Shown here piece after piece: positions 1 through 64,000 of a stretch of 64,000 nucleotides of DNA. The position numbers and the translations under genes are program-made. Positions within the stretch are counted from its first letter, which is position 1; each line of letters begins with the position of its first letter. Below the pieces are notes generated by a model. It saw nothing but the letters and a program-made list of their open reading frames with translations. It did not search any database and was not told where the DNA came from. The DNA is from Botryllus schlosseri (lineage: Eukaryota): assembly GCA_051294905.1 (NCBI GenBank), contig CM119384.1, forward strand, positions 18,228,001 through 18,292,000, written 5' to 3'.

Positions 1-232
1 TAGCTCTAATTCTAATTTTAATTTAATCTGGAAAAAGCTTAGTAGCTCTAATTCTAATTCTAATTTAATTTGAAAAAAGCTGTGTAGCTCTAATTCTAAT
101 TCTAATCTAATTTGGAAAAACTGTGGAGCTCTAATTCTAATTCTAATCTAGTTTGAAAAAAACTGTGGAGCTCTAATTCTAATTCTAATTCTAATTCAGA
201 AAAGCTAAAAATTTTCTAGTTGTCCAAGTCTG
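1..232. repeat. Tandem ~42-bp (CTAATT-rich) array, probably the subterminal array of a MITE truncated by the window start
   Basis: About 4.5 copies of tagctctaattctaatt(ct)aat..gaaaaa(g)ctgtg, ending in TTGTCCAAGTCTG at 232 (a CAG-type terminus on the minus strand). Confidence 0.75.
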
Positions 233-619
233 GTTTTTATGATACAGTATACATATGTAGTCAATATTGACCCCGTACGCCTGCTAGATTTTTACATCAG
301 AAGACGATAACAATCTCATTGATTGGTTGAATAAGGATCATTCGCTGACAAAATACAGTGTATTTCGCTCTTGATTTCATGTGATTGAGGGTCAAGCTCA
401 CAGCACAGAGACACTATAAATATGCACAAACGGAAAGCTGGATATTTTGAGCAAACTTTTGTAACAATACAAGTAAATCTTCGAGATTGTCAAGGGCGGC
501 ATGCTCGTTTAGTGTTGAATATTTATACTGCCAGCTCCATGCATAAAGTAGCCCGCAGTTGAAAATCAATAAATTTGAACCAAAGATGTTATAATGAAGT
601 GAAAATTGCAATATATGAA

Positions 620-730
620 AAAGGTTCACAGTGCAGAACCTACCAAGGTTCTGTTGTGAACGCGAACCTCAAATTTTCCGAGGTTCACACACAGAACGCG
701 AACGTGAACCTCACGTTCACACCATCCCTA
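620..730. mobile_element. MITE terminal fragment with GGTTCAC/GTGAACC subterminal motifs
   Basis: Clustered aggttcac/gtgaacc/gcgaac motifs ending in CCATCCCTA (a TAGGG-type terminus); partner end not found. Confidence 0.35.
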
Positions 731-1086
731 TTGGTTACAACCCTGATAGCGATGAAGCATTACACTAGGCAACAACGAAAAAAAAATTAGGCAGACCATC
801 TGAGAGCCGTTTCTGGGGTTTTCGAGGTTGCTGATTACGAATATCACATTAGTTTTGTCAGATTGGTTCTTTGTCAGAAAATACTTACACCCAAAAAAAT
901 CCTAAAATTACTGTAATTACCCCTAAATATTTCACTTGGTTTGAAGAAATTCGTAGTTTTTTCAAGTTCTACACTGCGCATAATAGCTAATTGACTATGA
1001 AGAACCCTGATGTCATTCCAAGTCATTCTATCAATATTAACAGAATATGATGTGAAATATTTGTTTGTCAAAAAAGCAGTTTGTCA

Positions 1087-1690
1087 AGCCTAAAAATAGT
1101 ACTTTTGCACAACGGGAATACACATTCTCCTGTATCTATTGGTCATTCTACCAAGACTATAGAGGAGTATAAAGCTGTAACATTTGTCCTTGAAAGCCTT
1201 AACTACAATACTCATATGCATTTCAATTCTATTGACTGGTAAATGGATAAATTTCCACCGAGTCAACAAAGTGGGTATACCTAGTATCGCTATCAAACGA
1301 GAATCTTAAATCTGGTATCTGGTATATTCGAATACCGATGAAAGATTCTAATTTCCAATTAGCAAGGAGTTGACTGCATGTGATTTCTCCTAAGATGTAG
1401 TAAATAAAACTTTTTAGATGATCACAAAGCACACAGCTGCAAACAGTTGGTTCGAAAATTCGTATCTGCATACCGAAAACTTGAGCACAAACATTAGCAT
1501 AAAAGTTCTCTTCCTGTTCAGTCATCTTGATATATTTACTGATTTCCTTTTTGATTAGCAAGGGTAGAGGTTCTACCAAGACACCAGACTAACAAACGAA
1601 AGATATCAGGACAGATGAGATGAACAATTGAACATATTATGTCAGACCATTGCCGGAACCTTTCGAGAAACTGCACTGAATAGCTTACAG
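1087..1690 (+). pseudogene. Degenerate Chapaev-type transposase
   Basis: Manual translation across stops/frameshifts: SLKIVLLHNGNTHSPVSIGHS..QQSGYT*, NFLDDHKA..LVRKFVSAYRKL, NISIKVLFLFSHLDIF, QG*RFYQD..ERYQDR*D..MSDHC. These resemble the Chapaev motifs SLKAVLLHNGN / MSxKxHFLxSHLD / QGERFHQD / MxDYCW. Confidence 0.85.
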
Positions 1691-1869
1691 GCGAAAATCG
1701 TACAAAAAACAATTGTGATTTAAAATATACCAATAATATTATATTCCAACTGATTATTTCATATTTACAATAGGTGGTTGACGTAAAATTGATTGAATTA
1801 ATGACACGTTATTTGATTATCCAGGTAAATACTTATGCACATGACTGGGGTTTATTTATGTACATGATG

Positions 1870-2844
1870 CAGTGTTGGGATCAAGTCACTACCTTCGAGT
1901 CACGAGTCATTTCGAGTCATTGCACATTTTGACTCGAGTCAAGTCAAGTCAATCGATTTTCGAAGGTGACTCGAGTCAAGTCAAGTCACTCGATTTTTGG
2001 AGATGACTCGAGTCAAGTCGAGTCAAGTCAAGTCAAGTCACGAGTCAAGTCAAAATTCAAGTCAAGTTGCCTTTTCGAAGTATAAAGCATGGTTACGTCA
2101 TTATATTTCGCCAGCTGTCTGAATTACAAATTAATTGGTCATTGATTCGGAACCGACGAACGAATATAGAGATAAATATACATGCAATAAGGGGCTGTAT
2201 CGCTTACATATGCGTAGAACTGCTAAACTGCGTAAGTAATTGCATAGCCTCAGTTAATAGTTACCAGCCAAAATAAATAATAAAGAAACGAATTGATAAG
2301 ATGCAATACATTACCCATTTATACATATTGATATGATACAATTCGTGTCTGCGCCAATGGTTGAGGAATATATAAACTCTATTCGATTTTAATTTCTAAA
2401 TAAAATAAAAGGTTCGGTTAAGGTAAGAACAGAGAACAGCAAGAGATATTTTGGTATTAAACTACTTGACTACTAGTTTACGACAACGTAAGCTGTAAGC
2501 TTCGATCGCTTCGTTTGTGGTCAATATATTTGTTGGAGAATAGTGTAGGCTCAGTAAAACACACGATCACTGAATGATTGGTCGCTCTCACGAGTTACGC
2601 CAGCGTTTGACGAACAATCCGAACATGCAAGATACAGTGATTTTTATCGTCACCGAATGCTTGATGACTTGAAATTGACTCGTGAATTTTGCTCCGAGTC
2701 ACGAGTCAATCCATATTTTTGATACGCCGAGTCAAGTCAAGTCAAGTCATTTTACCAAAGTGACTCGAGTCAAGTCAAGTCATACCAAAAAGTTGACTCG
2801 AGTCTGACTCGAGTCAAGTCATGACTCGAGTCATCCCAACACTG
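1870..2844 (+). mobile_element. hAT-type MITE (family A, GACTCGAGTC/CAAGT subterminal arrays)
   Basis: TIR CAGTGTTGGGAT / ATCCCAACACTG; perfect 8-bp TSD ACATGATG (1862-1869, 2845-2852). Confidence 0.93.
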
Positions 2845-3300
2845 ACATGATGTCCGTGAAAGTATGTAACTATGATAAATCTACTACCCCTAAATATAGT
2901 ACTGTTGCTGCATTTTGATTTAAAAGAGTCTTCTGTGTGTAAAAATAACAAGTAGATTGAATTTCTAAACTTTATAGTACGACTGAGCCATTTTATATCT
3001 AGTCATCATTGCGAAAATGGGGGATTTTGGTCAAAATAGCCCCATGGGTTATCTCCGCAACAAGAGCCAATTTGAAAAAACTAAGGTCATATTCGGAATC
3101 GGTGCCCTTCAGAACCTCCAAACCCACTCTTACTTTGTCTGCCTGAAAATACTTGTTGACCAGTGTTATCAATTACAAATTTCCAAACTGTTGTAGGTTT
3201 ATTATCAACTCGAGATAGGTTTATTATCAACTCGAGATAAGTGACTTGGAAATAAAGTGGTCATTTTTGCCAAAAATAGAGTGGTCATTTTAACGTCAAG

Positions 3301-3801
3301 TTACGTGAAATAGTTCGCAATAATTTCATTTCTGCAAGCCTGGCCTGATAAGCTCGGTGGTATGGCGCTGTGATCTCTATCATCTTGAGTATCATCGTCA
3401 TTTTCGCCTGGATCAGGGCAAGGTTCGCCAGTCTGTATTCCATAGTTGTGAAGACATACAGTGGCAACTATTGCTGGGATGGTGTTCTCCAGGTTCATTT
3501 GCATAGGTATATGCAGCATATGAAATCTTCGCTTGAGCATCCCAAAACTCTGCTCAATGCGAGCATGTGTTTTGATGTGGGCAGAGTTATATATTTCCTC
3601 TGGCTCGGTTGTGGGGTTTAGGAGTGGTGTCATGAGATAACGTCTGCAAGGGTATCCATTATCTCCTAGCAACAGTCCGTCATATTTGCCATTCTCAAAG
3701 TTGTCTCTCAGTACGCTATGTTCGAATATTCTTGAATCATGTGCAGATCCGGGGTATCGAATAACAATATTTGCAATCGCGTGATGTGCGTTACACACCA
3801 T
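3301..3801 (-). CDS. PIF/Harbinger (HARBI1-like DDE) transposase, C-terminal half
   Basis: Open frame MVCNAH..YPGSAHDSRIF..LLGDNGYP..YLMTP..YNSAHIKTHARIEQSFGMLKRRF..LHN; carries the second D and the E of the DDE triad. The ORF-track N-terminal MGAAERLAGGRGWESL is hAT TIR sequence. Confidence 0.93.
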   Translation of the reverse strand: MVCNAHHAIANIVIRYPGSAHDSRIFEHSVLRDNFENGKYDGLLLGDNGYPCRRYLMTPLLNPTTEPEEIYNSAHIKTHARIEQSFGMLKRRFHMLHIPMQMNLENTIPAIVATVCLHNYGIQTGEPCPDPGENDDDTQDDRDHSAIPPSLSGQACRNEIIANYFT

Positions 3802-3807
3802 CTGGAC

Positions 3808-5751
3808 CAGTGATTCCCAACCGCGGCCCCCTGCTAGCCTTTCTGCGGCTCCCACAAAAATATTGAGAAATCGATTTACGAAAAAATATTATTTATAAAA
3901 TACTTTTGCTTGGCTTGGAGTCTGGAGTTTTCAATTAGGATTGCAGGGAAGTTGTGAGTAGACTGCTAAGATTACGTCACTGCTTTTACAATGCAATGTG
4001 CCCTAACTTTCCAGTTGAACGAGCAGTACCTATAGATATAGGTATTGACAGGACCGTAACTGCCGCACCCCAAGTCCCTCAATTGGGGGGAACGAGCTCG
4101 AAGAGGGCCAAAAATTATTTAGTGAATTAGCATGAATTATAGAGTATTTTATGAAATTTTATGCAACTTTTTCAAATTTTTTTTGCGCGCTGCGCGCGAT
4201 TTCAGGTTTCCAAGTAGGCTACCTTCATTTTGGGATACTCTTCCACCGAGATAAAATACGCAAGATTTATAGAAGTGGGCATATCGACGTTGGCCATTAC
4301 CGCGTCACGATGCACGAAGACATATAAAGTTTCAGGCCATATAACATGCGACTCCAAGAAGTGTGCCAGAACGATCGACAGCGAGAAAACCTTGGCCGAA
4401 AAGGACTGCCCTTACGCTGACCGGTAACTTCGTTATGTATATACAAAATACATACAGGTATAATTGATCATAGGCGCCTAAATGACTGGGGCCGAATATT
4501 CCTGTCTTGGCAATCTGAACCTCAGGAGACAAATAGGCTACCATCCCACAGGGAAGAATTGCCAGTGAAGAACTACCAATTTGAAATCGTGTGCATCTTT
4601 TAGTTTAGTACGTTTGGGCGATTCTATATTTTTTGATATAGCAGACTGGAGGTCACGAAATAACATCATGTAACGAAGTCGTACCAACGGGTCCGTCCGT
4701 CCGAGTATGTTTAATTAATATTTACGGGCCCTGAAGTTTCCAAGACACCTCACTCAGCTCTACCGGTAAATCTAATTACGTGAGCAGAGAGGATAAGTAA
4801 TTGATAGCAATATATATGCAATTCCCGATCTTATTGACCAATTTTATTTTGAATTATCGAATATTTTCGCGCTCCACGCTGGCTCACTAAACGGTGATCC
4901 TGATTTCGTGGCAGAAGCGAACAACGTGACGGGGGGTTGGTTTATCACCCTATGGGAGCTCAAGACCCAAGTGTTTTGAGGGGCCTGACGAAGAGCTGTT
5001 TCGTTCCTGCCAACGGGTATACGCCCGAAGATGTTTAATTGTTATTGAGTGGTCCTACCTTTTCAAACACAACTCACTCGGCTCAACCGGTCAATCTGAT
5101 TACGTGAGGAGGGGGAGGATAAAAATTGATACCAATATATTTTCAATTCCCGATTATATTGACCGATTCGATCATGAATTATAGAAAATTTTAGTCGAGA
5201 GAAGCAGCCGAAAATGGACGCCCGATTTAGATGATAAATAGCGGTAAACAGCCATCTAGCCCGAGGGTGCGAACAGCAACGTTTGGGGGGGGGGTCTGAC
5301 AAAATGCTGTTACGGCCCTGGGTATTGATAACTAATTTACGGATAGATGTGAAACAAGTGACTCACGATTAAATGCGCCGAGATGCGTACTGCTTAGCCG
5401 GCAAAAACAGCATAATTGGTAGTCCTATAGCTCGCGACCCGAGCGTCCGAATAATTTGATATGACGGTGTTTATCGAGAGGAGGTGTCGCACTGATTCCA
5501 AAAATACGAATTGAAATCTCGCCAGTGCAATAAAACTACTCCGAAATAGCCAGCAAAGGTTGATTGTTCTGAACAACGGGAGCGCGGCAACACAATGGCC
5601 AATGGCGTCAAGCGAATGATCGGAACAATGCGAATTTTCATATTTTGGTGACTATTTTGGGTTCCTTTCATTGCCCTGTATTCGTGCGGCCCCGACCGTA
5701 CTCTGAAATTCTAAATTTGGCCCTGACACCGAAAAAGGTTAAGAACCACTG
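3808..5751. mobile_element. Non-autonomous hAT (Buster/Charlie-type termini) element interrupting the Harbinger transposase
   Basis: Termini CAGTGATTCCCAACC / GGTTAAGAACCACTG; flanks atctggac and aattctggac approximate an 8-bp TSD. Confidence 0.85.
4049..5320 (+). mobile_element. hAT-type MITE (family B) nested in the previous element
   Basis: TIR CAGGACCGTAAC / GTTACGGCCCTG; perfect 8-bp TSD GGTATTGA (4041-4048, 5321-5328); internal diverged ~320-bp duplication (about 4690-4870 vs 5010-5190). Confidence 0.9.
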
Positions 5752-5755
5752 AATT

Positions 5756-6301
5756 CTGGACGTTCAGCGAGAAGTAGCCTTTGCGATTTCGAAATACCTC
5801 AGCATCTGGGCCTCCTGGAGACACAATGGGGATGTGAGTCCCGTCAATGCAACCTATGACTCCAGGAAACCCAGCGATTGCATAAAATTGTTCCTTCAAC
5901 GTGTTGATTTTGCCTGGGTGGCCTGAGATGAACAATTTTCGATTTCTTGCGATGCTTCTGCTGATCCTGTGGATGCTGCGACGAGCTGTATGACGCGATA
6001 TATCAGCCAGATCGCCATCTGTTATCTGAAAATGCCCCGCAGCGAAGAAGCGAAGAGTGCAGGTTAGTCGCAGTAACGGGTGCAGTGAGTGAGACCGGAC
6101 GTTGAGGGATTCGTCCGAACGAATCATATCGAAGAGGTTTTTGACGCCTTGTTTACTAAAACGGTGCCTATATTTGAATTTCTGCTCATTGTAAAATGAG
6201 AATGGATCCATCACGTCCACCAAATACCTTTTTGGTATGCAGGCACTAGTGGTGGTATGTTGTTCCTCTACTGACGATACGCTATTATCAGCACTCATCA
6301 C
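5756..6301 (-). CDS. PIF/Harbinger (HARBI1-like) transposase, N-terminal half
   Basis: Open frame ..FRFSK-like HRFSK..LRFFAAG..GFPGVIGCIDGTHIPI..FRNRKGYFSLNVQ; joins the C-terminal half in frame (NVQ|MVC) once 3808-5751 is removed. Confidence 0.93.
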
Positions 6302-6654
6302 GAACAGTGGCTGATCGGCAATAAAATGGATCCGGCCTTCCCGAGTTTTCAGTATTTAGCGCGACGCTGAAAAGTCATTGTTTCGTCATTTTTCCTCGTG
6401 GAAATACGTTATGACATCTGCCAAACTGGTTTTACAAAACTCAGCTTATGTTGCGTTATCTCGAGACATTGATCAGCGTTTAATGGGTGCCTAAAATCTC
6501 CGTTTGTTCAAACACCGTTTATCACACAAACGAAGTTTAACTAAAGCAAATTTTTTGATCTCCACCCTAAACCTAAATGTGCTAGTCTGGCTGAAATTCT
6601 CGAAATGGAAGAGAATATGAATCGATTCAAGCGTCAAGTGACTCACTGTCCAGG

Positions 6655-7430
6655 ATGACTACTGAAAGTAATGGCAGTGGAATGTACAATGACAATATAG
6701 ACACGATAAAGAAAGGTAAACGATGTACAAACTGTGGCCTAAATCACAGACCGAGAGGTTGCCCTGCATATAATGCCACTTGTGATCGTTGTGGTAAATT
6801 TGGCCTCTGGATAAAAACCTGCAAACATGCTCAAAATGAACGCGATGAATCTGCAGAAGAGCAAGACAGTGAACAGCAATTTTAAAGAAAATACCACAGA
6901 AACAAAAGATCGAAGAGTTATCACAATGAGATACAGCTGGACAGTGATGATGAAGCTGGAATTGAGTTCCACCATATATTGAACAATGACATTGCATGTT
7001 ATGAGGACTGTAAAGAGGTCAATATACCTCTGTTGATGAAACAAACAGAGTCAAAAGTAACTGGCAAACTCTACTCCAAGCTGGACCCAGGAGCTGGTGG
7101 TAACACTTTACCAATACGAACATATAAACAGATGTTTGGCAGCAAGCCATATGCTGAAATCCTACAAGACGAACCTAACGTTGGATTGACAGGATACTCC
7201 GGTACGAAACTTGTTTGCCATGGCTCAATAACGTTATCAATAAGAAAGAAAACTGATCACAAACCGGTTGAGCTCAAGTTCTACGTTGTGGATGTGCCCG
7301 GACCAGTAGTTCTTGGGTTACCAGGTTGTTTGAAACTAGACCTTATCCAGTTTAATATCGCAGTCCTGACTACGTCTACCAATATGTGCGACTTTGTACC
7401 TATCGTGCACCTGATCAGACATTACCGAAC
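6655..7430 (+). mobile_element. Gypsy/Ty3-like gag-protease fragment (decayed, no LTR found)
   Basis: Twin zinc knuckles CTNCGLNH..CPAYNATCDRCGKFGLWIKTC, then after a stop an aspartic-protease-like KLDPGA (LDTGA) ..LTGYSG..FYVV..VVLGLPGCLKLDLI. Confidence 0.85.
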
Positions 7431-8538
7431 AAATTCTCCGGAATTATCTCCGATGACGTATAACGCACAAAACCTGCTTACATATTACTATTAGTATTTT
7501 CAACAATATCAATCAGAAACAACCATAATAATACATCCAGTTTAATGTTCATTTTCCATCATTTTCCGACCAACTTGTCGATCACTGCTTATTATAACAC
7601 CGAATACCTTCGAAACTAGCAGCTCTGCGTAATCAATTTGCAGATCCATACAGTACATTAATGCCCGATACACCTAATGACACCATTAGTCCGCCCTGTA
7701 TATATATGTAAGAGTCAATGTATCGATAAGCTACAGTATTTACATCACGGCCAGCGCTCGTCTACTATCATAATAATGCATGTTTCAGCATAAGCAGAGT
7801 TGTACGATGCACACTTGCACAGCTAAAGAGCCACACGGGATGATATTCTGTGATAATATAGCTCTATACCAAATTTCCTGTTAAGGACAGTAGAGCATAT
7901 GTGCGATGGCAATAAACAATTATTACTTCTTAACACTACGCTGTAAAACGCTGATAACTTCCTTTTAATAGTTTCAACAGCTACAAGTATATCAGCAAAG
8001 AGACCGGCGTGTCTGTGCGATGCGTGCTCTTCGGCCTCTGGTTCGTTTTTAGTAATATTTTCCTCGATTCAACACACTGCAAGATTGCGATAAATGAAAT
8101 GAAGTGTGGTTCTTGCCAAAGAAACTTTCCCACTTTCATCTCAGCACCAACTAAACAATGATAAGAATATTATGATTTGCCCAAATATTAACATCACAAT
8201 CATTAGTATGTAATGCACCGAACTATGCGTGCTTCTGGCATATATACATTATACATATACATGCATCGCACACATCTATACATAGCTTTTGTCTTGAGTT
8301 GAGTAGCTCTTCACCTTTTTCCTTCAGCAACGGTCTCATGAACTTTCATGGTGTGATGCCCCCCTCATATTTTTAGGGTTGTACTATACAGACTATGCGG
8401 TAAATGTCGAAGTCTCGTCTATTTTGCAGAGTTTGGCCTTCACTATTGGATTTTATGCGCTTGAATGGCATCCGATTGCCACCCAAAGAATTACCTATTT
8501 AATAATTGTATGTACTATTTTCGGGATCAAATCATGAT

Positions 8539-9470
8539 CAGGACCGAAACATCACTTCGTCAGTCCCCCCCAAAACGTTTGTCTTGAGTCCCCCATAGGG
8601 CGATAAACTAAACTTCTGGAGGGCTTCGGCCTCAGACTTCCCATCAGGATATAGCCTACTGCGATTCAACGCGAATTTGTTATCCCAATTCACCAGCATA
8701 TTATCGCCTAATCGTGAGAAGCGCGAAAATTTTCTATAAATTCAGAGTTGGATCGGTCAATAATATCAGGAATTGCATACTTATTGATATATATTTTATA
8801 TCCTCTCTCTGCCCACGTAATGAGATATACCGATAGAGCTGAGAGAGGTGTTGTCCAGGAAAATTTTAAGCCCATAAATATTAATTAAATTAATGATTTG
8901 GTTACATGGTGTTTTTTCGTGACCTCCTGTCTGCTATGTCAAAAGATAATGATATTGCCTAAACTTACTGAACTAAAAGACGCGCACGATTTCAAATAGG
9001 TATTTCTTCACTGGCAAATAATTTTTCTCTGCGGGATGGCATTTGTCTTGTGGGGTTCAGATTGCCAAAACAGGAACATGTGGCGCCAACGATTCAGGCA
9101 CCTGTGGATAATTAAACATATATGCATTGCATATATATCAAAGATTTTGGTCAGTCTATAAGGGCAGTCGTTTTCGGCCAAAGATTTCTCGCTGCCGAGT
9201 GCCGATCGTTCTGGCACATCTTCTCGGAGTCGCATGCAACATGGTCTAAAACTTTTGGTGCGTTGTGCTCGGTAATGACCGATGACGAAATGCCCTTTAC
9301 TATAAATCATCCGTGTTGCTTCTTGGAGGAAGGTTACCCAATAATACATCTAGCATCAATAAATCGCGCATGGCGCGAAAAATTGAATTAAGTTGCATAA
9401 ATTTTCGAATAAAATACTCTATAATTTATGTTCATTCACGAAATAATTATCCGCACCCCGATTCCACCTC
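8539..9470 (-). mobile_element. Family B MITE, reverse orientation, one end lost
   Basis: CAGGACCGAAAC terminus at 8539; reverse complement of the block shared with 4049-5320 and 52034-52897 (spurious peptide ERSxLxSEKxLAEKDCPY in all three). Confidence 0.8.
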
Positions 9471-9772
9471 CGTGATTGCCGATATGGGGAGGTTGTGTGG
9501 GGTTTTGGAGAGAGCTCGTCAGTAACGTATACGTATACTATAGTACTTCTACCTTATCGAAGTCAGGAATACATATCCCTGTTAAAACCACTTTTTATAA
9601 CTCTGTTTAGTGATGTCGAACGGTTCGCATTTAAAAGATTCTAATTCTGCTCACTTTCCACAGTTTCTGGCCGCATTTCCAAATGTCAGTACCAATAGAC
9701 GAAATGCCAACAGTATATTTATTATACTATTCTTAGAAATTACAATGAAACGTCGGTCTTGGCCGTCTGAGA

Positions 9773-9949
9773 GTCGAGTCAAATGACTTGGCCCGAGTCA
9801 TGCGCAATGACTCGATTCCTACTCGAGTCAATGCACAGATTGACTCGAGTCGAGTCGAGTCATTTACGTATTTTCAGAAAATGACTCGAGTCAAGTCGAG
9901 TCATCAGAAAATCGCGACTCGAGTCGGGACTCGAGTCATTACAAGCCTG
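9773..9949. mobile_element. MITE end with GACTCGAGTC arrays (relative of family A)
   Basis: Dense gactcgagtc/gagtcgagtc motifs ending in CATTACAAGCCTG. Confidence 0.7.
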
Positions 9950-10392
9950 TTATACCCACGGTTAAGACTATTCATGAGCTTCGAGCGGGTTAGCTTCGGT
10001 CAGCATGTGTCGGTAAATTTGGGCCAAATTTTTATCTCCGCCAATCTTTTAGCGCTGTTGTATGTCGGCCGAAAGCTGAGACGTCATGACCTGTCTTTTG
10101 GCGGTAAAGTCCCACAAGAAAATGGTAATGCCAAATGCCAATAGTCCCACACCTAGACCAGTGGTTCTTAACCGCCACCTGCGCTATTGTTAAGCTAATG
10201 TACAAGCCTTCCGGGAACACGAAATTTCTGCGGAGTCACAAAAACAAAATTCTACCATACGGCCGCAGATTGACCAGCCTAACCATGATATTGAGAGATA
10301 ATAAAAGTAGACGTATCTTATCTCGTTCGTATTGTGAATGTATTATTATCTTTTTGCCGCAATGAAATTCATATTGACATTCGATGCTACTG

Positions 10393-10400
10393 TGACGTCA
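10393..10400. promoter_or_regulatory. CRE (ATF/CREB) consensus site TGACGTCA
   Basis: Perfect palindrome 167 nt upstream of the module ATG; positionally conserved in the other copies. Confidence 0.5.
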
Positions 10401-10559
10401 TAATAATTGAGAATTTTTTCCACTCAGCCGTCCTAGCGGTTTTTGTAATGTTATTGTATCATGACATGTGCATAAACTGCATATCCTTGGAATGTATCAC
10501 GAAACTCTCTATTGATAAACAGGTCATCTATTCGATCGAAAAGATCGTCTGGTCGTATT

Positions 10560-10576
10560 ATGGATGCTGAAGACAG
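10560..10576 (+). CDS. Candidate alternative first coding exon (MDAED, phase 2)
   Basis: ATG + 14 nt + GTAAG donor, same length and phase in three copies. Confidence 0.5.
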
Positions 10577-11032
10577 GTAAGCAATTTTCTTGGTGAAAAA
10601 TCGGGATATACTAGAGTGAATTTTTTATTATGACACCTCCAAAAAATCATATTATCCCTTAATTTTCTTCAATGTGTCATCGAATAGCTATACTTTCAAT
10701 GAGACACCGGTGTCGACATATAATCACTTCATCATCAATGGTTATTGAATGCTTAATTGCTTATGGTCATAATAAATAATAATGGTCTATAACAGTTACT
10801 TACGCAGTTACATAGCAGCCTAATGGCGCTTATTGCTCTGCGCCATGGGCGACAGGCTGCTAGGAGGCAGCAAAATGTGAGGTGATGACCTTTTTTTAGT
10901 AAACACAACAAAATTTCCAGTAAATATAATTGAAAAGATTGGAACTTTCAAAATTTGGTCGGCATTTTCAACGAAAGCAATGGACGGCAGCATATGCTTC
11001 TACGCCACTGTACAAGTGTACACTGTACACTA

Positions 11033-11462
11033 AGTCTCTTCAAAAATGACTTTTTTTCTCAAATCGTACTGGCTACTTGATAAAATTGTTAGGTTACCTA
11101 ATTACGCATACACACCAAATTTGGTTCAATTCCAACCAGTAGCCGCATTGCTACAGGAGAAGATAGTTTCTATTTATTATATAAAAATAAATAGCTAAAA
11201 ATTTGAAAATTTTCTGTTCACCCCAAGAAAGTGTTAGGTTGTGTACACAAACGATGCTCACCAAATTTGGTTCAATTCCAACCAGTGGAAGTGGAGTTAC
11301 GGCCGTCGAAGAATTTGGATTATGAATAAAATAGTATTTACGGTGACCAATTCTTTAATTATTTATTATAGTGGTGCCCACCGTAAATACTATTTTATTC
11401 AAATCCAAATTTTTCGACGGCGATAACTCCTCTTCCAAAAAAGGTCATTTTTGAAAAGCCCT
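11033..11462. mobile_element. Palindromic MITE with a central ~140-bp hairpin
   Basis: Terminal IRs ..TTCAAAAATGACTTTTTT / AAAAAAGGTCATTTTTGAAA; 11292-11345 is the reverse complement of 11373-11432. Confidence 0.7.
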
Positions 11463-12793
11463 TCTGTACACTCCTGCTGTCCTACACTACCAAATTATAG
11501 CACAGCACAATAAACTTGCCACTTGTGCAATTGATAGCAAGTAGAGATTCGTCACTATTGCATCGCCAGGGATAGTTGAAATTTTGAGCTAAACCGAAAC
11601 AGGACTGAGCCCACAGTGAAATAATTATGATAACTTGCAGCCGTGATGATGTTAACTGAAGACATTAATATTACTTGAAATGAATAGAGTTTTTTTAGTA
11701 TGGTGTGTAGGCCTATGGCGTGTGTATGATGAAGTTCCATAAATTTTTGAAGACAACAGCTCAGTGGTTCTCAACCGGTGTGCCGTGAAAGACTATAATG
11801 TGCCGATTGGTCTGCTCCCGGGAGCCGCTTGAAAATTTGGCCGACGTATAACAAAATTAAGGAATCCAAATTATGACTGCGTATCGTCTGTGGTTCTATT
11901 ATTTATTACCCGCACAGGGCACACAATGTATGCGATGTTATGAACAGATAGGTGATAATCGAAGCGACCAAGTACGGTCCGTCAATCTGGTATGCATCCC
12001 CACAGCCTATAATATCTGATATAGCAGTGTTCGATCGTTATCTTGATTTATTTTAGGCTTCCGCGCTCTTTTCCATTCTCTTTCTTGAAAACCGTCCTTG
12101 CGCGGGTCTTTTTCTGTGCGTTTATTATGTAAGGAAACTGAGCACAGCGATGTAGTGGAGGGGCCTCTATACCGTCAACAGAGGCGGAACACCAACCTGA
12201 CCTCGTATAATAACATTTGGGAAGGTGATGACTAAAAATAAGTGTAGCAATCGGACAATCTGACCGTGGTGTTGAGGTTTATAGGCCGAAGATGTTGACT
12301 TTTTCCCTGGCACCTCCATCAGAACTAATGGCTGACATGACGTCGGCTAATGAATTTTTCCTATTTATTTTTTAGTCGTCTTCTTGCCAAATCTTGCTCT
12401 CTGAGTACTCGTTGTTTTGAAGTGTTCATGGTATTTCGACATGATCATTTTACACCAAACTGACATTTCTTACTATTATTCCTGAATTACCAACTAATAC
12501 CACGGCCCAATTTCACCCCATAGTTGTTGTGAGACATCGCTTACGCGGATCACATAGCGAGGAAGATCCAGATGATCCTCCCACACTTAGAAATGGATCC
12601 TGGTACTCGAAGTTCTAGGGTGCCGCGATGGCAAAAGGTTGAGAATCACTTCCCTGGCTACTGCATCAGCTCTACTGGTGGATCTATTCACGCTGGCTGG
12701 GGTGGATTTGAAATCATATGCAAGTATACCAATATTACTGACCAGATTGATTCAATAGTTTGATAAATTTTCCGCCCTTTCTCGCTACTACAG

Positions 12794-12922
12794 AACTTAT
12801 GCTAACTAAATTCTAATTACAATAAATCCTCCGTTCGCCGTCACAACTATCCAGTCAGGTTCGTTGGTGAATGGTGGGATATACCGTTATACCGGACTTA
12901 TTCGCTACGGAAAAGCGCGAAT
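12794..12922 (+). pseudogene. Degenerate second-exon-like segment downstream of module copy 1
   Basis: Acceptor gctactacag|aac and donor aat|gtaagt; homologous to 14864-14977; 129 nt, but has a stop in the frame set by the first exon. Confidence 0.4.
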
Positions 12923-13809
12923 GTAAGTATGTGAATCATATGGAAAATATTGGCTGGTGATGAACCGAACCGACCTAGTGTCACTATATTTTTTATATTA
13001 ATGTGGCTATATATCCATTCCAAACAAAGAAATATAAGAATAAAAAGTATAAATAAACGCATAAATACGCCAGGGAGATCTATATATTCCTAAAGATCGC
13101 ATACCGTCATCTCCATCTGGTCCATGGGTAAAATCCTATCATGTAAACTGAGATAGGATAAAACATCGTGCATACCGCATACAAGTACCAATGTTATTGA
13201 CAAAATCCATTTATTGTCTGTAAAATTTTTCGCGCAAAAGGCTACCCATTCGCCCTCCGGCTCGTTCGTGAATTGCATAGCATAATGCCGGAACTATAGT
13301 AGGCCTACGCCGCGGAAAGAGTTTACGTGGTCGTCTATCATAATGGTCAGTCATGAAATGACCCGTTGACGGACTGGTTCTGGGGAACGAATCCTTCAAG
13401 AAGTTTGGTTGAACATGATCAGCGTATGGCATGGGGGTTGTTATGTTCTTGATCATGCTTGAACAATAACTCATACGACGAGGTTGCAATATGAAATCAG
13501 TATATAATCAGCAGAACAACAACTTAATACAGGCGAGACAATCCAGAGTGCAGGTGAAGGAAAGACGATAGAGAACAGAAAACAAGGGTATAAATACGAA
13601 GCACGACACACGAGGAAATAGGCTAATGATTGGCAGTAATTACTAATCCTAGACAAATAACAGACAAACGACACAAACGTCAAATGCACGAACGTAATAG
13701 GGGTCAAACGTTTTATCTCGTGGGCCGCATTCAACATCTGAATCCCCAGTGTATGACTTGGTTACTATAGTGACCTAAGGTTTATCGCTGTCGATCGTTC
13801 GGCAGCGAA

Positions 13810-14590
13810 TTCAGCACAGTGGCATTTCGGCCAAAACCTGATATGTCATGGTATATGTCTTGACGCGGTAAAGCCCGTGGCCGGAATACTGTTGCCTATG
13901 TAGTCAAACATCTAGACCAGTGATTCTTAAGCTTAACCTGGGATATTCTTACGCTAATCTGCAAGCCCTTGGGAACACCAAATTTCTACTGAGTGACAAA
14001 ATATAAATCCACCACTGTATTACGTGTAGACTGCAGCATAATTCTTTTTCTGCGGCCGCAGATTGGCCACCCCTGATATGGAGATACTGAAGGTAGAAGT
14101 ATAATATCTCTTGGGTATTGAGAATGCATTATCACTTTAATACCAAATTAAAAGTCGCATTGATATTCGATGCGAAAAACAATAAAAACAATCGGAATCA
14201 ACATCTAGTAGCGCATGATATGTATGTGCAATTGTGACGTAATAATGACAGAGAATTATTCCACCTAGCGGATTTTTATAATGTTATAATGTTATTGTAT
14301 CGTGTGCATATCCCAGCGAAATGTTTCGCGAAACTCTTTATTAATACGCATGTAATCTATGCGATCGTAGTGATCGTCTGAGGATATGGCGGCTGAGGAC
14401 AGGTAAGAAGTTTTATTGGTCAAAATCTGCGATTTCCATGACTGAAACCTACCAAACAGTCATTTATTGCTTCCTCAACTTTCTTCAATGTTTCATCGTA
14501 TTGCTATACTTTCAATGAGACGCCGGGGTCGACATATAATCATTTCTTCAAATTTATTCAATAGTTATTCAAAGTTCATGATCATAACAA
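13810..14590 (+). repeat. Promoter/first-exon module, copy 2
   Basis: TGACGTAA (14235-14242), ATG GCG GCT GAG GAC AG|gtaag (14386-14402), dyad GACGCCGGGGTC (14519-14530). Confidence 0.8.
14386..14402 (+). CDS. Candidate alternative first coding exon (MAAED, phase 2)
   Basis: Same 17-nt length, phase and GTAAG donor as copies 1 and 3. Confidence 0.5.
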
Positions 14591-14863
14591 TTGTTCTATA
14601 ACATGGTCTTATGGTCTCGTCAATTTTCATTAAGGATCAACCGTTATGGCAATAAGATTTTGTTACCTACAATGGTTATCCTACGCTACCAAATTGTGGC
14701 GTAGCCAATAGTAATTCCAGAGTTCCGCCATTGATAGTTCTACTAGTAAATGTAATCTCGTAGGCTGAGTTAGCATCACGATTAATACCAATACATGGAA
14801 GTAGCCTACTTGCCAAATCCATTCAATATCTTTAAATTATTTTCCCCCTTTTTGCTACTGCAG

Positions 14864-14977
14864 AACAAATGATAACATAAAATCTTGCGTTCGTCGTCAG
14901 GACTATCCATTCATTCCGGCTTGTTTGTGAATCGCGTGATACACCGGACTTGATTTGGTACGGAAAAGCGTGCATAT
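14864..14977 (+). pseudogene. Degenerate second-exon-like segment downstream of module copy 2
   Basis: Acceptor gctactgcag|aac and donor tat|gtatga; KSCVRRQDYP..RKSV matches KSSVRRHNYP..RKSA in 12794-12922; contains in-frame stops. Confidence 0.4.
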
Positions 14978-15235
14978 GTATGAGTGTGAATCGTACTACA
15001 TAAAGAGGTTGGTGATGAACTGACCCATGATTAGCATTGTCTGTTGGTCGGAAAAGGGCTGTTTCGATCATGGGTAGGCTGGGTAGCTTACGCCGCTATT
15101 TAGAATGATACTAACCTTTCGGGAATAAAAGCGACCGTAGCTTCCATATCAGAGGTGTCAAACCCAAATGGGGTCGCGGGTCGCATTCAAACCTTAGAGA
15201 TCGCTCGCGTGCAGGACCAGTCAAGTTATCCGACA

Positions 15236-15430
15236 AGAGCGTAATGGTGAAGCGTTCGGCTTCTTGATGGTAGGTCGTGGGTTCTATCCCCGGCCGGGTC
15301 AGACCAACGACCTAATTAGTAACACTGGTATCCATGACTTCCCAACTTGACGCTGATGCATTACTGGGATAGCATGGATGGGTGGTGCAAGACTTAGAAA
15401 GCCGTAAAAGGCTAAATCGGCACCTTCCTT
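15236..15430 (+). mobile_element. tRNA-derived SINE
   Basis: A-box-like TAATGGTGAAGCG, B-box-like GGTTCTATCCC, then ggccgggtcagacc..actggtatcc body shared with 20455-20620. Confidence 0.75.
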
Positions 15431-15619
15431 GTCCAGCGGCACATATGCACATCATGCACTCATGGTATCCATAGGCACGGATCGTGTTTATGCGTATCAT
15501 GAGTCGGTGTATATGCCGCAAAAACATCAAGGACGAAAATAAACTACGTCCTTTTCTTTACTTATCTCAAAACTTTACCTAATTCTCTTGGTCTTCATTT
15601 GAATAATTCATAATCAAGC

Positions 15620-17525
15620 CAGTGTTGGGATGACTCGAGTCCAGTGTTGGGATCAAGTCACTACCTTCGAGTCACGAGTCATTTCGAGTCACTGCAAATT
15701 TTGACTCTAGTCAAGTCAAGTCAATCGATTTTCAAAGGTGACTCGAGTCAAGTCAAGTCACTCGATTTTTGGAGGTGACTCGAGTCAAGTCGAGTCAAGT
15801 CAAGTCAAGTCACGAGTCAAGTCACATTTCAAGTCAAGTTGCCTTTTCGAAGTATGAGTCATGATTACGTCATTGCAATTTGCTAGCTGTCTGAAATACA
15901 GATTGAGTGGTCATTGGTTCCGAACCGGTGAACGAATATAGAGTTAAATACGCACGCAAGAAGACGCTGCATCGCTCACATATACGTAAAACTATTAAAC
16001 TACGTAAGTAATTGCATAGCCTCAGTTTATAGTTACCAGCCAAAATAGAGAATAGACAAACGAATTGAGAAGATGCAATACATTACCCATTTACAAATAG
16101 ATGTGATACAATTCGAGCATGCGTTGAGGACAATATAAAGTATATTCGAATTTAATTCAAATAAAACAAGAGGTTTGGTAAAGGTAAAAGAACAGAGAAC
16201 AGAAATAGACATTTTGCTATTTTATTACTACTAGAGTGAACGACAACGTAAGCTGTAAGCTTCGATCACTTCGTTTACGGTCAATTTATTTATGAGAAAA
16301 CAATCGCGGCTCAGTGGAACGCTCGATCATTGAATGATTGATCGCTTTCAAGGGTTGCACCAGCGTTTCGCGAACAATCCGAACATATGCAAGATACAGT
16401 GATTTTTATCGACGCCGATTACTTGATGACTTGAAATTGACTCGTGAATTTTGCTCCGAGTCACGAGTCAATCCACATTTCTGATACGTCGAGTCAAGTC
16501 AAGTCAAGTCATTTTAGCAAAGTGACTCGAGTCAAGTCAAGTCATACGAAAAAAGTGACTCGAGTCTGACTCGAGTCAAGTCATGACTCGAGTCATCCCA
16601 ACACTCGAGTCATGACTGGACTCGAGTCAGACTTGAGCCACCTTTTTCGTATGACTTGACTTGACTCGAGTCACCTTGCTAAAATGACTTGACTTGACCT
16701 GACTCGGCGTATCAGAAATGAGGATTGACTCGTGACTCGGAGCAAAATTCACTAGTCAATTTCAAGTCATCAAGTTATCCGTGTCGATAAAAATCATTGT
16801 ATCTTGCATATGCTCGGATTGTTCGCGAAACGCTGGTGAAAGCGTGAAAGCTACTAATTATTCAATCATCATGCGTTTTACTGAGCCCCCATTGTTTTCT
16901 CACAAATAAATTGACCGCAAACGAAGTGATCGAAGCTGACAGCTTACGTTGTCGTAAATAGTGGTACAGTAATTTAATAGCAAAATGTTTATTTCTGTTC
17001 TCCGTTCTTACCTTAACCAAAACTCTTGTTTTATTGAAATTGAATATAGTTTATGTAGACCTCAACCATTGGTGCAGGCTCGAATTGTATCATATCAATT
17101 TGTAAATGGGTAATGTATTGCATCTTGTCAATTCGTTTCTCTATTCTTTATTCTGGCTGGTAACTATAAAATGAGGCGATGCGATTACTTTTAGTTTAGC
17201 AGTTCTACGTTTATGTGAGCGATACAGCGCCTTCTTTCGTGTATCTTGAAATCTATATTCGTTCATCGGTTTAAAATCAATGAACACTCAATCTGTATTT
17301 TAGACAGCTAGCAAAATGCAATGACGTAATCATGCCTCATACTTCGAAAAGGCAACTTGATTTGAATTGTGACTTGACTCGTGACTTGACTTGACTTGAC
17401 TCGACTTGACTCGAGTCACCTCCAAAAATCGAGTGACTCGACTTGACTCGACTTGACTCGAGTCAAAATGTGCAATGACTAGAAATGACTCGTGACTCGA
17501 AGGTGGTGACTTGATCCCAACACTG
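15620..17525 (-). mobile_element. Family A MITE (reverse orientation) carrying a second copy of itself
   Basis: TIRs at 15620 and 17525; perfect 8-bp TSD AATCAAGC (15612-15619, 17526-17533). Confidence 0.92.
15642..16603 (+). mobile_element. Family A MITE inserted 22 bp inside the outer copy
   Basis: Starts CAGTGTTGGGATCAAG; flanked by CTCGAGTC (15634-15641, 16604-16611); right TIR lacks its terminal CTG. Confidence 0.9.
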
Positions 17526-18584
17526 AATCAAGCATATATACATAACATTATATTGAATTATAGCACAGATGATAAGGTTCTATCTAGCAACACCGTTATT
17601 CGCGAGCGATCGAATTCGCAAATTTACGATGAGTGGCCTGTTGAATACATACAGTAATGAACAGCGAAAACAGTGTCGCTAACGACGATATTAGTTGGCA
17701 TATTTTTATGCTCCGTTGGTTTAAGTTGTAACGTATGCGTATGCGTTGTGAGGAATATAAGAGATATATCAGTAAACGCGGACGTTGGAATTTGGTTTAT
17801 TGTTATTAATAAATCGCGATTCGGGTTTCTTTATTGTCCGGGGACCTTTTGAGTCGAAAGTGACACAGTAGTGTGACCACAGACATTTGGATTATATTTT
17901 GGGTGGCTGATATATTACACTCACCAACAAAATATTTCATCATGGATTGTAAGAACGATTTTAAGGTAGGCCTACATCAGTGCTCTGAGCACGAAAATAG
18001 CACTAGTTTCTGCTAATTCGGTCTTGTTTTCAAAATATGACCGAATTTAAATATTTCTAATTCTAATTTTTTATTTCATATAAACTAGGTTCCATTTTAT
18101 CCGAACAGCCTATATTAAATATTTTTGAATTGATAGGTCTGTCTGCACTGAAACCACGAGAATGCGACGAAGGTAAAGGCACAATTCGATCAGATTAAAT
18201 CACAAAAACGCCCCATTTATTCGTATTCCATCGGATTCTCCTATCATACCTTAATTGGTGACATTAAACTTCCTGTAGCCTACCTATAAATGTGTTTAAT
18301 GTGAAAAAATACATAGCAGTAATTCAGTAATAACAAACCAAGTAGGCCTATGCCTGATCTTACAAAAGACGATAATTTGTAAACACAGACGAAATGAATA
18401 AGAAAGCAATAATTTTGTTTGCCGGGGAGTATTCAGAGCTTCAGGAAGAAATAAATCCAACACAGGATGTGTATTAGTTAATTTTGTAGATGTAACTCTG
18501 GTAATTTACTCAAATTAGCTTGAAGTCACCTGCAGCAAAGTCTTGTACGACTTTGCTGGGGACATATTCGCAATAGGCTAGGTA

Positions 18585-18830
18585 CTGGCAGTAAGCTGCC
18601 ATCATGTGAGTATCCCAACTCTCTTGATATCTCTCTTCCATTTATTTGATATATAGGCGAAACCTTCCACTTTGTTCCTTACTTATCTTTCCGATATTTT
18701 CGGGGAAGCGATGATAGTAAACGTTATGCTCATTGCTCATGCTTTTCCTTGATCCAAGAACGTTCCTAAGCATCACTTTAAGGCGACCCATATCCTTGCT
18801 TGCTTTTGTCGTTCCAACCAAACTCAATAC
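18585..18830 (-). pseudogene. Second Chapaev-type transposase relic (C-terminus)
   Basis: FPENIGKISKEQSGRFRLYIK*MEERYQESWDTHMMAAYC resembles FPENLGxVSxEQGERFHQDIKxMExRYQGRWDxxMMADYC. Confidence 0.82.
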
Positions 18831-19344
18831 GATATGTTTAGTTGATCTTGACTAAAAGGCGTCATTTTACTCTGCATTCGTATGACGGAGCCGGTGTCAC
18901 TGCAGCTGCTAGACCAACTATTATTACCATCTTCGTCTTCCACTGCATCCTATAGCATATATATTCGAAATCATGCCTAGCAGGGTCGTAAAACTGCAAC
19001 AGGAATTTCAGGGCAGTGAGCAATTGGCTGTAAAGATTAGTCAATGCTGGCGTAGTGCTATGACTTCTTGAATCTTAACTGTCATTTATCTCCTCCTATA
19101 GCTCAAACTGGGGGAGGGGTTAATTAATGTAATCAGTCCATACAGTAAAATAGTCTCTAAATCAGGGGGGCCAACTTTTCCAGTCGGCGGGGCGGATATG
19201 GTAAAATGAAGTAGGCTACTTGGCGGGCCGGATTCCTGAATCTATACATTTATTACCGTAATGTACTTCATTAGCTGTTTATGTCGATGAGACATCTGGG
19301 GTCAATGAAATTGTGTACAGGTTCTTTGAACTTTGGCTGCTTGA

Positions 19345-19640
19345 TAGGGGATAATCCTCGATTTATCAACGAAAAACTCACATAACTCCGCTTCTGCTGG
19401 TCGGAATTACCTCAAATTTGTTTTGCAACGTCTTTGAAGACAGCTCAACAATTTCATGGGGTTGGCGGAAAATTTTTTCAATTTTCCATAATAAATTAAA
19501 AATTTTAATTGGATCTGCGGAGTCGTATACTTGTTAGAATCGAACCAAATTTGGTGTGCAGCGTTTTTAGGGTAACCTGACAATTTAATCAGTGAATGGC
19601 TGAAATCCGGGAAAAAAGTTATTTATAAACAGCCCTTGGC
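19345..19640. mobile_element. Non-autonomous DNA-transposon fragment (family shared with 62850-63159)
   Basis: Shares gaagacagctcaacaatttcatggggttg..aaccaaatttggtg..agggtaacctgacaattt..aacagccct. Confidence 0.7.
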
Positions 19641-20099
19641 CACCCTAGAATAGAGTCATGGTCCTGCTGAATGCTCGGTAATCGCTGGCGCTGATTCGCC
19701 TTTCTATAAAAGATGCATATTTTTTTACTTACTACCCGTATTAAAAATGTAGACTTCTAGCGACATGAAATTGCCACCGGATGCGATTATTGCTATTTTT
19801 ATGTGGCAATAACTAGACCTACCGCAGTACCGTAAATCTATAGCTGAAGGTTGACATCATAGGCGTAGCTGGGCGATAAAAGACGCCGTTGTCTCTCCTA
19901 TTTGCCACTTGTACATTGTGACTCCATACGTGTCACTATCACTGAGCTATTTAAACACCATACGTCTCATCAGAGTCGGCTGGAAAGCTTGAGGTAGCCT
20001 ACGTATAATTAGACAATATGAACACCTGTTTTGTGCGAAGAACATGTCGATTATAACTAAATTTTCACAAAATCTACAATTTTCGATATAGCCTTGTGG

Positions 20100-20455
20100 C
20101 TCAATGAACTACGTGTCACTGTGACGTCATAATGATAGTAATTATTGCACAAAGCGATTTTTTTCTCGCATTGTTATCGTATCGCGTGTATAATGCACTG
20201 TGCGTATCCTAGTGAAATGTTTCGAGGAACTCTCTATTAATAGTCATGTCTTATATTTGATCGCAAAGATCGTCTGGCTATATGGATGCTGAAGATAGGT
20301 AAGAAGTTTTCTTGGTAAAAATTCGCGAAATCCTTGACTGACACCTCCAGAACAATGAGATTTAATCCTTGTTTATTACCTTATGTCAATGTTTCGTCGA
20401 AATGCTACACTTTCATTGAGACACCGGCGTCGACATAGAATTATTTTTTCTAATT
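20100..20455 (+). repeat. Promoter/first-exon module, copy 3 (nearest the gene body)
   Basis: TGACGTCA (20122-20129), ATG GAT GCT GAA GAT AG|gtaag (20282-20298), dyad GACACCGGCGTC (20420-20431). Confidence 0.8.
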
Positions 20456-23400
20456 AATGGTGATGTGTTCGACTTCGTGATCGGTAGGTCGTGGTTCGAA
20501 CCCCGGCCGGGTCAGACCTAAGAGTCGAGAACTGGTATCCGCAGCTATCCTGTTAGACGCACCCATGGATAGCGTGGATGAGAAACAAAAACAGGGGTGC
20601 GGACTAGGTGACCTAGGGGTCACATCGCATCTTCGTCGTCAAAGCATCTCGATGGGGCAGGCGAAAATGAATATCATATATCTATCTCTCCCTCTCTCTC
20701 ATGGTCATAATAAATTGGTCTATGATATCTCGTTATATTCATTAATGATCAACGGTTATATCAGTGAGATTGAACAATCCTACAATCCTACACTATCACA
20801 TCATAGCGTAATCAATAGTATTTCCGGGTGGCGCAATTGACAGCTCGTAGAGTTTGGTCACTATTGCATCGCCTGGGGGGAGATGTGGTACCGATGGATC
20901 ACTGGGACCGAAAATACTTGAAAAATTTTCCATGATAATTCCATGATTGCACTCCGTGAATTTTTGTACAATAACATGCTGACAGAATCTTTCCTCACAT
21001 GCAAAAAAATTCGACCTGCGCGAGTTATGGGGTCTGTGACGAATGATTTACGTTTTAGGGGGTATGAAGTAAATTTAGATCGACATTTGCATTTTTCTAT
21101 ATCACCTCACAGACTAACAAACCCGCCATAATTTTTGATGTGAATTATAGGGCTTGTATCAGGGTATATAATGCCACATATTTTTTGAATCAATACCATC
21201 CTCGAGTGGACTATTTTCAAGTCAATTACAATATTTATGGGGTGGGGGACCTATGGTACCATAGCCAAATCAAGCCAAATAGATGGGCCAACTAATCACT
21301 TAACAACAGAAACTCGACTGCATATATATAGGCGTTAAATCATAGTTACATGTGGTGTTTTATCCCTATTACGAGGTATTTGAAAGTCAAAATGTCGATT
21401 TGCGGGTAATATGTATGTGGCATTAATTTTGTATGTTTAGGCGTAAATCAAAGCATGATTTTATGCCAACATTTGGGTTGATATAATCTATTTTATTCTT
21501 GAAGGTCGCGACGAAACATTCTTCATTGGCTTGTTGTAGCTTAGCTTACAGTACACAACTAAACAAGTTAACAAATTTGAGTTTTTGAGCGTATGTCTCA
21601 TAGGTCCCATGATCGTGTGCCTTTGGACCCACCGGGTGGGGACTGGGGACCGTTCGAGCAACAAATTTTAAACGTTCATAAATATTTTTTGAATAATCGC
21701 ATATTCATGTAAATGTCCGCGATAGTTAGAGCTTGTATCAAAGTGTTGAGACAGCAAAAGATCCGCTATTCTCGGCTGAAGATTTGAGGGCTAGAGATCA
21801 TTTTGCAATTTTTGATCCATCGGTACCACATCTCCTCTATTGTTTAAGTTGATATAGACCTAAACAGAGCTGTGCCCGCAGTGAAGGCAGTGTCTTGATT
21901 TCCAACAGTGATGATGCTAACTGTTTCATCAGTATTTCTTCCGGTCGCTAGAATAACCATTTGGGATCAGATATCTTGATTTCAATCTGTACTTATATAG
22001 GCCTACCCAAACCAGGAACATCTTGATTCTAGATGTTCTAGATATCTCTGACCCAAACATACAACTATTCCCAGATTATACATAAAACAGGATGGACTAA
22101 TGTTCCGAAAAGTCTCTTTATCGAAGAATTATTGTTGAAATGAAATATATTACATTGAAATTAAAAATTAGCATTTTCCCGATGTAACTAGGATTTCACA
22201 GTTCTAAGGCATTATGAGGTGCGGGATAACTGGTATCTTTGGTGAGAGAAAACATGATTAATATTTATCTAGATGAGCTTTAGCTCGATTGTTCAGTAAA
22301 GCCAGTATTTCCAATGTTCGCATGCAACTCAGTGCAATTATTTGCTAGAGATATGAGAGCTGCAATGCATAATACATTTACTCTGAAACAATTTTGATTA
22401 CTCGCAAATTTAATTCTGGCATTATTTCAGCATCGACAAGCAGAGGATGGAAAATTCATTTTCGCCATCCTCAGCTGGATTCGATTTCATTCCTAAACGG
22501 AAAAAAATGACGGTTTGTTGCATTACTGCATATTACTGCATATTTGGCAATATTCATTTTATATCGCAGGTGCTTTTATGAACAGCATGTCGCGTACCGT
22601 ACTGCATTCAATCAATCTTTTGTGTGTCGATGTCATGTTTGATTGTATTTTTGAATTTTGCGCTGATGAGTCAATTCTCTCTCTTTCTCCGTCCCTAACA
22701 TTCTACTGGCAACATACATTTATGTAGGCTCCCTCTAATATTCCATCTCCACGCCCTATTGAAGATGTCCAGCCAATTAGTCCTTCTAGTAATATAGGCG
22801 TCAGAAGAGTAAGCTCGTATCAATTTCGCATAATTCATCTTGCAGACATTCCGTAGAGCTATGAACCGGGTTGTAGCTTTGTTTTCGTGGCTTTCCTCAT
22901 TTCGATGCTCGAACTGCAAGGTAAGAACATTGTTAAATATAATGTATGAAATAGTTACTTCAAAATATATCATTTGCAGCGCACGAAATCGGAAGATCAG
23001 AGTCAGGTGAGACTTAATTGAAGCATATCTGATGAGAAGGTGTTTAATTTCATCCGATCATTTTTTTGACCCTGTCATTCCGATATCAACTCTGATCAAG
23101 CAGTAGCGAATGATTGAGCTTTCTGATTATTCTGTTAGTTATTACATAACCTTTTATCTCGTTTGTACCTCTTTGAAATCAGCAACTGGTTCACACACGT
23201 CTTCTGAAATGACTGGTGCTGTACGAATTCGATTCTACGGCCCATGATGGAGATTTAAGACGGGCAAAGTATATCAGGAATACGGTATGACAGATGTCCG
23301 TGGGGCGCCAGAAATGAACATAGCGTCACAATGTCAATATCAAAATGTTGAATGCTTTGAGGACCTTGTTCCCACCTCGCTGTTGCATTTCCCAATCAAA

Positions 23401-26400
23401 ACCATCATTGTATCGACGTTTAACATCAACATCTACTTCCAAAGCCCCTTTTCATGGATTTCATCGACTAATGGCCCCCTATTATAAGGGTTATTAATGA
23501 CGAGTGATTGAGATCAGTTTAGAAATCAGTTTATAGGCCTTTTTGGTTCAGGTTCGATTTTGTGAAATATATCAGACTTTCATCGTGGCATATGACTACT
23601 CGACTCTTCAATATATAATATTTGTGCGTACACGTGCATGCCTTCCTACGTTCTTATTTGCATGCATAATATGGATTAAAATGTTGTACTCGATTTAGAC
23701 CGCGGCATAAAGTCTGAGGTCGATTACGGTTTTGTGTGCCAATGGTGTACACCTGTACATCTGGATTGGTAAACGGGTGAAAATACGTAGTATGTTTATA
23801 TCAAAGTCCGGCAACTCAATTTTACATTAAGTCTTAGTTCTGGTCTGGCCAGGGATTGAACAGGCGACCCAACAATCAAAAAGCTGGGTAGTTCTGGAAT
23901 TACCTTGTGTTGTGTCTCCGCGCTACTTAGTAGACCTACAGACTGATAAAGAACTGAGAGTGGGCTAGTATCGATGCCTGCACCTGGCAGTCAAGGTTGC
24001 CACCATTCTTCAGTTGAGCGACCAATAGCTTGGTAACGAATACTTTAAATCAGTGGTCGGCAACTTTTATGCAACCAAGAGCTACTTCTTGGGTACTGAT
24101 TGAAGCGACGGGCTACCATTTACTCCCACCGTTTACCCTTACCAGACTCAATTTTCGCTTTGATATTCATAGCACTGGGCAGGAATCACATTATGGTAAG
24201 AATTCTAAGAGAGTCTTTTAAATCAAAACATCTCATTTCAACTAGTAAGTCAATAAGATATTTTAAGGTATCATCAATTACTTCGCGCCATGTTTGTATA
24301 AATTATACAAGAACAGTCAACTCAAATTTTAAAATAATCATGTCACACTTTAGACTGGACATCATTCTTTCTATTTCTGTATCAGTCAGTGGGAAGCCTG
24401 GCATTGCATGCTATCAACTAGTGCGCTGTACTCTGGTCAACTTGACACTGCAACTCTGAGCGAGTGCTTCAGATGTGCATTCGTGAGGCGTGTTCTTAGT
24501 TTGTTTTTGATATCTGGTTTGGACATCGTAACATGTGATTTTGGCAGGGATTAAAAAACTGCGTGCATGTAAGGGCACTAAATCGATTGTCCTTCGCAGA
24601 ATCATTTATTGCTATTATTTAATTCTCTAGCCACCCTGGAAGTCCGCGGACTTGGAAAACGGTCAAAATGACCAACCGGCCTCCGCACGTCGCTCTAAAT
24701 CCCAGGAAAAACTCCAGGTTGGTCATGGCTATAGTATGGTATTTCTGAAGGTCTGGAAAGTACTCAAATCGTGGATTGGACAGAGGTGGTCAAAGTAGTC
24801 AAGAAATCTACTCAAGTAGAAGTAGAAGTAGCGATGAAAATATCTACTCAAGTACGAGTAGAAGTACTTCCTCCATAAGCAACCTAAAACTACTTGAAGT
24901 AGAAGTAGAATTGACTGACTTTAAAAGTACTCAAGTAAGTAAGTAGTTATGAAAACGATCCTAATTCGTTCACATGAATTGTAAAAAGGTGAAAATTGAG
25001 CTATGCGATAGGTGACGAGCTTGATTCATATTGATGCATACCAGCAGTCATCCAATTTTCGATAGCATAAGTATTCGTCCACATCATGGGATCAAAATGA
25101 GTATTGATATGGAAATGTGATGATATTCCTCTGCTTTCTCGAACAGCACGTTTTAGAAAATAGCATGGTACGGCGCCATTCCCCATATTATAAGGCCCGT
25201 AGTTTAGTCGACGAGCAATACGGAGAAGTTGTATAGGATGCGCTGTAAACACTTTGCTCGATTAGTATACGTTAATAAAAAATACGGTGCACCGTAAAAA
25301 TGCCATATTGTGTAGATTTATTTCCAGTAATTAAAGGCATTGCTACACTTGCTTTCATGCTTCAACAGGTATATTATCCAGACAAAAGAGCTGATGATAA
25401 TTATAACTCAAAGTATATGATACTGGGAATTGAAAATGAATTATAAATGCTACTTCTAAAAGCGGAACATGTATTTCATGTTTTTAGTCCAGAAAGTTTC
25501 AAAGGTAGTATGCTAAAACAGCTCTAAAACTAAAAAAAGTCAGAGTCCACTTTTCCATATTTGGACACGCCATGGACATGCTAGATTACGATATGACAAG
25601 TAAATGCTAGATTGCGAAACATCAGTTTCAAACGTTATGATGAGCCATATATGCTGTGATGTATTATTTGATATGGACGAAGGGCGACAATGTGGTGTGA
25701 ACGGAACCACGCCATCCCTCTACCTAAATTATATTCACCGATACTTTCGTGAAATCATACTGGTCGCTCCGGACCCAGCACTACGCGCCAAGCGCGACGA
25801 AAATTCTGGGCTTTACTAAACTTTTATGAAAATTAAATGTTGATACTCCGTGAAAACAGCCTCGAAATTCCTCAGGCTATCTTCCTGATTGGAAGATTGA
25901 ACTACTTCTACTTAACAAACTGAAAATAGCGAAAAGTAAGTAAGTAGATCACAAAATATTACGAAGTAGAAGTAGCGAAAATCAGATCTACTTGAGTAAT
26001 TACCAGAAGTAGAGGAAAACTACTTGAGTACTTCGAAAAAGTAGAAGTACTTCGTTACTGTCCACCTCTGGGATTGGATTACCTCAAATAATCCTAATAA
26101 GGCATATCTAAAACTCTTACAGAAGAATGTTATTTCTTAAGGTCTGGAAAGTACTCAAATCGTGGATTGGATTAACTCAAATAATCTTAATAAGGCATAT
26201 CTAAAACTCGTACAGAAGTATGGTATAGCATATTTTCTACTAACTTTATATCCCAGATTTGTTTTCACATATCCCGCTAGAAACAATATCATGTTTTTCC
26301 CTCTATCAGGGTTAGTTTAAACCGGTAAATTGATCAAAATGCAACTAGATATATCTGATACCTTATCCTCCTCAATCACATTATGGGTCAATGAAGTTCT

Positions 26401-29400
26401 TATATACCCCATGGCTCCGGGTACTTGAGGCATAGGCGCCGACTTTTATTTTTGCATGGGGTGGCGGCAGGCGCGTAGTCAGGGGGTGTCGAAACACCCT
26501 CCGTTTGAAACGCAAAACCCCTTCCTTTTGAAATGGCCCATCTGACGCTAATATTCAGTTGCAATTCAACAAGTCGTGTTATCAGTGTTACGCTGGGCCA
26601 ATTAGCGAGATTCGTCTGTGCAGTGTGCACGCATATCGCATCGCTCAATGTAACGCGACGCGATCTCCCGCTGAGATGATTGCGAAACTAGGTCATTGAT
26701 TGCCGCCATATCGGCATGCGTCGCTGGACTGAGCAGTAACACGGCGCGACAATTCTGGAACACGAAAGATAGGCAAGAATAATGATTTGATTACAAACGC
26801 GCACGGCCTATCGGTAATTATTCCTCACCGCCAACGCAATGGGTTTTTACTTAGTATTGAGTAGCTCGCATCGCGACAATTGCTGGTTGCTGATTAAAAC
26901 ATCGATTTTGACTGCATTGCTGCATTTCCTGATTAACGTTCGCAAAGAATAATTGGATTAATATTATGGGCACTGGAATAGTTTCCAACTAGCAGGCACA
27001 CACAATAAAACTCCGTTCAACTATGCGCTACGAGAATATTTATCACAAAAATGTTTCGCAAAATATTTTAAACGCGACTTGCGGCCCTCATCGATGCAAA
27101 TAATGCAATTTTATTTGTAGACGGTGAACGTTTATTTGATCGGCAAATCGCGATAGGAGACGATGTTTCTCAGAGTGTGCGATGAAATTTACGTTTCCAA
27201 CGACGAGGTCGAATTTGTACATCAATAAGGATCGTTAGTTTGCTGAAATCAGCATCAGTACGCTGTGCGAAATACATAGTAGTGATCAATTTTATCGGAC
27301 TGTACAATCGGCCGGCAAGGTTGCGCTGATAGCGAAGTTGCAGACAAGCCGCAAACCTGCAATAATTAGAATTACAGGGTGCGCTAGTCATACCTAAATA
27401 CCCAGATTCGGCAATGGCAATGAGCACAATTTGTTCAGACGCGGGCATAAGTTTTAATCAAAAAGATACATAAACACAAACAATATTACACTCAGAGATT
27501 GTTACTGTTTGGCGGAAGTGTTTCTGCGGACGACAGTAGGCCTGCATGCGGACGCGCTAAATCAAAGCACCGCCGATAGTGCACATGTGATATCGATGAC
27601 CCAGTTCGCATACAAATGATTCTCACTAATTTGCAGTACGCAGCATCGATAATACGAATTAGTGAATTGGCATTTGGACTGGATTTATAGTTTTAATACC
27701 GACAACGCGCTGGTTAACATCAGCCCGGGGCCTTCGGCCTACGTAAGTCCCGATCAGCCAGTCGAATTTGATCGCGAAACGGTACAATTGTAATTATCCA
27801 GGTGTTATTGAAGCAAAAGCAATATGGGCGCATGCCGCAACCTTATCCATACAAATACAAATCCCGATGGTCTGAAATTCGATCCGCGACATGGTTGCGC
27901 GCGATAGAGTCCGTCCAGCAATGGAGTTTGTTGGAACATAAAAGGTTCCCGCTCAAACTAATCGAATAAATTCAGAATTTACGCCACCGAGAACTGCTTG
28001 TTGCATCAATATTTGACAACATGATTCAACGCCGTGCACTGCACAATGCGCACTATAATAACAATCAAACAAACACTGATAAGTGTCTTCGAAGAATACG
28101 AGTGTATTAAGCAGACAAGAATTAGTAGCCTGGAGATGATAGCAAACGAGAAAGCGAGTATCTAATAAGTAATTACTCAACTTGCGTATACCAAAATGGG
28201 GTTCCGAGTCTGACATCGCGACAATTGTTTGCAATTGAATATGCGCACTTTGCGCAGAACAGACTTTCAATTCGCAGGCATACAATAGCACACTGCCCTA
28301 TTTCACACAACTAACTCAAGAATTATTTTGTAATCGAATACGTTCGCAAAGACAAGTTAATTAATAGAAGTAGAACGTGAATTCGCTCATTCGGTATAGA
28401 AAAAGCTGGTATTTCTCCGAGCACGCGCGTCGAAATCGACGTCGTAAACGAGGTCGCTTCGATTGTATGATTACCAATCACGAATTACAATTTATTGGGG
28501 CGTTTTAAGCACTATTTCAAGCTGAGTATTCAATTAATCGCGCGCGTATCGGGTAATAGTAAATATAGTTGGCATTTACGCGATAATCATAGACTTGCTA
28601 ATTGACAGCATAGATGGCGGGTGATTAACCAATTTGTATGGGGTGTCCGCCACCCCATAATTATGTCATGGGGTGGCTGAGCCACCCCGCCACCCCATAA
28701 TTCGGCGCCTATGCTTGAGAGTACATAATTCTGTAACGAATCTCTTAAAATTCACAATCACTTCAAGCAAGTATCAGCGGAGCATTCGTGCTTTTATTTG
28801 CACAGATTTTGGAGCCTGAAGAAAGCGGCAAGAAAGTGCCGGTGCCGCTATCCTATGACAAACCTGCTCAGGTAAATGCTTTGTTGTATGTTACTATAAG
28901 TGAAATGGATAGATAGTTTAATACTTCATCGCTTGCCGAATATGAACAAATAAACAAAATCTCTATGGATTAGGTGACGACTAGCGACCGCGAGGCTAGT
29001 ATGAACTAGTTCATGTAAGTTTTTGATAAGAAATATTTGACCAACAATATGGCGTATCGAAAAATGAGAAATATATTGAACCGCATCAAAAGCTTGCCCG
29101 CCTCTTATTATCGCAGTCTTTATTCACAGTAAAACTGGTAAATACACACATAATCCAGGAGCAACCTGCCCCCCCCCCAAGGAAACTGTCTTGATTGAAG
29201 TAAACTTTTAAAATTTCAGAAATATAGTCAAATTGTTATTCCTATGCAATACATGGAGATGTCAGATTACAGAATCGCAGTAGATGAAGAATTGACAAGG
29301 GTTGCAGAGCAGAAATAGAGATGATTGAAAATGAAGAATCGAAATTACAGATATTATGCTGCGATTCACGCGCACAAGTGTAATTTTAGTCCAGTGGTGC

Positions 29401-32400
29401 ATTCAAGGCCTTCCGAAAAATATGCACATTGCCCAATAACGTGACCTTCTGGATCATGTCGAATCGAACGTTACCCGGAATCTAATGGATATGTCTCATG
29501 AGTTTTTTGCTTACGACCCCTGTAGCGCCAATGACTATCGGTACAATGTTTACTTTGCATCGCCACATTTTCACACATTCCATTTTGAGATCTGCGTATT
29601 TCGAATATTTTTCTGATTCTTTTTGTAGTATGTTGTGATCAGCTGGGAAAGCCAGTTCAATGAATAAGCATTCTCTTTTCTTTTTCAGTTTGATTATCAT
29701 ATCCGGGTGGTTGCTCCAGATTTCGTGGTCAGTTATAACTGGTACATAACACATAATTTTTACTTGGTCGTTTTCTGTCACTGGTGCTGGCTGTAATCAT
29801 ACCAATTTTTTTGTCGAAGTGGTGATGTTAAAATGTTTGCATAATTCAAGATGAATGTAGTGACCAACCTTATTGTGTCTCCATGCGTATTCGGTAGCTG
29901 AAATTAAGTGCACCCCAGCCGTGAGATGTGCTACAGTTTCATTTTGGTTGTGGCACATTCTGCATTTGCCGTTCGTGTTTTGCTTCAGAATTCTTTTGCG
30001 ATAGTATTTTAATATTAAGATTATTATTATTTATTATTAAAAACATGTTATTGAGGATCAAAGACGAAATCCCCGGTTGGTGAATATGGTGATTTATCTA
30101 ACTTTATGAAATCTGTTGTTAATTCCATATCTTTGAAGTAGTTTGATTTTTTGTGATTCTTCGGCACTTGAATCGAGAAGTCGGATTGTCTCCTCGCGTA
30201 TATCTGTCATTTGTTAATGGATTGTTAAACACAACGAAATTGATTCTATTTCAGAATTGGTCAATAGGCCATGGTGTGATATTTGAGGGATTTATGCGTT
30301 GTATCGACTATATTTATGTGGAATGTTACTGATAGAAATGCTTGTTGTTATCGACAGACGGTAATCCGATAGTGACTCAAACATTACAATGCAAAATTTG
30401 AAATCAATTACAAAAATTCAATCTTTTATGTCTTTTCTCCAGTACCGGACAGTGTTGTAATCATGCCGGGATCTGCTCTTCTTTTTCTAAATAGATTTTG
30501 ATATTATAAATTTGTTTCTAAATAGATTTTGGAACGCGAAAGTAAAGAAATGCAAATGCAAATGCATACCGAAGAACTTTCTGAAGCAAAATCTCTTCCG
30601 CAGGTAATTATTTCACATTAATTAGTTATTGCATTTTCCATCAAAACACATAGTTGATTTTTTTAAATGAACCATCGACATCCACTGATGCCGAAACAGT
30701 TTTGTCTGAGAACGCCGAAGGCAAGCTCACTGTGGGTAGAGAAGAATAGTTTCAAAACAACGTCCCATTAAATCCAAGATATTTTCGTTCTTTGTGCAGT
30801 ATACAAAGATGAAAGAATTAGGATCGTCTGATTCTCCACCTCAGCAGGAACAACTGGAATCGTCTGATTCTCCACCTCAACAGGAAGAATTAAGATCCTC
30901 TGATTCTCCACCTCAACAGGAAGAATTAGGATCCTCTGATTCTCCACCTCAGCAGGAAGAATCAGTATCGTCTGATTCTCCACCTCAGCAGGAAAAACCA
31001 AGATCGTCCGATTCGCCACCTCAGCAGGAAGAATTAGGAACGTCTGATTCTCCACCTCAGCGGGAAGAATTAGGATCGTATGATCCTCAACCTCAGCAGG
31101 AAGACTTTCATAATCTCCAGGTGAGGTTTGTTTATAATATTGCTAAATAAAAAGTAATGTATGTTGCAGTATTCATCCTAATATGATGTAATTGTATTCG
31201 AGGTCGTTGAAGTAGTCACTATGGGCACTTGAGCATCGGCGGAGTACAATTGGTGATGTAATATTTTCCATCACTCAGAGTAGAACTAGTGCCCTCCTAG
31301 ACAGCCCTAATCTGCAGATAGTCGGAGACAAGTAAGAGTTTGGAAAATACTCGAATAGCTTGAAATAGTAGCGTGTGAAAATGGGTAACTGGCAGTTATT
31401 GGAAACGTTTTTTGAAAAGACTACATTTCAGCATGGTTGCTAGTGGCGTAGAAGTTTCAATTACAAAATTCAATTCTCTGACTGTAATGAAACGGGTTTG
31501 TGAAGATTTCTTTAAAAATATTCACTCTACCTGCCCCAGTGGACTATGCCTTGCTTGTAAAACAGGTATCCACCGCCTCCTTCTTAGGCTCAGACACTCC
31601 TGAATAGAGATGTGGAATATTGATGCTGATTCCATATCCTTCTGGTTACTTTACATAATCATAGCTCAAGCACCCTGACGGTACAGACGAAAACAAATAA
31701 GCAGATAGCTTTAGGCAATTGGGGAGTTCTCTTAGTCAATACATGTACTGTCATTAACGTGATATACCCAAGTCGAATGTTGGTAGTAGCATGTTTCGAA
31801 GTGTTGAAGCATCAGAAGTTTATCTGGTCTCCTCCTGTAAATCGCTATTTTGATGGCGTTTTTAGTACTATGACGTATTGTTTCTAATTGTGATCCGTAT
31901 TATTTTTGTGACATTTAGATTCCGGCAAAAAAGGATTCCACATTCAAAACGGGCGTCGACAATGTCGCTTTAGAAATGGTTAGTGAAATGATATCAGGAT
32001 GGTATATGAGTAGCAATGAATCGAAATTCCCGTTTGATCTGCAGCGTCAGAACGTAATGAAGGCAAAAAATGACACAGCGCCCGAGCCTTTGGAACAAGT
32101 ATGAATCGAATCATATTTTCTCCAAGCCATTCATTATTCCTAAATTCCTGTCAAATTACATTGCCACAGTGGGTTTGCAATTCCGTTTTTCGTGCTTTGC
32201 AAGCATTTATATTTGAAGCAGCGTACCTTATGGCTACTAAATCTAATGAATCTTATTTTTCTGTTAATTTATAGATTACGGTGGACACAGTATGTGAATT
32301 GGAAATTTGCATTGATGATGTCGCGTCCAAAATGGTAAATGAAATAGTAATACGAAGCATGGATTGCAATTAATCTAAATTCATCTTTGGTCTACAGGTT

Positions 32401-35400
32401 GAGAATGTTCTTGAGGAAGAAACACTCAAAGCACCTGAACCATTGAAACAAGTGAGAATTGGATTTTTATTTTCTCGTCAATCCGCTTTCTGAATATTGC
32501 ACTGTCACATACGTTTTTAATTTGAATTGAGGCTTTAAAATAATATAGTTATTGAATAGGTTCTACTTCTTGCCCTTCCTTATGCAAATATTATATCAGC
32601 CGGGATGCAAATCAGACATCGACTCTATTTCAACTCTTTTAGAATCAACCAGAGCATGAAGCAGCTGACGAAGTGGGATTGGATGACGTGACGATGAATT
32701 TTGATGAAGATCTTGGTCAGCGATCTGATGTAAGCTACTTTGTTAAAATGCTCTTCCAATGTATTAGTATAGTAGTGCTACAAATCTCTCATACAATATC
32801 AACCTTCACCTAGAATGGATTAAATTCATATTTTAATATTTTTGAATTTGTAAAATTGATTGGATTGTACGTCCACAAAATGTCGATGTCATTCGAAGTC
32901 GAGAAATACGATAACAGCTTTCTTTCCCGTGATTAGTTTCGGTATAAATATAGTATAACAATATGCGTCAATTCAATGTAATGTTGATATTATCCATTCT
33001 CTAAGCGATAAAAGTAAGAATTTGTGAGGATAAGCAATATTTAGGCCCAAGTAAAATATTTCCCATTTGCTCCGACAAGGATGGAGAAATTGCAAGGAAG
33101 AAATTACAAAATCATTGAAATTAATCTTCTATTATACGCTGACTATCGTCAATCCCTCATTTACGGGTATACAAAAATTGAATTTTCTACCGTGTAGCAA
33201 TTTGACTGTTAATAAAACCAAATCCATGGAATTATAGGCCCCTGGTAGATTTAATCTTATGCACATCTTGATTAAGAATGCATTTGGACAGATTGATTCT
33301 ATTTCTGTAAGTCTTCTGTTGACAACCTGGTGGTACGCGATTATTTATGAAGTCTTTTTCGGTGAAAATATGATAAAGATTGAATTTTTGAACATATCTA
33401 GTAGAATCTAGCAGTATCGAACTCATATTCGTTTCAGCTAACGGCTGTGGATTTTATGCGAATGACACAGGAAAGTTCGCTTCCCAAGATGTCTGCGTCA
33501 TTGGAGATGCTGGTGCGGGTAGGTACTAATATATTAACTACTGAAACGAGATACCGCACCCTCCATTGTGACCAGGGTAATATCTGTCTCCCGGGTGGCT
33601 CGGCTCTGAAGACTATGTCATATCGAGCCTCCCGTCTACCTTGCATGTCGCATTTCACTGTTACATTTTTGTAGTGATATGTTGATATGTAATGTATACG
33701 AATAAAGATTCTCTCTCTCTCTCTCTCTCTCTCTGTCTCATTCGAGATTATGAAAGATTGACTGGCATTAATTGATAAGCAGGGGTACGCGAACAACTTC
33801 ATTTTTGTGGTATAGTAACAACTTTGGCCTATGCATCCGCGATTAAACGTTTACGTGACAAGCGAAAAAATGTTCAAGTTTACCAAATGCAGCGTTTAAT
33901 AAGGCTTAACTAAACTACCATACTTTTAAATCACGTTGTAGTATTTACTCGCCTCATCTGGACTTTAGGCCTCTTTAGACGACACTTCGTCATCTCAGTA
34001 TAGCGATGTTGTTATAGCTTGTTTTATTGGGTTAGTTAGTTATTTCCCTGTGAGTACAGTGGGGTGCAGCGCTAATTGCCCGGAAACCATGGTTCGGCGA
34101 TCACAGACTCCTGTAAAACAGCGATTGTAGAGGGCTATAGTCGGTATAGTTGGCGTTTCAGTTGTTTTAATCCACTCAAGACACACAATGTAGGTAGATT
34201 GTACAATGCGATGTAATGATTAGGTTTTATTGAAGAGGATGGGTATCGGGTATTAGCACATATTCCGGACGGGTGGTATAAATTGTGCGCTGGTACGGCG
34301 ACGTAGGCTATGCTGTGTATTGTAGATCAGTGGTTCTCAAGGTTTTGTTCGACACGTCCCCTTGATGACAGTGAGAAATTTCGCGCTCTGTTATTTTCCT
34401 ATATCAAGAATATTAAAAATAATGTTTGCCCTCCCAGTGCAATGTTTGGTGACACGGAAGATGTTATGGCTCTTGATATTCGAATTATACACAGAGCAAT
34501 TATTATGAGCAGGAGGTAAATCGCGCCGATCGCAAAAAAATCATTCTAGTTTATTATTTTGCTAAACATAATCCCTTGCAATGGTAGCAAGTAGCACATG
34601 GATGTTTTATAGATTCTGGTTCCCAATTCCTTCTATCACCCCACTTGAGCTTAGCTCAAACGTAAATGACCGTAGGCTCTATATAAAAAACAAACAATGG
34701 CATATAGCTTAACACATTCACTATCAGTCAAAATCTAGCATCAGTGTGCCAATAGCGTTCGACGCAATTATGGCATTAAAATCGGAATATAATGAGGATT
34801 ATTGTTGAAACTTTGAAGTTTGAGCACAAGTTAAACTCATTCCTATAGTTTGTTACTCTCAGGCGGCTTCGCGCCTCCCCTCATACGCTTCCTCGCCCCA
34901 ATTCAGGGATATCTAAAACTCGGGATGGGTCTCTCGTTGTTTAGGCGGACGAGAGAAGTGTCACTTCAGACGCATCGACAGCGGAGTAGCTGTCGACAAT
35001 CACTCATGAAGGATTCGATACCTAACAATTCTACCAGCTTTGGTTGAATTTGATTGGCATTACTTATCTTGTGGCACAATCGTTACATTACAATTGGAGT
35101 AGTGATGTACCTACGATTTAAACTATTAGCTTAGCAGACATTCTGATTTACTCATATCAAACCGAGAACAAATGTATTTCAATCCAGGCTAGATACAAAG
35201 CTGATACAACCAAAAATCACAGAGCAGACAACAAACCAATTTTAATAAAGGCAAGTTACAGAACAGATGCGGTCTAAAATCACAGAGCAGATAACAAACG
35301 TATTTCAAACAAGGCAAGTTACAGAACAGATGCAGTTCAAAATCACAGAGCAGATACAACATAAAACCACAGAGCAGATAACAAACGATTCTATTGAAGG

Positions 35401-38400
35401 CAAGTTACAGAGCAGATTCAGTCCAAAATCACAGAGCAGATAACAAACGTATTTTCATCAAGGCAAGTTACAGAGCAGATGCAGTCCAAAATTACAGAGC
35501 AGATAAAAAAACACAGAGCAGATAACAAACGATTCTATTGAAGGCAAGTTACAGAGCAGATTCAGTCCAAAATCACAGAGCAGATAACAAACGTATTTTC
35601 ATCAAGGCAAGTTACAGAGCAGATGCAGTCCAAAATTACAGAGCAGATAAAAAAACACAGAGCAGATAACAAACGTATTTTCATCAAGGCAAGTTACAGA
35701 GCAGATGCAGTCCAAAATCACAGAGCAGATACAAAAAAAACGGGGCACATAACAAACGGATTTTAATCGACAGAGCAGGTGAAGTCCAAAATCACAGACC
35801 AGATACAAACAAAATTCACTAACAAATAACAAACGAATTTTAATCAAGGCAAGATAGAGAGCAGGTGCAATCCCAAATCACAGAGCAGATACAACCAAAA
35901 ATCGCTAGCTGATATCAAATGTTTTTAGTCACGGCAAGGTACAGAGCAGATACTGCCAAAACCCACTAGCTGATAACAAAAATTTTAAATCAAGGTAAGT
36001 ATGAAGTATGATACAACCAAAAATCACTAACAAACTAGGATTTGCTGGAACCCTTGGAGGAAAGTTTCCTGATCTTTCGCTGTTTTTGGCTTATTGGCAG
36101 CTGTGTCGTAGGATTGCTGTTTATGCGTTTCAATTCATTTTTTGCGAAGCAGTTGAAAGACGTTTGGATGATCAATTCAAAATTGTTATGGGCAATCTTC
36201 TCATTCTCACATACAACAGATGTCAGATTGCACAAAAAAGTTGACTTCAAAATATCACGAATGGCAGACACAAAAACACTTCTTGGATTGTGACAGGTTA
36301 GGAACTTTTTCTTAACATCACTGCCGTTGGATAGAGCTGTGTAGTATTGGACAGCAAGGGTTGTCAAGACATAACAATATTCAGATGGTTCTGAGAGACC
36401 ACCCCTGTTCGCCATTTGCAGCACTGATTTGTACTTGTCTGGTATAGAATCAGACAGTGGTGGAACAGCAATGTTCTTAACAAGTAAATTACTGCATTCC
36501 TCACAATGCCTTCGCCTGATAATAGACCGTCCAATATAGAAAGAAACAGCCGCATCACTATCATCCACCTCGTCAATTGCAACATTACTCAAGAATTCAA
36601 CTAACCACGAGAACTGGGAAGAATGTGATGCATCATCCTCATGATCATTTCTATGATCAGATTGATCGAGATGTGATGCGGTGCACAATCCTCGCTGTTG
36701 GAGTAAACTTAAGCATTGGATCTTTTTCTCTGCCGAAACCAACTGCTTCACTGACATGAAGAAGTTGCCACCATTTGACTGGCGGTACATCCCAAATCTT
36801 GCTTCTATCGGATCGGACATCACTTTTCCTGAGAGTATGTATTCAATACCAAATTTGCCCACCAAATAACTTGTGGGCTCAATTATGACACTCATTGTCT
36901 GGATACACGCCATAAATGTCTCTCGAGTTAGTCCAATACTTCCCGATGCTTGCCATTCTTTAAAGATGATTATTGCCTCTTTCAGGTATGCAAGGCCTGG
37001 ATGATCTTCTGATGTCCGCAGTGGCGTGAACAATGCATTACGCTTCCTCAGGGCTTAAAAATTAAATTAACCTTGGCATTAAAATGAGTTGCTGTGACAT
37101 GTAAATATCCATTACACCTGTTAGATATTTACCTTTGTTAGTTGATTTCACCGACATTACACTCCAAATGTTGTACACGAACTCCACATAATCTGCCGTT
37201 TCCAAGAATTCCGGATGCTTCTCACTGTATAGTGCCTCAAGCCTCGAAAAGTGGATTCGCTGAAAACACCTGCAAAAGAGTCGATAAATATATATGACAG
37301 CTTAAGTAACATTTAGTACGTCTACTGAGATAACGCTACACACAGTAGCTTAAGAAATTAATAATCTACTTCTCATAAATATAGTAGTGATAAACTTACT
37401 TAAAGCATGCCGAGGTGACGTCCGAGCAATGTTGCTTGGGTTCAAAGAAGCTTGTTTCAATTCATGGGCTAACTTCAATGTCTTTTTCTCTTCAAGTGCG
37501 TACAGTTTCTTAATGTGCTCGAAGTCTGCAGTGCAGGACATGCCAAGTATGGATTCATGTCCAACAACTGGAGGGCACATAATTCCTTTGTTCACGAAAT
37601 TATTGAATATATTCTTGAAATTGTGAGTGAAATCGAACATCAAGAAGAGGCGTTCACCAGTTCGGTGAGGACGCTCGATACTGTATTCCATTTTACCACC
37701 ACACAATTCGGAAACTTGAACAGAGGCAACTTGGAAACTTGAGCAGTGGCAGCAGTTGTCCTATTTGCCCTATATCCAGTGCGGCATTCAGGAACGCAAC
37801 ATGTGTAACCCATCCTAATAAAGACTAATAGTCATTGTCCCTAAATTACCAAATTCAGAATAATAATCAAGTGAAATTATGAAACCATATTAAGGTAGTG
37901 AATGGACAGGTAGCCGTATTTCAAACAAACACCCACCTTCATCTAAACATGTAAATATGCATTGTACACTGAATACTAGCAAACATACTGGACAAGCTTC
38001 AAATACAACCAAGAGAAAGCTATAGAACTGCTGAAAACTCCAAATATATCATAACATTTGAACCAAATATGGCGTGTAGCGCTAGTAATTTATACAATAC
38101 TATATCACCATAGTCTATCAACTGCTAATGCCTGCACACTAGAATATGAATATATGATCGATCATCACTTCTCACTCACCATATCATAGTCCACATACTA
38201 CACACTAATCTAAATCCAGGCAAAATACCTCGTATAACTAACACAGCCGCATCTGCTAAGGAGCGACCGGCCATCTCAAGAGCTCGCAAAGACTGATTGT
38301 GACACGCCTGTTGGGCGGCGGCGCGAGTGAATTCAAGAGAGTGACTCATCCCGAAGTTTTAGATATCCCTGGCCCCAATTTGAGAACCACTGCTGTTGAT

Positions 38401-41400
38401 CATGGCGCAAATCACTTGCCATGTAGACATAATAAAGATCACGGTGCTGTAATTTCCTCTCTGATGCGGATTGGTTCTACCAAAACTAGTGTCATAATTG
38501 TGATGGCTGTTTCGCGCCATTGCATTCTACAGTGATTTGTTTATGTACGTACAATGATAACAACACTATCGTTTATGGGACTGGTTCAAGGGTGTTATCC
38601 AGCCTTGTACAAAATGTGTGGAGACTCATGTGCTCTTCCCCTCATTTGCAGCTGTGACTTGAGAGCAACGTTTTTTAAGCAAGGGCATGGGGAAGAACCG
38701 ATTTCGCGCAAGATTTTCAGTTGAACATAAATTACGGTTGTGCCTTTCTTGAACATTTCTAGGTACAGGTAACCCGCGGAGTAGCATCGCAGTAAAATTA
38801 TGTTTGAAAGTGTAAATAAGTAGTTTGTAGTGGTTATGGTCTTTCAATTGCATACAATTTATGCGACATCATTTTAAACAGTAATACGTTAAAGAGCCGC
38901 TGCTTTATTGACATTTTTTATGGCCAATTGGTGTAATATAGTAGTATATAGTAGTATATTTTGTGTGTCTGGAGTGTATCAGTATACGAGTAACTCTTCA
39001 TAATGCGACTGTGCTGCACTAATCTTCATGCATATACCACGCTCCATTAAACAACGATATCCGTCATTCCGCACTAAATACCAATCTGTTTCTAGCCTAT
39101 GATTTCACAGAAATCATCCCATTTTTCGCGGGCATTCTTCGAAAAAATGATATTTATCATCGATAGGAACACGTTATTATTATTATAGGTCGAACAGCTT
39201 GACAAATGGGAGGTAAAATCAATTGACACCGGCCCAGTCCAGAAACAGGTATACGAATCTTGTTATTTGAATGTTGCATTAACATTCATGCAATTTCTGC
39301 ATTGAAACATCTTTGTAGGAGGAGCAGAAGCCATACCTTGGGTTACAGGAGCCCATATCACCGATTCAGGTAAGGTGCTGTTTCACTTTTAGACGTGGCC
39401 AAACAACATTTTTGTAACATTATTCTCACTCTGAAACTTTCCGTTTGTCTATCGTTATCGGCGAAAATGTGAAAAGCGTCTTAACTCTGAAACTTGACAG
39501 TGACGACTTTCATTTTTCAGTGTCCACACACAGCCGTGTGGGATGTAATCACGTTTGTGATGTTTGTAGATTGCAAGTGCCGGTCGGCACCGAGTTATCG
39601 AAGTGTCTGTCCATTGTTTTGTAGTGACAAAATATGTAATTATAATCTAATTTTAGGATGAACCTTCCTTGAAATCAGAAACAGAATCTGGTGACGAGAG
39701 GAATGCCATCAATAAGGTGGGGTTTCCAATTCATTAGTTCCGTTTATTCAGTTCGCCGATGTTATAATTGTAGTTAATGTCGCAGGTATGTCAAGAAGCT
39801 TTCATTGAAAGCAAAATTTCCGGCGAACCACTAGATACGGTAAGAAATCATGGATTGAATACAATTCATCGTATCATCTGAATAACAGTTGATTTTATAA
39901 TTTCCCTGAAATAGACATCATTTTCTGCGTCGAGTGGTATAAAAGGTATGAACGTTATGAACCAAAGGTATATTTCATGATATCTTTTGGTTTAAATACT
40001 ACTGTACCCTGCTCGGAAAATATCTGGTTATTGGCGTGCTGTAATTCCTGAACTTAACTAAACTGAACCTATATTTCAGGGGCATGTCATTTACACATCC
40101 GTCCCGTTTGTGTGATTATGAACTATGGAAATGTATTTTAATTTTAGGACAAAACTTTTCCCAAATCGGAAAACGTATTGAATGAGGACAAGAATGCCAG
40201 TGAAAAGGTATGGTACGAATGTTATTTCGTCTTCGACAATGCTCTATCCTGATTCATGTCCAGGTTCTTGAAGAATCTTCTCCCTTGCAACCATTAGATA
40301 CGGTAAGAAGTTGCGTATTGAGCACATGTGGTACTAACAACGGTTGATTTTATGATCAATCTTAATTGGAAATCTTTGTGCTGTGCTACCCGATTGGGTG
40401 TCGCTGATTTTATAAAATAAGGTAGGCTGTAAAACCTGGTGATTAATACCTGTTACTTAAATGCTTATTGGATTCCCTCCAGTAATTGCTATTGTTGATT
40501 TCAGACTGAAATTTCTTTCCCGAAACAAGATTCTGAGGATTGCAACTCTTGGGTGGGTAGCATAGCAATGGATACCGTTAGTTCAATCTATGTCTATGAC
40601 ACAACCTCAACATCTCAAGTATTTCCTCTACGTGCCAGGAGAAAACTGGCAGTCTTCTGCTTGTCTATATCAATTAGAGTTTCTACACCTAAAGACATTG
40701 TTCCTGGTAAGCAGAGGTGACTATAGTAGTTGAAGTCGCTATTCAAGTGCATGTTTAGTCGAAGTTGTGAAGTAAGATTTCTACTCAATCAAAAGCAGAA
40801 GTGGGGATTTTCAAGTCATGTGTAAGTAAAGAATGAGAGGCCTGAAAAGTAATCCAGTGAGAAAATGACCCAAAACTCGTATATGTTTTAAAATTCAATG
40901 TGTGAAAGTAAGTATTTTGCCGAAAACGAGAAGTGAGACTTGTCTAAAACACAACCACTTGGGTAAGTAGTGCAACTAGGCAAAATCTACTCAGAAAAAG
41001 TGGAACACTTTGTTAATGACCAACCTTGCCGGTAACTATAATGATTTCGTCATTTAAGAAATCCAGACGATTGCCATATAAAGCAAGTATTCTATCACAC
41101 CCTGTTATACCGCTCTAATACAGTGATGGGATGACTCCAGTCAACTTTTTAACGTAATTTACCTTGATTCGATTCACCTCCAAATATCGAGTGACTTGAC
41201 TCGAGTCGAAATGCGAAATGACTCGATATGACTTGTGACTCGAAGGTAGGGACTTGTTGCCAACCCTGCTCCAATCTGAGTTTAATCCAACTCAGAGTCT
41301 CCCTTTCGCTATCATCGATTTGATAATTTGCGATTATATGTGTGCAGGATCTATCAGACAGTGAGGAAAACGTGGCGATACATCCGAAATTGTCAGAATG

Positions 41401-44400
41401 GCCCAAGAAAGAAAATCTGTTCAAGCAGTACACATGCAATGAGAAACTCAAGGCGAGTTTCACAGATATCAATTGCGATATCTCCGGTGCCTGCCACGAA
41501 AATTTCCAACATTCCTTCTCTGTCATTGCAGGTCAAATGCGATAGCGACTCCGATGGCTTTTCGGATTTCTTGGATTCAATCGAAGAAAAGATACGACAA
41601 CAAGAACGACAACAAGCCTTGCCTTTGAAGAATATAATAACAGCGAGTCCATCCGAGGAGAAGGTGGGTTTTCAAAAAAATGATGTTTTTGACTGAACTT
41701 TGAGTTTCAGTGCTCTATGCCTAAATCCTTCGCGACATGAGATTCCGATTATGAGCGTGGTAAAGTTCATATGTTGACGTCTTTTTGCAGAATGTCACTG
41801 ATGATTACGATTCGGATATATCTGATATTCTCAAATCGGAGGACGCACCGAAGAAAGTCCGAAAACAAGTAAGCTTCATGGTTTTTCATATTCAACGGAA
41901 CTTTGACATTACAGTATAAAAGTGACATTATTATGTTGACTGTTTACTTTTATAGAAACATACTGGTGCGGATCAATCGAATGCAACCGACATTTTTATA
42001 TCGGAGGCCGCCACAATCAAATTGCTGGAAAAGGTTATAATTTATGATTTTCATGTCACAAACTTCAACATCGTAATGATTATCAATTTCCAGACACTTT
42101 CAGATAGCGATATCTCTGATATTTTAAAATCAGAGGACGCTCCAAGAAAGAAGCCTAAACAGGTTTGCTTTGTCGTTTTCGAAGAGACTTTTTGGGGTAC
42201 AGAACTTTAATATACATGTTAATAATATATTCATATTAGAAATATATTAAAACCCGAAGCTTTTCGAGCCAATACTCTTCAGGGGTAATCGTCGGCATAA
42301 AGAGAATTTCAAAAACTTGCATATAACTACATTGCATACAGCAATTGTGACGTCATAGAAACAAAACAACATCAAGTGCAGACAAACCGCGAGCGCAGCT
42401 AGTGGCCAATTTTTAGCTGAAGCAAACGTTCCTTCTGCTGGCATAAGCGTGGTTGTTGGATCTTAATGAATGTCGATTCCAGCGCGGACAAGTGGAAAAG
42501 TGTGCGGCCTCTACCCAAAATTGAGAATCTGTCGTCACTATAGTTATTGGCGCAAGTAGCATGCTCAGCTAAATGCCTGCCAATGGCAGAGTTCATTGCC
42601 ACGGCCTGATTGTGTTTCAACACCCTTAAGTCAGTTTCAGTTTCAGCGGCCTGTCCCTGGGAATTTAATGTACGTAGTCTAATAACACGCGGTACATGTT
42701 GTTTAATACGTTCCTTCAAGCGCTGAGTTGTTCTTCCTACGTACCGACAATCACAGTGGCACTTAAATTCGTAAACTATATTGCTTTGTTGAGAAGCGGG
42801 AAGAACATTTTTGCGCGTTGCAGGAAGTAGTTGTTTGGTGGTGAATACAACATTCGTTTTGACGTTGCCGTAACAACGATCTACGGCGGAGATCAACTGT
42901 TCCTCAAAACGAGAAGAGATGGGACCCAACCATGGTAAATGTATACATTATTCTCAGGGATCAGTATGGCAAACGTCGCTTTTACTCATAGGTAAGCCGA
43001 TGATCTGTGAAAACACAGGCGCTATAACGTGCCATTTCGTTATTCCTTCAGCGTCACATGACCGCCTATGAAGGCTTTTTGGGTGCCCACCAATACAGTG
43101 TTGATCCATAGGGACCCCACTGCGTGCTATACGCCTAAATAAATATGTTTACTCGAGTTTACACCTGGTGTGGAGCAGTGAAGTGGATGCAGAAAGTAAA
43201 ATAGACAACACAAACCAGTCGACAACGTCGATTAATATACGGGGGTTGATAAATTTTGTCAAGTGAGTCTTGAATGGGTGTTATTTGTTTATGACATGCC
43301 TCTATCATTTTGTGCACATTTTTGTCGACGATCTCTCTGCGAGTGCACAAGCGAAGCCGCATGTTGGACGACACGTTATCTCCTAATTGCGAATAGACTC
43401 AATTCTGTGAATAATATGTATTTATAATTTTCAGAAGGGGGCTGAAATACTGAATGCAAGAATTCTAGTAACAATGAATCATGCGAAGTATTTTTCTGAT
43501 GCCGCACAATACTGTTCAAATTACAAAATCCATAGTCGAGTTCATTATAGCTCTGTGTGTGCGAGACGTTCGATTTGTTTAAACAAATATTTTTCTAGGC
43601 TTACCTTTGGCTTTGGATTTAAAAGGTTACCTAATAGCCTATCCTTATGGGGTGCAAAGTAGAAGATATAATTGAATCAAACAATATAATTTCACTTGAG
43701 GGCCATTCCATACACAGACAACCGATGTTCTCATCACTACCTCTTCAAATCTCCTGAAATTTGGTACACACAGAGAAGCTAATTTAATACAGGATGAACT
43801 TAACTTACGCCACTTTGAAAATTGACAATTTTTTGCTCATTTCGGATCTGCACTTCTCAGGTTTTATCAATGAAATATTCAAGAAGGTGTAGCTAGATGC
43901 TGGACGACAGTTGAGATACGGCACTTGGATTTATCTGAAGCTTGTCTGATTGTCTATGTTTCCAAGTGAAATTTAATACCCTGTAGGTTAGGGGGAAATC
44001 TAAAATCAGTGAGGTGTTATACGATTTAGACTGCGGATTGCTCAAACACATATTAGTATATTTTGGAAAAAACGATCTTAAATGAAAGTTTGCTTCAAGG
44101 AGAATTCGTTCATAGCTGTTTGATTTTGGTTTTTAGACTGTAAAGTGAATGAAATTGCAGTTTCAAGAGCACACTTCATTTGTACATGGAAATGCCGTAC
44201 TAGTAGGGCGTGTTCGGACATCGAGTCTAGGGTGTGTGCAGACATCATGTCTGGGGTGTGTTCGAACTGTGTTGCCATTGGGACATCGTGTCTGGGATGA
44301 GTTCGGACTGTTTTGCCCCTCGGACATCATGTCTTGGGTGCGTTAGATAAACAAATAACACCCATTCAAGACTCACTTGACAAAATTTATCAACCCCCGT

Positions 44401-47400
44401 ATATTAATCGACGTTGTCGACTGGTTTGTGTTGTCTATTTTACTTTCTGCATCCACTTCACTGCTCCACACCAGGTGTAAACTCGAGTAAACATATTTAT
44501 TTAGGCGTATAGCACGCTGTGGGGTCCCTATGGATCAACACTGTATTGGTGGGCACCCAAAAAGCCTTCATAGGCGGTCATGTGACGCTGAAGGAATAAC
44601 GAAATGGCACGTTATAGCGCCTGTGTTTTCACAGATCATCGGCTTACCTATGAGTAAAAGCGACGTTTGCCATATAGAGGGTGCGGTAAACGATCGGTTA
44701 CGGTCCGGAATGAGATGTGGTAAACGCGTATTGTGTTGAGCGCATCAAATTTGTCCCCATGTATATTTTTGACCACACTCGATGATAACAAACATTCAAA
44801 GACATGAAAGCGCGTAACAAACATTCAAATTCATGAAAGCACGTACGAGCGAATATCGAAGCTAACAAGAGAACGATCAATCAATGTCCAACTTGGCAGT
44901 GACTTTGTGACTTACCGCTTTAGTAAGTTTACCAACGCCATGAGGTCGTGCAAATAGGTCAGGCGTCAATTTCTATATTCTACACATGACCGAGTGATCA
45001 CTATTACGCAGTGTTGGGATGACTCCATTTAAAAAAGTCACTAGTTATGAGTATGTGCTATGGTGCTTGACAGAATTTACCAATTCCCCGTATATTAATG
45101 GGTGTAATCAACTGGTTTGTGCTGTCTAATTCACATTTTGCACCCGCGTCACTGCTCCACACCGGGTGTAAATTCGAGTAAACATAATTATCTAGGCGTA
45201 TAGCACGCAGCGCGGTCCTTATAGATCACGTTCAGCACCGTGTGGGCGGGTACCACATCCCAATGGCTACATACGTTGTCATGTGACGTTGAGATAACAA
45301 CGAAGACGGTACGTTACCGCTTGCGCTTTCGCACGTCATGGGGTTACGTGCGAGGAAAAAGCTACGCTTATCATGTAGACGGTGCGGTAAACGATCGGTT
45401 ACGGCCCGGAATAGGATGTTTTACACGCGTATTGTGTTGAACGCATCAGGGTCTAAATCAGCTGTTCCCGGCCTATTTACGACCACCCTATAGTTGATAA
45501 CGAGAATTTTAAAAGCATGAAAGCACGTCCCAACGAATATCAAAACGCCAACAAGATGACAAACACCAATCAATTTATTGCCCGACTTGACAGCGGCTTC
45601 CCCGCTTTAGTAAGCTCATCAAAAGCCACGAGGTCGTACAAATAATCCATGCGCCATTTTTCTGCTTTCTACACACAAGTGAGTGATCATTATTGCGACG
45701 ATGCGGTATTAGCAGTCCAAACAGTGAGATTGACTTAACTTACGCTCGCAGTGGCCTTGTGAGGACACCTCAATGCCTGCTTTCATGTTACGGGGGAGGG
45801 AAAAGCAAAATAGCATGTTGGCGCCTGCCCTCACTGAAGCAAAAAGTAGAAAGTAGTTTTTGTAATGAGTTTATCTCACTTGTATAAAGTTATCAATCTG
45901 ACTTACACCAGAATGTCACATTGGAATAACAGGATTATGCGAAAAAGCATGGTAAACCCTACCCGTCTCTCGTAGGTCCTCATTTCGCGTTATTCATGGT
46001 CTTTTTGGGTATTTTAAGCTAAAACGGAGGATAAATTAACACAAAAAAGACGTACGTTTGTGCGGGGGACATTTTCCTAGAGAGGGAGGACGTACGGCAA
46101 CCTCCATTAGTATCAATGGGGGGCGTCAAATATATCGCATTGCCGTCAACCTTACTGAATATACGAGTTTTCTCAAACAGCTGGTAGGACTGACTTCGAT
46201 CGAGTCACACTCGAGTGATCGCAGCTGATTTGCGCACATCACACCGAAATTACAAGCATTCGTACGACAAGTGAGCCCGTCAGTGAACCCTGTTTTCGAT
46301 TGTGGTATGTGTGCGTGGAAAAATACAGTACAATTACCAGGATTATATCACACCTCAAAATACTTTCGTGTCTAAACTTGTCGTATGGGTCAATCGAGGG
46401 GACTCACACAGATATTCCTAGTTTATCCTTGAGGACTGTATTACTGGTTAGTATTTTTATGGATCATTGACAACCGTTAGCTGTCACTATTGCACCATTT
46501 ACGTGTTATACAAGGGGGCGGGCAACTTCTTCAGTCGGGCGGGCCGGACATAAGAAAATTAGGTACTTGGCGGGCCGAATTGCTGAATCGATACATTATT
46601 CGCCCACTGATCCCCATATACGAGGGATAAATCGTATTTAATCAATGTATTTTAACGACCGCAATGTCACTACAAAGCCATATCTCGCCGATAATGACGA
46701 AGACAATGTTGGTTTGAGAACAGCCTTGTTATACAGGCACCGCCGTGTTTCCTTCTCTCTAGTCAATTAACACACCGTTCAACCCATAAATAAGATTTAC
46801 AAATTACTGGATTGCTTCGAAACTACCTTTGGCTCGACAGTTTTATGGGGACCTACTCTTTATAATTAGGATAGAAAGCGATTTCTCGATACCGACATTT
46901 CTTTTAAACTACTTCTACTTGAGTACTTCAGAGCTATATTTTGTGCTTTCATTTGAAGCAAATGTAGCATGTGTTGTGAAGCGCTCCAGCTATCTCGATA
47001 ACCTCGCCGGAATGCGTAGTCTCGTCTGGATCTGCAGCACCTAGTACGTTGTGTCTACACAGAGAGGGATTGCAGTGACTACTTGCTTCAGTCGAGTAAC
47101 GGGCGATGCCGATTTCACACACGTTCCAAAGTACATCTCGTGAGAATGATGTACTTCCACCCCGGCTATTCTCGGTACGACATTGGATCATTTGGCTGTA
47201 CTAAGGTGGGTACACCCCGACAGGGTCGATCGAGTGCGCTCGATTTTATCATGTAATGGTAGCTTGGGTCGCTTTTACTATAGTCACCAATACATGTTTA
47301 CACAGACCCGTATCCACGTAATAGCCTGCGCAATGCCATCGTAGGGTCATTTTTTCGACTTGACTACCTAAATACCCGACTTTCGTAATCTAGCCCCGCA

Positions 47401-50400
47401 TTTTGTGTTACTCGTGGTGTTTTTTGGATATGTTAAGCTAACAAGGAGAACAAATTGACAGAAAGAGAGTATATTTGGGCGAAGGGGTGACATATCTGGG
47501 AAAAGGAGGACATATGCTCCCTTGAATGAGGCCGTATGGTAACCCTATTAAATAGGAGGGTCGATGGGGACATCAAATGGATCGCATTGTGTTACTGTGA
47601 ACCCGAAAACGCGAGTTTTGTCAAACAGGCGGGTTGATGACTGACATCGATTGTGTCACGCTCGATTGATCACAGCTGATTTGCGTACATCTGACCACAA
47701 TGAAATTACAAGTATTCAAGCGACAAGTTTGTTTGTCTGTTTGTTGGTATGGTATAGGTATTATCGTTTTGTGGTGGATAGGACTTTGCTAATATACTTC
47801 TTGTGGTGCTAAACCTGATTGCACTAATAACACCTGTATAGTTGAACATAATTCCGACAATGGGTCGATACAAGGTTTCGCTGTACGCAAATGAATATGC
47901 AACGTCATCTCCATATCGTGTAAAGATAGTAGAACTATCGTGCCTGGGTGGTCACTTGACCGTATCCAGCCCTGGCACCGAAACCGAGCAAAATAAGGTC
48001 AGTCAGCTGATCGACGGTGAAGCGAGCTATCGCCGGACTGGATGCAGCCAAATGGCCTTGAGAGTCGGATTTATGCTATATTTTACCCTCACAACATGTG
48101 GAAATAACAGGACTTTACGAGCCAGCCGGATTTTTTGGACTTTGATTTAGCAACCCGAGTCGGGGTGGAGTCAGATTTCGAAATCTCCCCGCTCATCTTT
48201 ACACCTCACCGAAAGCAGGCTAGATTGCATCACGTGATCTGGCACAATTCATCCTCATTATTGCACCACCGCATACAAAGTTTCGCTGTACGCAAATTAA
48301 TGTACAACGACACTCCCCTTACAGCAGTGTCTTTGAGAGTTGGATTTATGTTACATTTTACCCAGCCTAATATATGGAGAAACCAGTACTTTACGTGCCA
48401 GTCGGATTTTTTGGACTTTGATTTTGCAATCCTATAGTCGCAGTGGATTCCGATTTAGAAATCTCCCACTCTACTTTACACCTCACCTCAGGCTATAGAT
48501 CGCATAACGTATGATCTACCACAATTCATTGCCATTATTGCACCACCGAGCGCGTTTCAGCCAAATAAGGTCAGCCCACTGATCCCAACGGGTCATTGTT
48601 ATGGCTATTGTGTTGCGGTTACCCGATTGTTCTAAACAATGCCGATATTTCAGACTTGGAGGACATATTCTAGGTGGATCAGCACACGATCAATATTTTA
48701 ATTTATATTTTCGGAATCGGTGCAACAGTAGCTTTCGATCAAGACCAGATTCAATAATTTCTGCGCTCGGGAAGATAGCTTTTGGATTGCCAGAAATCCT
48801 ACAGTCGCTTACGCAAAACAATTCTTCATTCCAGCCCCGGCGAAGCGGAGCGAAGCGGAGCGAAGCTGCAAAATTGATCGTTGCCATTCCATGTTTAATT
48901 TCTATAGTAACACTCTGTCGAGTCAATATATCCGTAGTATGATGCTGCAAATATGCTCGGCGGTGTTGGCATAACATGTGTTGAGGATATGTTACGGCAC
49001 ACACGAGCACAACTGATTGTCTGCAGCGAAATTAGTCGAATTCGAACGACAGTGCGTGGCTGCCGAAGCAATAGTTCCTTAGCATGATATTGTAAATATG
49101 CTTGGAGGTGTTGGCATAACAAGTGTTGAGGATATGTTACGGTACACGCGAACACAACTGATTGTCTATAGCGAAATGAGTCGCTCTCGAACGACAAGTG
49201 CGTGGTGAGCTCTCGATCGATCGTACAGACGGGTAAAGCATTAGTTCGCCAACTGATCGATTCAAGTTGTACCTCGTGTACATTATACAGCATACAAAAA
49301 TAATATGCCCGCGGTAAATTGTATATCATTTACAAGCACCGGCACGATTACGCTTGACCAGACGTGAAGCAGTAAAAGAACCCATCATAAATACATTGTT
49401 TGGTTGGGACTGTCTGTCCTTATGAAGACGCTAGAACGCGGTATAGGTATGGAACAGCCACATTTGTTGCTTGCACCGAATACTAGGTACGTAATACCGG
49501 GGGTTAACACGTTGATGCGAGCAAAATTGAGAATCAGCTATTTGTTTAATTACTTATTATATTCATAATGTTACTTTATTTAAGCTAATCTATGTCGGGT
49601 CGCCTAATACAAATTTCTACTAGGACATTCATTCTGATTCTCGGTATGACTCGAAATGACACACATATTTATAATAATAACAGATCATTTCTCGTTACTG
49701 TCTGGGTGGACAACAAAGCAAGCGGGTTCAAGTACGACAGTATGAGACAGACCACAAGCGTCACCTTACACAGCCGAACGTATGGACACCTAAAACACGC
49801 ACCAGGATCTCATGGATCAGAAGAAAACTATACTGACGTCACGACCGGCAATTATTCCTATGACCCCCCCGTACACGAAATTGAATCAACCGCGGAACGA
49901 TAAGTCAACCAGTTTGACGGGCTATTGCTCCCAGGTCATGAAATTGGACCACGGAACAACGGGTCAGGGCAGGCAACTATTATCAAGCTCCGTCGTGTAC
50001 GACCGAGGTCAGCTATGGATCGTGGAAAAATACAGTAAAATTACAATGTATTATAATTAGGAGGCGAGTGGAAAAGTACAAGTAGAATGACTCAAGTTTC
50101 ATGTCTGAGTACAAAGGTCAATCGAGATTCTTTGTTCGTTTTCTCTCTAGCGTCAATCCCCCTTTTTGATTGCCGCATAGCCAGAAGGGAATTCCCCTCG
50201 AGTATTGCTGCAAAACTGAGAATGAGCTAATTCTTTCATTACTTATTATATTGATAATCTTTGTTTGTTTAAGTAAATAGGGTGCATGCGCGAGTTCCGC
50301 ACATTTACCTAACTACTGTCGGTCAATTCTGAACAACCCTAACCTTCGTCGTTACCTAATGTCGAATCGTAATGAAACCTATGTTGCAAAGCTGATCCAC

Positions 50401-53400
50401 TATAACAGTTTCCATGCGTACAAAATATTTGCCATTACTTACTTTTGCTTGAAATATGCTAACTGATTGCCTCGACTGCTACATTGTCGATAACTTGCTC
50501 TTATTTTACTTGTACCTCTATGTCAATGAATTATACGCTACAAATTGAGATTTATCATGTTTTGTCAATGCAGCCGGGTAATTCTGACACCGATGACCAA
50601 ATATCTGAATTGTCTTGGAGCGAGTTGATTTCGTCCAAACCCATGACATACCAGGAAAAGGTGGATGCCCAGTTTAAGACGGTAATTAGGATGTTATTCC
50701 TTTTGGATTAGTCAGGATGTGTTTTATTTCGATAAGAAAACTGCGGTGGTTCTTGGTGAAATGAACTGAGGTCTGGGCCTTTTTTTTATTTGGTATTGGT
50801 GCCGGGATTTGTGTAGATTACAAGAAAGAAATTCCGATGCTGTGTTTGTGATCGGGAATCGCATTATGACGTTGTTTGCGTTTCAGAATTACGCTTCGAC
50901 CAGCAAATCCCCTCAGCCAAGCAGCGGGAACTCTTCAAAGGTAACGATTCGCACTCATCGATTTGGTCATTCGCACTGCTTGTGTTTTCTATCAATGCAC
51001 TTCCAGTTTGATACGCCATTTCATATGACCAACTCCACAGGCACCTTCCTACCACATTGCGTAGTCGACTTGGTTACCGCCATTGTGTTAATAAGATTAG
51101 TAGTCTTATGATAACAAAACTACTTGAACTAGAATTCTAAAAAGTATCTGAAATACAAAATTTAGCGTAGAATACAGTATTTGCCGATGTGGTCATAGTA
51201 GTTACCGTTGGTACCAAAGTCAATGTCAAAGTAAGGCGAAATTTTCAATCTAGTTGCAGTTTCAAAGTGGAAAACAATATTCTAGATTTAGCTATGCCCA
51301 AAAAACTGAAAACTGTGAAGTTCATGTGCGGGTGACCACCAGATCTGTGGACTCGGAGTCGGTGGAGACGGAGATGGAGTTTCGCTCATTTTCCCTCAAT
51401 GGAGTCGGAGTCGCTTTTTAGAACGCCTTGGAGTCGGAGTCGTGAAAAAAGTACTGGCTGGAGACGGAGTTGGAGTTTGTGAAAATGCTCCTAACTCCGA
51501 CTCCGACTTCTTTAATATGAATACAAGTGCTTCCAAACATCTCTTAAATTTACTATTAGAAAATAAAATAAGATTTGTATGTAGAAACAAACATTTTAAT
51601 TAGTAACGATATTGATAAAATTGGAAATTTATTGCAAATTACATAGAGAAAGAAAATTTCAACCGATTCGCGTCCAACACAAAATTACTGATGGAGTCGC
51701 AAATTGGTGCAACTTTTGGAATTATATTATGAAAGAGTAAATACATCGTCTGGTATTGTAAGTGACAACGTCACCTGTAAAAGTGATGCAAATATAACCA
51801 AACGTAGGCTAAGTAGCAAGTAGCTGAGCTGCTTGGGTCGAACGAATGTTTGAGAAAGAGTGCAGGTATGCTACATGCTATTTGACTACTCCCTAAATGT
51901 GCTTCCCGATCACCGATTATTAGTAGTCAGAGAGCTTGTTCTTGTCATCGGTATAGTGTGTAGTGAGATAATATGTACATTGTACATCTCAGTATTAGTT
52001 GTTTACTTATACAATTGCTAGAATAACTACAGCCAGGACCGTAACAGCTGCACCCCAAACCCCAAATTGGGCAAGCTCGAAGGGAGCCCGAAATTATTTC
52101 GTGAATTAACATACAGTATAAAGTTTTGTCAAATTTATGCAATTTTTTTTCGGGCCATATACGCGCGATATAACGTTGCCAAATATCTTGATTATCGGGC
52201 ACCCTTCCCCCAGGAAATAATACACACGATATGAAGAAATCGGTATTTCGGCGTAGGCTATTACCGTGCCATGACGGACCAAGACAAATGAAATTTTAGA
52301 CTTCAAGACTTTTAGACTTCGAGAAGTGTGCCAGAACCATCGTCAGCGAGAAAACTTTGGCTGAAAAGGACTGCCCTTATGCTGACCGTAAACTTCGATA
52401 TATATCGATATACATTTAATTGTCCATAGGCGCTTAAATGGCTGGCGCCGAATGTTCCTGTCCGGACAATCTGAACCCCACAATACAAATGCCATCCCGT
52501 TCAGAAAAAATAATTAGCCAGTGAAGAAATGCCAATTTGAAATCTTGTGCGTCTTTGAGTTTAATAAGTTTGGACGATTTCAATATTTTTTGACATAGCA
52601 GACAGGAGGTCACGAAATAACATCATGCAACGAAGTCATTATACCAACAAGTCCGCCCGAATATGTTTAATTATTATTTACGGTCCCTACATTTTCCAAT
52701 ACGCCACACACAGGTCTACTGGTAAATCTGATTACGTGAGAAGAGAGAGGATACAAAATTGATTTCAATGTATATGCTATTCCCGATAAAATTGACCGAT
52801 TTAATCGTGAATTACAGAAAATTTTCGCGCTTGGCGCGGTTAGACGTTAGGACTTTTTTTTTGGTGGGGGGACTGACAAAGTGCTGTTTCAGTCCTGTCT
52901 AGAGCTGCATTTATATTGTTTTATCCAAATTTTAATTTTACAGGATGGGATATAGTTAATGTTTGAATTATTCATGCATATTAGAGTACCAGTGGCCTGT
53001 CTATGTTATAAAAACAATAGCGTATGAAAATGGGAATAATATTTCGAAATGAATATTTCCATGATAATTGCACAGTGAATATTTCGAGATGTGCCACAAC
53101 GAAACAATTTTGCATGCCACCATGAGCAATATGTTTGCAGATGTTTAATGGTTATATGAAAGTCATTCAACCGTCCCTGAAGCATATAGTTTCGAAGTAA
53201 ATTTGTAGTACTGTTAGAGTCGGAGTCGGAGTTTTGTGAGTAAAATAGTCGGAGTCGGATCCGGAAACGGAATTGCTACGTTTAAAGACTCTGAAGTCGG
53301 AGTCAGAGTCGGTCCATTTAAAATGTCTGGAGTCGGAATCGGAGTTGGAGTCGGTGGAAAAATTTACCGACTCCACAGCCCTGGTGACCACAGGTGCGGC

Positions 53401-56400
53401 AGACCACAGCATTTCTAAAAAGGGGCGCTGGGGAGAAAAGGTAAAGAACCACTGGCCTAGCCGATGCAAATAAAAGGCATACACGCTGAAATAAAAGTAT
53501 TTGGAGATAGCACAACATATAAAAGGACAAGCGATAAAAATAAGGTGGCATGTGTCGGGAAACTAGGTCGATAGCCTATATCCGGTCGTGGTATGGTTGT
53601 CTCAAGTAAGAGTGTAAAGTAAAAGTAGTATTGGCATAAAATCTTATTACCTTGAGTAACTAGCTCAAGTATGCAAGGCCTACATGAACATTGCGAAAAA
53701 CAAGTACTTTTTTTTACCACCTCTGGTATGTTGCAACTATGCTTATTGTTTCAGTGCTCTGTGGTTATGATACTATAGTCATATCGTTGGTCATATCGTT
53801 ATGTGAGATCGTCAAAATTGACTTTATGGATTGGATAGCGTTTCCTATTGCTATTGTTTAGACATCAGAAAGCTCATCATCATCAGACAGTGAAGCAGAT
53901 CCCGTAGAACTACTTGGAAAACAAGCGGACCTGGAAATACAGACTGTAAACTCCGACGAAATTAACAGAAAGAAATTCAAGAGAGTCTTGAAAGAGTTTG
54001 ATAAAGAACAGAAAACGATAGCAAGGAAAGAACGGAAGGAGGAGAAAGCTTTAAGGAAAAAGGAAAAAGCTTTAAGGAAGAAGCAGAAGAGGAAAGAAAA
54101 GAAAGAGAGGAAGCTCATCGAAAGAAATAGCAAGAAAGAAAGGAAAGAACATCGCAGGATAGTGAACGACTTTCTTCGTACCCAGGACAAAGAGGATAAA
54201 ATGCAAATGAAACTGGAGAGGGAGAAGGAAATAAAAGAAAGGCGAGAGGCGGGCAAAAGCAGCGGGGTGTCTGTGAGAAAAGTGTGGCGGGCGCCGCAGA
54301 AATGGTTTCCAGGCACAGTGAAACTGGAAGACCAGTTCGACAAGATAGAGAGGCAACATCGAAAAGAGAGAAAGGAGAAGAGAGAGAAAGAGCGACAGGA
54401 AAGGAAAAAGAAAGAGAAGTTGGAGGAAGACCTGAGAGCGATTGCGTTGTCGTTGAGAGAGGTCGACAGGAGAGCGCGTGGGATCTCTTCCAGGTTTCTA
54501 AGGGGGCAGTCGTCGTCAAAAAGACACGGTGAGTCCTTGAAGTAGGGTCTTCGTACGTTTGAGCCGGAATCGCATGTTGAATTTCAGATTCCCCCAATCG
54601 ATATCAGCGCGAAGAAAATTTAACGGACGAGTATTTCGAGCCCCCCATCCGCTTAGCTTGGGAAGGGAATTACTGTCCTGGTGAGTGAAATTCTGCTATG
54701 CCGATTTACTTTCGTGAGGACCGATTATATCTGACCCGTAAAACGTATCGCTTGTGCGACAAAACTTTACCGAGCAAGTCAAAGCCACTCGGATTTGTTA
54801 AGTGGTGCATTGCGCGCGATTCAGATGTTTTCGATAGTAATTGACCATGCTGACGCGATTGGTTGTCGGTGTTGTAAAATGCATTCTATTCAGAAATTCA
54901 CTCCTGGGGGAGCAGAACTTCAACAGACAATTGAATATTGTCTTCATTGCATAATGCATTCCAAACGAATGTTTTCGGCTGACACTGGTCATGTGTAATC
55001 GTCAGCAAACATTTCGAAGAACTTCGAAGATCGCATTACCAAATATGACGTCACTAGTGTTAAAAATCCGAATATTCGAGGCGATCAGATGGCTTCAGCT
55101 AAATGTACAATTTTTAAATTGTACACTAACCATTTCTGATGAGTCTCAGCCGAAAATGTTCGGGTTTATTTCAATACGAACAAAACGAAAATTCATTGCA
55201 GAGAAGCCTTCGAATAGCAATGTGACGCGCACCTTGGTGCAACCTCTGAAGGTGTTTGAGCACACGGGATTCGAAGAACGACTGGCTTCTACGATTGAGA
55301 CCGGGGTTCGCGTTATCATCGAGAAGCAGAGGCTTTTAGGTGACTTAAAAATATATGTAATTCCTTCGACGTTCAGAAATGTCGAATTCAAACTAGCGTG
55401 AAAATAAATCAAGGAGCAGAACCAGCCGGTTTGACTTTGTTAGCCTACCCTTAAAAGAGAAATCGTTCCGCGCCCATGTCTGCAATAATTTGATCTTCGA
55501 TTTTACAAATATATAACTTGCGATTTTCGCCGCATTGTTAAATTGACACCAGACCGGACCTTCCAAATTAGATGACGAATCCCTGAAATTTTCATCCGGT
55601 GCCAGCGACGACTTGATCTCCATCAACACTATAGTTATATAAGACATGGCGTGTAACATTCTTTCATTAGGCAAATCGAAGGGAAGCGAGGAAGAAAAGA
55701 AAAAGTTCAAGGAGTTCTTTGCATTTGGCGAACCGGTGAGATCAGCATTCTCATCTATTCTGATTTGATATTATTGTTTTTATAGAGTAGACCAGGGGTT
55801 CTCAACCCGCGGCCCGCGGGCCGCATGCGGCCCACAGACGGTTATTTTGCGGCCCGCGACGTCTTTCATTACGAACGCAATTACTACTGGCAGTATTGTT
55901 ACATATTAATTGTACTTGTAATTGTTATTGACTACCGTACTCATTATTTATTGTGTTCTAGTTTCTTGATATATGCTCGAGTTGATTGCTATTGTTTTGA
56001 ATTAATATTCGGCTTGACTCTTGTTCAAGAGAATCCCGCTGTGTAGTACACTTTTAAAGAGTGTTTCACTCGCCGCGAATGGTTTGAACAGAAACAAGAC
56101 AAGGAACTGGAAATTAAACAGCGAAAACTGGGTTTGTAACTCTGCGTGGAAAAATTTGCTTTATCAGATATAAATGGAGAGCCGAAGTGTCATATTTGTC
56201 GGCGAACAGTTGTCGTGACGAAGCGTAGAAGCTTAAAATGATGCCACGACAGTTTCTTCTGTATAGTTACACACATCGCCTGATCTTAGAAAACGTTACC
56301 TGCTAGGTGTCAAGCCGGAAATACATAATCAGAGGCGTTGTTAAAATTGTCGACGACGTTACAGACGCATCCTTCAAAATTGCTTGGAATATCGCTAAAC

Positions 56401-59400
56401 CCACGAAATATGCTAGAGAAGGTGTTATTTCAATGAAACTTTAACATACTGTGTGAATATTCGCTGTGTCTGAATCGTAGCAGCGAGGACAAACATCACC
56501 TGACAAATTTCGAAGCTACAGTTATCTGATTCAATCGTGACCAGAAGAGTAACAATAATGTCAGTCGATCTTTTATCGCATGTTCTGAAACACGTTGCCG
56601 CGTATAGACTCACTTTAGCCGCCTAGCATTGGACGAATCCACCGACTTCAATGACATTGCATAGCTAATCATCTCGGCGCATTTTATCAGAGTGGACACA
56701 TTTGCAGAGAAAATGCTGACAGGGCAAACGTGGAGAGGGGACCAGCATAAATCATCAACTTCACAAAGCTGCCTTCTGTAACTATTGTTGCAGGGCTACA
56801 GCCATGGAAGGAAAGAAGGGTTGATTGGTTGATTGGTTTGCTCATAAATGACCCCAGACGCCAAACTCATATCACTGAAAGTTCGATAATTACTTTTATA
56901 ACGAAAAATAACCGTAATTGTATATTTGCTCGCTAACGCACGCAATGAAACAGAGTTGGTTTCTCGGATGGAAGGGTTTGAAGTTGTGATCAGATCAGTT
57001 GACCCTACCCAGAGTCATATCGATCACACCCTGGCCTACACCGTTAAGTTACTTGTTATGATTTCATGCGCCAATGTGATTTTCTTTACGGTTGGACGAA
57101 TCAATAAATATTTCTCTCTTTCTCATATACCGACTTGGCAACGAATGCAACGCACGCTCCATGAAGGGATTTACCTGCACCGCTGGAAGATGCATATTCT
57201 CACAATAAAACAGCAACTGCAAACTTACGAACGTTGTCCATTAACGCTTTGGAAAGCATAAAAATGTACTAAATGCCAGTTTACGACTGGCAAATAGGCT
57301 ACAGTAGCCTAGATTCAATATTAGACCACAAATACATGGTAATAATTTTCTGCGGCCCGCGGCGTCTTTTGCTGTTAAAATGCGGCCCGTTATACAAGGG
57401 AAGTTGAGAACCCCTGGAGTAGACTATTCGACTCCTGGCACGGATTGGAAGATGTTTTTATATTCGGAGTCATTGCACATTCGATTCTTTACTGATTAGA
57501 TAAAAGAAATGTTTTTTAAACTAGATTTTGCGTGACCGTAATTACACTGCTTCAGTCATTTGCGCAAAGCACTCACTCGGTAGCAGGCTTTGGTTTGACC
57601 AGGCCTGGATTACATACCAGTAAAATGGACATGATTGTCAATTTTCAATGCTTCCTGTATGACTTGACCTGTGTGACAGGTCATTATTAAGAGTAAATGT
57701 TTGGAACACATCAATTTCAACCAGAAAGTGAATAGTATTTATAATCTAAAGTTCTGTCCATTTCTTTCTAGATCCCGAAGACACTAGGATACTATCCTGC
57801 TGAATATTTGCAGAAACGTAAGTGCTCTATCATTGCTATCATGTCGTGCAAACAAGGTTTGAAATGGATGCAACACAACTACCGGCGCCATCAGCATTTC
57901 AGAAAAACAATCGAGAGAGAGATACTAAGTATTCGAACAACTGAAAAACACAGTATGTTTTATTACACACACGCAACATATGTATGCTTACATTTAAAAC
58001 GAACGGTGCTTTAAAACATGTTTTATGCAGTGTTTTAAACAAATGCATTTAAAAAATTGTGGTTTTTGAAACGTTGTATAATCATGCCATAATTGTGCAA
58101 TTACGTTTAGTATGAGCCTATACGGACGATTTGCACCCACTATAGTCGACGTATACCAGGGGTCACCAACATGCGGCCCGCCAAGTCATATTCTGTGGCC
58201 CGCGACCTGATTTGAGAATTAGGAAGAAAGCTAAGAAAACCAATTTGAAATGCTGAAATTCATTACAGTTTCAACATGTTGTTGTTGATGTTTCAAAATA
58301 AGCTATTCTCTTGTGCCCAACATCACTATTCGTCATTATAGCTAAAACGGCTGTGGTGATGGCAACAGCATTCCATCGAGGGAGAATCAGCTGATGTGAA
58401 TGGGCATATCGTCTTGACTTGCAATGGCCGAAACACTGCCAAAACCGAGACGCATAGAAAACGGCTTAAGGCAGTGGTTCCCAAACTGGGGAGCGCGCGC
58501 CCCTTGTGGGGGTGCGAAAGCATCTGAAGGGGAGGCGGAGATGCGCTCAAATGAAATTTTTTTCGCGCTCGGCGCGATTTACCTCTATTTCATAGTTATT
58601 GCTATGTTTATAGTCCGGAATTAATCTTATAGAATTATGTTATCAACAGCCATAACCTTCCATGCCATCAAACTAGCCGTTGGGATTGCTCGCATTCTGG
58701 TTGCATTTTGTGATATGACGACTTTTCAGTATCATAAAGGGGTGTGTGTTTAAAAAAAGTTTGAGAACCACTGGCTTAGGGTTCCCACAAGATCAAGCTT
58801 TACGTCGAGATGGTCTTTCAGCTCGTAACGTATCTCGCTAGTCCCAATATCGATTCCTAGTCGCTGAAAAGCGTTTCCAGGTATCGTGCACAGCTCACAG
58901 TTCAACATAAAATATAATTGGTGATAATGATTTTTGTTGTATTTGTTTTCCTTTAATGAAATATTATTTCTTTTGTGGTCAAATATGCCCATCGCCTATG
59001 TTAGATAGCTCACCGTTGTGCTGACGTAGAGTTTTAGAACGTGGTTGCCTATTTTACATCGATATCGAATTCATGCGGCCCGCGGCCTCCACGAAGTTTG
59101 GAAAGTGGCCCGCGACCCGTTTTGAGTTGGCGACCCCTGACGTATACGATATGGAGTGTCTGTAACCCTAAAAAGTGTCGATGGTTCAACAGTTATAGCA
59201 AGATATATATCATTGGTACGGAATGGACGTTCTGATGATGATGACCGCCGACCGTAAAAATGCCGCTTAACGATGTAGTCCTGGTTAAAGATATTCTTGG
59301 TCTGTTTAAGGCAGTGGTTGGAAGCCTTTTCCGTCGAAGGAGCCATATATACCCTGTATTTTCAATAGTCAACTCAACAGTCATATTTGAAGATTCGCAA

Positions 59401-60767
59401 CGTCATGACTGTTTTTAACAAGGGCCATGTTATAAACATGTCTGGTTTTTGTTGTTTCGTGATTATGTTTTAAATGCAACCCTAAGTATATGGAATGGTA
59501 TATGTGACAGGGGGTGACTGATACTCATGTCACAAACGAAATTTTCTATAACTACCGTCCTATAAGAAGCTATTACTGCGGCATATACTCATTTTCCCTG
59601 ATATCCTACCGAGCTCATTGATGGAAACATATTGTTCGACACTTAAAATAACTTGCCTAATTATTTGCATCAAGAGAGATACCTGGAAACATATTTACCG
59701 GAGCATTGCATGATAAGCAATGTTAGCTCTAAGCTGCGCACGAGCGCAAATGCGCAGTGCTGACGTGGTATCGGCGCACAGAAAATCCAATTTGCGCACA
59801 AAAAGTCCAAAGTGATGACCTTATTTTAGTCGTTACGCACTGTTGTCCAAGGGTCTGCGCAGCGAGTTGGTGAGTGTGCGCGGACTCGTCAAAAATTAGA
59901 GGGAACATTGATGATAAGGCCCTAACAGCATGATAATGAACAATAATCTGATCCTAAAAACAGTCTCGAACTTGCTTATTCAATCTTAAAGTATACTCTT
60001 TCATTTATCAACTAGATGACAGCATACGAAGACCCTACCCATAATCGCTGATGAAATAACAGCACCGTAACTATTGTCGCGATTTATCGAGCGAATATAA
60101 TTTTGTACCATCTATGAATGTTTTCTTCGTAAACCTTTTTTGCATTTGGTGTCTTGCAGGCGTGAACGTTCCGATTCCACAGAACGTGTTGAAGGCTTCG
60201 GAAAAAGTGAAGCTCCACCGATTCTTCAAAGCAGCTGACCGAAGCAAAGTCCGAGAACTAAAAGGCCTGAATGTCTTGTGGGACTACATATTGTGCTTTC
60301 ACCCTGGCATACCTGGTGCTACGTGTAAGATTTTTTTGGCCATTTAGACAACAATGCTATATTAGCATAGTTCTATATTTGTTCATAAGCTTGTCGAAAT
60401 TATTGGAATTTTCAAATTCATAGATTTCACCTTCCAATTTATCCAGCTCAATCGTAAAATATTTGATGTCTATGCCTGAGAGAAAAAACTCCCTGTATGC
60501 TCATCTTGGGGAATTCTGAATTACGGAAATTACGCTTGTTTAAAATAGAAGGTCACTGCGATGCAACATATGGCATAGGCTACTCGTCATGAATAAGTTA
60601 AAGTGTCAGCTTTCTTCGCTGTTTAAACCATTGTCCTTCTAGGCAAGCATGTACCAAGACTTGATCTGAAAGCAGCATTAGAGAAAATTAATTTCTCTAT
60701 ACAAGAATATGCAGTCGTCACTGCTGGTAAAATGATGGAGGTTTTGGATCGAGCAGACGAAGTTTGA
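20282..60767 (+). CDS. Large multi-exon gene (manual model): uncharacterised acidic/low-complexity repeat protein with a K/E/R-rich segment and short globular C-terminus
   Basis: More than 35 AG..GT-bounded exons, most with length divisible by 3 and stop-free in phase 0, from MDAEDS|IDKQ.. to ..EVLDRADEV* (TGA 60765-60767). Links at 23007-24389, 40553-41347 and 54681-55552 are unresolved, so it could be two genes. Confidence 0.65.
20455..20620 (+). mobile_element. tRNA-derived SINE, second copy
   Basis: TAATGGTGATGTG..GGTTCGAACCCCGGCCGGGTCAGACC..ACTGGTATCC. Confidence 0.75.
20876..21838. mobile_element. Unclassified TIR element (MITE)
   Basis: ~22-bp TIR GGAGATGTGGTACCGATGGATC / GATCCATCGGTACCACATCTCC; no clear TSD. 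Confidence 0.8.
22431..23006 (+). CDS. 5' exon cluster of the large gene
   Basis: 22431-22512 (phase 2-0, S|IDKQRMENSFSPSSAGFDFIPKRKKMT), 22728-22808 (APSNIPSPRPIEDVQPISPSSNIGVRR), 22877-22920 (alternatively 22846-22920), 22980-23006. Confidence 0.6.
24390..24718 (+). CDS. Exon pair of the large gene
   Basis: 24390-24482 (WEAWHCMLSTSALYSGQLDTATLSECFRCAF, donor gtgagg) and 24632-24718 (PPWKSADLENGQNDQPASARRSKSQEKLQ), both phase 0-0. Confidence 0.6.
24781..26070. mobile_element. hAT-type MITE (family C, TACTCAAGTA/AGTAGAAGTAG arrays)
   Basis: TIR CAGAGGTGG / CCACCTCTG; perfect 8-bp TSD GGATTGGA (24773-24780, 26071-26078); sits in the first unit of a ~90-bp tandem duplication. Confidence 0.92.
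26431..28713. mobile_element. Non-autonomous TIR element with GGGTGGC/GCCACCCC subterminal motifs
   Basis: TIR CATAGGCGCCGA / TCGGCGCCTATG; flanks cttgagg / cttgaga; internal block 27540-27670 recurs at about 63800-63930. Confidence 0.8.
28806..28871 (+). CDS. Phase 0-0 exon (ILEPEESGKKVPVPLSYDKPAQ)
   Basis: tttgcacag| 66 nt |gtaaat. Confidence 0.75.
29385..30010 (-). mobile_element. 3' fragment of a restriction-like-endonuclease non-LTR retrotransposon (R4/Dong/NeSL-like)
   Basis: CRMCHNQNETVAHLTAG zinc knuckle, RHNKV, then (frameshift) HPDMII..LFIELAFP..KESEKYSKYADL..VPIVIGATG, then QKVTLLG..IFRKAL. Confidence 0.9.
30526..31120 (+). CDS. Exons 30526-30603 and 30800-31120; the latter encodes ~8 tandem 12-aa SSDSPPQQEELG repeats
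   Basis: 78 nt and 321 nt, both phase 0-0 with canonical splice sites; 36-bp nucleotide periodicity. Confidence 0.85.
31919..33518 (+). CDS. Micro-exon cluster: 31919-31978, 32045-32098, 32275-32334, 32398-32451, 32643-32729, 33438-33518
   Basis: Lengths 60/54/60/54/87/81, all open in phase 0; paralogous ends DNVALEM / DDVASKM and APEPLEQ / APEPLKQ. Confidence 0.82.
33710..33734. repeat. (CT)n microsatellite
   Basis: About 12 CT units. Confidence 0.95.
35161..36030. repeat. ~63-bp minisatellite (ACAGAGCAGA subunits) inside the P element
   Basis: Units like atcacagagcagataacaaacgtattttcatcaaggcaagttacagagcagatgcagtccaaa; higher-order 144-bp duplication starting at 35369 and 35513. Confidence 0.93.
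36035..37813 (-). pseudogene. Intron-containing P-type transposase with truncated THAP domain
   Basis: ATG at 37813 MGYTCCVPECRTGY..LFKFP (THAP start) fused by deletion to ..FDFTHNFKNIFNN (37350-37706); small exon about 37134-37270 with a frameshift (..ETADYVEFVYNIWSVMSVK..KG|gt); open 332-aa C-terminal exon with SDPIEARFGMYRQSNGGN. Confidence 0.88.
39189..40552 (+). CDS. Micro-exon cluster: 39189-39248, 39319-39369, 39657-39716, 39786-39839, 40148-40207, 40264-40302, 40505-40552
   Basis: Lengths 60/51/60/54/60/39/48, all phase 0-0 and stop-free; paralogous pairs DEPSLKSE..RNAINK / DKTFPKSE..KNASEK and GEPLDT / LQPLDT. Confidence 0.82.
41121..41268 (-). mobile_element. Short, decayed family A MITE
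   Basis: CAGTGATGGGATGACTC .. GACTTGTTGCCAACCCTG; flanks ctctaata / ctccaatc. Confidence 0.75.
41348..42162 (+). CDS. Exon cluster: 41348-41452, 41532-41663, 41791-41868, 41956-42033, 42094-42162
   Basis: 105/132/78/78/69 nt, all phase 0; repeated motif DSDISDILKSEDAP(K/R)K; the first intron (41453-41531) needs a GC donor AAG|GCGAGT. Confidence 0.8.
42246..42960 (-). mobile_element. Penelope-like retroelement, 5'-truncated (GIY-YIG endonuclease and 3' tail)
   Basis: ORF 42399-42929: NIVYEFKCHCDCRYVGRTTQRLKERIKQH..SAIGRHL..FSILGR..LSALESTFIKIQQPRLCQQKE; tail ..CTGAAGAGTATTGGCTCGAAAAGCTTCGGG. Confidence 0.9.
42965..44674. repeat. 328-bp near-identical inverted repeat (42965-43292 / 44347-44674) with a ~1.05 kb spacer
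   Basis: The arms are reverse complements; I found one mismatch by eye. Confidence 0.92.
44385..45720. repeat. Diverged tandem duplication, period ~680 bp
   Basis: gaca.aattta.caa.ccccgtatattaat..ggtgcggtaaacgatcggttacgg.ccggaat..cgcgtattgtgttga occurs at about 44390/45068 and 44680/45380. Confidence 0.8.
46030..47730. repeat. Two diverged direct copies (about 46030-46260 and 47460-47730)
   Basis: Shared cgagtttt.tcaaacag..gactgac.tcgat.g.gtcac.ctcga.tgatc.cagctgatttgcg.acatc..gaaattacaag. Confidence 0.7.
47860..49210. repeat. Tandem duplications (about 48055-48270/48330-48548 and 48940-49065/49083-49205)
   Basis: Direct visual alignment of both pairs. Confidence 0.75.
50574..50940 (+). 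CDS. Exons 50574-50681 (PGNSDTDDQISELSWSELISSKPMTYQEKVDAQFKT) and 50887-50940 (NYASTSKSPQPSSGNSSK)
   Basis: 108 and 54 nt, phase 0-0, canonical splice sites. Confidence 0.7.
51340..53383. mobile_element. hAT-type MITE (family D, GGAGTCGGAGT arrays)
   Basis: Termini CAGATCTGTGGACTCGG / CCGACTCCACAGCCCTG; perfect 8-bp TSD GTGACCAC (51332-51339, 53384-53391). Confidence 0.88.
52034..52897 (+). mobile_element. Family B MITE nested in family D
   Basis: CAGGACCGTAAC / GTTTCAGTCCTG; flanks actacagc / tctagagc (6/8). Confidence 0.85.
53862..54680 (+). CDS. Large K/E/R-rich exon 53862-54528 plus exon 54588-54680
   Basis: tttag|TSESSSSSDSEADPVELL.. open through the 53988 ORF; strong donor CACG|GTGAGT just before the ORF-track stop; 59-nt intron; next exon (D)SPNRYQREENLTDEYFEPPIRLAWEGNYCP|gtgagt, phase 1-1. 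Confidence 0.85.
55553..55735 (+). CDS. Exons 55553-55598 (tentative) and 55671-55735 (GKSKGSEEEKKKFKEFFAFGEP)
   Basis: Acceptor ctttcattag and donor CCG|gtgag; the frame continues into 57772. Confidence 0.6.
55793..57416 (+). mobile_element. hAT (Buster/SPIN/GTF2IRD2-type) element with decayed transposase
   Basis: TIR CAGGGGTTCTCAAC / GTTGAGAACCCCTG; perfect TSD GAGTAGAC; relic motifs KFALSDINGEPKCHICRRTV and LALDESTDFNDIA*L. Confidence 0.92.
57772..60767 (+). CDS. Last coding exons: 57772-57817, 60160-60324, 60643-60767
   Basis: Phases 0-1, 1-1, 1-stop chain without stops: IPKTLGYYPAEYLQK R VNVPIPQNVLKASEKVKLHRFFKAADRSKVRELKGLNVLWDYILCFHPGIPGAT C KHVPRLDLKAALEKINFSIQEYAVVTAGKMMEVLDRADEV*. 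Confidence 0.8.
58157..59139. mobile_element. hAT MITE
   Basis: CAGGGGTCACCAAC / GTTGGCGACCCCTG; perfect TSD ACGTATAC. Confidence 0.9.
58472..58773. mobile_element. hAT MITE nested in 58157-59139
   Basis: CAGTGGTTCCCAAAC / GTTTGAGAACCACTG; flanks gcttaagg / gcttaggg. Confidence 0.85.
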
Positions 60768-60902
60768 GTCCTGGTAAGTACAATCAACCGTTTGTTATTT
60801 GATAAGTTGGCAATGTGTCTGCAATGCGGTTACGTAACTTCCCAATGCGTAATTACACTGTGATGTTTGTTGAAACGTTTTCATTTTTCCCCCTCTATTC
60901 AG

Positions 60903-60982
60903 AATCCGCCTACATCTGCAGCTTCGAAGACGTCTGTATATTTTTGAATTCAAAATGCAATTTTGTGCTTGGATGTAATAAA
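60903..60982 (+). terminator. Probable 3'UTR exon with polyadenylation signal AATAAA (60977-60982)
   Basis: Donor CTG|gtaagt 6 nt after the stop; acceptor ttttccccctctattcag at 60902; AATAAA downstream. Confidence 0.55.
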
Positions 60983-62849
60983 ATATGAAACGTATAAGTG
61001 GGTGGAATAAGTTGAGCGTCTTAAAAGCGGAGATCGTGTTGCTTTCCTAGACCAGTAGATGTTGTCAAAGTCGTTAATATTGGTAGTTGAGTAGAAGTAC
61101 AAGTGACGCTGTAATTTCAAACTCAATTACGATTGGAAGTAGGGTTTTTGAATATCTACGTAAGTGGAAGTAGTAAATTAAGGTATGAAAAGTAGTTTGA
61201 AGAAGTCGATTTGGTTGCATAATTTTAGTGTGACTACTTTTGGAATTGCTGAATGGAACCTTGCAACTAGCGCAAAATAACACTACAAATAAGTGGTGTT
61301 TTTGAAAATTTATTTAGTTGCCGTGATACATTCCTATTGCAATGTAGGCAGGTAACTCACAAATTTTGTTCGCGAGCGACTTACGCAAACGCGATTATGA
61401 TGTAAAGTTTTTGACTACTCGTATCATAGTGACAAGTCTCACGAACCATCAATGGGCCGGGCAGTGCTTAACCACTAGGTGTACTTTGCCGAAGCAATGT
61501 GTGGGTAATCCACCTCTTGTGTACAGATCTCGCAACTATAGGAGTCGCCTTCTGTACCAGATTTATCTAGATCTATAGGGCACATTATGTTTTGCATTAA
61601 ATATCACCCTTTTGCTTTGTTCGTCAGCAACTTGTTTATTGTCTGGCCTGCTGTGGATCTCACGTGTCATGCGTCCCTTTCAGTCAATAGGACCAAGTCG
61701 ATTACCGGCTCAATCGTTATCCGATTAACTAATGTGATGTGACGTGATTGCGAAAGAATTACTATTTCATTAGAGTAGGTTGCTCAACAATTCCTGTGTT
61801 AAGATTTTGAATCAGGAAATGAGGTATTAGAAGCGAGCGTATCAGTGACGTACGGTCAGGGGAGGCAAGTTAGGCATTGCCTCGTCTGTCGTCAGACGTC
61901 AGGACGAGTATGAGAAAATTGTAAAAACCTTCAATGAATATGATATTTTCCGCCAATGTTCATGAATAACTAAAAGTGAACATTGTTTCACCCAACATCC
62001 CCTATTTTCATGTTTATTGTTCAAAAATACAGTGCGAAAGGAGAGGAAGGCACAGGCGGGTCGTGCCTCACCTGCGACAATCCAATTTATCATGAACAGA
62101 TTAGAATTTATATTAACTGACATCAATCAAATGTTGGTGACGCACTGATTCCGAAGAACCAAATATTAACAATCCAAAGCACTGGAACCCGCCTAAAATT
62201 GCCAAGGAATGCGAAATCTGGCTTTATTCCATATGATGGCAGCACAGATAAACAATAGTCAAGTGACGCAGAATCGAATCTGCCTCACCCACTATTCGCT
62301 TGCTATCGGACAATCGCAACACACTGAAACGCACTATCGATTTCGGAAACTGATAGTGTTGTATGAATCGTGGAGTTGCGACGGTCAATTCGTAATGCTG
62401 ATGAAATAAATTGCCTTACTGATGTAGCTGTAATGTGTTTTCTCTCAATACACATCGGGATGTTTGGTATGTAACAGCAACTGTCACTGCCTGCGTTGTT
62501 GTTTTTTGTGGTATTTATGATATTTTTCGACTGCAATGGTCATTTACACATGCTGATACCCTAGATTATGATTGCATATCTACCCACTTGTAGCAGGGCC
62601 CACTTCTAGACTTTTGTATGACACCGCTTACGTGGATCAGATGGCGAGGAGCAGCCTAGATAGCCTACGTGTGAATATGGCTAATGTGATAAGAAACAGG
62701 TCGCCAACTCAATCAGCTAGTTTCATGTATTCACGAATATTATGCCAAGGAAATGTGCATCCCTAATCATGAATCTAAATCTATTTTCAACCATTTAAGT
62801 TTGATGTGACATATTAAGTTCTGCTGATAGGTTGCAGCGGATTATCCAC

Positions 62850-63159
62850 CAATCAAGGATAATCCGAGAAATATCAACGAAAAACTTCAATAACTCCGCT
62901 TCTACATAGTTGGAATTGAGTCAAATTTGTTTTGCATCGTCTCTGAAGACAGCTCAACAATTTCATGGGGTTGACAGAAAAATTAGATTTTTTTATTAAT
63001 TTTCCTGTTTAAATTAAAAATTTTAATTTGATCTGCGTAGCCCTATACTTGTTAGAATTTAACCAAATTTGGTGCGCGGAGTTTCTTAGGGTAACCTGAC
63101 AATTTGATAACTGAATGACTGGAATCCAGACAAAAATAAGTTATTTCTGAACAGCCCTA
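62850..63159. mobile_element. Second copy of the 19345-19640 family
   Basis: Direct visual alignment. Confidence 0.7.
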
Positions 63160-63169
63160 ATGAACATTG

Positions 63170-64000
63170 CCAATAATACATGGATAGGACAAGCTTTATC
63201 GTGTTGGCGAATTTACAGGTATAAGTGCGCGCGTAAGATTGCCAGCGAGTTCAGCGGCTAATTAGCGATCCCTCGATCTCGTTTCAAGATCGAGTATTCC
63301 TTATTCACCAACACGCGCGCGAACAATTAAATATGCAACCTCGCTGACGACGAACTATTTCACAAATTAACGCGATTGATATCTGCTGTGGAATCTGTTC
63401 TCCAATTGCACCGATTTCAGGCCGGTCGTATCTTTTGATAACTCAGCCTTAACACACATCTTCTAATGTTTTATTATTAGCGCTAATAAGTTACGTTTGT
63501 TCGAGTCTGTTCGTGGCCAATTGAGCAGATTCGAAATAAATCAATTGCGCACTGTCAGCCTTAAGCCAGTATGACATACCAATCGCACAAGTAGAAATAG
63601 CAAGCAAATTATGGGAGACCTGTGGCGGACGCTGGGATATCTAAGCATCCCTGAACATTCGCTATAGTTTAAGCCAGTGAACTCATCTCATGCGCCTGTC
63701 CTGATGTAGACTCCATAGTGCAGGCTGGTAACGACTAACGACATCAGGCCTAATCTGGTGCACGTGTTAGTTCATGCCAGCGATTATAGCGCGCAGACCT
63801 GCATGCGGACTCGCTAAATAAATCAAGCTACGATGGCGCACATCAGAAGTCAATGACTCATTTCGCATACAAATCATTCTCGCTAATTTACAGTACGCGG
63901 TATCGATAATACAAATAAGTGAATTGGCACTTCAAAAGGACGGGATTTCTAGTTTCAAATGAGAAACTCTCTGGCTACGCACATAGGGTTTTATTACCGA
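63170..64000. mobile_element. Partial copy of the 26431-28713 element family, running off the window
   Basis: cctgcatgcggac.cgctaaat..gcatacaaat.attctc.ctaattt.cagtacgc..atcgataatac.aat.agtgaattggca is shared with 27540-27670. Confidence 0.7.

What the first reader, a model, noticed from the sequence alone, without database searches (positions are those of the whole stretch)
10040..22512. Three tandem CRE-promoter/17-nt first-exon cassettes that could each splice in frame to one shared gene body
Seen: three diverged copies (about 10040-10745, 13810-14590, 20100-20455). Each keeps TGACGT(C/A)A 151-167 nt upstream of an ATG, a 17-nt coding stub (MDAED, MAAED, MDAED) ending in AG|GTAAG, and an intronic dyad. 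Codon differences include synonymous ones (GAA/GAG, GAC/GAT). All end in phase 2 and would join the exon at 22431 (AG|C = Ser, then IDKQRMENSF..) in frame. Homology between copies 1 and 2 extends upstream of the hAT-like terminus they contain, which favours segmental duplication over a TE-borne cassette. Known: clustered alternative first exons exist in protocadherin and UGT1 loci. Inference: this is a small promoter-choice array, or the remains of two dead 5' gene duplicates.
Basis: partly seen in the sequence, partly recalled or inferred. Interest (0 to 1): 0.72.

Follow-up and report, generated by a model that had tools for sequence, protein, structure and literature searches.

The report
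Triplicated CRE promoter and mini first exon
Three old tandem copies of a promoter plus a tiny first exon sit upstream of one fast-evolving sea-squirt gene of unknown function; their key signals have been preserved, so they look like alternative promoters, but no RNA yet shows any of them in use.

Summary
Three copies, 73-79% alike, each hold a CRE-like site 151-167 nt upstream of an ATG, a 17-nt stub and an AG|GTAAG donor. Each stub joins exon 2 (22431) in frame.

It is not a transposable element. About 20 copies exist genome-wide, and every one examined lies upstream of a paralog of one orphan gene family (C14, C6, two on C8, at least two on C2). Most loci carry two or three cassettes.

The gene body is real. 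Splice sites and frames are kept across paralogs, and the large exon has dN/dS 0.18-0.35 between the window, C6 and the C8 loci.

Across 12 cassettes the CRE and the donor show one change in 15 columns, against an average of 1.33 per column (P<5e-6). An intronless fragment on C8 joins exon 1 to exons 2, 3 and 4 exactly, so this type of first exon was spliced to exon 2.

The RNA test failed.

The best reading is alternative promoters with first exons that change regulation, not the protein. This is an ordinary kind of feature.

The parts
10048..10749 (+). Cassette 1, the whole duplicated unit. CRE-like site TGACGTCA at 10393-10400. Inferred first exon about 10468-10576, with a uORF ATG at 10492 and the main ATG at 10560. 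Donor GTAAGC at 10577. Intronic dyad at 10703-10714.
   Evidence: The transcription start is inferred from the 5' limit of the processed fragment.
13810..14572 (+). Cassette 2. CRE variant TGACGTAA at 14235-14242. Inferred first exon about 14292-14402, ATG at 14386 (MAAED). Donor GTAAGA at 14403. Imperfect dyad at 14519-14530.
20120..20464 (+). Cassette 3, the proximal and shorter unit. CRE TGACGTCA at 20122-20129. Inferred first exon about 20189-20298, ATG at 20282 (MDAED). Donor GTAAGA at 20299. Imperfect dyad at 20420-20431. A repeat element follows directly from 20455.
   Evidence: Zero RNA depth.
22431..22512 (+). Exon 2, 82 nt, entered in phase 2 and left in phase 0. Acceptor tttcag|C, donor ACG|gtttgt. 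It holds an in-frame Met (MENSF) that is kept in all four paralog loci aligned and in the processed fragment.
22728..23006 (+). Exons 3, 4 and 5 at 22728-22808, 22846-22920 and 22980-23006. All are phase 0-0. Splice sites and frame are kept in the C8 paralogs, and length differences are multiples of three.
28806..50681 (+). Chain of small phase-0 exons with acceptor, donor and open frame shared with both C8 loci: 28806-28871, 32045-32098, 32275-32334, 32398-32451, 32643-32729, 39319-39369, 40148-40207, 40264-40302, 41791-41868, 50574-50681. This is a tentative gene body, and the introns are full of TE insertions.
   Evidence: Codon periodicity at 41760-41898.
53862..54680 (+). Large Lys/Glu-rich exon at 53862-54528 and the next exon at 54588-54680. 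The large exon is open in the window, C6, C8a, C8b and C2. dN/dS is 0.18 (window vs C6) and about 0.33 (window vs C8).

Best explanation
The three cassettes are paralogous promoter-plus-first-exon modules of one multi-exon, lineage-specific gene. Its second exon starts at 22431 and the gene runs to at least about 54.7 kb.

Each module has these parts:
- a CRE-like bZIP site about 50 nt upstream of the inferred transcription start;
- a leader of about 90-95 nt holding a short upstream ORF and a palindrome, TTTCGCGAAA in most family cassettes and in window cassette 2 (one or two changes in cassettes 1 and 3);
- an ATG and 5 codons;
- a strong AG|GTAAG donor;
- a conserved dyad about 130 nt into the intron.

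The modules arose by local segmental duplication, and TE insertions later spread them apart. Transcription starting in any one of them would splice in cis to exon 2 and give essentially the same protein (MDAED or MAAED, then a common body). The array therefore varies regulation or promoter dosage, not the protein.

Shown: the anatomy, the frames, the low copy number, the link to one gene family, selective constraint on the CRE and donor, constraint on the gene body, and past exon 1 to exon 2 splicing of the proximal type in a paralog.

Inferred: the transcription start positions, binding by a CREB/ATF-type factor, and present-day use of cassettes 1 and 2.
For: 1. Anatomy and frame are as stated.
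2. A 356-nt cassette query finds only 12 places in the 495-Mb genome, all at four colinear loci (C14, C6, C8a, C8b), three cassettes at each plus one processed fragment. Three more diverged cassettes lie upstream of further paralogs on C2.
3. Over 12 cassettes the 8 CRE columns and 7 donor columns show 1 parsimony step in total, against a mean of 1.33 per column. None of 200,000 random draws of 15 columns is as low. The donor is the best of 340 seven-column windows and the CRE is among the best 3 of 339 eight-column windows. Mean steps per column are 0.97 (CRE to ATG), 0.64 (stub plus donor) and 1.65 (intron).
4. The stub is 17 nt with no indel in all 12 cassettes. On C2 one cassette has a 12-nt stub (phase 0), and the next conserved exon there is phase 0.
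5. At C8:16928690-16928976 an intronless fragment joins a proximal-type exon 1 to exons 2, 3 and the start of 4 exactly at the predicted junctions. This is a record of a spliced mRNA.
6. The gene body is under purifying selection: frames and splice sites are kept, and dN/dS is 0.18-0.35 between the window, C6 and the C8 loci. At least one promoter per locus must therefore work.
Against: - No RNA support. About 20 million raw reads from two bulk RNA-seq runs (about 6% of each run) and two contig sets gave zero depth on cassette 3 and exons 2-5.
- The only splicing record, the processed fragment, is of the proximal type and comes from a paralog.
- Overall cassette identity between loci (73-78%) is not clearly above that of alignable intron DNA (about 70%). 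The constraint is motif-specific.
- Between the window and C6, cassette 2 has more differences than its surroundings, and cassette 3 the same number as its surroundings.
- The ATG is lost in 5 of 6 C8 cassettes, and two C2 cassettes have GC donors.
- A weak TAG acceptor precedes the leader in cassettes 2 and 3, so use as internal exons cannot be excluded.
Confidence: 0.58

Rival explanations
1. Only the proximal cassette 3 is the working promoter and first exon. Cassettes 1 and 2 are leftovers of partial 5' duplications. They are now pseudo-exons, or at most upstream enhancers that keep their CRE.
For: The only record of splicing is of the proximal type. Cassette 2 carries a CRE variant and a cluster of leader changes relative to C6. 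In the C8 loci the distal cassettes have lost the ATG. There is no RNA evidence for any upstream cassette.
Against: The splice donor serves no purpose in an enhancer or a relic, yet it is invariant in all 12 cassettes of the four loci. It is the most conserved 7-column window of the alignment. The 17-nt length is kept without indels. Cassettes 1 and 3 agree at all 18 positions of CRE, ATG and donor, although they are only 73% alike overall.
Confidence: 0.27
2. The locus is a silent or decaying gene copy, so none of the three cassettes is used today.
For: Zero RNA depth over cassette 3 and exons 2-5 in all four runs laid. No homolog in the protein library and no Pfam domain. The introns are heavily invaded by TEs.
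Against: All tested exons are open and keep their splice sites. The large exon has dN/dS 0.18 against the recent C6 copy, with dS 0.105. Only about 6% of two bulk runs was read, and stage- or tissue-restricted genes are easily missed.
Confidence: 0.1
3. The cassettes are stand-alone small RNA genes of the spliced-leader type (short leader, donor, U-rich site, stem). Tunicates trans-splice, so such a gene would donate its leader in trans.
For: Layout: a leader of about 110 nt, a GTAAG donor, a U-rich stretch (TTTTCTTGG) just after the donor and a dyad further on.
Against: No Rfam family matches. Copies exist only upstream of paralogs of one gene family. The U-rich stretch is not kept in the C8 cassettes, and changes in the dyad are not compensatory. 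The leader bears no likeness to the short ascidian spliced leader (recalled from my own knowledge, not tested here). The processed fragment joins the leader to this family's own exon 2.
Confidence: 0.02
4. The module is carried by a transposable element.
For: The CRE with its flanks, as an 18-mer, occurs about 2,600 times in the genome, mostly in two TE families. Cassettes 1 and 2 contain a dispersed TE-like piece.
Against: Those TE families share nothing with the cassette beyond the 18-mer. The whole cassette has about 20 copies, and every one examined lies at a paralogous gene locus. Homology between cassettes 1 and 2 runs through and beyond the TE piece.
Confidence: 0.02

Closest known systems
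Genes with several 5' leader exons, each with its own promoter, spliced to common coding exons (BDNF; the glucocorticoid receptor NR3C1, PMC4824077)
   Same: Tandem promoter and first-exon units share one downstream acceptor, and the protein is unchanged or differs by a few N-terminal residues. From established knowledge, one BDNF leader exon also supplies an in-frame ATG, and some BDNF promoters carry a CRE.
   Different: Here the units are clear sequence paralogs of one another with the same motif set, so nothing visible sets their regulation apart. Use of each unit is unproven.
Clustered variable first exons of protocadherin and UGT1A loci (protocadherin promoters with a conserved sequence element: PMC3333863)
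   Same: A tandem array of paralogous first exons. Each has a conserved promoter element and its own donor, upstream of shared constant exons.
   Different: Protocadherin and UGT1A variable exons are large and encode whole, differing protein domains. Here the exon encodes 5 nearly identical residues, so the array cannot diversify the protein. No distal enhancer or insulator logic was examined.
CRE-containing promoters bound by CREB/ATF factors
   Same: A full palindromic TGACGTCA lies within about 50-60 nt of the inferred start and is conserved in every cassette (TGACGT is invariant in 15 genomic copies).
   Different: Binding and cAMP response are untested. In this genome the same extended motif is also spread by TE families, so its presence alone says little.

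Membership tests
Clustered variable-first-exon locus (protocadherin / UGT1A type) | Tandem paralogous first exons, each preceded by its own conserved promoter element | tested here: met
   Three cassettes with a CRE 151-167 nt upstream of the ATG. The same layout is found at the paralog loci.
Clustered variable-first-exon locus (protocadherin / UGT1A type) | Each variable exon has a 5' splice site and no 3' splice site | tested here: inconclusive
   The AG|GTAAG donor is invariant in 12 cassettes. A TAG with a weak pyrimidine tract lies inside the leader of cassettes 2 and 3, so an acceptor cannot be excluded.
Clustered variable-first-exon locus (protocadherin / UGT1A type) | RNA shows each first exon spliced in cis to the common exons | tested here: inconclusive
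   Zero depth on cassette 3 and exons 2-5 in four runs. A processed fragment in a paralog shows exon 1 joined to exons 2, 3 and 4 for the proximal type only.
Clustered variable-first-exon locus (protocadherin / UGT1A type) | Variable exons encode different protein domains (protein diversity) | tested here: not met
   The stubs encode MDAED, MAAED and MDAED. The predicted products are identical but for one residue.
Alternative promoters with leader exons (BDNF / NR3C1 type) | Several promoter and first-exon units share one acceptor, with the protein essentially unchanged | tested here: met
   Met at sequence level only. All three stubs are in frame with 22431, and exon 2 also holds a conserved in-frame Met.
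Alternative promoters with leader exons (BDNF / NR3C1 type) | The promoters are used differentially (by tissue, stage or stimulus) | not testable with these tools
   Both the single read-laying run and the single run search were used. The gene was silent in the runs laid.
Transposable element / MITE | Many dispersed copies at unrelated places | tested here: not met
   A 356-nt query finds 12 places. The further copies on C2 lie upstream of paralogs. The TE families that share the CRE 18-mer are otherwise unrelated.
Spliced-leader RNA gene | Match to a known SL RNA model, with the leader found on many unrelated mRNAs | tested here: not met
   No Rfam match at E<=1 other than sub-threshold hairpin hits elsewhere. 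Copies occur only at this gene family. Use in trans could not be tested with RNA.
CREB/ATF-regulated promoter | Full or half CRE close to the transcription start | tested here: met
   TGACGTCA or TGACGTAA lies about 50 nt upstream of the 5' limit of the processed fragment, which is taken as the start. The start position is an inference.
CREB/ATF-regulated promoter | Factor occupancy and response to cAMP | not testable with these tools
   This needs ChIP or reporter assays.

The most novel reading that the evidence does not exclude
Promoter multiplication is itself the selected trait. Most members of this tunicate-specific gene family keep two or three near-identical CRE promoter and mini-first-exon units. 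The tree slightly favours the triplication having happened independently in the C14/C6 lineage and the C8 lineage. The stub length also appears to co-vary with the phase of the next exon (17 nt before a phase-2 exon, 12 nt before a phase-0 exon). That would make this a natural case of convergent 'promoter dosage' or stochastic promoter choice, with no protein diversity attached.
Probability: 0.12. Interest if true: 0.6.

Novelty: new member of a known kind. Interest (0 to 1): 0.36.

Why it matters
If the three units are all active, this is a clean natural example of duplicated promoters kept by selection with no change in the protein. It could be used to study promoter redundancy, promoter choice and the role of a promoter-proximal 5' splice site in a tunicate. 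As it stands it is a correct annotation of the 5' end of an uncharacterised, lineage-specific gene family, and an ordinary kind of gene architecture. The family-wide alignment gives a compact list of candidate control elements for reporter tests: the CRE, the TTTCGCGAAA palindrome, a short uORF and the intronic dyad.

Tried and rejected
- RNA test. I laid window:20001-26000 so as to catch the cassette 3 to exon 2 joint, plus loose ends at 22431 from the other cassettes. Depth was zero there in all four runs, and only high-copy repeats (20600-22000, 24600-26000) were covered. Pfam on ten ORFs found nothing relevant. A full HMMER search of 1.84 billion representatives with the 222-residue exon gave 0 hits. 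The ESM Atlas on a C-terminal exon gave no usable hit.\n- Rfam over 9500-23500 gave nothing above threshold.\n- Codon periodicity between the window and C8 flagged only 41760-41898. tblastx matched in all frames and did not discriminate.\n- Orthology of cassettes between loci is unresolved. The tree is star-like, the split between window/C6 and C8 has support 88/87, and holding the proximal cassettes together is not rejected (p-AU 0.105).\n- The leader motif TAGTGAAATGTTTCGCGAAAC has about 45 further near-matches, which belong to an unrelated repeat family.\n- The idea that C6 is a haplotig or homeologous chromosome was rejected. Unique sequence about 150 kb to either side on C14 has no C6 match.
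Full report
**What is there.** The window is C14:18228001-18292000 of a 495-Mb genome.

The three cassettes are exactly as described:
- ATG at 10560, 14386 and 20282.
- 17-nt stubs (MDAED, MAAED, MDAED) ending at 10576, 14402 and 20298, each followed by GTAAG.
- TGACGTCA, TGACGTAA and TGACGTCA starting 167, 151 and 160 nt upstream of the ATG.
- An imperfect dyad about 130 nt into the intron.

Cassettes 1 and 2 share about 700 bp (10048-10749 against 13810-14572). Cassette 3 shares about 345 bp. Core identity between the copies is 73-79%.

Each stub joined to 22431-22512, 22728-22808, 22846-22920 and 22980-23006 gives one open frame of 94 codons.

**Copy number and context.** A 356-nt cassette query finds 12 places in the whole genome. 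There are three on C14 and three on C6. The C6 locus is colinear with the whole window at 87-97.7% identity, non-coding DNA included. Three more lie at each of two tandem loci on C8, which are about 70% alike to the window. The twelfth place is a processed fragment.

The C6 copy is a bounded segmental duplication. Unique sequence about 150 kb to either side on C14 has no C6 counterpart.

A motif search then uncovered three more diverged cassettes on C2. They lie upstream of further paralogs that share the SDISDILKSE mini-exons and the large Lys/Glu-rich exon (62% amino-acid identity).

The module therefore belongs to one gene family and comes in one to three copies per gene. It is not a transposable element. 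The TE-like piece inside cassettes 1 and 2 (about 10190-10260) has dispersed relatives, but homology between the two cassettes runs through and beyond it.

**The gene body is real.**
- Exons 2-5 keep acceptor, donor and frame in the C8 loci, and length differences are multiples of three.
- A chain of phase-0 mini-exons with shared splice sites runs on to about 50.7 kb.
- The 667-nt exon at 53862-54528 is open in the window, C6, C8a, C8b and C2.
- That exon has dN/dS 0.18 (window vs C6, dS 0.105), about 0.33 (window vs C8) and 0.51 (C8a vs C8b).

The protein has no Pfam domain, no hit among 1.84 billion representatives and no Atlas look-alike. It is a fast-evolving, probably disordered, acidic/Ser-rich and Lys/Glu-rich orphan.

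**Constraint on the cassettes.** I aligned 12 genomic cassettes. They fall into five old lineages: window/C6 cassettes 1, 2 and 3, the C8 proximal cassette, and the C8 distal pair.

- The mean is 1.33 parsimony steps per column.
- The 8 CRE columns have 1 step and the 7 donor columns (AGGTAAG) have 0.
- None of 200,000 random draws of 15 columns is as low.
- The donor is the single best 7-column window of 340. The CRE is among the best 3 of 339.
- By region, steps per column are 1.78 upstream of the CRE, 0.97 from CRE to ATG, 0.64 for stub plus donor, about 1.65 in the intron and 0.90 at the dyad.
- TGACGT is also intact in the three C2 cassettes.
- There is no indel in the 17-nt stub in any of the 12, although indels are common just upstream.

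This is the footprint expected of working promoter and first-exon units in every lineage, the distal ones included. A conserved 5' splice site has no role in a dead relic or a pure enhancer.

**Start codon.** The ATG is ancestral, but it is lost in the C8 distal cassettes (CTG) and in one C8 proximal cassette (ATA). Two C2 cassettes lack it and have GC donors.

Exon 2 holds an in-frame Met (MENSF or MENQF) that is kept at the four loci where exon 2 was aligned and in the processed fragment. The stub's frame is therefore real in this window but not essential to the family.

One hint that it does matter: the C2 cassette with an ATG has a 12-nt stub (phase 0), and the next conserved exon there is phase 0. 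The leaders also hold a short uORF (MFRETLY-like) in all three window cassettes.

**Record of splicing.** At C8:16928690-16928976 a fragment joins a proximal-type leader and stub to exon 2, exon 3 and the first 17 nt or so of exon 4, with all three introns removed exactly at the predicted junctions. This looks like a reverse-transcribed piece of mRNA.

It shows that this exon 1 type was spliced to exon 2. Its 5' limit places the transcription start about 92 nt upstream of the ATG and about 50 nt downstream of the CRE; this is an inference. It speaks only for the proximal type.

**RNA test.** I chose 20001-26000, which covers cassette 3 and exons 2-5.

Two raw bulk RNA-seq runs (12.9 and 7.4 million records, about 6% of each run) and two contig sets gave zero depth over 20001-20600 and 22001-22800. 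Only high-copy repeats were covered. The gene was not detectably expressed in what was read.

**History.** The cassette tree is star-like. Window/C6 cassettes group against C8 cassettes with support 88/87 on a very short branch. Holding the proximal cassettes of all loci together is not rejected (p-AU 0.105).

Either the array predates the split of the loci and was kept in both, or it arose twice. In the C8 loci the two distal cassettes are only 300 bp apart. In the window, TE insertions have pushed the units 3.8 and 5.9 kb apart.

**Other readings.**
- No Rfam family, spliced-leader RNAs included, matches.
- The CRE with its flanks (an 18-mer) occurs about 2,600 times in the genome against about 30 for the control. 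Most copies are in two TE families that share nothing else with the cassette. The promoter's CRE could conceivably have been seeded by such an element, but the cassette as a whole is not one.

**Verdict.** The most likely reading (about 0.58) is a small array of alternative promoters and first exons. It affects regulation and leaves the protein essentially unchanged, closer to BDNF or NR3C1-type leader exons than to protocadherin or UGT1.

The main rival (about 0.27) is that only cassette 3 works. This is a known kind of architecture in an uncharacterised gene family, so interest is moderate to low until RNA data show which donors are used.

Noticed in passing
L014:8690-8976 (C8:16928690-16928976, minus strand): Intronless fragment of a paralog's mRNA: leader, stub (MDVEN), exon 2, exon 3 and about 17 nt of exon 4, joined exactly at the splice junctions. 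Homology then ends. It is a 5' fragment only, unlike the usual 5'-truncated retrocopies.
   Followed up: partly
window 1-64000 vs C6:14495001-14575000 (L001-L008): The whole window has a colinear copy on another contig with mosaic identity: 97% over 10265-14561 and 28714-42966, but 87-90% over 17512-24778. Relative to C6 the window carries an extra 5.8 kb (4471-10264) that ends 128 nt upstream of the cassette 1 CRE. Flanks about 150 kb away are not duplicated.
   Followed up: partly
genome-wide; examples L036-L046: The CRE with its flanks (CTGTGACGTCATAATGAT, up to 2 mismatches) occurs about 2,640 times against about 30 for the reversed control. Most copies are near the ends of two TE/MITE families. 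Another first-stage note of this scan (s1-274237) reports a MITE family spreading CRE sites.
   Followed up: partly
L020-L027 (C1, C2, C4, C9, C10, C11, C12): The leader motif TAGTGAAAT.TTTCGCG also occurs in a dispersed repeat family whose copies are 80-98% alike and show an internal period of about 400 bp. That family is otherwise unrelated to the cassette.
   Followed up: yes
window 41791-41868 and about 42131-42205; C2 locus L051/L052: Repeated 78-nt phase-0 mini-exons encode (S/D)DSDISDILKSEDAP(K/R)KK..KQ, an acidic Ser-rich stretch followed by a basic stretch. There are two copies here and four in the C2 paralog. This is the only place with clear codon periodicity between the window and C8.
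   Followed up: partly
window 30740-31147: An open frame made of tandem 36-nt units (..SSDSPPQQE..), conserved in position with the C8 loci. It may be a repetitive coding exon of the same gene.
   Followed up: no
window 20600-22000 and 24600-26000: High-copy repeats inside introns 1 and 5. Contig depth is in the thousands, and RNA reads are 95-99% alike with many loose ends, so they come from copies elsewhere in the genome.
   Followed up: no
window 10492-10515, 14321-14344, 20217-20240: A short upstream ORF (MYHETLY or MFR(E/G)TLY, then stop) is kept in the leader of all three window cassettes. It overlaps the palindrome, which is TTTCGCGAAA in cassette 2 and in most family cassettes (one or two changes in cassettes 1 and 3) and resembles an inverted pair of E2F half-sites.
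   Followed up: no
C2 rc locus, cassettes at C2:15076461-15076620 and 15070597-15070803: Two diverged cassettes have AG|GCAAG in place of AG|GTAAG and no ATG. They are either GC-AG introns or decaying units. A duplicate of one lies 211 kb away (C2:15281767).
   Followed up: no
window 42402-42947 (minus strand): An ORF of 182 residues with a weak, sub-threshold GIY-YIG match (E 0.009, 16.7 bits against a cut-off of 22.6). It is possibly a Penelope-like element remnant inside an intron.
   Followed up: no
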